Below the pieces are notes generated by a model. The model made no database searches and was not told the origin of the DNA. It saw only the letters and a program-made list of their open reading frames with translations. Of a stretch of 64,000 nucleotides of DNA, positions 1-64,000 are shown in pieces. The DNA comes from Lingula anatina (taxonomy: Eukaryota > Animalia > Brachiopoda). The stretch covers positions 6,324,001 through 6,388,000 of the forward strand of contig JBPQGU010000016.1 in assembly GCA_051362555.1 (NCBI GenBank). Reading direction: 5' to 3'. Both the position numbers and the translations under genes were made by a program. How positions within the stretch are numbered: the stretch's first letter is position 1; the number at the start of each line of letters is the position of its first letter.

Positions 1-51
<51 letters not shown>

Positions 52-90
52 CCTTTCTCTCACCTGCATGTACATTTACCTACCCAAGCA

Positions 91-154
<64 letters not shown>
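1..154. repeat. (CT)n/(CA)n microsatellites
   Basis: Directly visible dinucleotide runs. Confidence 0.95.
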
Positions 155-157
<3 letters not shown>

Positions 158-174
158 CTTCCTCCATTTTCCAG

Positions 175-3100
175 ACAATGGTCAGGTGTACTGTAACAGG
201 AGCTGGAATGGCGCCACCTGCTGGCCCACAACCCTGGCCGGCCACTGGGCCACCGCCTTCTGTCCGCCCGAAGTGGAGGGAGTTTCGCTGGACGTTACAC
301 GTGAGTTTACGACAATGACCACGTTCAGATTCAAACATCGCACCAGCTGGATCGATCCAACTCTGCGGGGAATTTTTGTCAAAGTGCTTTCAGTGTCATC
401 AGCTTAATTGTCTGACAAGCCTACCTGAGCAGCTTGTTGATTAGTTAATTACCCCTTGGAACTCGAGGAGGCGTGTCACACATTTAAATCGTTTACAGTG
501 ATTGCACTTAGGGTGCTTTCCCAGAGATTTAGATCGATCTAAAGATTAAGTTCTAGATCGACCTAACTTCCTGGGGGTTCACGCTAAATTGCAGTCAGCC
601 GAGCGGACACCATAGTTAATTACCACCTTACAGCGTTTAGTAGGCGGGACAGACGCTTAAGCCGGCCAAGCTGACAGTAATCTAGTGAGACTCCCCACAG
701 GGATAGATCGATCTAAAAATCTATGAAAATGGGGTGTTACACCCCATTTCCATAGATTAGAATGACCTACTTTAGATCGACCTAACTCGCTGGGGGTTCA
801 CGCTAAATAGCTGTCAGCCGGGCGGACACGAAAGTTAATTACCCCCTTACAGCTTGTAATAGGCGGGACGGACATTTAAGTCGGATTATCTGAAAGTAAT
901 CTGGTGAGACTCCCCGCGGGGATAGATCGATCTAAAATCTATGGGAATAGAGCCTTAGAGAGGTGGATCAAATCAGCTAGTGCGATGGGTTTATCTGAAC
1001 GCTCCTAATCACTCATTAAATTCGAATACAATTATATAGATTATATTTCTTCAAACAATGCTTTATTAACAACACAAAACCAAATTGATAGAAAATTAAA
1101 TTTTAAATCCAAGTGAGTTGATAGTAGAAACACGCGATGACGAGGACAGAACTGAAGATTTACCTTGTGAAAAATGACAACAACGTCTTATTTAAGGCAT
1201 GGAAAGGCATATTTCCCTTGTGCAAAATTATTTAAAGTATTTAGGTAAAACAGAGCCTCGGTTCTATGAAGGGCCCTTAATTTTTCACTAATTCCATAAC
1301 ATGCAAACGAGGCTACTGCATCGCTGTAGATTAAACTAGAAACAGGTTATGTCTAGCGCTATCATAGAGAAGGAGGAGGGGATTTTATTTTACTCTTTTA
1401 AGTGTGGGGCTCTATTAAAACAAGTGTGCCTATTTTAGAAGGGGATTTTATTTACACTAGTGTAAAAGGGTGGCTGAGGCTATGATAAAACAGGGACGTG
1501 TAGTTTAGGAGGATATATTATAATGTGCAATGTGATGTTTTTTACGTTTAATTTTAGAAAATGCGACAAGATACTGTCATCCCAATGGAATGTGGAATGA
1601 AAAGTCTAACTACGACAACTGCACGCTGTTATCACACGTTGGAATAGAGAATTTAGAGGTAAATTAAATCTTTTAGATGTAAAGATAATCTTGATTTGTT
1701 GTATTATTGGAAAAAAGACAAATTTACAAGAGTATTTTTCTCCAAAATTAATATATATGTAAAATTTTAAAAAAATTATAAACTTATCAGTAAGAAAAGT
1801 AATTTTTCGCCCAATGTGGGGCTCGAACCCACGACCCTGGGATTAAGAGTCCCATGCTCTACCGACTGAGCTAACCGGGCTGTTGTGCGTCGGTCCCATC
1901 AGGCTTTCGTCCGCGCTCGGATTATGTGAGCTTTAATACTTTAAAGTGGATCTAATTATTCATGCGTATAAGATAAGGATAATGATTGTGTTTGTGGACC
2001 ACCAGCAAAGCTGACCGGTCTTTTGTAGTAACTTAATTGTGATGTTCCTATTCATATAACTGATTTTTTAATCGGAATATTAAATTCTACTTTTAGGAAT
2101 TTGAAATGGTCAACCTGGCAGCAAGGATGATTTATTTTGTGGGGTTTAGCATATCCAGTTTAGCACTCATTTCGGCCTTGCTTATATTCTCATATTTCAG
2201 GTAAGGGTCTTCTTTCTTTCTTTTTTTCTCTCTTTTTTTTCTTTTCTTTGAATTTTTTTTCTTATGAAACATGGCTATCATAAATACACGTGCTTGTTGT
2301 TGAAATGCAATTCCCTGGGAATTTTGAATGCAGCTGATTTAAAATGCGTGTATAACTAGCATGGTTTGTTTAGGACACACTTTTTTTGCTATCACTATTT
2401 TAATATTTTCTATTTTATCAAATGGAGTTCATGAGTATGGTCCAGTTAATGCTTACCAAAATTTTTACTTAATTTACGAATATATTTATTTTATCCGAAA
2501 CAAGTTTACCAAAGCAAAATACCATAGTTCTTTTTAACGACATATCTCCACAAACAGTCTACTAAACGCCCATTTTTCGAAGACAAGTATGGAGTTGACA
2601 ACATCTGAACATAAAAAAGTAGGTTCCCAAAACACATTTCTGAAAAGCGGGAAAGTTACTCGGAAAAAAAAGTTGACAAAAATTGGCTTGGTTTAGATTT
2701 AAACGTAGTCCAAAAATCGTTATCTGTACACAAAACTAAACATAGTGATGCTAACAAGATAGTCAACGGCCAACCTGGGCAAAACCTACATCAGAGTAAA
2801 AATTATCACTAGGTAGTCCAATGAAGTCTAATGTAAGTCGTTAACTACAAGTAACATACGCACGTCCTAATGCTTTGCTGATGCACAAAAAACGATAATT
2901 AAGTTACGTACATGTATTATTTCATCTTTTCAGAAGTCTACACTGTCTCAGGAACACCATCCACTCTCATTTGATGGGTTCGTTTCTTCTCAGGATATTA
3001 GTCTGGGTAATGCTGCATTTCGTCACTCGTGCGGTGTTCTTAGAGCCGGATATTAAAGACGTATCGTCAGGGGTAAGTGTTTGTGTATGTGCGCGTGCCT

Positions 3101-3808
3101 GCTCGTTTGTGTTTATGTGTTTAAGTATGCGCGTGTTTCCGTGCGCGTGTATGTGCGTGTGTGTGCATGTTTATATGTGTTTGCTTGAGCTTTTGTGTGT
3201 GTTTGTTCATGAAAATGTTTGAGTTTGCGGGCGCGTATTTGTTTTTTTTTCTTGTTTGTTTGTTTATGTGCGTGTTTCCGTGTATGTGTGCGTGCGTGTG
3301 TACAAGTGTGTGCATGTTTAAGTGCACGTGTACTTTTAAATGATATATTGCCACAAAGTTCAAGAAAAAGATCTTCTGCTACATGTACCTTATAAAGCGA
3401 ATACTAAAGGCACAGTCAAGCGCAGCTATTACACAAGAAACATGTTGCATAAAATATTTTCAAAAATATTTTTTATCATTTTGATTTTTTTTAGCTGAAC
3501 TGGTTCTGTAAAATCCTCACGGCTCTCTCCCACTACAGTACCATAGCTAACTTCTTCTGGATGTTAATGGAAGGGCTTTACCTTCATATTATGGTGTTCT
3601 GGGTGTACTCTGCCGAAAAGCTCAACATCTGGCTCTTCGCTATCATCGGTTGGGGTAAGTAGAGCCATCTCAGACAAAATGGATATGGTGTTATCTTTCA
3701 ATTATAGATTTGAAATAAAATAAAAAAAAAACTTATTTAACCAATGAATCATGTCGTTTCGATGTTTACATTTTATACACTGTGCAATCGAACAAGACAG
3801 CATGTGCT

Positions 3809-3839
<31 letters not shown>

Positions 3840-6086
3840 TTTTACAGGCTGTCCTTGGTTCTTCGTAATTATATGGGCTATTGCCAAGTATAACAAACAA
3901 AACAGAGAGTAAGTATTAATGCATAGGCTTTATAAATGTGAAGGGATTTTATGTCAAATATAGAAGCACGTATAGTGAAAAGAGACGCTCGGTAGATGCG
4001 AAGTAACGTCTCTGATATTGTTTAATACTGTTGATTTTGAATGAAGATTTCGAATTAAACTGTTTAGAGTAAAAAAAAATTAAAATTTGATTAACTATAC
4101 TTGTACCGGTACTGATTCTTTGATTTTCAGTATACATACATGTACGTATAAACGTACTGTAGAATGATTATCACTTTCATAATTTTGGGGTTTTCAGTTG
4201 TTGGATTACCCTGCACGGCTCGAGTGATGCCTTGGACTTCATAATATATGCTCCAAACTTGACAGTTATAGGGGTAAGTGCTCTCTCTCTCTCTCACGCG
4301 CGCGCGCTCTCTCATGGCCTCTTTACTGCCCCTTTCTATTGCCTTCACTCTGCACCATCATTGTAAGTTCCAGTATCAGAATTAAATATATTTCTCATTT
4401 TTATTCTACTGAATCATGACTAATAAGATTCCCTCAACATCACAGTATGGACTTATTTTGTTCCCCTTCAGGTGAACCTGGTATTTCTGTTTTCCATCAT
4501 TTGGGTGCTTGTCTCCAAAATCAATTCTTCCCAAAACTTTGATGGGGGCCAATACACGTAAGTATCCATGATATCCGTTTTAGAAAATGTGTTTAATACC
4601 GTTGCCTTTTAAAGGAGTCGGTGATTAACTTACATTGTTGAGAAAAAACTCTTCCTTGTTTGCATTTGCCGCACAATAAATACCAACAGAGATAGATTTA
4701 AAGATCCAAATCTATTTTTGACACCGGACTTGCGATTCCTTGTGGCACAGGCTCGCACAAACAAATACTATCCATTCCCTGAATATTTTGCTTTTTCGGA
4801 TAGATCAGTCAAAAAACTGATATCGAAATAATATGTATATACGTGACATGAAAGTAGTACCTTTAATCCTTTCTTGAGAAAAGGGGATTTGCCTTCACTT
4901 ACAACCCACCAAAATTTGTTTTCTATAAAATCATGTATCCCTTTGTCATTGAATCCCATTTAACTTAAACTTTTTTTTCTTTTCTCTTTTAACATATGAG
5001 CAAGTGAACGTAAACTCATTTCTTTTTGCAGGAATAAAACGAGTTTTTTGTCTTACAGTAAAGCTGTCCGAGCGACAACTCTGCTTGTTTTGCTTCTTGG
5101 AGTGGCCTACATTTTCTTCGTCATCCCTCCAAGCAATGACCGGGTGACGAGGATGATTTTCTTTTTCTGCGTGGCTGTTCTGACGTCACTGCAGGTAGAC
5201 CAATCGTTTATTATAATCATTTAAGCGCTGTATTTGAAAAATTTGCTTAGAAAGAAATGCACTTTTAATATAAAATAGGAAAAAACGTCGATTTTTAACC
5301 TAATTTCAATCGCTAAATGTAATTTGAATACTTGGTGCAAAGATATGAAGTGAGGATTATTAATCTTCAATGGTTAGTTTATTCATTGATATCATTATAA
5401 TTAGTCATTTTGTATGTATTCCAGGGGTTGTGCGCAGCGGCATTTTACTGTTTTATGAACGGAGAGGTTGGTAATATTTGCCATTTAAAATTGAAATAGA
5501 TAAAGTCAGCATTTTGTTTCGAAATTAGTCATTGCTCGTAAATGCAAACCATAGTGAATCAAAAATTCTGTTCAACAATTTGATATTGTAAAATTAAAAA
5601 TCTTGATATTCAAATGCCCCCAGAATTTTGGACGGAAATTCATTATTTATTATTTATTAGAATAGAACAATGGCATGTTGGGGTGGTGACCCACATTCCC
5701 CACATACCCCAGCTTGCAGAATAAATCGCAGTGTACATTTTTCTATTTAAAAAAAAAAAAAAAAAAAAAACGGCTTAATGATATTTTGAAAATTGTAGGT
5801 TCAAGCCACAATCAAACGGCGGTTTCATCATTGGCAAGACACAAGGAGCATTAGCCATGGTACGCGCTCAACGCGCGTGACTTCGGTGACAGGGCGTCAG
5901 AGCCCGACCAATGGGAACAGTTGTAGTCATCCGGGTACTCCCAAAGAGGAGGAGTCAAAAGAGATAGACTGTCTTATTCAATGCTCATTGGCCCATCGTG
6001 AAAGCAAGGACAGTAATGACAATGAAAAAGGCAAACTATCAGATAATCTAATGATGGCTCAGCTTAGTAATGGATCAAATGTATGA
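175..6086 (+). CDS. Class B1 (secretin-family) GPCR, CRF/DH44-receptor-like; 5' exons lie upstream of the window
   Basis: GT-AG exons that join in frame: 175-300, 1558-1658, 2097-2200, 2934-3072, 3495-3654, 3848-3908, 4198-4273, 4472-4557, 5059-5194, 5425-5466, 5799-6086(TGA). Motifs: hormone-binding domain CNRSWNGATCWP..CP..RYCHPNGMW..NYDNC; SLHCLRNTIH; NFFWMLMEGLYLH; IIGWGCP; KAVRAT; SLQG..FYCFMNGEV. AATAAA at 6101. Confidence 0.93.
511..954. mobile_element. Two adjacent ~215-225 bp PIF/Harbinger (Tourist-like) MITEs sharing a TTA site
   Basis: 511-736 and 740-954; imperfect TIRs containing TAGATCGATCTA/TAGATCGACCTA; flanked by TTA at 508-510, 737-739 and 955-957; near-identical copies elsewhere in the window. 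Confidence 0.8.
1808..1880 (-). tRNA. tRNA-Lys(CTT), antisense within a GPCR intron
   Basis: Reverse complement is GCCCGGTTAGCTCAGTCGGTAGAGCATGGGACTCTTAATCCCAGGGTCGTGGGTTCGAGCCCCACATTGGGCG: 73 nt, intact A and B boxes, CTT anticodon, TTTT Pol III terminator about 10 nt downstream. Confidence 0.97.
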
Positions 6087-7069
6087 AATTGGAAGGTACT
6101 AATAAATATAAGGACCAAGCCTTGCAGGGTTGTGAGAGAAGAGGCAAATTTGTTTCCCTAGGGATTTACAGACTTGAATTTTCCACGGTAGTTTCTGTTC
6201 CTCACCCTTCCAAAAGACTTTAGTGGGTTTGGGATCAATGGTTCTGTCATTTGTTTAAGACTTGGGGTTGAACTGTTCAATTTTTCTGGAACCTTCCGGA
6301 ACTGAATGAAAATTGCCGCTGAAAATGTTTCAGAAAAGTACCATTTCTAACAGTATGATAGTTTGCAATTGGTTAAATTCTGTTCAATACCGACGATTGC
6401 CTGGTTGTACATGTATGTATTTACATGCTATTTATTTACTGTGAGATTATGTATGCTTTCATAGTTTATGTTGTTTCAACATAGGTTCGCAATATGAGTA
6501 ACGCACAAAGTGAATAACTTACCATTAACATATTTTATAATTTGCCCTAATTTAGTATTTTCAATTGTCGGCTTTGTAAATGCCAAAAATAGGTGGATTT
6601 TACGCATGATCATCCTTTTTACTACATAATGTCATGGGAGTAAAAGACGAGAGGAATGAGTCAGTAAAACGCACAATGCCAGTAACTGATATCAAATGTT
6701 ATTTTAGCCATGAAGTAGCATTACAGTTGGTACATGTAGCTTTGTAAATATAAAAAAACGGAATTTTAAGCATGCTCATCCTTAATATTGTTACACGTAG
6801 TGGAAAAGATGTAGATGTCGGTTGATGGTCGGTTGATGAGAGTCGAACGCACAATATTTGTAACTTATATTTATGATTAAGTACTATTTTCATTTGGCAG
6901 CTTTGTAAATAAAGATACTGATTTAAGGTATTCTCATTGTTGTTGTTTTTTTTTCGGTCAAAGTGTATTATTATAGGCGCAGGTGTCATCATTCCCCCCC
7001 TCCCCATTTTTCAGCCGCGCTAATCATTAGTACAGATAACAAGGGCCCTAGTTTTTTCACGTTTTTACA

Positions 7070-8190
7070 TTCACCAGATACTCTGCAAAGCACCACACCC
7101 ACTTGGCTGGTGGTTAAGGAACGTTGATCACACACATACCAAATTTATATTTTTAAAGAAAGAATGGAGAAAAGAATTGTCAACACCATGAAAGACTGTT
7201 TCCATCCTGCATCATCTCTTTTTACTTTTTTACCAAGCAACAGTAGACTTTTAACTTTTAAAGGCAGTAAACGCTTTTTAAACAGCTTTTATCCAAGTGC
7301 AGTGACGCATTTTAATTTGATCTCAAAACTAAATTCTTAATTTATTTATTTATTGTATTATTTTATTATTTTACTCTGTATATTGCTCCAAAAGGAAAAT
7401 GATTTCCGATTTTTATAATTGGCTAAATAAACTCTTATCTTAAACAGAAAGTCATGTGGGTGGCGGAATTCTCGGAACACATCAGTGGTATTGACCCAAA
7501 CATTACATTCACCATCGAGAGGGAATAAGAGGGACGACCAGCATTCTTGGACAACAAAGATCCAAAACCGGTATATAGTGATTCCATAAGAAGGGGGAAG
7601 CTGAACATCTGAAGCGCATCTGTGCCAAACACATTTTGTGAATGTTTGTTTCAGACTGCACAGAACTCTCAAGCTGATCCTACAGTATATCACCCTAAAG
7701 ACAAGACCGAGACGAAGGATGTCAGTGGCGCGATTTATCATATTAATTAAGTGCAAAGGAGATAAGGACTGTGAATGTGACAATGATTACATCGGAGGGA
7801 CAAAAAGAACACTGAAATCTAGGGTTTTAGAACATAAGAGGAAATTCACAACAGACGATCCTCGGAGAGACAGAGCTTTACCACATAGGGGGTCTCTAAA
7901 CACATTCGTTCAGAGAAACCTGGGTAATAGCTGCCATGGGAGGTAGTAAAATCTTAGACAAGGACCAGCCATGCATAAGGGAGGGGGGTTAAGGAGGCAA
8001 TCTACATCCGCGCCCAAAACCCAAGCCTAAACAGAGACGGGGGGAGACACACCAATTGTGTCACATATGGGACAGCACTATCACTGAGACATTAGTGAAA
8101 AGTGCTCAGTCTCAGAGGAGCACACACCGAAGAAGGTCACAGTAGTGATCCAAAGCTTTGTTGAGGTACCAGTTCAAGTAAGTGTTGAAA
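7070..8190 (+). mobile_element. Decayed Penelope-like retroelement (RT C-terminal part plus GIY-YIG endonuclease)
   Basis: Disrupted peptides: EHISGIDPNITFTIERE*EGRPAFLD (RT), CDNDYIGGTKRTLKSRVLEHKR (GIY-YIG), KEAIYIRAQNPSLNRDGG (typical PLE C-terminus); hammerhead-like relic at 8127-8160. Confidence 0.85.
7150..7430 (+). mobile_element. 5'-truncated LINE 3' end (Rex1/Babar-like) inserted in the Penelope element
   Basis: MKDCFHPASSLFTFLPSNSRLLTFKGSKRFLNSFYPSAVTHFN matches the HP..LF..LPS..R...SF.P.A C-terminus of Rex/Babar ORF2; followed by an (ATTT)-rich tail. Confidence 0.65.
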
Positions 8191-11075
8191 TTTTTAAGTT
8201 TAAATGCCTACATGTACATGTTTGTGAATTGATAAGCTGTCAATACATGCACCAGCACAGTACAGTAGTATAATGTCAGCAAATGTTGTACATTGGGCAC
8301 ATGGGCATGACATACTTTTCCTTATACATCGTTATTTTCATTCGTTGGATAAAACTGTGAAGAAATGTTTCCTGTGTTGTACAGAACAATCGAGTGAGCA
8401 TACGCCCAAATGAAAGACAAGATTTACTTACGTACAAGTAACAACCCCTACAATGAGATATAGCCCATATATATGTTTTCATCTAATAAATGCAGCATGA
8501 AAAGCAAAAGGATAGTAAGTTCAGCATACGGTGAAAAACAATTCCTGGCGTACACCCTTAGCACAATACGGGCTGTGACTCACAGTGGGCGCTTTCAGAA
8601 CAAGGTGATCCACGGATCAAATATGGCCGACCCACTTGAAAGCGTGTGGCATTTTCCCTTAATAGACGCTGTATGCATAATCCGTGGGGAATGCGCTTGG
8701 GTCGGCGATATTTGATCCTCGGATCTGCTAGTCGGCGGATCAACTTATGTTGTGAATGCGGGAAAGGTGAAGGTGTCAAGATATTATTACTCCCCAGCAC
8801 GCACTAAAAAGTGACTTATTGGACAAACCTAGGAGAAAACCCCCGCGCCTGCGTTGTTGAACGTCCAGGAAACGTTGGTGCGGCAGATGCATCTATTCGA
8901 AAAAGACGAACTACAACACAGACTAAATGCAAAGCCATCCCCCCTCCCGTCGCAAAGACAGTTGTTAGTAAAATATGTTTAAAAATCTTCAAAAGTTTTA
9001 TAGCAGATTATAAAAATGAAATGCAATAATCAATATAAATTTTTTATTTGGAAGACAAAAAGCCAGTATAACGATTTTGATTTCGATGTCTGTTTTGACT
9101 GGCATTCCTGGAAGCGTATTTTCGAAGATACTTCAGGAAAAAGAGTCAAGCGTAGGAAAATGCAAAAATTATCGAGTTTATCAAATTGCAGGTCTTTAAA
9201 TACTTCTAATTGGCTCTTCGATTATGACAATAAAGCTCGTTGTTATCAATATTTTACTATAATTATTATTTAAACTTGCGGCCGTCGCTGAACAGGACGA
9301 AACCATCTCGAGTTTTGCAGTTTGTCGGCATCTTCTGCCCAGCCAATACAAATGGAAACATTTTCTTTTTGAAAAATGAAGGTGCGCGTCATAGTGTAAA
9401 TCCAGAGCAGATATTTCGTATAAGCTGAATGTTTTTTTCATCGAGACACCTAAATGATCACCTAGCCACAACTCTTTGACGCGTAATGACGAATAACAAT
9501 ACCATTTTATGTGGCGCGGGAGCTTGAAGGGCAACTCCATGGGATTTTCCCGCCAAAATGGATTTTGCCGGGGAAATAAGTAAATTTCATGCACTCGCTA
9601 ATAATTTGTCCATCCTTCTCTGCACTTGGCTTCGAACTTTAATTGCAATTTCTAAAGGTTGATTTAGTTTTTAAGTAACTGGACAGTAATTTTAACCAGC
9701 GACTATCTTCCTAAACTCCGATGGAAATAACATCAGGTACGCCAAAGGAACTATTTAAATAGATTTTAAGGTGTATGTACGATTTATAACAAGCTGTAGA
9801 TGGCAAAAATAAGCACTTGGATGATTTTCAAACCCATGGGTTCTACCTTTTAACTTTATTCTACCGGTACTGGTACCGATTATCCGATTCCAATCTACCA
9901 ACTATGTAGCTGATTCTGTGATTAAAAATCTGTAGATAGACAATGTTACATGAGAGATTCATAACACTTTCAATATCCGCTGATGGTTGAAAAAAAATGC
10001 TTTATTCTCAGAAACTCGGTCTTTTGTCTTATTTAACTTTTTATTTCGCGTGTGAAAAGAAATCAATCATTTGGAATACAGGCTCTTTTGATTACCCACA
10101 GTTCAATAACTGTCTTTAACACGTATAACAGTACATAATCTACAAACATTCTAGTTGTCAACTTTCTACATAACCTGATTTTCTATACGGACATTCAAAT
10201 TTGACACTGGCACGTTACTGTTCATTTTCGTAATTGGCACTAACATATATACGTATATTTCATAATACGAAAACATTTTTTTGTATACTAATAAATACAT
10301 ACACTTAAACAATGGAATTATAATAATTGTGGTTATAATAATAAAGGGCGTCAAGTTCAAAATGTCTTTTAGAGAGGGTGCACGACATTGACATTGACAA
10401 AGCTACAGTACCACAAGCAATTTTCCCAAACGTTCTCTATTACTATTTTTCTACGATCAACATGGAAGTGACAAACAAAAACCACATCAAGTCCGTCAAA
10501 GAATAAATAGGAATGTCTCCAAAAACGTGAAGAAGAAAAAATGGGAACTTGACGCCCTACCAAATGGAACGTTTCACGATAAGAGTAATTTAAACAAAAA
10601 AGCGTCTGAACTGTATGCTACGAAAAGATGTAAGTATCTATTTTTAATAAAAAAACAACATACAAATCTCAAAAATGCATACAACATTGTGCAGAAAAAA
10701 ATCCCTGGAATTCTCAACAATTTTCACTTTATCACCACAACAAAGAAGAAAATTACGTTTTATAAATGATTAATTCTGAACTTTCATTTTAACATTACAA
10801 GTGTAATTCACCAGTCTTCATCCCCGTTAAATGAGTGACTCAAAAATTAGAAACTTGAAACAAAACAAAAAATCGTAATTTTGTTAACATAATTGTATAA
10901 TAATGGTACATCTACACAATTAAAGTAAAATGATGATATTCACTGGAACATTACTTCTTTGCAGTATAAAGGACTAACAGTCAACATAAATATTTAACAT
11001 CTCACTTGCTACCAACTGACATATAGACAAATTAATTGCACATTTTTAAAGATATGTCTTAAAAAGAAATATGTT

Positions 11076-13430
11076 TTAAACAAAATTCCTGGGACATGAG
11101 GGTAGGTTAATTTCCCCAAATACATTAAGTTCATACATACATGAAAATAACATAAAAACTACATATACAAACAGACATATAATACCAAATTTTTTATTCA
11201 ATTTCCATCCATTGACCGCCACGGCTACAAGAAGAAATATGACAGTTGCCAATAGGGAAATGGACGTAAACACAATGGTTTTGCTACTGATGTCCACCGG
11301 GGCGCCAATCCGGAAACACTCTATCATCCATGGTAGTCCTAGGCACAACAGGATGTCGAAGATATTGCTCCCGACGGAATTTGAGATTGCCATATCCCCA
11401 AAACCTAAAAAGCACAATGAATGTATGTAATAATCTACCAAAGATTAATTTTGTGCACCACCAAAATCTCAGTTACAGTACTGGGTCCCTTCCAAACAGT
11501 TTCCGAAAATTTCATAAAAAATCCGTCTAAAGCAGTTTCCATAAATGTTCCTTACAGACAGACAAATGGAACTAAACACATATTTACCTAATTTATATGT
11601 AAGGCAATAATAATTAAATAAATGAATAACTTACCATCTCTAGCCACAAACAAACTGGACATGGCATCAGGTACACTTGTGCCAGCAGCAAGAATTGTCA
11701 ACCCCATCACTGCATCAGGGATGTTCCAGGTGTCACCTATAAGGAGACAAGTTCATCATTTAATTAAGCAAGCCAACAGTTTTTAAGGCTGCTTTCAGTA
11801 TATATGTTATCGTACTAGCAGGATCGATCTATCTCAGTGAGGATTCTGGCTAAGGTGCAGTCAATGTTATCAGCTTTATGTCACACTCCATCGTAATTCA
11901 AAGTACTTGGGTAAAGTCGGGGAAAACTTTCGGGTCCATGACATTGTTCATGTTGCCCTGCAAGGGGGCATGCCAGGCAAGTTGGCCGATTTCATTGACT
12001 GCACCTTAGCAAGAATCCCTGCTGATAGATCCTGCTATCACCATAACTTCTATCCTGAACATAGCCTAAGATCAAACAATAGAAACAATGTAGAAGAAAT
12101 AAAGAATTAAAGATTCCAAAGCTTCTTAAATCCATATATGCACTTTTAAAGTTTCAATAATAAATTGTAACATTTTCTTCCATGTGCATCAGATTTAGCA
12201 GTCTTTTAACTAAGGGCTCATTCCCAATATAACTATCGGTCTACACAGATTTATCCAATACTGCAGGTGCTCTCACTCAATACAATCAAATTAACAGATT
12301 AACACGCCTTCACATTATAGGAGTATGTTGGAAACAAGGGGAGGTGTGGTAATATTCTACACCTATTGCATTCAGTATGAGTCTCTATATGGAGCTGGAT
12401 TAATTGATGTAAACCAATAGTTTCAATGGGTATGAGCCCTGTAATATCTGACTATTGCTGCATTGTTTAATGACTTTTTTTGCCTTATCACATTGTAAAC
12501 AATTGTTAAAACTTAAGATAAATGCAGTTTTTAAACTTTTATTTAAATAAAAATTAATGTTAGATAAATGCAGTTCTTAAACTTTTATTTAAATAAAAAT
12601 TAACTTGAATTTCACTTAATAACTTAAAATTTACCCATTATAGCAACCATCCACACCATCACGTAGGAGAAACCAGATATCCACACCACTGACATGATGA
12701 ACGAGAGCAGAAAAAGTCTTTTCCAGACTCCAGCTCTGCGAGAATCAGGAACCGTCAAGAAGAGCAAGGCCGACACAGGCAACATTGCGACCCAGTAGAA
12801 ACGTTTTAGAAACGATTCTGGGATGGTCCATGGGGATTCAAAGTCCTCGTCATCTGTGTGGATAAAACAAAAAGAAGTTCTTAAGGTAAGAAAATATTCT
12901 ATGTTTTGCATAAGATGATCTACAAATCTTTAAATTGGTATAAAACATCTACACACGTATCATTGAACACAGACACATGCTCTTCAAGATGTGCCTTACC
13001 TGTTTAATTAGCAAAAAAACTGTCCATTCCACAACTGTTATCTTTGCTTATTTATTGCCAACAAATGGAATATTTCATGGTAATGACTTGGTATTTCCAA
13101 TGGGGAAAATTGTGCATTTTATATAGATATTGCATTATTTAAAATAATAAATTCTTAAAGTGAGAACATTCCCATTGAGTGGTAGGAACAAAATTAAGAA
13201 AGTCGCCCTATAGCTCTATTCTATACAGTAAAATCACCATAAAATTCCCAAATAATTCACTGGAAAAATTGATAAGAAAAGATGGGGGCATTACTGTTCT
13301 TAAAGTAATATAAAAATAATAAGATAAATTCAGCCTTAGGGTTTCTATGTGGTATTACAAATTAAAATATTCTGTGCCATAATAAGATCATCCATGACAG
13401 AGATCAAACATGACTTTAGCAGCATTTTTA

Positions 13431-13478
<48 letters not shown>

Positions 13479-16204
13479 TGCGGGGGGGGGGGGGGGGGGG
13501 GGGAGTACCAGGGGAATACCAGCTAAATTGTTACCTTCACTTTCTGTGGCAGAATTCTCTCCTCCAAAGTGGGTTTCTGTTTCTCCACTTTTGAAGCTGA
13601 CACTGGATTTTTCTGCATCTTCTCCTAAAAGTGGGGCGGATTCTTCTCCTGCGTGCCCTTTTAAGTTACCAGGAAAATGTCCACGTCTATGTTGAAATTC
13701 ATGAACCTGAATGTAGTATATATTAACAATATAGTAACTATGATGATTTTGATATGCATCTTTTTCGATTTCTGATGGAAACACCACTTGGAAAAGAATA
13801 TAAGTGGTATAAAAAAAAAAATGAAATGCACAACCTACCTTTGCAATTGCCCAGCTACTAACTCTGGGGTTGAAGTACATAAATGTCACATATAGAATGT
13901 ACATTGTAAACATTATCAGTGCTTCATACCTGAAATGTGAAATTAAATAAATATATACTTCTACAAATATGTTATAACGGGGGTGATAATGCACCTCACC
14001 ATCAGCAAGAGATTCAATTTGGATGACCATCTTGACAGTATTATATAAAATTGTAATGGAATTGATCAAATTATTGGTCATTTTTTTAAAATTTAAAACC
14101 TGTGAAGCATTTTGGTCTGTAGCTCTTTGACATATTAGAAAAAGGTCACTGTGGTTTCATATCAACAAGATAGTCTCATGGGAACATTTCACTGCATTAG
14201 TGGTGAAAGCCTGATGGCCTCAAATTGTCCTTGGTTGTGGCAAATGCATGTTAGCATTAACTGCCTCGTTTTTAAATGAAATGGGACAAGTAGAATATGA
14301 CTTATGTAAAGTTTTTCAAACGCAACAAATGTGGTGAAAATTGTGACTTATTTTTCAATTAACCATTTCAATTTAAAAATGAATATCGTTAGCCATTTGA
14401 CATAATATTTAGAATCAAGCTGACCTATCATCAGATTGTTTCAGAACAAAATCATGTATAATATCATCTTTTTGTTTTCAATAATGATCATTTATTTATT
14501 TTTTTTAAATTAATTTATTTCTTGCACTCACCAGTGAACTTCCCCATCTTGTATCACTACTGTTAACACTATAACAGACAATGCATAATAGGAACAATCT
14601 CTAAACAGAGGCCACCAAGTGAGCGGAATCACCTTAGGAAAGAATAAATAGAAAATTGGATCAGCTGAAAAAAGAAAATAATTTTATAAAACAAAAGAAA
14701 TTTACTCCAAAAACTGGTCTAAACATTCACACTAAAATTTTGGTCTTCTTCAGTTCATGGTTAATACAGAATTATATCCCTCTTCCATATGAAAACTGGC
14801 CTGGACCATGAGATAAATATTTCTTGTGATAAACATACACAATATTTTATTTAACCGGAGTACTTCTGATTTTAACTTTAAAAGAAGACTTAGACCCCAT
14901 TCCCAAACCTAGATCAATCTAGCAGGATCAACACATCTCAGAAGGGATTCTCATAAAATTGCATTCAGATTAAGTGGCTTAGATGCCTGGCATGAAGCTG
15001 TTAAACAATAGTTAATTTACCTCCTAACAACTTCAGTAGGCGTGCCAGACATCAGAGCTGCTTAAGCTGAATGTGATTTAGTGAACAGTGTTTGCATATA
15101 ACAGGTTGTCTTTGCATTTAAGGGGCAAAAATGACCAGTTCCAATAAATGTGTTATATGTGCGATCTACATGTACTGTATATCGGTATAAAAAAAGTTAA
15201 TACCATGCCAGCAAAAAGGGAACACATAGCAACAATGATGAGTATGTTGAAGACTGCACTTCCCACAATGGTTCCAAGACCGACGTCACTCTGTGCAATA
15301 AATACACCTATAGAAACAAACCAATAACATGCAGGAAGTCAGGGGGCAGCACTGCAGTGAAAAGAGAACCCAAGGCCCCATTCCCATAAATACATGTACA
15401 ATCGATCTTGTGGATTGACCCAACTCTGCAGAAAATATCACTAACTGCAATGAGCTTAACTGAAAGACATCCCTCCTCCAGACATTAAGTAATTACAGAA
15501 AAGTAGGTAAATAAATTATATGTGTATGTTGAAAACAAGAGGAGGCATGTCATTCAGTTAAGCTGATTGCACTTAGCAAGAGTCCTCCCAGAGTTGGGCA
15601 TTCCACCTTGACTGGTAGTGTTTATGGGAATGGGGTCAAATGGGATTCACATTAAATAGCCTGAAATGTGATAAATGATAGTCTTTAAAAAAATTGATTT
15701 CTGATCACAACAAGACTTTCTGTCTGAAGTTATAAGATTTGAGCCACATAGTCAAGGATGAAGTCCGCAGTGGCAAGATAATCTAAAATGACATTAAAAA
15801 TCTCACAAATTTGAAATTTTGATCAGACTTACGGATTGGAAAAAATTCAATTTTTTATTACCTGATTCCTAATCTACTGGTCAATTGCCACAGACCATGG
15901 GTTAATCATTAAAATATCACACTAATTTTGCAAGTAATAACTTTGTGCAAGGAATGTTAGCAAATTAGATGGTTAATCAATGCTATAGCATGCAGTATAA
16001 GTAGTAATTAAGGCAAAGGGAGCAAATAAAATTGATTTCAATTGCATTTTTCGATCCTTTTAATATATGCCCAGTCCCAGCTCTAGCTCTTTCAAAATTC
16101 ATTCCAAAATGATTTACTGGTAATACTTTTATACTATCTATTGTCAAAAACAACTTTGTTTTGGGGCTAGAAGAGTGGCTCTTTTGCCTTTACCACTGAT
16201 TAGT

Positions 16205-16241
<37 letters not shown>

Positions 16242-17377
16242 AAAAAATGAAATAACACCTGCGCAAAAGCATGAACACATAAAAACAAATATTTCTACAA
16301 TTTAAGCACCTTCCAATCAGTTAGCACTGAGCAAATGCCTACGATCACCAGAATGTTGAACACGGCAGAGCCTACCACTGTTCCTAGACCAACATCACTC
16401 TTTGATACCATTACACCTGCAATAATCATACTAAAAAGCTGCATCCACATCACGGCAAGCTATAACTACAATTAATTAATTAATTAATTAATTAAAAAGT
16501 AACTATGAAACTGTGATCACAAATGGAGAAGCTTTGACTCAAAAATCTATTCATAAATTAAGCCACATTCACAGCTTTGACTTGAAAAAATAACTATAAA
16601 GGAGTGTACACAACAACAAAGGTTGAGACTAATATGGTTGGGTAAGCATCTAACAAAGCGCAGGTTCTAATGTTTAATTGCAAAAATTAAAACAGATTAT
16701 GGATTTGATTTGTACAGATGGAAAATATATAAAGCAAGTATAACATAGCCAAAAAAATCAACGAAGACAGATTTTAGCACTGGAAGAATTAAAATTTATA
16801 GATATTCACACAAAGCCAATGCATGTTTAGATGTATTTGTTATGTCAAAATAGTTTAAATTTATGAGTTGTATGAGAAGGCAGAATACTGCAGTGGCAAA
16901 ATACTGTAAACTACTGAGATAACAAGAAAAAATTCAATCTTGCACTAGATTTTACGTTGAAACCAAGATCCAGTTTTAGATTTAATGTTCTCATTATCTC
17001 AGTATAATATAACTGGATGAATCAAAATATTCACTTCAAAATGTAACACTGTTTATATGTCATCACCATGGGAAGAGCAAGTGCTATAATATTAAAAATT
17101 TCTCAGCATCAGATTTGGTGAAAAAATCATTTAGCTTAAAAACTAAAATAACACCATCAGAAGTGTCTCAGGTTACCTATTATTGATGTGGCTAGTTCAG
17201 GAGCAGAACTTCCAGCGGCCATAAAGGTTGCCCCAGCGACATCTGGTGACAGACCTAGCCCTAGAAATATATAGTTTAGTATCTTTTAAATTAGTTAATA
17301 ATATACAACTACTTGAAATGTTTAGTATCTTAAGACATTTTTCCTTATTTCTTCAGTTACTATGACTGTATAATTAA

Positions 17378-17424
<47 letters not shown>

Positions 17425-20134
17425 AACTTAAAAAATACTATTCATATATATTTAGGAATCAAATTAAAGGGAATAAAAAATCAGTTTGATCATAATTAGA
17501 AACATAAAAAAATAAGAGCAGACTAAACAATAAAAAAACGTAAATATAAAAATATACTTACTTGTACAGATATGTTCTAAAGAAGGCACAAAATAATCAT
17601 CACAGACAATAGCTAATGCACTGAACATGTACAAAGCTCCTAGACAGTGAAGAAAAATGAGGCCATAGCGCTGTTTTTGCTCCAGGGTGAAGAGATCAGG
17701 GGGAAATTCCTCCACTGAACGCTTTGTGCAATTCTGTGGCTCCTCTGAATGAATTAAAAAAAATATATATAAAATTTGCAAAGTGATACATTTGATAATT
17801 TAATTCCCAGTGTATCCCACCTTATCTAACAGCCTTTTGGGCCTTTTTCTTTTCTTGTTATTTATATTTATACTTGTTTATCTCTCTGTATTATTATGAT
17901 ATTATTATTATTTTTTTGAAATTTTTATACACTCAGTCAAATCATTAATATTTTAAACATTGCAAAATAATCGTAGATGGCACACTGGCAAAGACAAGAT
18001 ATGTATGTAATCTTCCTGATCAGAGAAGGGCAGACAATAATGGCATTTTTGATCACAAACCAAAAAGAAAGTTTAGATATGGATGCCAAAATAAGATCTA
18101 TAATGATTGGAATCTCTGGGAATAAATATCTTTGCAGAGATTCCTTGAGTACATAAGTACACATATGAAATGAGATTTGTTGAGTCAGTTTGACTTATGC
18201 CCCTATTTCACACAGACCACGAATCCCACGAATGGCCAGGAATTGACAAATTTCATGAACTGATTACGATTCAACCACGAATCCTGAAATTTGAGGTATT
18301 CAGAACATGTTCATCGGTGGGCTAACAAATCTGCTGACTAAATATGGCCACCTTACTTAAAAGCAGCAGCATCTAATTCCGTGACGGCCTTCCTGCTAAT
18401 TCATTGCTGTAGGGGCCTTGCAATTAAACATCAGAGCTGATATCTAATCTGTTTAATGGCAGGGAGATCATCAGAGGATTAAGCAGCGCTGCTTTTGAGC
18501 ATGGTCGACCAAATTTAGTCAGTGGATCAGTTAGGCCGCATTCACATCGAGTTGAGCCATGGCTCTACAAAGCCACGACCTAAATATGGCGGACGTACAG
18601 GAAAGGAAAAACGCCTAATCTTTTAATAGTCTCTTACAGAAAGTGTGTTACATGCTGATAAATCTATGCATAAAGTGCTCCATACAGTGTAAATATACAT
18701 GTACATGTTAAAGCCACTGACTTTGATATTTATATCTTAGTCATCCCATTTCTTATTTATTTAGTGAAAGGAAGAGGTCGGTGTATTGGGTATATAATGT
18801 CCAATACCCTTGACCCATCATCTCCGTCTTTATCAACTCTAGAAGTTCAGTATGACAATTAAGTTAATTGCTGATACTTGTATATGGCAGGGTTCATACG
18901 ACAACATCAATAACACTTTCAAGGACTTTCAATGACTTTGAAGCTCTCATTCAAGTACTTTTCAAGGACTTTGAACGCAAATTACTGTCATTTATAAGTG
19001 TTCGTACCAAAGAAAGAAAGACATTATTTCAAATATTAAATTTGTATTTTAACATATTCATGATGAAACCTGAAAACAATAAATTTTAAAGTAATTGTAA
19101 GTGATTTCTAAAAAAAAGTATTCCCTTTCTGCAAGTTATTGTTAATATTCAGGTTAAAAACTACAAGATTTAAAATAATATTTTGACAAATTGCCAAGTG
19201 ATCAAATCAGAGTACATTTTAAGGACATAATTGCGATTAGCACGAAAATTCATGCGTTAGCACTCCTATTGACGATTCTGATACTTACTGGCTGTGCACA
19301 GGCAGTACATATCAAAATCGTCAATAGGAGTGCTAAATTGCGAAATACAAGCCCTTTTCAAGTCTTAATTATAGCAATTAATTTTAAGCACTTTTTAAGG
19401 CCACAAGCTGAATTCAAGGGGCAGGGATATATTGATTGCAGTAATATTATGAACCCTGTCTACAGAGTACATGTGAATCAACAACTGCCTTGCATGGGCA
19501 CAGGGATGTGAGAGGTAGAGGTCATTTCTTTTGATTCTTTGAAATAAAACTTATATAATATTGTAAGTAATAGCTTAAATAAAATAATCAATAAATAATA
19601 CAGGTGTTATATAACAAAATTAATCTGATTCACCCCTTTCCCAAAGATGAAATGACACACACTCTGCACTTATAGCGTATCCGTACATAACATGCTTAAT
19701 GATATGAATTTTATAAAAGTTAAGATATACATGTATTATAAAAAGAAGGAGAAGAAGAAACACTGAACTGTGCTTCTAATTAATGCTCTGAAAACATGTC
19801 TGACTCATTTCATAAAACGCTTGCAACAAACATACCAGTACACACGCGATCAACAAAACACCTGTCTCTAAGCTCTCATGTGACTACCGGTATGTATATA
19901 TAATACAAAACGTCTACCTGTCGCTGACAGTTCAATAGCTCTCTTAACGCGACTTCCTTCATTGTGCTGCGTCCTCCCATCGACCGCCGAAACCTCAACA
20001 CTCCGTCCAGCTGGCTTTAGTATCTGTACCACGATCGTAGCACAAAGCATCAGTCCTGCTAGCACGAGGAATATAACTTCTCGACGTTTCCTTCGTTGTC
20101 GCCAAACATTTCTTGTACGAGCTTCTTTCCCCAT
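11076..20134 (-). CDS. K+-dependent Na+/Ca2+ exchanger (SLC24/NCKX family)
   Basis: Exons (-): 20134-19918, 17744-17562, 17260-17177, [16416-16310 or 15307-15204], 14632-14532, 13929-13839, 13706-13535, 12853-12635, 11736-11635, 11404-11076. Alpha-1 [29 protein letters not shown]; alpha-2 [28 protein letters not shown], including the Asp associated with K+ dependence; EFPPDLFT and [11 protein letters not shown] motifs. Confidence 0.95.
15204..15307 (-). CDS. NCKX alternative exon 4b (alpha-1 re-entry/TM3)
   Basis: AG..GT bounded, 104 nt, phase 1 to 0; encodes (G)[34 protein letters not shown]. Confidence 0.9.
16310..16416 (-). CDS. NCKX alternative exon 4a (alpha-1 re-entry/TM3)
   Basis: AG..GT bounded, 107 nt, phase 1 to 0; encodes (G)[35 protein letters not shown]. 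Confidence 0.85.
18319..18537. mobile_element. Palindromic MITE nested in an older MITE-like relic (from ~18200)
   Basis: Inverted arms GGGCTAACAAATCTGCTGACTAAAT.. / ..ATTTAGTCAGTGGATCAGTTAGGCC. Confidence 0.55.
18888..19458. mobile_element. hAT-like MITE with an internal palindromic insertion (~19255-19340)
   Basis: Termini CAGGGTTCATA..TATGAACCCTG; internal hairpin TTAGCACTCCTATTGACGATT / AATCGTCAATAGGAGTGCTAA. TSD not recognisable. Confidence 0.6.
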
Positions 20135-20485
20135 GGTCCCGTCCGTCCCAGTTAGGTCATATTGCTGTCATGTGGTATGAGAGCCGATAATATCAACGCA
20201 AAACTAGGTCAAGACGAGATTGCCGTGCTGTCACGTTACGCGTGCATGGACGTGTTTGCTGTTTACTCCCCCTCCCCCCTCTCTTTACTCTGCGTTTCGG
20301 CAAGTCTGTTATAACTCCTTGGTTTCGGTAAAACTTTAATTTTTCCCTTGATTTCAAAACGATGCTATATCCTAAAATATTGAAGGTCAGTTTAAGTAGG
20401 TGCATTATAGGCCTAACTAGTTAGATACCCGGTATTTATTGATTTATTTAGTATTTTTAAGGGCGAAAGAAAAATATTAAAAAAT

Positions 20486-20803
20486 CAGGGGCGAATCCAG
20501 GATTATTTAAGGGGGGGGGGGGGGGTCCGCAGATGCGAAGCCGACCCCCCACCCCCACCCCCACCCACCCACCCACCCACGTGCACACACCCCTTGGCGT
20601 GAAGTTCGGGCCCCGCTGAATGGCCCCGAAAAAATTGGTATTTTAGAGGGTGAACGATGTCATTTGGTACGGTTTAGAACTATGATTCATGTACAAAATT
20701 CTAATTTCAAGAGGGCACCATTGGTGTGATTTTTTTCAGAAATCGAAAGGGGTGGGGGGTGGGGGTCAGGACCCCACCTGACACCCCCCTAAATCCGCCA
20801 CTG
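20486..20803. mobile_element. GC-rich hAT-like MITE
   Basis: CAGGGGCGAATCCAGG..CCTAAATCCGCCACTG termini; homologous to 58458-58679. Confidence 0.7.
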
Positions 20804-21688
20804 AAAAGGAGAAACGCATTGTATAAAACGGATTTTTAACATTAAAAAGAATGAAGAGTGGCGAAATTTGAGTTTGGGCATTTTCAAAGTTTTAATTCAT
20901 TTTATCTTTATTTTATATATAAGTGTACGCCCCAACTTTAAAACAATCATAAAAGGGTAAAACAAAAAAATAAATTGTACTGCATGTACTAGTATTTACT
21001 AAATTGTGTTTTAATCACGAAATAACTATTTTGCTTCCCCTTAAAAAAAAACAGTTTTGAATGAAGTTTATTCATGAGCATATTTGGATAGAAGAAATAC
21101 AAACTCGATACGTAGTTTCTCGGCGCAAATAAAATTCTACCGGGGTTTGTGTGCTTCTCGTTTTTAAGGGGTATACAATATGTAGATACCAAGTACACTA
21201 GTACATTGAAAACTAAACTTGTCAAAATACCTTTTATGTGAAATTTCTTTTATGTGAAAAAACTAACCTTAATATTATTTCAATAAAAATATACTGTCGC
21301 GTTCTTTTCTTTTTCTCCGAACGCGATGGGTCGATTTCAAACAAACGTACGACGCCTCCAGTTAAAATAAAACTGTAAGGTTTATTGATCAAACTTCTAT
21401 TTGAAAGTCCCAACACTGTTACTACTCTGCAGTGCTGACTTAACAAACTCTCTACTGCTTCTACACACTGACTCAACTGTATACATTATCTTATTTCCTC
21501 ACGCTCTACTCTTCTCTATCTCCTTAATCTATCTTCTGTTACTAGGAAATACCGTATGTATTTATAGCGGTAACGGGAGCCCTAAAAGGACGAGCACGGC
21601 GGCGGAAAAGCTCCCGTTTGTAGCGTTAATTGAAATTGAAAGGAAAGCACGCTCGTCTGGGGACACTTGAATGCAAAAAGCTCCCTTA

Positions 21689-21903
21689 CACCTCATTTCC
21701 ATAGATAAGATCGACCTACTTTAGATCGACCTAACTCCCTGGGGGTTCACGCTAAATAGCTGTCAACCGGGCGGACACGAAAGTTAATTATCCCCTTAGA
21801 GCTTTTAGTAGGCGGGACAGACGCTTAAGTCGGATTATCTGAAAGTAATCTAGTGAGACTCCCCGCGGGGATAGATCGATCTAAAATCTATGGGAATAGA
21901 GCC
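21689..21903. mobile_element. PIF/Harbinger-type MITE (same family as 740-954)
   Basis: 215 bp, TTA on both sides, near-identical to 740-954. Confidence 0.85.
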
Positions 21904-23246
21904 TTATAGTTAGGCCTAATTGGAAGTGGCAAATGGGCGGGCAGTTTAATGCAAGATGACGTTAAATAAATAAATTAAACTGACAGGCGCAAAACACAAC
22001 AATACACTTTTAGAGCACAAACTCCTTTTCTGTTGTTTTATTTACAATCTAACTTGCTTATGCGCAAATCGTCAATTTTGTTGCTTTGTAAATTGGGTGT
22101 CACACACACACACGAACGCACACAAACCTAAGAATTTAAAAGGGTTATTTAAAGTGTAAGGTTTAGATACGTATTTCAGTAAACATACATGTATGATATT
22201 AATTGGCAATATACCCTACTACGTTTTGCTATGAACAAAAGGCAGAGAAAATATTTTTTCTATGATGCCGGCAGTTTAATTTTTCCACGTGATTTTGTTA
22301 AAGTTGTCCTAAATATGATGTACTAGTATTCAATAAGTTCAGTACCTGTTTACCAGTAGTGTTATCACACTAGAACATCAATTTATCATTAATAAAACCC
22401 TTGATCTTAATCAATTAAAATTTGTCCGTATATATGTTGTCTTCTTGAGAAGATAATATTCTATCCTTTTTCAAACGAGGCAAAAATTAAAAAAGTCATA
22501 TGTATTTAAAGGTAACAGGATCAATTACAAGTGTTTAACACATGAAAAGTCATGTTTACGTTGTCGTCAGTGGCATGGCGGCTTGTTAATCTTGTAGATT
22601 TTGATCATCACTCCATTCCTGATCAATAATCTTTTTGATACAGTGTTTTTTAATCTCTTCACTTATTAATTAATTTATTTATTGGTCTATTTTTTTAATT
22701 AATTAATTAATTATTTATTTATTTATCCGTGAGTAGTCAGCAGGCAGATCTTATCTGTGCTTACTTCATCACGTTACTGTCATGTGACAGTATCCTGAAA
22801 TTTTAACTAGGTCAAGGCAGCTCCGCACTCCTACAGTCACAGGCTAATAAAACATATTCTTCTTACTTCCTTTATTATATTAAAGGAAAGTTTTTCTTGA
22901 TATGCCCCCATTTTAATTTTAAAGTGTACATCAGTTTTATGGTCATGCTTTTAATTGTTTAATCAAAGGAAAAAAGAAACACTATCTGTTTAAAGTGCGG
23001 GCCGTTAAATCGTCGGCTTTATCTCTGTTGAATAGAATACACGCTACTTCATCTGGAACAATATTAACTCCAGCAGACACAGTTTGTTTGCTTGACCTCT
23101 ATATCTCACAGAGTCTGTCAGTGACGAACTGTGCCTCGCTGGTTAATCCCGGGCAAATGCACCGTAATTTGTAAAACATCCACGCTTTCCGAGACCTGTC
23201 TGTATTAATACCAGCGACATACTGTAAGTGCACTGAAACTTTGAGG

Positions 23247-25214
23247 ATGCAGAGAGTCAACTTGCCAGGGAGTGATTTGAATGTGTCCCCTATCTGCCTG
23301 GGCACCTGGCAGTTCAATGGCGGCCAGGTTGGCGGGGACAAAACTTGGGGAGCGATGTCCGTGGAGGTAAAGTGCGGCGTGTCTTAATGGTTAAAACAAT
23401 GCAGTTAAAATAATTTTGATTTTTAAAGTCAGGCCCGTAGCCAGCAGTTTCAAAAGGGGGGTTCTTTTTCTGAAAAAGTGGACCTTTTCCCATAAAAACT
23501 TCATGTTCCTAGATCAAATTTTACCCAGAGTGGACCTTTTCCCAGCAAAAGGGGTGGTTCTTTCGAACCCCCCGAACCCCCCCCTGGCTATGGGCCTGAA
23601 AGTTGAGGTTTAATGTGAAATGTGCGCAGCCAAATGTGCGTACCCCGGCCGATCTAGTTAGATCGATCTAAATCTCTGGGAATGCACTCTAAAATCATCA
23701 TAAACTAGTAGGATCGAACTATCTCTGCAGTAATTCTCCCTACAATGCAGTCAGTGTGATCAGCCTATTTGTCTCATGTACACACCCCCTTGAGAGACTA
23801 GGGGCAATTACAGTGTATTATTAGTGCACAAATGCAGAGCAACCACCTCTCCCCAGGGCAGTAGCAATAGTCTGAAGGTTCAGTAATCGAAAGGTTCATT
23901 GGTCCTAATGTTCACTATAGAACTTTCGGACCGGGGCCGTAGCAATAGTCCGAAGGTTCAATAGTCCAAAGGTTCATTGGTCCGAATGTTCACTACAGAA
24001 CCTTCGGACAAATGAACCCTTGATTAAAAAATCGATGAAAATGTTACCGTTTTTCGGACCAATGGACCTTCGGACCAATGAACCTTCAGACTATTGAGAC
24101 GCCCCCTTCGGACCAATGAACCGTTGATTAAAAAACCGATGAAAATGTTACCATTTTCAGACCAGTTAACCCTCGGACTATCAAGATGCCTCCTCCCCTA
24201 CTCTAAAGAATTAATTTTCCCCAAGCTTCTCAAGGGGGGCATGCCAGCCAATAAAGCTGATTACACTGAGTGGATTTAAGCAAGAATCCCCACAGAGGTA
24301 GATCAGTCCTGCTTGTATGATAACTTTTATTAAAAATGTAGACAAGTGTGGGAAGGCCAAGTATTACACCCCATTTCCATAGATTAGATCAACCTACTTT
24401 AGATCGACCTAACTCCCTGGGGGTTCACGCTAAATAGCTGTCAGCCGGGCGGAGACGAAAGTTAATTACACCCTTACAGCTTGTAGTAGGCGGGACGGAC
24501 ATTTAAGTCGGATTATCTGAAAGTAATCTAGTGAGACTCCCCGCGGGGATAGATCGATCTAAAATCTATGGGAATAGAGCCTTAGATGCGGGGTGGGGGT
24601 GGGATGCATGTATTAGCCATTTTGTCTCACTTTGCATGGGACTAGAAAACAATAGATGTAAATGATTTGGATAATATTTCCACTGTAATATAATCGTCAG
24701 TGATTGTAGAAAATTCTTGATACTGCCTTGATTTGCTTTTTTAATCATTTCTTGGGGAGGAGGGGAAGGGGATGAGGGGGAGAGGGTACCTCAGAGGCTA
24801 GGACAGGTGTCCTCTTCTCATAATCTGTCAAATTTTAATTGATCTACCATTGAACACACATACATTTTATTGTTTACAAATTTATACATATGATACATGT
24901 TTTAATTAAACAAATTGTGTAAATATAAATTTTAATATTTTACAGGAATCTAAGAAAATATGGGACAAAGCACTGGAGACTGGCATAAACTTTATAGACA
25001 CTGCTGAGGTGAGAGTGATAATGGTCAGACTGTCAGTTTGGGTAAATCCATATAGAAAAATTTATGATTTTGTTTCTTTTTATAAATTATTAAATCACTA
25101 GCTGTTTTTTGGTCGGTATTATCATCTTGATTAAAAAGAATTGAGCACCAGTACTTACATCAGCAGCTTTTGGCTCCCTCCCCAGTCCCTGCATGTGCAC
25201 ACACACATGCAGTG

Positions 25215-25262
<48 letters not shown>

Positions 25263-28200
25263 ACAGTGTCTGTGTGTCTCTCTCACGCAATCATATAACA
25301 AAGTTATTTATTTATTTCTGTATTCTATGTTACAGGCATATCTGAACTCCCATTCTGTTCTGGGGCAGATATTGGACCCCAGTAAGAGAAGAGATATTGT
25401 ACTAGCCTCCAAGGTTGGCAATGGAAAAGGCGCAAATAGTGCGCCATACACTGCTGAAGACATAGACCAAGCCGTTACGACCAGTCTAGAAAAGTTGAAG
25501 ACGGATTATATTGATCTGTACCAGGTAAGTCGTCACGAGGCACATGTGAATGAATGCATGATTTTGATAACATACTTGTGCATGTTGTTGATCATAATGG
25601 TTATTATGATAAACAAGGCAGCAAAGCTGTCAAATGTACAGACCAAAAGCAGAAAATAAAAAGACCCAGAGAGTGCAGACCACAACCAAGGAAACTTACT
25701 TATTATTATTAGTAATTATGCATTAATTATACATACATTAATTATACATATAGAATAAAGTAATTTGTGAGATAACAGTATCACACTGTCATCCTTGCAA
25801 TGTACACAGTATATCACCAAGCTATTCAAGGCATATATTGCCAGAGAGCATTATTTGAGATACATAGTGTAAGTGCCAGCATTTCACAGAAAAATCATGT
25901 GTAATGTGTGAGATAGCACTCTGTCATCTGAGTGATATTGTGAGTTATGGGAGAACAGCCCAAGTGTCAGCTAGTGGTTTAAGGCAAATATTGTGACAGG
26001 CTGGCAGTGAATTTATGGCAATTCTGAGAGAAAGTACTTGCCTTTCGCCAAAAAATTATTTTAAAACCAAATAAAAGGCAAAGAAAGATCAAAAATATGT
26101 TTACCTATGAAGCATCACACATTACCCTTCATCAGATTGTCTTGATTACTGTACATGACTTACTCCCTCTTGTGAGCTTTTCAGAAAGAGTTTGATTTAA
26201 AAAAACATTTTATCATACAATTATTATTGGGTAGAGCTGAAATGCGCAATACGACGCAATACAGCACAATACACTGGGAAAAACGAAAGCGAGAGTGAGT
26301 AAATACTAGAAAAGGTCTGTAACATTAAAACAGGTTAATATGAAAGAGAAGTATTGCTGGATAAAAAATATCTTTTGCCAAACTTCAGCTGTTGGTACCA
26401 TCAGCCTTATACCTATAAAATGGTCGGGTCTTTCGCCATATTGAAAACCCTAGTGGAGCTATCAGCATCTATTGGTGTTAGTTTCAGAGTTTCTTTGTGA
26501 CTTTATCAGCTTAATAAATTAATGTTGATTTTATTTTTGTGTACTTATCGTTTTTTTTTTTTTTTTTTTTCATATTTTTATGTTTATATTTATCATAAGA
26601 AGCAGCTGATCAGACTGGATTTTAAATGAATCCATTCAATGCGTAAATTTCAATTAACAGTGGATTGATTTTCTCTCTTTCATTTGTGTGAAAATATATA
26701 ATATGATGAACATTTTAAATGGGCTGTTGTATGACTGTTTGCATTAATAAATTTTACAATTTAAGATAAACATGGAGAAAATGATACCAGCAGTCTTGGG
26801 TAATCTAATTTTTTTATTAGTTTAATTCAAATAACTTTAATAAGCCCATATTAACAGAAGACTCATGTACATGAATGCTAAATTTACTTCAAATTTAAGT
26901 GTAAGTTTTATGTGTATTTATAATTTTTTCTCAGGTAATTTCTGCTTTTTTAATTTTTGTTTTGGTGAAGGCTCATGCATATATTTAAGATGATTATTAT
27001 CATTCTTTTTATTTTCAGTTTGCACGAGGGTTTAATTTGTGGCATTTGCTTTTCTAAGCTCTTTAAAATTCAGCAGTACTCAGTACATGGATGTTGTATT
27101 TCAATATTTTAAAAATGCATTGGAGAGGATTCAGATATCAAATTTGATATTCAAAATTTCTCCCACAATGTATAAACCTATTAATGAACATATTAATTTT
27201 TGTCACAAACTCATCATTTACATCATTCATATTTCACTCACTACAAAAATTAAATTTAAGAGCAGCAATGATGAATGATGCATGTGCGCAATGTACATCA
27301 GGGTAGCAACTAGTTTTCTCAAATATCTCAGGGGTATGATTATTTTATATTATTATTTTCTCACTATTTATTCCTTTAATTGTACCACCAGCGTTAGCGC
27401 TGGCGGTACACATGGTTTCGGTCCCGTCCGGATCGTTCCGCCGGCTCCGCCGGCTCCGCCGGCTCCGTTGGCTCCGCCGGACGGCTACCGTTACCGCTTC
27501 TCCTCCTAGATGGTAAGGGCCCCCGTACCCATCTCATGGATTTAGGTCACCTATAATCTCAACTCGTTCCACGTAAAATTTGGGCTTTGTCGGTATTGGG
27601 GTCTGGGTGTGGCACTCATTGCAATGCACCCTTGTCTAAAAATGGCAAAATTAAATGCTAATTATCTACCCTACGGAAGGAGTTATGGGAAAAATTTCTA
27701 TAGACGGCTTTCCAAAAGTCATATGTGTAGATTTCAAATATACCCTTGGATTTGACCTTTGACCTCTACTTCAAGGTCAAATGGGCCAAAATTTTCAAAA
27801 AAATGAAATTTTTTACGAAAAAAAATTTTTTTGCCCTGTTATTCAGACACCACAGAGACTTAACCAATAATATTATTGGAAAGTGTTACCCTTCAGGTCA
27901 TCTTTCATCTCCATGAATTTGGGGTCAATCGGTGCATTTTCACGGGAGTAGCGGCCATAAGATACCGAAACTGAAAACTGTCTCTAATTCGGGAACCGTT
28001 AATGCTAGAGACCCATTCTTTTTTGCATTTTGTAGAGCATGTAAAGCCCAACACTGGAGGTGGTCTCGGTTTTTTTGTATTCCATACGGTTTTCGAGTTA
28101 CACTGTATCAAAAAGTACATATTGGTGGTAAAAGCAAAATGTGCAGTACGGTAATGGATAATAAATTTTGAACTCTGAAAAAATAAAACATAAGGCTTGG

Positions 28201-31200
28201 CAAAGCAGACAACTTGTGTTCAAAAATGACATTATTTCATCAAATTTGAACTTCTGAAACTTCAGAGCACCTCCTATTTCAAGAATTTTGACCAAAATGA
28301 CATTTTCTTTATTTTAATTAATTTTTTCTGTACGAAATTTAAGGCACATTATGGTAACTCCAAAATTATAACATCTAGTCCCTTATATCTCCAAAACTGG
28401 CAGAGATAGGTCCATAGTTACTATTGAAGTTGAATAGGAAGTCATACACTGGCAATCTTACTATGACCTTGAAATTGACCTTTGACCTACTTTTCACCAT
28501 GAACTGAACTTTGCAAATTTTTCTTCCCTTTTATCTCCAAAACTGGCAGAGATAGGTCCATAGTTACTATTGAACTTGAATAGGAAGTCATATACTGGCA
28601 ATCTAAATGTGACCTTAAAATTGACCTTTGACCTACTTTACACCATGAACTGAATTTTGCAAATTTTGCTTTCCTTTTATCTCCAAAACTGGCAGAGATA
28701 GGTCCGTAGTTACTATTGAACTTGAATAGGAAGTCATATACTGGCAATCTATATGTGACATTAAAATTGACCTTTGACCTACTTTTCACCATGAACTGAA
28801 TTTTGCAAATTTTGCTTTCCTTTTATCTCCAAAACTGGCTGAGATAGGTCCATAGTTACTATTGAACTTGAATAGGAAGTCATATACTGGCAATCTAAAT
28901 GTGACCTTGAAATTGACCTTTGACCTACTTTTCACCATAAACTGAACTTTGCAAAATTTGCTTCCCTTTTATCTCCAAAACTGGCAGAGATAGGTCCATA
29001 GTTACTATTGAACTTGAATAGGAAGTCATATACTGGCAATCTAAATGTGACCTTTAAATTGACCTTTGTCCTACTTTTCACCATAAACTGAACTTTGCAA
29101 ATTTTGCTTCCCTTTTATCTCCAAAACTGGCAGAGATAGGTCCATAGTTACTATTGAACTTGAATAGGAAGTCATATACTGGCAATCTAAATGTGACCTT
29201 GAAATTGACCTTTGACCTACTTTTCACCATGAACTGAACTTTGCAAACTTTTCTTCCCTTTTATCTCCAAAACTGGCTGAGATAGGTCCATAGTTACTAT
29301 TGAACTTGAATAGGAAGTCATATACTGGCAATCTAAATGTGACCTTGAAATTGACCTTTGACCTACTTTTCACCATAAACTGAACTTTGCAAAATTTGCT
29401 TCCCTTTTATCTCCAAAACTGGCAGAGATAGGTCCATAGTTACTATTGAACTTGAATAGGAAGTCATATACTGGCAATCTAAATGTGACCTTAAAATTGA
29501 CCTTTGTCCTACTTTTCACCATAAACTGAACTTTGCAAATTTTGCTTCCCTTTTATCTCCAAAACTGGCAGAGATAGGTCCATAGTTACTATTGAACTTG
29601 AATAGGAAGTCATATACTGGCAATCTAAATGTGACCTTGAAATTGACCTTTGACCTACTTTTCACCATGAACTGAACTTTGCAAACTTTTCTTCCCTTTT
29701 ATCTCCAAAACTGGCTGAGATAGGTCCATAGTTACTATTGAACTTGAATAGGAAGTCATATACTGGCAATCTAAATGTGACCTTGAAATTGACCTTTGAC
29801 CTACTTTTCACCATGAACTAAATTTTACAAATTTTGCTTCCCTTTTATCTCCAAAACTGGCTGAGATAGGTCCATAGTTACTATTGAAGTTGAATAGGAA
29901 GTCCTATACTGGCAATCTAAGTGTGACCTTGAAATTGACCTTTGACCTACTTTTTATCATGAACTGAACTCTGTTTATTTCTTTCTCTTTTAACTTCAAA
30001 CTTGACAGAGATAGGTCCATAGTTACTCTTGAACTTGAATAGGAAGTCATATACTGGCAATTTACTGTGACCTTGAAATTGACCCTTGACCTACCTTACG
30101 AAGAACTTAAAATTTGATTGTACCAAGGAGTTATAACAGAAGGAGATTACACGCAAGCCTTTCTATTGTCCGATGTCTGTTACGGTGGGCGGAGCTAGCT
30201 ACGGGGGGCCTCCTGTCTCAAGGTTTCGTCTGCGTCGCTCTCCTCAGCTTGGAGATTGATTTTATATGCGTTATTTCGCGTTAGAATTCGAGATCAGTAA
30301 TGTCAAAGCGCCGCTGTATGCTGACGATTTTTTTCACAGGTAATTATTTGGACGATGTGCTGGAAGGGAACGATATCATAGAAAGCGATTATAAGGTGGT
30401 GACTGAGGATGGTCGCCATGAGCTTTTTTTAGTCGGTGATAGATGGCTTTTTTATGGCACAACCCGGTGAAAAATCACCAAGGAGAAGTCAAAAGAAAAC
30501 GTCCCAACTGTGGTTTGTGAAAATGACGTTCAAGTGAACGTCTGTCCTCACTGCCAAAGGACATAATATTAATACATTAACGTTTGGACCCTCCTGCCCT
30601 TGGGTCCCATGAACATATACATTGTGACAGTGCCTACGCTTTGTGTCTGGTTTTAAATTTCTTAAAGTATTTTATCTCTCACTCGGTATAATTTTATTTT
30701 TAATATTATAATGCATTTAATTAAAATTTTAATCCAAGGTTGAGGCAATGCCACGACACGTCAGTTTACTGAATACTCGTTATAAATTTCTTTATCTTGG
30801 AAATTTCCCTTTTTTTCAGGATTATTTGACACGTACTAACACTGTTCATATTTGTCGGTAAACAAGTGCACAGTGCTATACATTAAGAATAATTTTTATT
30901 CATTCAGAAATATATTTATGTACAAAATATATCAGAAATTTTAGTATTCACTGAGCTCTTTAAAGTGAAACAAATAAAGATGAGAATATTGAATTTCAAA
31001 CTATTATTTACTATATTAACTTAAAATATCTTTTAAGTCAACTCTATACTCAAGCACTCTATACTCATGAAAGTAGCATCTGTGAGTAAAACCATTTTAT
31101 TATATCAATAGAAGAACAAAAACAAAAATTTTACACATAAGCAGTAATAAATGAAGTCATAAGAATGATTAAGTTGCTACAGTTTTCCAGTTTTATGCAG

Positions 31201-34200
31201 TCTATAATGGCATTTTTTTCAACCGTGCAAATAGAAATAATTATATTCTTTTTTATCTGACTTGCTGATACCAGTCTGTGCCAGATACTATTCCACTTAC
31301 AGGCCAGCAAGGTCTGAGAATCTAATGGGCCGAATGAAAAAAAAAAAATCCTAGAAGATAAAGTGGTTAATTCTTACAAATAGGATGAAAAACATGGGAT
31401 TTTCAAAAGGTTATTATAGATCAAGACAACACTTAGTAAGAACATTTATAAAATGTAACAGCTGAAAAAATTAACTGGTAAGTAAGCAGTAAGTGACTGC
31501 TTTAAAGAAATTTCACTGAAACAGAAATTTCACTGGCAATCAGGTAGACTGTTATACCATGGCACTCAACAATTTATATATATAGGTTTTGAATTTTTTT
31601 CCACGTAACAGTAACATAAAATTTATGTCCACTTTTGAAATGTATAGAGTCAGTTAGGTGACTGAAAATATTTTAAAATGTCATAAAGGAGCACTATTAA
31701 TTTAATGCAATCTCTGTTGGCCAGTCTTATCCAGTTTCTTCTCCAAAAAGGACAACTCAAGTGAGAATTTCTTCAGGGCCTTTTCTTCTGCTTTGCTAAT
31801 GCCATGCCACTCAGAAAAGAGAGAAACCTGTAGGTTAGAAAAAAAAAACATAATAATAGCATTATGAACTACTAGTATCCATGTAGACATTATGGAATTA
31901 TGCAGTGAAGTTTTATGTGTCTTGTTATGACTTGACTGAAATAATGTTCACCACATAAATGAACAATTTACAACTAAATTTATATGGAACATCAAGATTC
32001 ATGATTACAAGCTAATAACCCCAAGAAATTGAAAGAAATTGTACTTATTACAAGAAATTATTTAAATCCGCCCTGGTCCCTACTCTTCTGACAGGACAAA
32101 AAGGGGATTTCAGAGAGGCTGGTTGCTAAAAGGAAAATGCCCAAGGTTGTTGTATTTTGAAAAAAAAAATTAAAAAGGGTACTGTTGTTAGTGAATGTTT
32201 AATGCATCTTAGGCATTATGACAAAAAGTAACTTACCCCAGACACACTGACCTCCTTTTTTCATTGACATATTTTAATTTTTTCCAGCCTGACCATAATT
32301 CATATATTCAATGCAGCCTTCTCCCATATCTATAATAGAAAAAAAAACTTGAGTAGTGTTAAGATATGCATGTCAAATTCATTATCAATTTTGAGAGAAT
32401 TTCTGTTTCAACACTACAAGATGAAATATTTAATTTCAAGTAATGAATAAACCTTAATAGAGTTCTATTCTTTTGTAACCACCAAGGCAAAGCTTCTTTC
32501 TTAAAATGAACTGAAACATCCAAGCTTGCCACCTAACATGCCAAAGTAGTGAAGTATAATTTAAGTAGAGAAGCAAGTACCCCTTAATTATAGAGGTGTC
32601 TTACACAATAAGGTGTGTCTTACACACCTCGACTCAAAGAGAGATGTGTAGTGAGATAACAGGTAAAGTAATTGGTGGAGCCTAGGTGAACTTAAAACCT
32701 TAAGACTTTAAATTAAGAAGCACCAGGATTCATGTGTGTTCTTTTTTCAAAGGTTTAATATGAATTAAAACATATATATGTAAAAAGAAGACTAAATAAG
32801 TTAAAAATAACTATACCAAAGACACTGTGAAGTCAAACTTCCTGTTAGACCGCCATGATGGAAAATGCTGGGTGGAGGCAAAATTTTCCAGTCAAAAAAA
32901 CTGAGCACTTTACTTTAACAACAAAGTTACCACTCCAAAGCCACCCACCATGGTGAGAAGAAAAATGATGACCAACTGTCATGATAAGTCTTTTTAGATT
33001 TAGACATGAAAAAGGTAAAGGCCAAAATGGTACATTTACCCATAACACTAGAGTAAAAAATTGGTATTCTGAACAAATCGGGTTATTTTTTTCAAGAAAT
33101 ATTGGAGCAGTATCCATGCAATATATACCACGCCACGACCAAAATGTTCAAGAATCTAAACACACCAATTTTTTTTATAATCTTGCATTTGAAAAGTACA
33201 AAAAGCGGTAAGGCTTTCGGCCGTAACAAGCGTAACACTTTTTGATCGGAACTCATGAAAATTGTCAATTGTCGTATCCAAGCTAGACCACATGTAAAAT
33301 CGCAGAAAAAAAACAATACTGCTCAAGCAAGTGTGTTGCACACATAACAATTAGTTAAATTTTATGACTGTCATGTGACACAAGTTTCAAAAAGTAGGAG
33401 GAAAATGTCTTTTGGAGTAATTTTTTTTTCGAAAAATTAGCAAGATGGCAGCTTAAGCATCTGCTTGTTATTCGGCTACTGAAACTGCACCTAAGTTTTA
33501 TTCTTTGCTATTGCCACAAATTACTTAACAATTGCAACTGTATAAAGACCAAACTTTCTTCATCTGATACTATATTTATAGGCACTTGTTATGAGTGGGA
33601 AATATTTTTCGTGCAATATTTATTCTCCACACACCACCTCGCGAGATCAACGTGTAGCTGGACACTTACACAGTGAGACCCTGCGACATAAAAGTTGCAA
33701 TTTATCTTCATATTTCGTGTAGTTATGCATTTAAAAGCACTTACCTGTTTTTTGAAAACCTTGTCCAACGTAATATCATATAAATTCTGTATTTCTCTCA
33801 TTTTTTAGAAACTTGGGACTCCGTTTCTGTTTCTGTCCTCAAAAATCAACAGACGAAGGCACAGATACTAACAAACGAGATTTAAACGAGACAGCAATTA
33901 AGCGTAACAGAGATAGGCATCCATTGTTCTCTGGGTTCTATTCATTCCGACCAATGAGAGACCGTAATACGGGCTCCGCCCCCACGCGTGTAATCTCCTT
34001 CTGTTATAACTCCTTGATTGTACCATATATATTTTTTGCAATAGTTTAAAAATTCTTGTTGATTGCATTTTTACAGCTTGTCAAGCACAAAACTGGTGGC
34101 TGTGTCCCTTATTTTGTGTATGTGGGGGTCTATACGAATGCGTTTGCTCCAGCTGGTGGTACAATATTTGGAGGCGGTATCGCCTCTCTGATCCTCTAGT

Positions 34201-35401
34201 TTTTACTTGGATTTTGATATACATGCAATTAAAATGGATTTTGATATACAATCGAAGTCCTCATTGCTTTAAGCTGAACAAGAGGATCCAAATCAATTTT
34301 CCAAAGATGTTTTACAAGCTAAAATCCTTGCAAATGCAAGCTGTCATAGGACAAAAATAAAACATGTTCCACAGTTTGAATCTCATCACAGATACATTTC
34401 TAACATTTTAAAGTGACGCAGGACCACTGCAAATTCATACTCTACCAATTCATGTCTACCATTGACTTTATTTACAGGGTGACTCCACTTACCCAATGAA
34501 ATGAATTTTTTTCCCAGGGAAATGAGGACATTTTATTCTTAGGAATAATATGACAATCCCTCTCTGCCCTTGGATTCAACCTTTAAAATAATTAAGGATG
34601 ATTTATTGTTTACAACCACTCTTGTCAGGCATAATAATGTAACCAGCATCCATCTCCCAGCTTCTATTGAAGTATCAACATCTGGTACATTTTAGAATAT
34701 ATATTTTGTTTATAAGAAGCTGTGGATCGGCACTGTGGATAGCTTTAATCAGCAGTTTTGGGTCAGGGGTTTTCAAACCCATGGAATGGTCGACCTAACA
34801 TGCTCAAAATTAAATCCAAAGGGGACTTGGGAGAACATCTGTTCATTTTTGCCAAAATGCAGCAAAGGACAATTTTCTGTTACTATATAGCCAATTAGTT
34901 TATGAATCCATTCCCGCATTAAAGGAGATTATTGGTGAGTGCATATAGCTATTTACGGAGGTCATGTTACATGTATGTGTTGGCCAGCACAAACTCAATA
35001 ATAATGCATTAGCCACCCTTTTGGTGGTAAAATGGAATTTATTATTTCTGTGAGCTGTTTAGAATGCATTTATTGAATAGTTCTTAAGTTAACTGCATAG
35101 CGGATGGATTAAGAGAAATTTTTCTTTGAGATCATTAAACTGCATTTATGACAAATGATTCGTCTTATTTGCTCAGGCTAGTTAGTAGGTTTAGTTCAGT
35201 AGCTCTTGGGCCTTTGCACACCCCCATTGTGACCAAGAAACAATGTGAAATTACTTTCATATGAATTTATTTGCTGGAGATAAATATGCTTAACTATGAA
35301 AAACTTCTTTTACCTCTATAAATATCGAAGAGGCCATATAGCAAAAGTCCAAAGGTTCATTGGGCTAAAGGTTCGATAGACCAAATTAATGCATGGATAA
35401 A

Positions 35402-35455
<54 letters not shown>

Positions 35456-38400
35456 TACTGGCTATAAAGTAAATTAAGTTCGTTGGATGTGCATACAATT
35501 GATTTTTCAAAACAATTAACCCTAGGACCTAGGAATCTTAAGATCAGTCACCAAAGCACAGGCAACTAAAAAGTAATAAGTACAGAACAAACAAAACTGT
35601 TGTTACAATATATCATAAATCTTTGTATTGACAGTGACTCCACTATATACTACTGCAATCTTCACCAGTGATTATACTCTGTTCAGTTCAGTTCAAGCAA
35701 CCAAAAAAATATATATAAATTACAATCACTGCAAGACAAATTCTGAAGACATTAACCTAAAAAAAGCAGTTCAGAGACATCTGAAGTCTAAATCCAAAAC
35801 ACTGATAAGACCCCTACATGATAATTTTGCTGCATGCTGACTCCCTTGGAAGTGTTACTGTTCTATCTGCTCTCTTTCTCTTTCGTTGGTTAGGCTTTTT
35901 CCCATTGCATGTTCCTCCGATCAAATTCAACCCACAGGCAGAAACCATATTTCGCCTATCTTTGGGCATATTAAAAAACCTTTGAGTGTGTTTTTTCCTT
36001 GACTCTGCACTTTTACCTGCCCATGCACACCTGTCTACACTGAATCTATCGAAATATGAGTCCAGTCGAAATTCCCCCCTCCCAATGAAGGCTCTCTCCA
36101 TGTCCAAATATTGTCCCTTGACAATTTCATACAGTGAATTAACCAGAGTCATAGTATCTTGAGGTTGCCAATTTACTTTCATCTTGATAATGTGATTTGC
36201 TGATTCACAAATATTGTTTGTCCATGCAATGGGTAAATCTTGGTGTCTTTCTTTAGTTTTGAAGTTTTCCTGTAACAGCAGAAGGATATTCTCTAAATAA
36301 TGTTTTTCAAATTGGGGGAAATTTTCAATATTTCTTAGTACTGTCTGGCTCCTTTCCTCAAAAAATGACTTGATTGTCTGAATATATTAGTCCATTTTGG
36401 CCAAATATCGCTGAAATTATTTTGTTTCTTTCTTTTTCGTTGGCCCCAGTTTTATCTTTCAAAAAATTTACAGCATGGTTTTTTATGTGTCGATAACAAG
36501 AAATGTGATCAGTGTTTTTGCCAAGGCCAAAGTTTGCACCTTTCTTGATTGCTTTTTCTTCATCACTTCCGATGACTAAATTTGGATTTTTTATTGGAAT
36601 TTCCATTGCGATAGAATTGAAAAAGTTCCCAAATGTCTTCCAGTCTGATTGTCCATGGATAAGAATAGGTCCTAAAAATATGGGGTGGTCTTGGGTCTTG
36701 GTTCTTATTAATCCTAGGTGCTTGTATGTCAAAGAAGTCACGTGAAGTTGTCCCAGGTTGTATGTTTTGTCGACTCCCAAAACTGTAGTGCTGATGTTGG
36801 GAGCAGCGCAGCAGAATTGTGTGATGTCGGCGATCTGCTCATCCGTGTACAACATAACACTTGGGGATTTGCTCTTAATGTGATTTATACTATGAATAAA
36901 AGGGTGTTCATGGAGTGAATTGTGTAAGATAATGAAGTCTTTTGCTATATTAGAAGGTCCAGAAGTCGAAGAGCTAGCCTTTTTTCTTTCGTAACACTTT
37001 TTATTAGCAATCTGTTTCAAATTTGATGGTCTTTTGTTTTCTGAGTCGGCTTCACGGACCAGCTTTTTGTAAAGTTCACGTGGTTTGGCATCACGTTCAG
37101 CACTTATGCAGTCCATGACATAGTCTGAAGTGCGGTAATAGGGGTTTACTGTGACTTTAGCATTACCGTGGACACTACTATGTCCCAATGTATTCAACAA
37201 GGGCGATGGCTGGTTGCATATCTTCAATCATTGTTATCCTTCTTCTGTATTCAGGATTGCGTTTGGAACTAGTATAGTATCTGTGAAGTTGTAATACTTG
37301 GGAAGGTTGGGGTTCCATGGGAACAGCATGTCTTTTCTTATTTGTTTGTCTGTATACACAAAACAATCCATCTTTTTTAACGACAGTTATCCATTTAGAC
37401 TCTACCTTGGCTTTGTAAGTTGTGGGTGAGTGGGTCCCACCCCAAGCCCCACAGTCGTCTATGAAATTACTGCTAAGGCCAGCGGCACGACGCTCTACGT
37501 TTTTTTTGTTTTTTTTTTTGTTATTTGAACATTACGTTTTCCTTTTTGCCATCTGGAATGCATGTAAGTATGTCTTCTGCTGAATGGAGTATTTCTAACA
37601 CTTCTGCTTCTGTAACAAATTTCCTCCCTGTAAACTTTTTTCCACACGACAATGGGTCAAGGTTTTCTTCAGGTATATCACTGCTGTTAAGGGTGCATTC
37701 TTGGTCTAGATCAGATTCCTGTTCACTGCTAATGTCTACATCTATTATTGGCGATTCAGTGTTCCGTATGTATCTCCAAGAAAAGAGAGAAATGGTTTTG
37801 ACTGAATTCCTGCATAGTGTGGGGCATCTTAGTATTCGTCCACATCATGATGGCTTGTGGTAAGGCAGAGCTACTGACTCCTCTTCCAGCTACTTTTCCT
37901 GATAGAGGGGTGCTCAAAATGCTCATTCAATACAGGGGGGCAATATAACCTGAAAAAAACAACAATAATTAATCAAAAATTGGACAAAAAATTTGCCCTA
38001 TTTAAAACAACAACACAGGTTTATTATAGCTTCGAAACTACGCTACGTCACTACATCTACAGTTATAAAATGATTAACAAAATCTCAATAATCCAGTCCT
38101 AGGGAAGCACCCTGCATCCCAGCGCCCTAGATGTGAGATAACCGGGTTAAGAGGAAATTTACATTAGTTCTTTAGTGAACATGCTTTTTAACAACAGTTA
38201 GCCATTTAGACTCTACCTTGGCTTTGTAAGTTGTGGGTGAGTGGGTCCCACCCCAAGCCCCACAATCGTCTATGAAATTACTGCTAGGTCCAGCGGCACG
38301 ACGCTCTACGTTTTTCTTGTTATTTATTTTGAACATTACATTTTCCTTTTTACCATCTGGAATGCATGTAAGTATGTCTTCTGCTGAATGGAGTATTTCT

Positions 38401-41400
38401 AACACTTCTGCTTCTGTTACAAATTTCCCCCCTGTAAGCTTTTTTCCACACGACAATGGGTCAAGGTTTTCTTCTTCAGGTATATCACTGCTGTTGAGGA
38501 TGCATTCTTGGTCTAGATCAGATTCCTGTTCACTGCTAATGTCTACATCTATTATCGGTGATTCAATGTTCCGTATGTATCTCCAAGAGAAGAGAGAAAT
38601 GGTTTGGACTGAATTCCTGCATAGTGTGGGGCACCTTAGTATTCGTCCACATCATGATGGCTTGTGGTAAGGGAGAGCTACTGACTCCTCTTCCAGCTAC
38701 TTTTCTTGATAGGGGGGTGCTCAAAAAATGCTCATTCAATACAGGGGGGCAATATGACCTAAAAAAACAAAAATAATTAATCAAAAATTGGACAAAAAAT
38801 TTGCCCTATAAATAGACATTGGGAACCATGTTGCAAGAAATACAATCATGTAAGATTATTGTCATACAAATGTGGATTTTCCTCAATTTTAATTCTTAGG
38901 TATGTTAACAGGCTCAGAAAGATAATACATGAAGGTGTTCTTTTGACATTTTCTGCACCTTAACAATATTGTTAGTTAGATTATATAAAACTGATGGTAA
39001 ACTGTTAATGAGTATCGTGTCATATCTGTGTCATATAAACAGTCTCATATATTTCAATACAGTTATCATATTCAGTCTTTTATTATGTTCAGAATCTCAA
39101 AATAGAGCAAGCTGTGTATTTGTAATTGTTCTATTGAAAATTTTCACATCTCAGCAATTTTGTTAGTTCATCATGAAAATGAAAGTATACGGGTCATTTT
39201 GTATTATGTATTATGTGTTGAAAATGGAGACAAACTTATTTCAGTACAGTTATCTCTTGTTGGCATTTTCAAGGTGTGACTTTGAACTTCCATTGGCTTG
39301 AAGCCATTTGCTAGTCACATTTTCTGAATGTACATGTTATTGTATTTGATAACTAAAATTGGTGGTAATCAGACTGTTAAGCATTATGTAATATTACATC
39401 AAAATTTAAGAAAACCCTATTTTGGCCATCGCTACCATAGTGACCATGTTACCTGTTTCTGAACTACAAAAGGGAATATCAGACTAAAATGCAGCCTAGA
39501 AAAAGCAGGCAAATTAGTCTTTATTTATTTTTTTTTGGGGAGGGCATTTGCAATGGGGTACTTAGAAACTGATTGGTAATCAAATATTCTGAATGTTCAT
39601 GTTATTTTTATTTGATAATTAAAATTTGGTGGTAATTTTGCCGTTTATCATTATGTAATATTGCATCAAAATTGACCAAAAAACCTTTGTGCACTGCCAC
39701 AACAAACGTTATGAAAACTTACTTAATATATTTTTTTTACCTTACAAGATTGACATACTGCTGTTGTGCATTATTGATATTTGATGTAGACTTTGCATAA
39801 TGTTTTATTGCATCAAAATTGAGAGTACTTCATTATTATATTCTGCTTTTTGTCTATATACTTGATAGGTTTGCTTTTGTTTATATTGTGAATGATTCTC
39901 TGTATTTACTTCAACAATTTTTAAGGCAAAAATTCAAGGTCCCACTTTTACATTTTACATACTTTATTTTGCATTGAAAAGGATACTCTTTTTCTTCTTC
40001 TTTGCCTTCAAGTTCTTTGCCTTCAAGTTCCACGAAAAGTACATGGGAACCTTTGTCAATACTGAATTGTAAAGACTGCTTGTATAGACGATTCCCACAT
40101 AAAAATAATTTCCTTCTAATGGAACATGTGTAACTTTTTAAAAATGTTTTTTAAAAATTATTTTATTTCTCAATATACTAGATTCAATACTAAACATTTC
40201 AAAATAAAATTTCAGTTTTTCCAATATCTAACTTACATCTTTAATTTTTTTTTCTGAAAAAAATATTAATTCTAAGCATACTTAAGTTGGTAGTGTCATT
40301 GTGAGCACAAAGAGTTTTTTGGGTGAGAGGTTTGAAAATGTTTGTGTTTCCTACATTTCTCAGCACTGAATGAATTATTTATAATTACTTGTCTCCTTGT
40401 TGCTTTCAATTTGCCTTTCTCATGTTTTAATCCTAAGAAACTAGTTAGGTTTTTCTAAAGAATGAAAATTGAAGATTAATGAATGCTTTGACTGTGGGAT
40501 AAGCATGACTTTACATGTATAAATAATATACCCATATTGCACAACAAGAAGTAAAAATTTACCTCAAGGCAATTTGCAGTGCAGCACTGGCAGCATAAAT
40601 TGGTGTCATTCCAGACCAGCTTCCTGGGTTACAGGCTGCCCTCACTTCATCTGCACAGGGTTCTGTCAGAGTGATGTCCAAGTCCCTTTTATATCCTACA
40701 CACTCAGTATCATAATGGTCCTTGTAGCTTAGAATTTCCAAAGCTGTTAGAAGTCTTAGGTGTTTGTGGTGTTCTTGAGTGCCATAAAGCCCCAGAGATA
40801 AGGCTCTGTTGAAGCAGTTACCATCTGTGCCCACCTCCAAAGGTCTAAAATGATAAAAAATGACAATGCTCTGTAGAAGTAAGCAATTGTGAGGAACCCC
40901 CTTAAGACCATCCCGGGGCCCCACATTACATTAAATACCCTTTATAATAAAATAACCCCAGGGGTTGGGCTCACATCTTTGGATAACGCTATCTGTGATA
41001 CTGCTATAGAGATTCCCAGGTTCCTTGTCTTAAATTCTGCACATGGAAAATAATGAAATGACTCCATGTTGTAACTTCAACAGAATATATTTTGCTACAT
41101 TAAAAGTTACATGATGCAAGTATGACATCTCTTCTCCTCTCTCTAGCTCTCCCTCTAGATTTTTGTTTACAGGTTTTTATGCTAAACTTTATCAGTGAAA
41201 CTGTCCATCACATAACTTAAAAACTAGGGTAGAAATGTTAATTGTACTTACCAGTTCTGTTTGTACGTAATATAGCTACAGTTGCTCTTAGGCTGACAAT
41301 GCTCGTGTGTTGCTGTAGAAATGGCAGAGGCTTCTTTCTGTCTGTTCTGTTTACCAGATGGCCTTTTCGGTGGCCAGTGGTAAGTCACGTGACTATTCCC

Positions 41401-44400
41401 GGGGGATAAGAGGGCCTGGTTGATTAGCCCTTTATGACAATTATGCGGCCAGCTCAAGATTCCTATTCCTCCCAATAAATTTATTATACAAGCATAATAA
41501 TATTTTATTGTTTGAAATAGCTCGGTTATGCCAGGATCAGTTTATGTTAACTGTTACTGAATTGGAAGATAGGAGTCGTGAGCTGACCGTGCCTGAGCGT
41601 TTGTTTTTTGGTTTTAACATATATATATTTAAAGTAACTGAATAAACTGATAATTACCATGGCATAAGGTGGGTTCTGCAAAAAACGCCATAACTGGTTT
41701 CCTGTTCCCCCACCCTATTTCGAGACTAATGACAAAGGTAGTAGTTTCCAGATTATAGTCACTTTTATTTACATGTTATGAATGACGAACTAGGAAAGTG
41801 CTATTGGGGGTGGACGGTGGGCACGTATGATAACAAAAGAAACAACATCACAGTATGCTAATGGGCACCCAAGGATGAGACTGAGAGCAGTAATATGGGC
41901 CAGACTAGACTGTAGTAGCATTATATGGTACAAGTGGGCCTATATACAGTTGTTCGGGTGCTACTCAGTTGTGGTCCTGTGGTGCCCTTTGGCTAATGAC
42001 TCTACATGGAGGCTACTGTACACCGCTTGATCAGTAGATAATATCAGCGCGCACTTGTTAACATTATGTACAACATAATTAAAGGCTATCAATGGCACTT
42101 ATTTGGCGTAGCACAATATTATAAGTTCCTGCGTTGTGATAGGGAAGGTCTTGATGGCTACCAAGTGTGTGGCCGTATGGCTTGCGATACATTTTAATAC
42201 CTAATGTATTTGGTAAATGCTGAAGATGTCCAGTGTCCCAGCTGCCGAATGACCTCACTAGACATACCTAAGGATGCCGCAAATGTTGCACCACCTATGC
42301 GAAAAGAATGGCTCTTGAATTGATTACTGTTTAATTGCAAGGAATGGAAAAGGTGAGAGAGAGCCGTAACAAATTGTGCTCTTGATATGGGGTAGACCAA
42401 GTGAGATACAAAAAGCTGAGATGAGGCTGGGTATGGTCTGATTGCCAAATAGTGCTCCAGCTGTTGCACTGGACACAGCAGATATTGTTGTCTCCAGAGA
42501 GTAATTTTACTGGCTAGGTAGGAGGAGCTGTGTTTATGAGACTGCAGTGTGAGAATTGCTTTATTGCTGTGGATTTCCACATTCTCAGCTAATACAGCAT
42601 GCCCCGCAGTTGTCTGAACAAGTTTGCTAATTCGTAGCAAGCCGTAAAAGGCTAGTAACATAATTGTCTGGTAAAGGCAGACGTCATAGGGGCGTGGGAA
42701 AAGGTGGGCACACCGTTGGTGGAGTCTAGTGAGGACATCCAGCGTTATGGGGAGTCTCTGGCTTTGGCATACGCATGTTTATAATGACCCTTCCATGTTT
42801 CCACTACTAAAAAATGTTTAGTTGGGTCTGGCCAGCATGCAACTTTGTATTTGTATGATAGCGCTGATAGTAGCGTACATATTGTCCCAGGGGCTAGCGA
42901 TTCACTGAGAAAAGTGACAAATAATGATGTTGTGACTGCATCACCTGGGAATAATTTTAGTCCAGATTTTAACTCAAAAGGCGTCTATATATTTCTCCAC
43001 TTGTCCATAAGTGGATGTTGTACTAGGAGCTTTTGCCTGTCTCAGGAGTGCGTTACGCTTTGCAGTAATCTGTTGGAGGAAATCAGTGGTGGTAGTTGGT
43101 CCTGCTGTGGATTGGCCTCTGGGTGCAACTGAAAAAATTTTTGCATATGGTTTCTTGAGATTGCATCTGCGCCAGTGTTGTCAATGCCTGCTATATGTTC
43201 TGCTTTACATACAGTGTTATGAGACATAATAAGTAATACTAGAGGTCTGACAATTTGCATTAAGTTGCTATCCTTGGCAGAGGATTTGTTGAGGATGGCA
43301 ACTGTGGCCTCGTTGTCTGTGTGAATAACAACTTTTTTGTCTTGCAGCTGTTTAGCCCAGGTTGTAAGAGACGCAAAAATGGCATATAATTCAAGGATGG
43401 CAACATTGATGAGATTTTCTCCATTTTGCCATCGGCCTTGGATCCAATGGTTGCCAAAAATTGCCCCATAGCCAAAGGATTGGGAGGCATCATTAAAAAT
43501 GTGCCAAGCGTTTTGAGACCAATCGTTGTCATGGATGAAGGCCCGACCATTGAATTGTGTTAGAAAAGTTATCCAAATTTGTATGTCCCGGCGAATTTCT
43601 TTCGTTAGCCTAACTTTATGTCATTTTTTGTGACATGAGCGTGTATAGGCAGGAAAAGGCTTTTCCACCGGGAATCACTGTACAGCAAAAAGCCAATGCT
43701 CCTGTCATTTGTTGCAGGGTTTCCAGTGTAATTTTTTGTTTTTTTGAATATTGCGATAAGAGGCTAACATAGGCATCAATTTTGTCTTGGGGAAGTCTGA
43801 TTTCGCATTTCCGAACGTCTAATTCCAAACCTAAAAAGGACATAACTTGACTTGGCCCAAAAGTTTTGTCTGGCGCCAAGGGAATACCTAGTGACTCACA
43901 CAAGGTGGTGAATTTGGACAATCTGTCCTGACACTGTTCTGCAGTATTACCAAGGATGAGGAAGTCATCTAACAGGTGGACAACATCGTGAATTTGGCAA
44001 TTCTTTTTTGCTGCCCATGCAATGGCGTTATTAAAAATTTGAAAAAGTTGGCAAGCATTTGAGATTCCCATGGGCAAAGTGGTATCGTAGTAAAAAAGGC
44101 CATCAATGGTGAAACCAAGAAGAAAATAAAAGTCCGGATGGATGGGGAGGTTCCGATAGGCATTTTCAATGTCAATTTTGGCCATATGGGTGTCTGGTCC
44201 TAAGTGGAGAATAATATTAATAGCATCTTGTACTGTTTGATATTGCACCGCCGAGAAGGCCTGGGGAATACCATCATTAACTGATTGTCCTTCTGGGTGA
44301 GAGAGGTGGTGGATTCGTCTGAATTTGCCGGGAACTTTTTTGGGGACCACACCCGTTGGAGAAATTATGAAATGTTTCGTTGGTTTTTTTGTAAAAGGTC

Positions 44401-47400
44401 CAGCAATTTTTCCTTGAGCGATTTCCATGTTAACTTTTTCTAAGAGGATGGTCGTGTGTTCATCTGCAGATTTAAGATTGTTTTTGGATGAAAGCGGTAA
44501 GGGACCAAAATAAGGGATTTTGAACCCTTCCGTAAAGCCTTTGACTAGAAAGTTTTTCTTGGTTACATCATAGCTGTGTAGGGCATTGTGCAGAGCTAGC
44601 GGTCGAATAGGTGTGGGCATTCTGGAAAGCCAAACGAGGTGTTCACGGTTCTCCAAAATAAAGGGAATGATGGGGTTATTGGAGTCTTGCATTGGGTCCT
44701 GAGGGATGTGCAGGTCCAAGGTGGGAACTTCCATGTTGGCTAAAGAGATGTGACCCATTAATAGGGCCTGGTAGAAGGCCCGTTGTTGTTGCCGCCCCTA
44801 TTTCCAAATGAACGGCTCCTTTTCTGTGTGCAGTGGTGACGGCCACAGTTGATATGGCGGTGGGTGGGGTGAAGGCATTTACTGCACACGTGTTGGTAGC
44901 GGCATTGGAATTTGTCGCAAAAATCGCCCCTGTTCCATCTTCAGCATATTGGGGGGTTGGTGGCGGTTTGGGCCAAAGAAGAGCGGGTTGAACGAAAGGG
45001 CGGCCTTTGATTTGTGGGGTAGGAGGTAGTGGTATTTGGAGGGGTGGCACATCACAGCGTAAGTTCTTGGTTGGGGATTTCCCATGCATGGCAACCCGTA
45101 CAGCCTATTCTGACGAAATTCTCTATCATATTTCTGCCAGTCCATCCCGGCGATTTTGCTCAGGTGGAGAATATAATCCCCATATTTGAGAAGGTTGAGG
45201 GCTTGATGGGGGAAAAGTCTGACATAAATAGTTTGAAAAACATAAAAGGCCGCTTGCCAATCTGTGAGGGTCAGTGGAGATTTAGAGGCTGGGGTAGCAA
45301 TGACAAATTGGAGATTTCCATTTTCTTCTACCTCACCATTGTATGATATTTTTTGTTTTTTGTTCTTTGTTGAGGAGTTGCCGAAAGTCCACATACTCTT
45401 CCCTGGCAATTTTGTCTCGGATAGGTTGGGGAATGTGCGAGTCCAGAGGGGTGGAAAGAAGGGTTAGGTGGTTACCTGTCAGTCCAGCTTGCATCATCCC
45501 GGGTCCAAGGCCGGCGACCGTGGTGGGTTGCTGGCCTACACCAGCTATAGGAGGCTGCCCCCCTATCCCACCAAGGCCTGCTACGTGAATGGGCTGCTGG
45601 GCTACCCCAGTGTGAGGGAGCTGCCTCCCTACCATGCCCATTCCGGTGCCGGGGAGAAATTGCTGGGCTACGCCAGCCTGAGGAGGCTGCCCCCCTCCTG
45701 TTCCCAGCCACCCCATTGTGGCCATGTACTGGTTCCCTATGGCCTGAGGGTACTGCATGCCTCCACCGCCGAAGGGTATCTGGTTGTGGGTCCCTTGTGT
45801 GAAAAGCTGAGGAGCCCCCAGGGGTTGGCCTACACCTGTTAGAAACCCTGGCCCTTGTCCAATTGGACCTGGTTGTTGTTGAAGTTGTGGATTGTAGGCT
45901 TGACCCAGAGCTGGATTTTGCGTTTGACCCAGTGCTTGGCCTAGAGCTAGACCTTGGGCTTGGCCTGGTGGTTGGCCTAGTGCTGGATTTTGAGCTTGGC
46001 CCTGTGCCTGGTTTGCCCCTTGTTGCATGTTTGCATTTTGCAGCCCTTGCTGTTGTTGCATAGGGGCCTGCGCCTGAAGGGGGGCCTGTTGCTGAGGTGG
46101 GTTGGCCTGCTGATTGGGTAGGCCTTGTTGCTGCTGCTGTTGTTGTGGTTGTGGCTGTTGCTGGGGCAGCGGCTGTTGTGGTGCTGCCTGTCCAGCTGGT
46201 TGATTGCCCATCAGCAGCTGCATAAATGGTCCCATCTGCGGCCCTACAGGGGGGATCCCTGGAGGGTTCATTCTTGATTCCTAAAGGGAAAAACATACAT
46301 TAATAAACGACTCCTACCTGGCAGGTTTAGCCTATTGGCAGTGGCCCCGCCCTCCACATGGGTTGAGTTTTTTTTTTTTTTTTTTTTTTTTAACATTACC
46401 ATGCGGTTATGAATGAGCCTATAGAACTATGCAGTTAGGATGGGAGCAAAATACTAGGCAACTTACTATTAGCCATAGTGCTAGAAGCAGACTTGAGGTT
46501 TTTCCAAAACCTGGAATGGCCGTAAGCGTTAAAATGTGTGCCGTCCATGCACACCATGGCAGATGCAGCTTCATAGGCACCCTTCATTTTCCAAAATTTA
46601 ATGTTTGTTGTGGTCTGCAAAGCCCGTCGTAAGAACGTGTTGGCGAACTTCACTTTCAATCTGTACTGGACTTCCTGTGCTGGGGTCTTGATCCTGCTGC
46701 TGAGCGTAAGGGAGTGTCGTCTGGGTATCAACTGGCCCACAAAAACCACTTGTAGTTGGGCAGCCCAGGTTGTCAGTAATGTCACATACTCGGTAACTAT
46801 CTGTTTAAGTTGGGTTTTGGGCGTATTCCAGGCGATAGCATTGCCCAGCATTTGGCAGAAGAGGCCATCAAAATTCTGAAGTCTACGCAGCACTGGCAGT
46901 TCCTTTATTGTACGTAGTGTTCCACCACTGAGGCCAATCATCGTAATTTTGCATTTGTCTCAGAGGTCCAGGTCTGGAGGACATCTATCGATAGTATCTT
47001 GGTCAATGTTTACAGGGTTCGCCATTTGCTTAATGAGGCTGCTGCCCAACAGTAGTAAATGAGGGCGCGACATACCCTGAAAAATGGAGTGTGTTAGAGT
47101 GACTATTAAGTGAAACATGCAGGATAGGAAAGGGTAGATACTTTACAATAGGGCAGCATTCACATCTTAATGTCGAAGTACTAGGTATGCTTGAAATCTG
47201 CACGTCAGAAGTAGGTAGGGTATTAAGCGAGACGATGACATAAAGTCAACCCTGCGGGGGTAAAAACGGAACAGGGCGTAGCCCAGTGTGTGTGCATATC
47301 AGCGGCGATGCACCTAAGGCTACATGTGTAGGTGCAGAATAGTAAAAATGTTGCCCAGAGCGTGCGAAAAGGTCATGCATTCAGCCCAGGAGGCAGAGCG

Positions 47401-47421
47401 AAAAAGTGCCTTAATGTATGC

Positions 47422-47468
<47 letters not shown>

Positions 47469-50400
47469 AAACCTGGGTGAATCAGCGTGCGAATAAGGCA
47501 AGCCCAAAAATTAGCAGCCAGCGATAGGGCAGCCAGCGATAGTAAGCGATAGGACCAATTGCGTGCGAAGCGTTCGTCCATGGATATATTAATGCCTCTG
47601 AGTGTGGCGAATATCGTATAAGCGGGCTGAATTGAAATATTTATAGTAGGGATGGTTGCCATAATGTAGCGTGCGAAATATGGACCCAAGTCAATTTGCG
47701 TGCAAAACAACATGCAGAGGTCCACCAACAAATGGACAAATGCGCATCAAAATTAGCATATGGATATAGGTGATCAGGATACCATGCGTGTGAAAATAAA
47801 GCAGTTATTCGCTCATGGATCCGCACCAGCAAGCAGGCCCAGGTAGCGTGCTTATGTTGCGTGCGTTGCGTGCGAATATACCCTATTGTGTGAGACAAGT
47901 CATGCAGAATATGGAGCTTGTGAAACAAAAAAACATGTCTTAGGGCCTGGTGGCTGGTTGTTTAGAAATGCAGACAAAGTGCTGGGGAGAACAGCCAGCA
48001 TATGGCCATAAGGGTATACTGGGAGCTCTTCTTAATATAAAGTAAGCAGATCGTTAAATAAAGGAAGCTAGTTAACATTAATGATGGAGTTAGCGTTGGT
48101 CTTGGAGTGGCATTCATTTCCCATGCTGCAGTCACTATGAGCAGTGAAAAGAGAGATTCGAAGTTAAAGACAACAGCGCATACGACATAGTATGGGCACG
48201 CGATATATTACGGGGCTGCAGTGAAAAATGGTGGCAGCTACAAGTTTATGCAAGGGGGGGGGGGTGTCGTTATTCCGAATTTATTGCGTCTGTGAATGCA
48301 GCATGGGTGCGTGATGGCCTAAAGCACAGAAGAATTACCTTAAGCTAGCCATGCAGGGACCAGTGCAAGCGCCTTGCCTGATGTGGTAGTCGAAAAACGA
48401 TCGTATGGATGGTAATCTCATTGCATGGAAGGTACGAAAGCAGCAATGCAATGATTACTTTAGGTAGGTATTGCTCCTAGAGGGGTAGGGGCAATTGCTT
48501 AAAATATAATGGGTATTGAGGCAACTGAGCACAACCCCTTCGTGCATTAAGGAAAGAGCACGACATCCGGGAACTGAGCTATCGTCTCGTAATGGAAGAG
48601 TGGAGGCTGTTCCAATAAGTGGATGTACCCCTCGCATGGCATAATTTTTTTTTGTTGTTGTTGTTGTTGTTTTGCGCGTGACCTAAGGAGCACCGTGTAA
48701 GCAGTATATTCGGTTGTAGTTTTCGTATGAATTGTGAAAGAAAATCCTGGGCGAGGAGACTGACAGACGGGGAAATGAATGAGGGGCACAAAAAGAGCAA
48801 ATTTTGGCGTAGTGGGTTTGGTGTTACCCTTTGTTCCGTGATAGGAGTAATCTGAGCTACAATTGAATTTCGCTCATATTGTAGCGGATCTAGTGCTGCT
48901 TTCGTACCTTACACCGACGGCGAGAGCTTTAGAATTGTTAATTGTACTTACCAGTTCTGTTTGTACGTAATATAGCTAGAGTTGCTCTTAGGCTGACGCT
49001 GCTCGTGTGTTGCTGCAGAAATGGCAGAGGCTTCTTTCTGTCTGTTTATCTATTTATTTGTCTGTTCTATATTCTAGCCACTAGTATCGTATTGTAATTG
49101 ATTGTACCTTTATGCGAAGGTGTTTGTCAATAAAGAATCTGTCTGTTCTTTTTACCAGATGGCCTTTTCGGTGGCCAGTGGTAAGTCACGTGACTATTCC
49201 CGCGGGATAAGAGGGTCTGGTTGATTAGCCCTTTATGACCATTATGCGGCCAGTTCAAGATTCCTATTCCTCCCAATAAATTTATTATACAAAAATAATA
49301 ATATTTACTTGAAATTACTGAAATTGTCTATGACTTATTAAATGTCTCCGACACAATGAGTATACAGACCACTTGGTGCACATATACTATAAAGGTGTTT
49401 CTGATAAAAGGTCAACCTAAAGGATGAGTACTGATAATTTTTGACAAGCTTTTGGTGTGCAGGTCAACGTACATCCGTTACAGAAAATTTGCTTTTCAGT
49501 TTTTAGTTATTGTACTAAAAATAGTTATTAAAAAAGCTGTTTTTTCCCCAAAGCACACTCTCAATAATGCTGCACAAAATGTCGTTTTACCAAATTTTAA
49601 TATGATGTAAATACTAGTATTAGAACGGTTGTACACACTTAATGAAGCTGAGTAAGACCTTTCTTTAGAAAAAGTTATAAAATAAAATACCATAACAAGC
49701 ACTTTCATCACCTTAAAAGTAAGATATGCTTAAAAATAAACTAATTTTTATTACCTCCACCAAGGAGATTATGTTTTCACCCCAGGTTTGTTTGTTTGTT
49801 TGTCATCAACATAACTCAAAAAGTTATGGACGAATTTTGATGGAATTTTCAGGGTAGGTCAGAAATGGGTTTAGAAGTGATGAGTTTTTGGTGGTGATCC
49901 GGTTCAATAATCAATCAATAATCAAAAATAAAAAAGTTATGGACCGATTTTGATGAAGTTTTCAGGAACTGTCAGAAGTGGGCCAAGGAACAGATGATTA
50001 GTTTTTGGTGGTGATCCAGATCAGTAATCAATCAATCAATAATCAAAAATAAAAAACTACATCATTATAGAATGAAAATTTAGGGATGAAACAGCATTGG
50101 GTAGAGACTTTGCTGCCTTGGCAGAGGTCTGCACTCTCAGAGTGCTTATCTAGTTTTATAGTACATTATATTTGGTTTTGATCTTCTTAAGAATGAATGG
50201 GCAACAGATTACCCCAGGAGAAAAAAGATGATCTCACACAGTTTCTAATAGAACCTTTCCCAAAATATGTAGACAAAATAAGTCGGGACAACACATGTGC
50301 TGACCATGTAGCCATAGAACAAATTTGAGAAGCCCTTGCTATTTCCATTACCATTATTAAGGAGGATGGTAATCATACCATAGACAAACATCTAACGTAA

Positions 50401-51683
50401 CGTCATGTTTTGCTTTCTAGAGACCAGCATACAGTGTCCTCTCTCTGAGTACTGACTATAGTACTTACGTCTACCTTTATTTCTATCTTTATATACCTTC
50501 ACATATTACACTACATTGGCTTCCCAGCCAGGTGGGTTGCCGGAGTGGTCACTTTAATTCAATTAAACATGTGATAGAGAAGACTTCCAGAGTGAGTACT
50601 AAATGGCTCCTACTACTGGACAATAGGCAGAGGACCATTCCTAAAATACATGCGAGGTGGATGTATTTGTAAATTAAAGATATGGCTTTTTGTTTAAATG
50701 AGTACATGTAACGTTACATGTACCTAGTGTGACTCTGAACAAACTGACTTCTTTAAACTTAACCTGTAAACTGATTATAGAAGTATTCATTCCGAAAACA
50801 TTAAACCCGCACATCTAAAGAGAATCTGTTGAGACAGTGGTTGGGTGGTGCAAGAGTGATGATCTGATCGGGTTGAGGGATGATGACCAGAATTATCTGC
50901 ATCTTTACACAGGCAACAGCTAACAATCAATCTGACATACAATACACATCAATTCAGACACAAAATCTGGTATGAAAATTATATATCATAAAATCATGGC
51001 TATGAATATAGAGCTGGGTAAATACCTGAGTGGAGACTGCCACAAGACGTCTGCATGCACCATCAAAATCATAGTCCATGTCGCTTGTAAAAGCACAGGA
51101 CTTGCAAATAAATTGCACATCTTATTGGCTCCATTCAGAAAACAGTTCTTCTGACATTGGAACACACAACCTAGGGATAATAAAGGATTGTAATTGTAGT
51201 AATTTATTTAAATCACAAAAACTAATCATTAATTTGAAGACTTCGTTCCTTAAAATGAATCATTTTAACAATTGAATAGACTGGTTTCAATGTATTTGAT
51301 CTTTGTGAATTTCATATTGCAAAACAGTGACACTTGGTTTGTTATTTAGAAAATGATACATTTTGATTTATAAATGTTTTTTTAAAGTAATATACTTTGG
51401 TTCTTGTGCCATTTTGTGTTTATAAAAAAGACAATTCTAAAGACCTTATTTTTTAAAAAGGAAAGCAGGTCAATAAGGTATCTACTTAAGAAAGCTTTAC
51501 TAGCAAAAACCAAAATGATCACAGGAAACATAATTTTAAACAATGTCTTAAAATGTATATGTTGGCTTTTAAATGATGCTTCTCCTCCTTGTTTTAATTA
51601 CAATGATTCCTCCTACCTGTGAATCCACCTCTTGCATTTTGAGCATTCTATCATATCAGTATGGCAAGCTTAATGGCATGAAC

Positions 51684-51732
<49 letters not shown>

Positions 51733-54700
51733 CATTGGTCAAAAAGGTTGTCCCACTCCCATTTCCATGTACTTTTATTTACAAATGATCACCTAACAGC
51801 TCTTAATTGTTAGAAATAGTGTTTTTTATTACGTATACCGTGTCTAACATGATTAATGGTTTAAAAAATACAAAATAGTGGTGAAAATATACATATTTTA
51901 TACCATTTAGTAAAATTTATAAGAGGTACCCCCTCAAATCGACTGTTTCACTGTGACTTCTAAAGATGTAAAGAAATGACTATAAAATTAAAAAGACGCC
52001 ATCAAATGTCACCAAATTCACACACAATTAGCATTAGGGTGTGCTCATTAAAGATCACGTGCCTAACAGCGTGTGCGTCTACCGCGTACTGCAATTATTT
52101 CCTGTAGACGGCGCGACAAGCCTTCAACACGGGTTACAATTCTGTTTTGTGGGATATTGTCCCATTCTTCTTAAACAAGTTGGGGGAGTTGGTCCACGTT
52201 TTTATGGGGTTGGTTCTCCTTTGCATTGCACACTCCAATACATGTCACAGTTGATTAGTTAGTTTGATATCAGGGCTCAAAGATGGTGGTTCCATCCTTG
52301 GAGCATTGTGTTTCTTCAACAAACACTTGCCAGGCGAGAGGTGTGAGCAAGTGTGCAGTCATGATAAAGCCTGAAGTTAACCCCAAAGTCAGTTCTTGAA
52401 GATGGAATGAGATATCAGCTGAGAATGCTATGTTCAGTAATTGCACAGGCACCTGAACCTGGCCATCCATCACTGGAAGGAAGTTGATTTTGATGCAGAA
52501 TCAAATTATTTCTTGTATCCCATCGATGGTCAAAGAGGGTCCATAGACATGTTAAAAAATGCCTCTTGGAAGGGTGTGTGCAGGATAATATCCCCTGAGG
52601 TGTTAGATCAATCCGCATTTGGAGAACATTCCAAGCCCATGGTATTAGTACATTGTTCCTTTTGGAACAAAACGTAACAGGGGCAATTTGATGTAACATT
52701 CTCAACAGAAATCTCACTCCATTTGCAAGAGGTAACTTCAGGGATACTACTGGCTTCATTGTGACGACGCACTTGCTCACAGCTCTTGTCTGGCAAACGA
52801 TTTGTTGCAGAAACACAGGGCTCTGGGGATGGGACAACCGTCTTTGAGTCCTGATATTAATCCTACTGAGCACCTGTGGCATAAATTGGAATGTGCATTG
52901 CAGAGGAGAACCAATTCCTAAATAATCTTGACCAATTCCGCCACACTCTTTAGGATGAATGGGACAATATCCCACATAACAGAATTGTTACCCATGTTGA
53001 AGGCTTGTCGCGCCGTCTACAGGAGATAATTGCAGTACGTGGTAGATGCACACGCTGTTAGGCACGTGATCTTTAACGAGCACAACCTAATGCTAATTGT
53101 GTGTGAATTTGGTGACATTTGATGGCACCTTTTCAATTTTATAGACATTTCTTTACATCTGTAGAAGTAACAGTGAAACAGTCGATTTGAGGGGGTACCT
53201 CTTATAAATTTTACTAAATGGTATAAAATATGTATATTTTCACCACTATTTTGAATTTTTTTAACCATTAATCATGTTAGACACGGTATCCGTGATAAAA
53301 AGCACTATTTCTAACAGTTCACAGCTGTGAGGTGATCATTTGTAAATAAAAGTACATATATATATCAAGTGTGTGTGTGTCTGTGGTACAGTGTGCTCAA
53401 CTGTCCAAAGCATTTATGCACAATTCAAATTAATAAATAAATAAAAAAACAAGAGACATGTATCAACCCTGACTCCGAGTTTCAAATAATCGGGCATGCC
53501 TTCTGGTTATGCCTGTGAAACTCAGGAGTCGGGCTGATACGTGTCTCTTGTTTTTATATTTATTTATTAATTTAAATATGTGTCTCTTGTTTTTATATTT
53601 ATTTATTAATTTAAATTATATATATATATATAAAATAATAAAATATGCTGACAAAATATTTGAAATCAATTAGTATATTTAACTGTTCTTAAAACTTAAC
53701 ATATTTTGCTCTATTTCTAGGTCCACTGGCCAACAATCATGGCAGATGTGAACGAAACTGTTGCTGAGCTGAAGAGACAACAAGCCAAGGGGAGAATAAG
53801 ATATTATGGCGTCTGCAACTTTGGACCCAATGATCTGCGAGGTTTTCTTGAAGCAGGAGGACAGCCCATCTCTAACCAGGTGTGGTACCCATAGACCCTT
53901 AATTCAGAGCATTTAAGATATGGCTATTTCTTAAAAGGTGCATAATGAGCATTATAGACCATCATATTGGAAAATTTCAATTTTCACGCATGGAAATTTT
54001 ACTTATATTTCCATTAATTACCAAGGTATTACATATTCAGAACTGGTCCCAGAATAACAATCTGTAAACCTTTTCTGTAAACCTTCAGAGTCTGAAAATT
54101 AAATGTTTTTAAAACTATATTCCCTAAAGTGACTTGGCTTATTTATTCATTATATTAACTTCATTTTCTTATAATGTGATGATATTTAAAGGTGTGCTAC
54201 AATCTTCTGTGGAGGTCCATAGAGGAGGAACTACTTCCTCTCTGCCAGGAGAAAGGCATATCCCTCCTCCCCTACTCACCACTTCAGCAGGGACTACTTA
54301 CAGGGAAGTTCCAGAAGCCGTCTGATGTCCCTGAGGGAAGAAGGCGAGGGAAGTTATTTCATAAGGACAGGTACAAAATATATGGGCCATTGCACATTAT
54401 TTTTTTAGTGTGTATGTTTTTGAGTTAAATTTTCAAGCTGTATTTATTTTAGGTTTTCTACTCCCAAAATTTCAACATGTTATTCATTTATAAAAAAGGG
54501 AGATAAAATTGCTTGAGACGATCTTACATGATTGATATGAATTTTTTTTTTACTGAGTCAAGCACCATTTATTGTGTGTCTCTAACTACAGCATATGTAG
54601 GCCTTTTTCTTGCCTGATAACACACTTTTCGAAATGGACCTAACTCCCAGGGGGTTCACTCTAAATTACTGTCAGCCGACCGCGCATGGAAGTTAATTAC

Positions 54701-56560
54701 CCCCTTACAGCTTTTAGTAGGCAGGACAGACATGTAAGCCGGCCAAGCTGACAGTAATCTAGCGAGACTCCCCACGGGGATAGATCGATCTAAAATCTGT
54801 GGGAATGGGGTCTATCATATGGGCATAAGTCCTTGTTTGACCAAACTTACACTTTAACAATATTTCTTTTCAAGTACCCCCCTTGCTCGCCACGGCCATG
54901 ATGGAGCAGAAAAAGAGGTGTTTCAGGTATAATATTTGATGTTTTATTTATTTAAAACGAGATGAATAAAAAAAACTAATTAAATAAGTTGGAATGAGAT
55001 GGAATAAAATGAAATACATAAAAGTATTACACGCTTGTATAGAAGACAGTTAAAAAGATTATAAATAAAGTAGTCCCACAAGCATGTTTTCCTTTGATTG
55101 TCTGTCCAGACATCTAGGGCTACGTATTGACTAAAACATTCATAACAGAGACAGGCATAGTTTACAAGTGCAGACAAAAGTTGTATAAAGAGTAATGTCA
55201 GATTTTCAATTATATGATTGCACTCTATGATAACATTTCCTTTGATTTTATCAAAGGTCTTGACATTTTTAGACAAAATTAATCAAAATTTGTGTGACTG
55301 TGTGAGTGATGCATATTTATAATAATGGTAAATTTGTTTATACTTTTCTTTGTCAGGTTATAACTTATTTAGGATCTGAGTTAATTTTGTTATTACACTA
55401 GAGTGGGTCTGGGAGGTTGAAAATGATGAGGTTGAAAATGTAATAAATGTTTTGTTTGTTTTTTTTCTGTTTGAACAAAAAAGTATATTCAGAAAGTTTA
55501 TCACAGCTTGAGCAGTTTATTATAAACAGATAACAGATAAGCAGTAGAAAATACAAAAAATCATGTCATTCTCTTTCTTGAATATTATTATTATAGATAT
55601 AATGTACATTTTAGAAGATATAGGTTATTATTATGCACAACACAGTACAGTCATGTAACACATTTCAAACTGAAGAGCTTTTTCGATCTTCATCCGTATT
55701 GAAACAAGAAACAAATAGGTTCCAGTGGTTCCAACAGCCCATATTTCACGGTTGAAAATTGTTGATCCATATCAAACCTGAGCTAGAATAAATTATAGAA
55801 ATATCAGATGCATGTGTGATTAAAAAAACTGTATATATGAAACATAAAAGGATAAACACATAATCATGTTTCCAATGCTCTAGGCCATCAGTGAAATCCG
55901 CGAGGTGTGTGCCAAAGCCAACATTCCCATGGCAACAGCATCATTGTCATGGTTACTACAGCAGCCATGTGTGAAGTCAGTCATTGTTGGAGCTTCTAAC
56001 CCGCAGCAGGTGGTAGAGAATTGCCAGAGAGTGACCTTGCCAGAGGTGAAGATATTTTTAATACCCTACTATTAGTGTGTGTGTGCGCGTACGCTAGTGT
56101 GTGTGTGTGTATGTGTGTGTGTGCGTGCGTACATGAATGCATGTGGGTCAGAACCTCCGGCTAAGTTTGGTGGTTGGATCCATATATGGCTATTGTTGGC
56201 TGTAAAGAAAATTCCCTTTAAGAAAATGTTTTGTCTCAAGGTAATGAAAGAGTGAAGGGAATTTTTGGAGAAAACAAATAGCTTCTCTCAGAGAGAGAGA
56301 GAGAGTGAGAGAGTTATAAACATATTGATTTTTTGAGGGGAAGTTTCTGTAAATGTCTTTTAAAGTGATTCCAACAGCTATTCCCCTATATCCATAAGAC
56401 ATTATATAACCATAATATAAAATAATTATGTTTCTTAAAACATGTTTTCCTAACATCAATATTCTAGGACGTGGTACAGAAGTTCTCTGCAGCTACGGAC
56501 CCAGTGAAGGTGATATTCAAGGGTGATATGGACCAGTGGGCATACGGAAGGTCAAGTTAA
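23247..56560 (+). CDS. Aldo-keto reductase (AKR11/YhdN/IolS-like branch), 8 coding exons
   Basis: Exons 23247-23366, 24946-25008, 25336-25524, 53721-53879, 54192-54370, 54875-54926, 55884-56045, 56468-56560(TAA). Motifs VSPICLGTWQF; GINFIDTAEAY (catalytic D, Y); LASKV (K); LKTDYIDLYQVHWP (H); GRIRYYGVCNF; NQVCYNLL; PYSPLQQGLLTGKF; VIVGASNPQQVVEN. Confidence 0.93.
23430..23598. mobile_element. Small hAT-like MITE with 5-bp TSD
   Basis: TIR CAGGCCCGTAGCCAG / CTGGCTATGGGCCTG; AAAGT duplicated at 23425-23429 and 23599-23603. Confidence 0.75.
23857..24198. mobile_element. Non-autonomous DNA transposon relics built from ~16-bp subterminal repeats (GAAGGTTCATTGGTCC), probably Mutator-like
   Basis: Direct and inverted copies of the unit; the terminus GGCCGTAGCAATAGTCCGAAGGTTC resembles 35330-35382, next to the MULE transposase. 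Confidence 0.6.
24367..24581. mobile_element. PIF/Harbinger-type MITE (same family as 740-954)
   Basis: 215 bp, TTA on both sides. Confidence 0.85.
28380..30095 (+). repeat. Tandem array of ~12 x 146-bp units
   Basis: ATCTCCAAAACTGG recurs at 28387, 28533, 28679, 28825, 28971, 29117, 29263, 29409, 29555, 29701 and 29847; degenerate unit at ~29993. Confidence 0.97.
30124..34016. mobile_element. P-superfamily-like non-autonomous TIR element (3.9 kb)
   Basis: Perfect 31-bp TIRs CAAGGAGTTATAACAGAAGGAGATTACACGC; 7-bp TSD ATTGTAC (30117-30123, 34017-34023); no transposase recognised inside. Confidence 0.8.
35330..40844 (-). mobile_element. Decayed, spliced Mutator-like (MULE) element encoding a vertnin-like OTU domain and a DDE transposase
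   Basis: Exon 40844-40563 GTDGNCFNRALS.. splices to 38758 or 37949 (..SPNHFSLL), giving OTU Cys/His motifs. Transposase 35814-37370: LGVDKTYNLG, IGSDEEKAI, CYRH, WTNNICESANHIIK. Several frameshifts. Terminus-like motif at 35330-35382. Confidence 0.82.
37372..38808 (-). repeat. ~625-bp direct duplication inside the MULE gene (37372-38000 and 38184-38808)
   Basis: Two highly similar copies that each include the splice acceptor; the upper copy is truncated after ..WLTVVKK. Confidence 0.92.
42194..43060 (-). pseudogene. Tyrosine recombinase of the Ngaro-like element
   Basis: AFYGLLRISKL, HSFRIGGAT, LGHWTSSAFTKYIR; N-terminal KAPSTTSTY and RLPIT segments lie in shifted frames. Confidence 0.92.
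43042..44758 (-). pseudogene. Reverse transcriptase-RNase H (DIRS/Ngaro type)
   Basis: ISPTGVVPKK..FRRIHHLS, AKIDIENAYR, LPMG, LLDDFL; RNase H DAS..ILELYAI..HTDN..HIAGIDNTGADAISR after a frameshift. Confidence 0.93.
44760..46271 (-). pseudogene. Gag-like ORF with Q/P/G-rich N-terminus and C-terminal zinc finger
   Basis: LDSHIPQPIRDKIAREEYVDFRQLL and WQAAFYVF..WQKYDREFR are DIRS/Ngaro Gag-type motifs; IC*RWNRGDFCDKFQCRYQHVCSKCLHPTHRHINC zinc finger; frameshifted. Confidence 0.88.
46435..47073 (-). pseudogene. SGNH/GDSL hydrolase (esterase) ORF carried by the retrotransposon
   Basis: 213 codons with one in-frame TGA (46960-46962); blocks LLLGSS, GLSGG, LGNA, DGTHFN; splice acceptor TTTTTCAG just before the ATG. 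Confidence 0.8.
49746..50156 (+). mobile_element. Short HINE/Helentron-type non-autonomous element
   Basis: 5' ATTACCTCCACCAAGG, (GTTT)n, two ~117-bp internal repeats, 3' CCTTGGCAGAGGT, hairpin GCACTCT-C-AGAGTGC, CTAGTTTT. Confidence 0.8.
51730..53357. mobile_element. Tc1/mariner relic with fold-back structure
   Basis: Starts TA|CAG in a (TA)n tract; inverted arms ~51767-52445 and ~52680-53357; transposase remnants WKEVDFDAES and SPDINPTEHLWHKLE. Confidence 0.8.
53430..53572. repeat. ~140-bp palindromic (hairpin) MITE-like element
   Basis: AACAAGAGACATGTATCAACCCTGACTCC.. / ..GGAGTCGGGCTGATACGTGTCTCTTGTT. Confidence 0.7.
54633..54812. mobile_element. Truncated copy of the PIF/Harbinger-type MITE family
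   Basis: GACCTAACTCCCAGGGGGTTCAC..GATAGATCGATCTAAAATCT matches 511-954. Confidence 0.75.
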
Positions 56561-57190
56561 ATTGACTCTTTATAAGACTCATAACACAGGGTACATTAGG
56601 TTGCAGTGCTCACCATTTAGCTGTCAAATAGAGGATGTTTGGTTTGGAGGGTGTTTCAGTCACCCCGAGTCTTACAGGTTAACTGACCTGTCTGTTACCA
56701 GGCTGTCTACCATTTCCAGTATTAATGAAAAAAAAAAATTTTTTCAGTTAATATATATGAACAAAATATATATCAGAAATTTGAACATTGACAGAGCTCT
56801 AAAAAGTGATTGAAAGAAATAATAATGACAATAGAAAATTCTGAAGTTTAAAATGTGAAAATAAAATATTATGTATTAAAAGGTAATTATTAATTTTTTA
56901 ATTTCGAGTTAAAACTGGTAAAAATCCATCTCTATAACTCATTGTGTTTTCATTATACCTACTTGACCATACAAATCTTTTCTACTGCTAACTTACTACT
57001 CTTATGATCAGGTATTTATGTTGCCTATTTTGGAAGTGGCAAACTGATTACGATCATAATTTCTTATTAATTTCAAGCTGTAATTGCTTAAGTAGAAGTT
57101 CCAGATCAGAACCATGTCAGACTTGTGCGCAAAATATTAAAGCAGTACAAATAATATTATATACCTGATTTTTAGTTATTATGATCTTTA

Positions 57191-57230
<40 letters not shown>

Positions 57231-58457
57231 TAAAACATCATCTTAAGTTCACAATGAATGGAAGCACTGCTGAAAAAGTAAAAGAAAATGTTTACCTGAG
57301 AAGAACTTCATTAATATAGACCATAGTGTAAATGGTATTATCAAGCTACATGTCATAATGATGAAATTACAATTACACAAATAAATAGAAGAATAAATAC
57401 ATGATACAGTTTGATTTAGAGAGTAAATATTAAAAAAAAAAAATGTACCCAAACCATAATCTCACTGCCGAGTCAACGGCTCACAACAGTGGGTTTTTAT
57501 ACATATTATTATCAAGCTACATATTGTTTAAGTACATATTGTACAATTGCACAGGTAAATAAATAAATTAATGAATAAATAATAGTGTTATATGTTGAAT
57601 AATTATAAGTAAATAGTTTGCAATTAGCAAGTGGCATGATGTTTAACCCCACTGCCGATCTATTTTGTAAATAATTCTGGTGTAGATTTCACTTGGATTG
57701 ATCTTCGCCACCGTTTGGGCCCCTTTTTTAATGAGTTCTAAACGACAGACAACTTAAAAGAGTTACAAGAGACCCTATCTAACTCCTTTGCCTTGTGGCA
57801 TAATGTCTTGATAAAAGTGATTTATTTAGTGTGAGGAGGGTGTCTTGTCTCACTTAAAAAGGAATCGTTCTTCGCAATGGTTGCTTAACTGATGCTATCT
57901 AACTTTGTACAAATAGGGTTTTAAATGATCGCCAAAATTATGACATTAATGAATGTTGCATATCAAAAGTTTTGATACGATTAAATAATGGTTAATAAGG
58001 ATTATGGGTTACTATTTAGCTCAGGCGTTAACTTCGTCTTGCGATCTAAATGAACAAAAGTTGCAGATCGTAACAAATTTAACTTAATTATAGTGTAGTA
58101 ACGTACAGCCCAGCAGATAATGTGTTATACCAGTAAGCAGGCATTAACTACGTCTCGCCCACGCCCCCCTCCCCAAAAATGTTTCTTATAATGTCAAAAT
58201 GTTTTCTAAGGCTAAGCAAAGAATTGTTTTACGACTCATTCACTGAAACAGCATGTTGTAATCGATATTAAGGGGGGGGGGGGTATACCTATTCATGGAT
58301 AAAATATCAAAATTCACCTTATTTCCCTGGTGTTGAGTTTTGTGACAGTAATGTATCGAAGAAATATGAAAGTATGCATGATGGAAGATGCATGCGCAAT
58401 ATTTGTGGAATAAAGTGGTGTATTTTGACAACAAGTGGGCCTCAGCCAAATGTACAT

Positions 58458-58679
58458 CAGGGGTGGATCCTGGATTTTTTTAAAGGGGGAGGGGTCCGGT
58501 TCACCCCAATGGCGTTAGGTTCAGGGCACGCTCTAGGGCCTCAAAAATTTAGTGCTTAAGAGGACAAATCGCGCGCATTTAGAACCATGATTCAGCTAGG
58601 CGTTTTTGGTACGACTTTTGTAAATCAGAAATCGAAGGGGAGGGTCCGGACCCCCTGACACCCCCTAAATTCGTCCCTG
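58458..58679. mobile_element. GC-rich hAT-like MITE
   Basis: CAGGGGTGGATCC..AAATTCGTCCCTG; homologous to 20486-20803. Confidence 0.7.
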
Positions 58680-58789
58680 TAATATTGACCGTGAACATTT
58701 GTGAACAGTTTCAACCACAGCCCCTCACCTAAAATGGACCATACCTGTCTGTAATTTGCATAACAATAAGTTGCTCACCGTAGTGCGAG

Positions 58790-61700
58790 CTGTCTTCTCG
58801 AATGCTCAGTTGGAAGTAGGACACAGCAGGAAGAAGACGCAATAAGTATGTGTGGTGCGGTCGCAAGGTGGAACTTTCATGAGGCGTAGAAGCAAATGCA
58901 CGTTTTGTAAGTATTACTTTTTCTTCGGTGACCTATAACAGTAGATGAAATAAGCGTAGAAGAATGCAAGAGAATTTACAACAAGTGTTTATGTCACGAC
59001 TCTTTGTTATATTTTGCCTATCGTTTCTGTGTGCGGAGAAAGTGACATTACGGATACGCTAACGACAAAAACGATTAAGTTGTCTTACGTACGCCCCTTT
59101 AGAGGACAAAAGAATTGTGTGAAAATTAGTAAGTTAAGGGACAATTCCGACTTACGTATATTTTACGTACATCTTACATGTCACTCAAAATGTTAGCTAG
59201 CATATTAGTAGATAGGCATATTATTTCAAAGATCACGGGCTAATTTAAGTGATAATAGTAATACCGGTACTTGTCACAGTTCCGAACTTTTGACCCATCG
59301 ATTTTAATGGTCAAATTTAATAGTCAAAGTTTATCAAAAATTCAAACGTCTCCTTTTACGACAATCACGATAGTTTAAAAAGAAATAAAATACCCTTTCG
59401 AATTAAATTATCTTATTGTTAATTTGGTCTCGTTGAGGTTTCATTTCATTTCTTTAAATCAGTTTTTGTAGATTTGTTTATTCTACTATACATGTACCCG
59501 TAAAATGTTTGTAAGCAGTGTTGAATAACGGAGAAAATGATTTATGATAAAGAAAAATATGGCCCCCAAACGTGTGATGCATAGCGATTTTAGATGTTAC
59601 AACATGAAATGGGAGGTAAAATGAATTAACGTCGCTAGTAATAACCTCCACAAATTAAAGAAATGTGTTCAATGTTTATTTTTTCAAAGCATGATATCTC
59701 AAATACGATTATCATTAACTTACGGTCTTAACTTTGGCGTAAGGCAACCTTGATATCGATTGATTTTTATGTACAGACACAGACGTGTCTGTACATATAG
59801 CCGTCACCTGCGTCTGTCGTCGCCGTCGCCGTCGTCGCCGTCGTCGCCGTGCACTCAGCGATAACACGATAAGTGGAATACAGTTGTACATTTTGTATTC
59901 AAATTTACAGAACTGATGAATATTCATAATACGCAGGTCAAGTTCGAAAATCAGCATGTTTTTTAGAGAAGTTAGGCTGTTTTTTCACTTTTTTTGGCAT
60001 TATTATAACACCGATAACACGATAAGTGAAAAACCTTTTTACTTTTTGGCTTGAAACTTATAAAACTGATGAATATTTATAATACGCAGGTCAAGTTCGA
60101 AAATCAGAGCTATTGGGTCAATTTTATGGAATTTATGCTGTTTTTTCACTTTTTTCAGCATATATGCAGCACCGATAACACAATAAATGGAAAACTGTTT
60201 TTTCTTTTGTGTTGAAACTTACATGAATATTCATAATACGTAGGTCAAGTTCGAAAATTGGCTTGATTGGACTATTTTTACAAAAGTTATAAATAAATGC
60301 TGTTTTTTCTCTTATATGCAACACTGATAACAAATTTTAAGGAAAACCAATCGGCCTTTTGTCTTGCAACTCAAAGGAGTGATTAGTCTGACTAGTATAC
60401 AGGTCAAGTTTTAAAATAAGCTTGATCAGTTAAGTTTTGAAGAAGTTATTAGCCTTTTTGTATATAAGTGTTTTTTTCTTCAGATTTAATTCTTGGGCAT
60501 GTTAACAGTCCCATTATGGAACTAATTAGATATGTAAAAGTGTTGTTTTTACATTTTCTGCTTCTTAACAATATTGTTAGTTGATAATATGAAAATGACA
60601 GTAACCTGTTAATGTGCATTGTGTAATAAAGTATCAAAAATGGAAAGGAATTCATCATTGCAGTTCATCAGATTCAATCATTCACTATGTTCAGAATCTG
60701 TGAATGGAGCAAATTGGACATTTAAAATTGTTCTATTGATATTTTTCCTATGTCAACAATTTTCCTAGTTGATCATTTAAAAATGACAGTAAATTGATTG
60801 TTTTGTTTTATGTAAAAGAGGTGTTGAAAATGAAAAGAAAATCATTTCAGTACAGTTATCTCTTGTTTACATTTTGGCATTTTGAAAGTGTGACTCTGAA
60901 CTTCCATGGCCTTGAAGACCTTCCCATATCACATTTTCTGAATATCCATGATACTTTTATTTTTTAATAAAAAGATTGATGGTCATTATGCTGTTAAGTA
61001 TTATGTTATATTGCATGAAAGTTGAAGAAAACCTTGTTTTGGACACTGCTGCCAGGATAGCGATTAAGGGAAAACCATGTTACTTATGATACTCAAACTT
61101 ACTGAAAAGTTTCATAAGACTGAAGTGCAGCTTGCATTGGAAAACCAGTGTGTTTGTTTCTGTTTTGGAAGCAATGCAGTTCTATAGTGCTATATGGTGC
61201 AATAAATGTATATGGATAGCGGCAGTATATTAATTCAGGGTCATAAAGTAATTTGCTTAATTAATTTTCAAGTTATTTTAGAGTTATAAAGTAATTTGCT
61301 TAATTAATTTGCAATTGGCCATTAAATAAGATTACATAAAACACACGTTGAGATTTCATTGTAAAGTCCCCTGGGTTTATCTCTCTTAACTGTGTCACAT
61401 AGGAATCAATGATTATTATGCAGGTAAATGTCATGGTAGTAATTACACAGCTAGTTTAAAAGTTTGAATAGCAGATTTATTGGAATTTTTTGTTATGTTT
61501 TATTTTACATTTTCTTTTAATTGTTTTTCAAACACTAGCATCTTCAAGATATCACTTTCAACTCCCATCCACCAGAAGCACTGTGCATTTTCTGTTTTTT
61601 TTTTGTTTTTTTTTCACAATAGGAGTTGTGTTGGTTTTTATGTATTTAAACATTGTGTAATTATGTTATTTTTTTGCACTTTTTATGTATCTTTTTTCAC

Positions 61701-62359
61701 ATATTGGGATTTTCATTATGTGAATTTGAACTCTCACATATGGTCCTGAAACTGTAATCTTATTGACCATGTTATTCTGTTGTACAATTTGTGAAAAAAT
61801 TATCTTTCACATACTGGCATTTTCATTGTGGGACTTTTAACTCCCAAGGGCATGTAACAGTTCACTTTTACTGATACTACCTGTTGTGCAATATTTGCAA
61901 CTTGACTTTGCAGTTAAAGGGATAATAACTGTTCTTTTTGGCAAATAATTTTTTTTTTTCTAAAAAGTGTCTTAAGAAATAATTACAAAGTATAGCCATC
62001 TATGGAGGTCACATGGTCTGATGACAAGTTTAGATATCAGAATAATAGCTATGACTGCCCTTTTTGTGGTAAAACAAAGTATATTATATTTCTGTGAGTT
62101 GTTTACACTGTTTAAACTCAAGTTGGGTGATTCATATCATGTTTATGCAGCTAGACTGAACGTCAGCTTTAGTGGAATATTTTTGTAATTTTTTCTTTAA
62201 TTTTTAATTTTTCAAACTGGCATTTTCAAGATGTGTCTTATCACTCCCATCCACCAGGAGTCCTGTACTGTTACTTTGTATCATTTTCTGTAATTTTTTT
62301 AACTTACAAGAATGATTCTTAGGATTGACATACAGCCCAAATAAGAAAAACAGCTCTAT

Positions 62360-62426
<67 letters not shown>

Positions 62427-63140
62427 CATTTCCATAGTTTAACTCTTATTAGTCTGAAGCCTTAGGGACTATTTCCAGACCCTATCACGCTAACTGTGGA
62501 TCGATCTATCTCCAAGGGAATTCTCGCTTAATTGCAATCAAATTGCTTAGTGGCTTAGCTGTCTGTCATGCCTACTAATACTGGCATGCCAGAATCCTAA
62601 GCCACTTAAGCTGAAAGCAATTTAGTGAGAAACCCCTTGGAGTTGGATTGATCTTGTTAGATTGATCTAGGTATGGGAACTCAGTCTAATGCTTGTTACA
62701 TTTTACTTTCATCCTAATCCACTGTTATGCAGAATTAGAATTTGATGTTGGCTATGCAGTTACAGTAAGCATAATACATTAGTGCATCAGAATTGACAGT
62801 ATCCTATTTCCTGCATTTTTATTTTCTGGTTTTTGTCTGTACATTTGACAGCTTTGCTGCCTTGTTTTTGGGTGCTATCTGAGCCTGAACATCCGACAAA
62901 TTGGTAAACACCCACATCATTTCAAGTTCCCTCTTCTTTTTGATGTAAAAAGCATGCTATGTATCTTCCGAGCCTGCCCGTTTAGTCAGATATCATTAAC
63001 ATTACCTTCTCATTTCAGAAGACCACTGAGATACCAAGAACTGCACGACAGCCACCCGCTAGCCACCAAGCCTTTCGTCCACGTTCTGGAACCCTACGCG
63101 CATTCATGCATCTATTTTGATAAAGTTGAATAAATACGTT
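58790..63140 (+). other. Possible small spliced transcript (lncRNA or micropeptide)
   Basis: CpG-rich first exon ending at a GTAAGT donor (58906), exon 62852-62903, last exon from 63019 with AATAAA at 63129. No long ORF and no homology recognised. Confidence 0.35.
59763..61150 (+). mobile_element. HINE/Pearl-like element 5' part with ~154-bp diverged tandem repeats
   Basis: Hairpin TGTACAGACAC-AGAC-GTGTCTGTACA, (CGT/CGC)n microsatellite, AGGTCAAGTT-containing units at ~59932, 60086, 60240 and 60399; 3' end not identified. Confidence 0.7.
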
Positions 63141-63899
63141 TGTAATTCCTTGTTTATTTTCTCTTTGATATGAAATAATGATGATAAAATTATAAGTAAT
63201 AATAAAGGGAAAGGGGTAAAATTGTTAACATGTACAGTGTTTTGTGAACAATTGAGTTGAGTTTTTTAAGAATACATCTACCCAGTTTTCCAACAGCCCA
63301 CATTTATAAATACAATTTGTATGAATTATCGATCTTGCTTTTTGAAAATCTATTCTTCATTTTATTCTATAGCTAATTTTATTATTTCTTGGAATGGATT
63401 AGTTCGTCATCCCTGATATCATTTTCATAATTTAATACGGGTCTAATTTTACGCCCTTCTCATCTGATGAATGCTTCAATTTTAAACAAAAATGAGAAAG
63501 TCGGCACCACTTTTTGAAATGGTAACAGTTGAAATCTGCTTCTCCAACAAAACATGGGATCTGTATATTCCGATATCTTTTAAAGATCTAATTAAAAGAA
63601 TATAAAAAAATTTATTGACCCTTTAATTTTGTGACGTATATTTATTTCCACATATGCACAGACAAAAAGATAACATTTTTATTAAATTTTGGAAAAGCAA
63701 ATTTTGAGACCAAAAATTTAATGTCTATTTCTACATCATACAAGTTTATATCACCCTAAAACTTTGGTGACATTATTAAAAATGTGTTCTTTATACACTT
63801 AATTACAGCAGCATTAAAATGTAATTTTGTGATGATTTAACTTGCATGTGCTCCTCAAATAAAGTGGTCTTACCCCACATCTCACACCTCAAGTGGGAT

Positions 63900-63992
63900 T
63901 AAATTGCCCCACCTGCCACCCCTCATTCAGAATGGACTCGCCCTACCTGTCACCCCTCAAATCGTATGGACTCGCCCTACCTGTCACCCCTT
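63900..63992. repeat. ~34-bp minisatellite at the window edge
   Basis: ATGGACTCGCCCTACCTGTCACCCCT repeated. Confidence 0.7.
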
Positions 63993-64000
63993 AAATGAAA

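What the first reader, a model, noticed from the sequence alone, without database searches (positions are those of the whole stretch)
15204..16416. Mutually exclusive duplicated exon in the NCKX alpha-1 ion-binding repeat
Seen: two paralogous exons (16416-16310, 107 nt; 15307-15204, 104 nt), both stop-free with canonical splice sites and phase 1 to 0. The protein core SDVGLGT(V/I)VGSAVFNIL is kept while synonymous positions differ widely. Including both or neither shifts the frame. Flanks differ (VMVSK vs [15 protein letters not shown] vs AMCSLFAGM). Established: this segment is part of the alpha-1 repeat that forms the transport site; the NCKX splicing I know of concerns mainly the large cytosolic loop. 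Inference: isoforms with different ion affinity or kinetics, possibly tissue-specific (neurons vs calcifying epithelium).
Basis: partly seen in the sequence, partly recalled or inferred. Interest (0 to 1): 0.7.

Follow-up and report, generated by a model that had tools for sequence, protein, structure and literature searches.

The report
Swappable ion-path exon in Lingula NCKX
A calcium-exporting transporter gene (NCKX) of the lamp shell Lingula carries two old, intact copies of the exon for one helix of its ion pathway, likely used one at a time with the unannotated copy as the rarer form; the predicted ion-gripping residues are the same in both, so the swap likely tunes transport speed or gating rather than which ions are bound.

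Summary
Observation confirmed. The gene is a Lingula SLC24/NCKX3-4-5-like exchanger; the spliced form with exon 4b matches RefSeq XP_013382398.1 at 528 of 533 residues. Exons 4a and 4b have AG/GT ends and the same phases; either alone gives a full frame, both or neither a premature stop. The duplication is old and under purifying selection (second codon positions 28/30 identical, third 9/30; flanking introns unrelated). Exon 3-4b joints appear in 2 of the 4 runs laid over 4b. Exon 4a is absent from both RefSeq models; one run holds two reads whose ends match spliced 3-4a-5 use, below the tool's three-read listing limit. So 4a is likely a minor isoform, on thin RNA evidence. [quoted passage not shown] Two UGCAUG (RBFOX) sites between the exons suggest a tissue switch, untested. 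No SLC24 case of this kind turned up in my searches, but the mechanism is well known. The scan did not find this exon pair before on other DNA, but noted many other pairs in this genome.

The parts
19918..20134 (-). Coding exon 1 (start codon, N-terminal hydrophobic segment)
   Evidence: tblastn of P0006, 100%; splice sites
17562..17744 (-). Exon 2 (TM1)
   Evidence: exon 2-3 junction seen as a 3-read loose end in X2
17177..17260 (-). Exon 3, shared; TM2 with GSSAPE and the four TM2 ion ligands (A148, S151, S152, E155)
   Evidence: RNA depth
16310..16416 (-). Exon 4a, alternative copy, not in either RefSeq model; end of TM2, TM2-3 loop, TM3, start of the TM3-4 linker (35 codons plus 2 nt)
   Evidence: two X1 reads spanning 16307-16414 with no depth in the flanking introns
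16199..16237 (-). (UG)16 tract starting 73 nt after the 4a donor, followed by ACUAAU; candidate CELF-type and QKI/STAR-type sites (motif labels recalled; may be a plain microsatellite)
15989..15994 (-). UGCAUG, about 315 nt downstream of the 4a donor; candidate RBFOX site
15328..15333 (-). UGCAUG, starting 26 nt upstream of exon 4b, between a branch-point-like CUGAC (15342) and the pyrimidine tract; candidate RBFOX repressor site
15204..15307 (-). Exon 4b, family-typical copy used in RefSeq XP_013382398.1 and XP_013387873.1 (34 codons plus 2 nt)
   Evidence: exon 3-4b joint in X1 (2 reads) and X7 (3 reads)
14532..14632 (-). Exon 5, shared (TM4)
   Evidence: RNA depth
13839..13929 (-). Exon 6 (TM5)
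13535..13706 (-). Exon 7 (cytosolic loop)
12635..12853 (-). Exon 8
11635..11736 (-). Exon 9 (alpha-2 GTSVPD, D414)
11076..11404 (-). Last coding exon (alpha-2 TM8 with N438 and D441; stop codon)

Best explanation
This is an old tandem duplication of the TM3-encoding exon of a Lingula NCKX3/4/5-like exchanger gene, kept under purifying selection and likely spliced one copy at a time, with 4b as the default and 4a as a likely minor, probably cell-type-restricted form that is predicted to change transport rate or gating without changing the ion ligands. Shown: the two exons, their phases, the frame logic, the selection signal and the exon 3-4b joint. Inferred from read ends: 3-4a-5 splicing. Inferred mechanism of exclusion: the 1002-nt intron between the copies is too long for steric exclusion and all sites are ordinary GT-AG, so choice is likely set by splicing regulators, with double inclusion or skipping removed by nonsense-mediated decay. 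The most likely regulator is RBFOX: one UGCAUG sits on the 4b acceptor region (would repress 4b) and one downstream of 4a (would favour 4a), so 4a would be chosen in RBFOX-rich cells such as neurons or muscle (about 35% likely). Inferred effect on the protein: 4a replaces the near-invariant Phe164 by Met at the outer end of TM2, and rebuilds the inner end of TM3 and the TM3-4 linker with one extra residue, an Asp, a Trp and a Lys; these would shift helix packing at the mouths of the ion path and so turnover or apparent affinity (about 50% likely).
For: Frames. Selection: pS 0.77 (saturated) against pN 0.20; in a neutral-decay simulation an exon drifting for 0.3 substitutions per site kept splice sites, frame and at most 2 second-position changes in 0.3% of 20,000 runs, and in 0 of 20,000 at 0.5. 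RNA: joint 15305-17175 in X1 (2 reads) and X7 (3 reads). In X1, two sense-oriented reads cover 3+36+56+33 bases from 16307 to 16414 and nothing in the flanking introns. The 16414 end copies the tool's handling of the listed 3-4b joint (shared GT given to exon 3); an unjoined read would run on to 16416-16418. These reads passed the 92% filter, so a paralogue is unlikely to be their source. RNA animals differ from the window at 6 exon-3 sites, all synonymous, so 4a use is seen in a different haplotype. Ligand mapping. Position in the model: H153-166, loop, H170-193, loop 194-201. Phe at this column in 130 of 135 distinct homologous segments; linker length as in 4b in 128 of 135 and as in 4a in 2 of 135. 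The only 2 TGCATG on the sense strand of the 9-kb coding span lie in the 4a-4b intron. Precedent for RBFOX/UGCAUG and CELF control of mutually exclusive exons: unc-32 (PMC3585155, abstract and section 18).
Against: No joint row for 3-4a or 4a-5 was listed; the case rests on what is probably one fragment in 1 of 7 runs. X2, X3, X4, X5 and X8 showed no read on 4a; X7's one read on 4a runs unspliced into the downstream intron. Both Lingula RefSeq models use 4b only, and a search with the 4a frame found no 4a-bearing protein of 96 aa or more (2 weak bacterial-type hits among 70 candidates). A recent loss of function is not excluded by the simulation (26-62% pass at 0.05-0.1 substitutions per site). 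The departures from the family at Phe164 and the linker could be relaxation rather than adaptation. Two TGCATG in 9 kb is below the window's average rate (0.42 per kb), the clustering was noticed after the fact, and PMC3585155 says the motif alone does not determine tissue specificity; in unc-32 the site lies downstream of the second exon, not between the two.
Confidence: 0.75

Rival explanations
1. Exon 4a was once functional but is now a recently relaxed, decaying copy that is spliced only as low-level noise.
For: One likely fragment in 7 runs; absent from RefSeq models and protein collections; family-atypical residues at both ends; donor AAG|gtgctt and a pyrimidine-poor acceptor look weak; simulation cannot exclude loss within the last 0.1 substitutions per site.
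Against: No stop, frameshift or lost splice dinucleotide; both ends appear correctly spliced in X1; the 4b donor is as far from the other donors' pattern as the 4a donor; TM3 hydrophobicity is kept (mean 2.25 against 2.20); gene coverage is so low (at most 5 listed joint reads) that a cell-type-restricted form would look like this.
Confidence: 0.15
2. Both isoforms are made and both transport alike; the pair is kept for regulation of abundance (switching failures feed nonsense-mediated decay) or for trafficking or partner binding through the cytoplasmic TM3-4 linker, not for transport kinetics.
For: All predicted ion ligands are identical; 6 of the 14 differences cluster at the inner end of TM3 and the linker, including a new Asp, Trp and Lys; both wrong combinations give early stops.
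Against: A near-invariant TM2 Phe is also changed; simple redundancy would not readily explain long retention of two diverged copies (inference).
Confidence: 0.25
3. Assembly artefact: two alleles or two paralogous genes merged in tandem.
For: Lingula is polymorphic and RefSeq holds a second partial model of this gene on another contig.
Against: The exons are only 66% identical with saturated synonymous sites, the introns are unrelated, no other exon is doubled, and one run appears to join both copies to the same exon 3.
Confidence: 0.02

Closest known systems
Tandem exon duplication-derived mutually exclusive exons in transporters, e.g. SLC12A1 (NKCC2) coding exons 4a/b/c, SLC7A2, SLC25A3 (PMC8373072, passages and supplement search)
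   Same: Homologous internal exons, one used per transcript, replacing part of the membrane transport core; that paper reports enrichment of such exons in transporters and channels in Drosophila. That the NKCC2 variants differ in ion affinity is recalled, not from a call.
   Different: Different protein family; the human catalogue has 0 SLC24 entries. Here no functional difference is shown and the second exon is unannotated.
[quoted passage not shown]
   Same: Same Ca2+/cation antiporter superfamily, same splicing type.
   Different: A/B lie in the cytosolic regulatory domain CBD2 and change Ca2+-coordinating residues; the Lingula pair lies in the membrane alpha-1 repeat, in a protein with no CBD, and leaves the ligands unchanged.
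Known NCKX (SLC24) splicing (PMC9820825, passages)
   Same: Same gene family, alternative transcripts.
   Different: Described splicing affects the 5' UTR and the central cytoplasmic loop; the review says no experiments have addressed functional consequences. None of the passages describes a swap in an alpha repeat.
C. elegans unc-32 exons 7a/7b, regulated by RBFOX (ASD-1, FOX-1) and CELF (UNC-75) (PMC3585155, abstract and section 18)
   Same: Mutually exclusive exons in an ion-transport gene, with UGCAUG and UG-rich intronic elements and neuron-specific choice of the upstream exon.
   Different: There the UGCAUG is in the intron after the second exon and the roles are proven; here the sites lie between the exons and are only motifs.

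Membership tests
SLC24 / NCKX | Two Na_Ca_ex (PF01699) repeats with alpha-1 G(G/S)SAPE and alpha-2 GTS(I/V)PD signatures | tested here: met
   GSSAPE at 150-155, GTSVPD at 409-414; signatures as given in PMC8366772 passages; fold matches NCLX, NCX_Mj and NCX1
SLC24 / NCKX | Three pocket carboxylates (E54, D213, D240 in NCX_Mj numbering) | tested here: met
   E155, D414, D441; human NCX1 has Asn at the D441 column; feature from PMC8366772
SLC24 / NCKX | No cytosolic CBD domains | tested here: met
   Only PF01699 on P0006; short, largely unstructured loop in the model
SLC24 / NCKX | K+-dependent 4Na+:1Ca2+,1K+ exchange | not testable with these tools
   needs flux or current measurements
Tandem-duplicated mutually exclusive exons | Adjacent homologous exons, same phases, each giving a full frame alone | tested here: met
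Tandem-duplicated mutually exclusive exons | Purifying selection on both copies | tested here: met
   pairwise between the copies only, so very recent relaxation of 4a is not excluded
Tandem-duplicated mutually exclusive exons | Each copy spliced to the same flanking exons in mRNA | tested here: inconclusive
   3-4b joint listed in 2 of the 4 runs laid over 4b; 3-4a and 4a-5 inferred from two reads in X1; no joint row for 4b-5, 3-4a or 4a-5
Tandem-duplicated mutually exclusive exons | Copies not used together or both skipped | tested here: inconclusive
   no 4a-4b or 3-5 joint listed in the 4 runs, but coverage is too low to exclude rare forms; both give premature stops
Tandem-duplicated mutually exclusive exons | Tissue- or stage-regulated switching | not testable with these tools
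   tissues of the runs not given; too few reads

The most novel reading that the evidence does not exclude
A brachiopod has evolved a splice switch in the ion-translocating alpha-1 repeat of a K+-dependent Na+/Ca2+ exchanger, driven by RBFOX-type regulators, giving excitable cells and epithelia exchangers of different turnover or K+/Ca2+ dependence from one gene with an unchanged ligand set: a natural experiment on which non-ligand residues set exchanger kinetics.
Probability: 0.25. Interest if true: 0.62.

Novelty: new member of a known kind. Interest (0 to 1): 0.42.

Why it matters
Exchangers of this superfamily differ nearly 10,000-fold in rate with largely shared ion ligands (PMC9820601 abstract as listed; PMC8366772 passages), and no NCKX chain turned up in the PDB sequence or fold searches. 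Two natural versions of TM3 in an otherwise identical NCKX would test directly how second-shell and linker residues tune transport. It also corrects the Lingula annotation and extends alternative splicing in SLC24 genes from the cytosolic loop into the transport core. The interest is limited by the familiar mechanism, the thin RNA support for 4a, the lack of any shown functional difference and the apparent restriction to one lineage.

Tried and rejected
No whole genome was held, so other SLC24 paralogues of this animal and orthologous loci could not be read as DNA. The run search listed no indexed RNA holder; nine same-species runs were offered, 7 laid (X6 and X9 not), 6-26% of each read. An ancient shared alternative exon: short and full-length unnamed proteins ending the segment in LCDK/LCDE score slightly closer to 4a than to 4b, but they belong to a separate exchanger (P0206 and its cluster) that groups with vertebrate NCKX3, away from this gene; rejected as orthologues of 4a. 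Proteins with two copies of the segment (P0160, P0007) repeat much longer stretches identically, and P0321 is a run-on into a second exchanger-like sequence: not exon pairs. A 33-column tree of the exon peptides was unresolved and did not join 4a with 4b; the two share four uncommon states (Leu10, non-Phe23, Val25, Ser29) of which none of 39 others has more than two, which only hints at a lineage-specific duplication. Competing RNA pairings (docking/selector type): no convincing long-range arm linking the exons; the strong inverted repeats are local hairpins of repeat elements. Minor-spliceosome incompatibility: donors are ordinary GT types (consensus recalled). X3's four exon-3 reads at 82% likeness come from the CG1090-like paralogue P0062 and were not counted. 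Literature: searches listed no report of a duplicated alpha-repeat exon in an SLC24 gene (listings and abstracts seen; passages only for the papers cited). The Drosophila mutually exclusive exome paper was not held, so its prediction tables are unchecked; one search gave no usable NCKX2 mutagenesis data, so second-shell effects are not mapped residue by residue. The 4a isoform was not folded.

Full report
Observation. The full gene has ten coding positions from 20134 to 11076. With 4b the product is 533 aa and matches Lingula anatina XP_013382398.1 (P0006) at 528 of 533 residues; with 4a it is 534 aa; with both or neither it stops in exon 5, more than 650 nt before the last junction. No other exon is doubled in the window.

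Age and selection. Over 30 aligned codons the copies are identical at 22, 28 and 9 first, second and third positions; pS is 0.77 (saturated) and pN 0.20; Fisher P is about 6e-7, and 10 of 13 four-fold sites differ. The surrounding introns are no more alike than shuffles. A copy left to drift for 0.3 substitutions per site would keep splice sites, frame and so few second-position changes in 0.3% of 20,000 simulations; at 0.05-0.1 the figure is 26-62%. So 4a was constrained for most of its history, and only a recent loss remains open. An allelic or assembly duplication is excluded by the same numbers.

RNA. Seven of nine same-species runs were laid, 6-26% of each. The gene is weakly covered. The exon 3-4b joint is listed for X1 (2 reads) and X7 (3 reads), not for X4 or X5; X2, X3 and X8 were laid only over exons 3 and 4a. 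Exon 4a has reads in 2 of 7 runs. In X7 one read runs from 4a into the downstream intron, unspliced. In X1 two sense-oriented reads cover 16307-16414 with no depth in the introns beyond. All three X1 reads on exon 3 run to 17175 (105 bases); two are the 4b joints, and the 4a coverage stops at 16414, exactly as the tool cuts the listed 4b joint two bases short, so the third is most simply a 3-4a joint. The other end overhangs by the GTG that the intron shares with the starts of exons 5 and 4b; X1's depth at the 4b start (30 bases) is accounted for by the two joint reads, leaving exon 5 as the likely partner. This is inference from depth; the tool lists joints only from three reads, and the two reads are probably one fragment. 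Both RefSeq models of the gene use 4b, and no 4a-bearing protein was found. The RNA animals differ from the window at six exon-3 sites, all synonymous.

What the swap changes. The profile alignment to NCX_Mj puts A47, T50, S51 and E54 on A148, S151, S152 and E155, all in shared exon 3, and N73, S77 and N81 on T174, S178 and N182. TM3 holds two of the twelve ligands, S77 and N81 (PMC4753433 passages), and both, with T174, are the same in 4a and 4b. The 13 substitutions and one extra residue fall as four at the end of TM2 and the TM2-3 loop, four conservative ones within TM3, and six at the end of TM3 and the TM3-4 linker (model helices H153-166 and H170-193, mean pLDDT 81). As the TM1-2 loop is cytoplasmic in NCX1 (PMC10550945 passages), the first cluster would face outside and the last inside (inference). 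Exon 4b is family-typical; 4a departs at Phe164 (Phe in 130 of 135 distinct homologous segments) and in linker length (2 of 135 as long) while keeping TM3 hydrophobicity. The likely effect is on packing and gating at the mouths of the pathway, or on trafficking, not on ion selectivity. Nothing here measures it.

How one exon is chosen. The 1002-nt spacer rules out steric exclusion (threshold recalled), the sites are GT-AG, and no convincing long-range pairing was found. Both alternative donors have pyrimidines at +4 and +5, whereas all eight constitutive donors have a purine at +4. The only two TGCATG on the sense strand of the coding span lie between the exons, one about 315 nt after 4a and one starting 26 nt before 4b, and a (UG)16 tract with ACUAAU follows 4a. 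By the RBFOX position rule (recalled: upstream represses, downstream activates) this would favour 4a where RBFOX is active, with decay removing errors. The precedent is unc-32 (PMC3585155, abstract and section 18), which also warns that the motif alone does not fix tissue specificity. The count is small and noticed after the fact, so this is a hypothesis.

Distribution. The gene sits in a lophotrochozoan NCKX3/4/5-like clade (support 99) with nemertean and molluscan genes, apart from the CG1090 and Nckx30C/NCKX1-2 clades (FastTree, 39 proteins). In 16 of 16 groups of isoforms or close database entries from molluscs, a nemertean, chelicerates, crustaceans and insects (mostly paralogous genes; one entry lacked the segment) there is one version of this stretch. 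The exon tree was unresolved. The duplication is therefore probably lineage-restricted, but only annotations were seen, and 4a itself is missing from Lingula's annotation.

Comparison with what is known. Tandem-duplicated mutually exclusive exons are a known class, reported as enriched in transporters and channels (PMC8373072 passages); the human catalogue's supplement lists SLC8A1 and SLC8A3 but no SLC24. NCX exons A/B act in CBD2 (PMC9820601 passages); NCKX splicing is described for the 5' UTR and cytosolic loop (PMC9820825 passages). Searches listed no alpha-repeat exon swap in SLC24; the Drosophila prediction tables were not available. Earlier scan notes show no match to this locus but many other exon pairs in this genome (72 notes fit the words, 8 shown; unchecked), which makes one more pair less surprising.

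Verdict. A real, old, selected exon pair in the transport core of a Lingula NCKX; likely mutually exclusive with 4a minor (0.75). New for SLC24 as far as searched, ordinary as a mechanism, function unmeasured. Interest 0.42.

Noticed in passing
window 15376-15635: A 260-nt inverted-repeat element (region fold z = -7.8) ends about 34 nt before the branch-point-like site of exon 4b; its arms and a related element at about 14890-15084 attract many RNA reads from other loci, so they are dispersed MITE-like repeats that could affect 4b recognition.
   Followed up: partly
P0271 (XP_013387873.1): A second, partial RefSeq model (260 aa, on a 140.8-kb contig) appears by eye identical to the first 260 residues of XP_013382398.1; probably a second haplotype assembled apart.
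   Followed up: partly
window 17177-17260 and 14532-14632: RNA reads of the same species label differ from the window at many sites (six in the 84-nt exon 3, all synonymous; two replacements in exon 5), pointing to high polymorphism or cryptic species.
   Followed up: partly
window 1-6083, + strand: Exon-like frames of a class B (secretin-type) G-protein-coupled receptor ending near 6083, tail to tail with the NCKX gene (family label recalled).
   Followed up: no
window about 23175-30467, + strand: Exon-like frames resembling an aldo-keto reductase, head to head with the NCKX gene (label recalled).
   Followed up: no
window about 42197-46959, - strand: Fragmented long frames resembling reverse transcriptase/RNase H and a tyrosine recombinase, as in DIRS/Ngaro retrotransposons (labels recalled).
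   Followed up: no
window 37524-37844 and 38175-38651, - strand: Two near-identical open frames about 800 nt apart, next to long transposon-like frames at 35817-37227.
   Followed up: no
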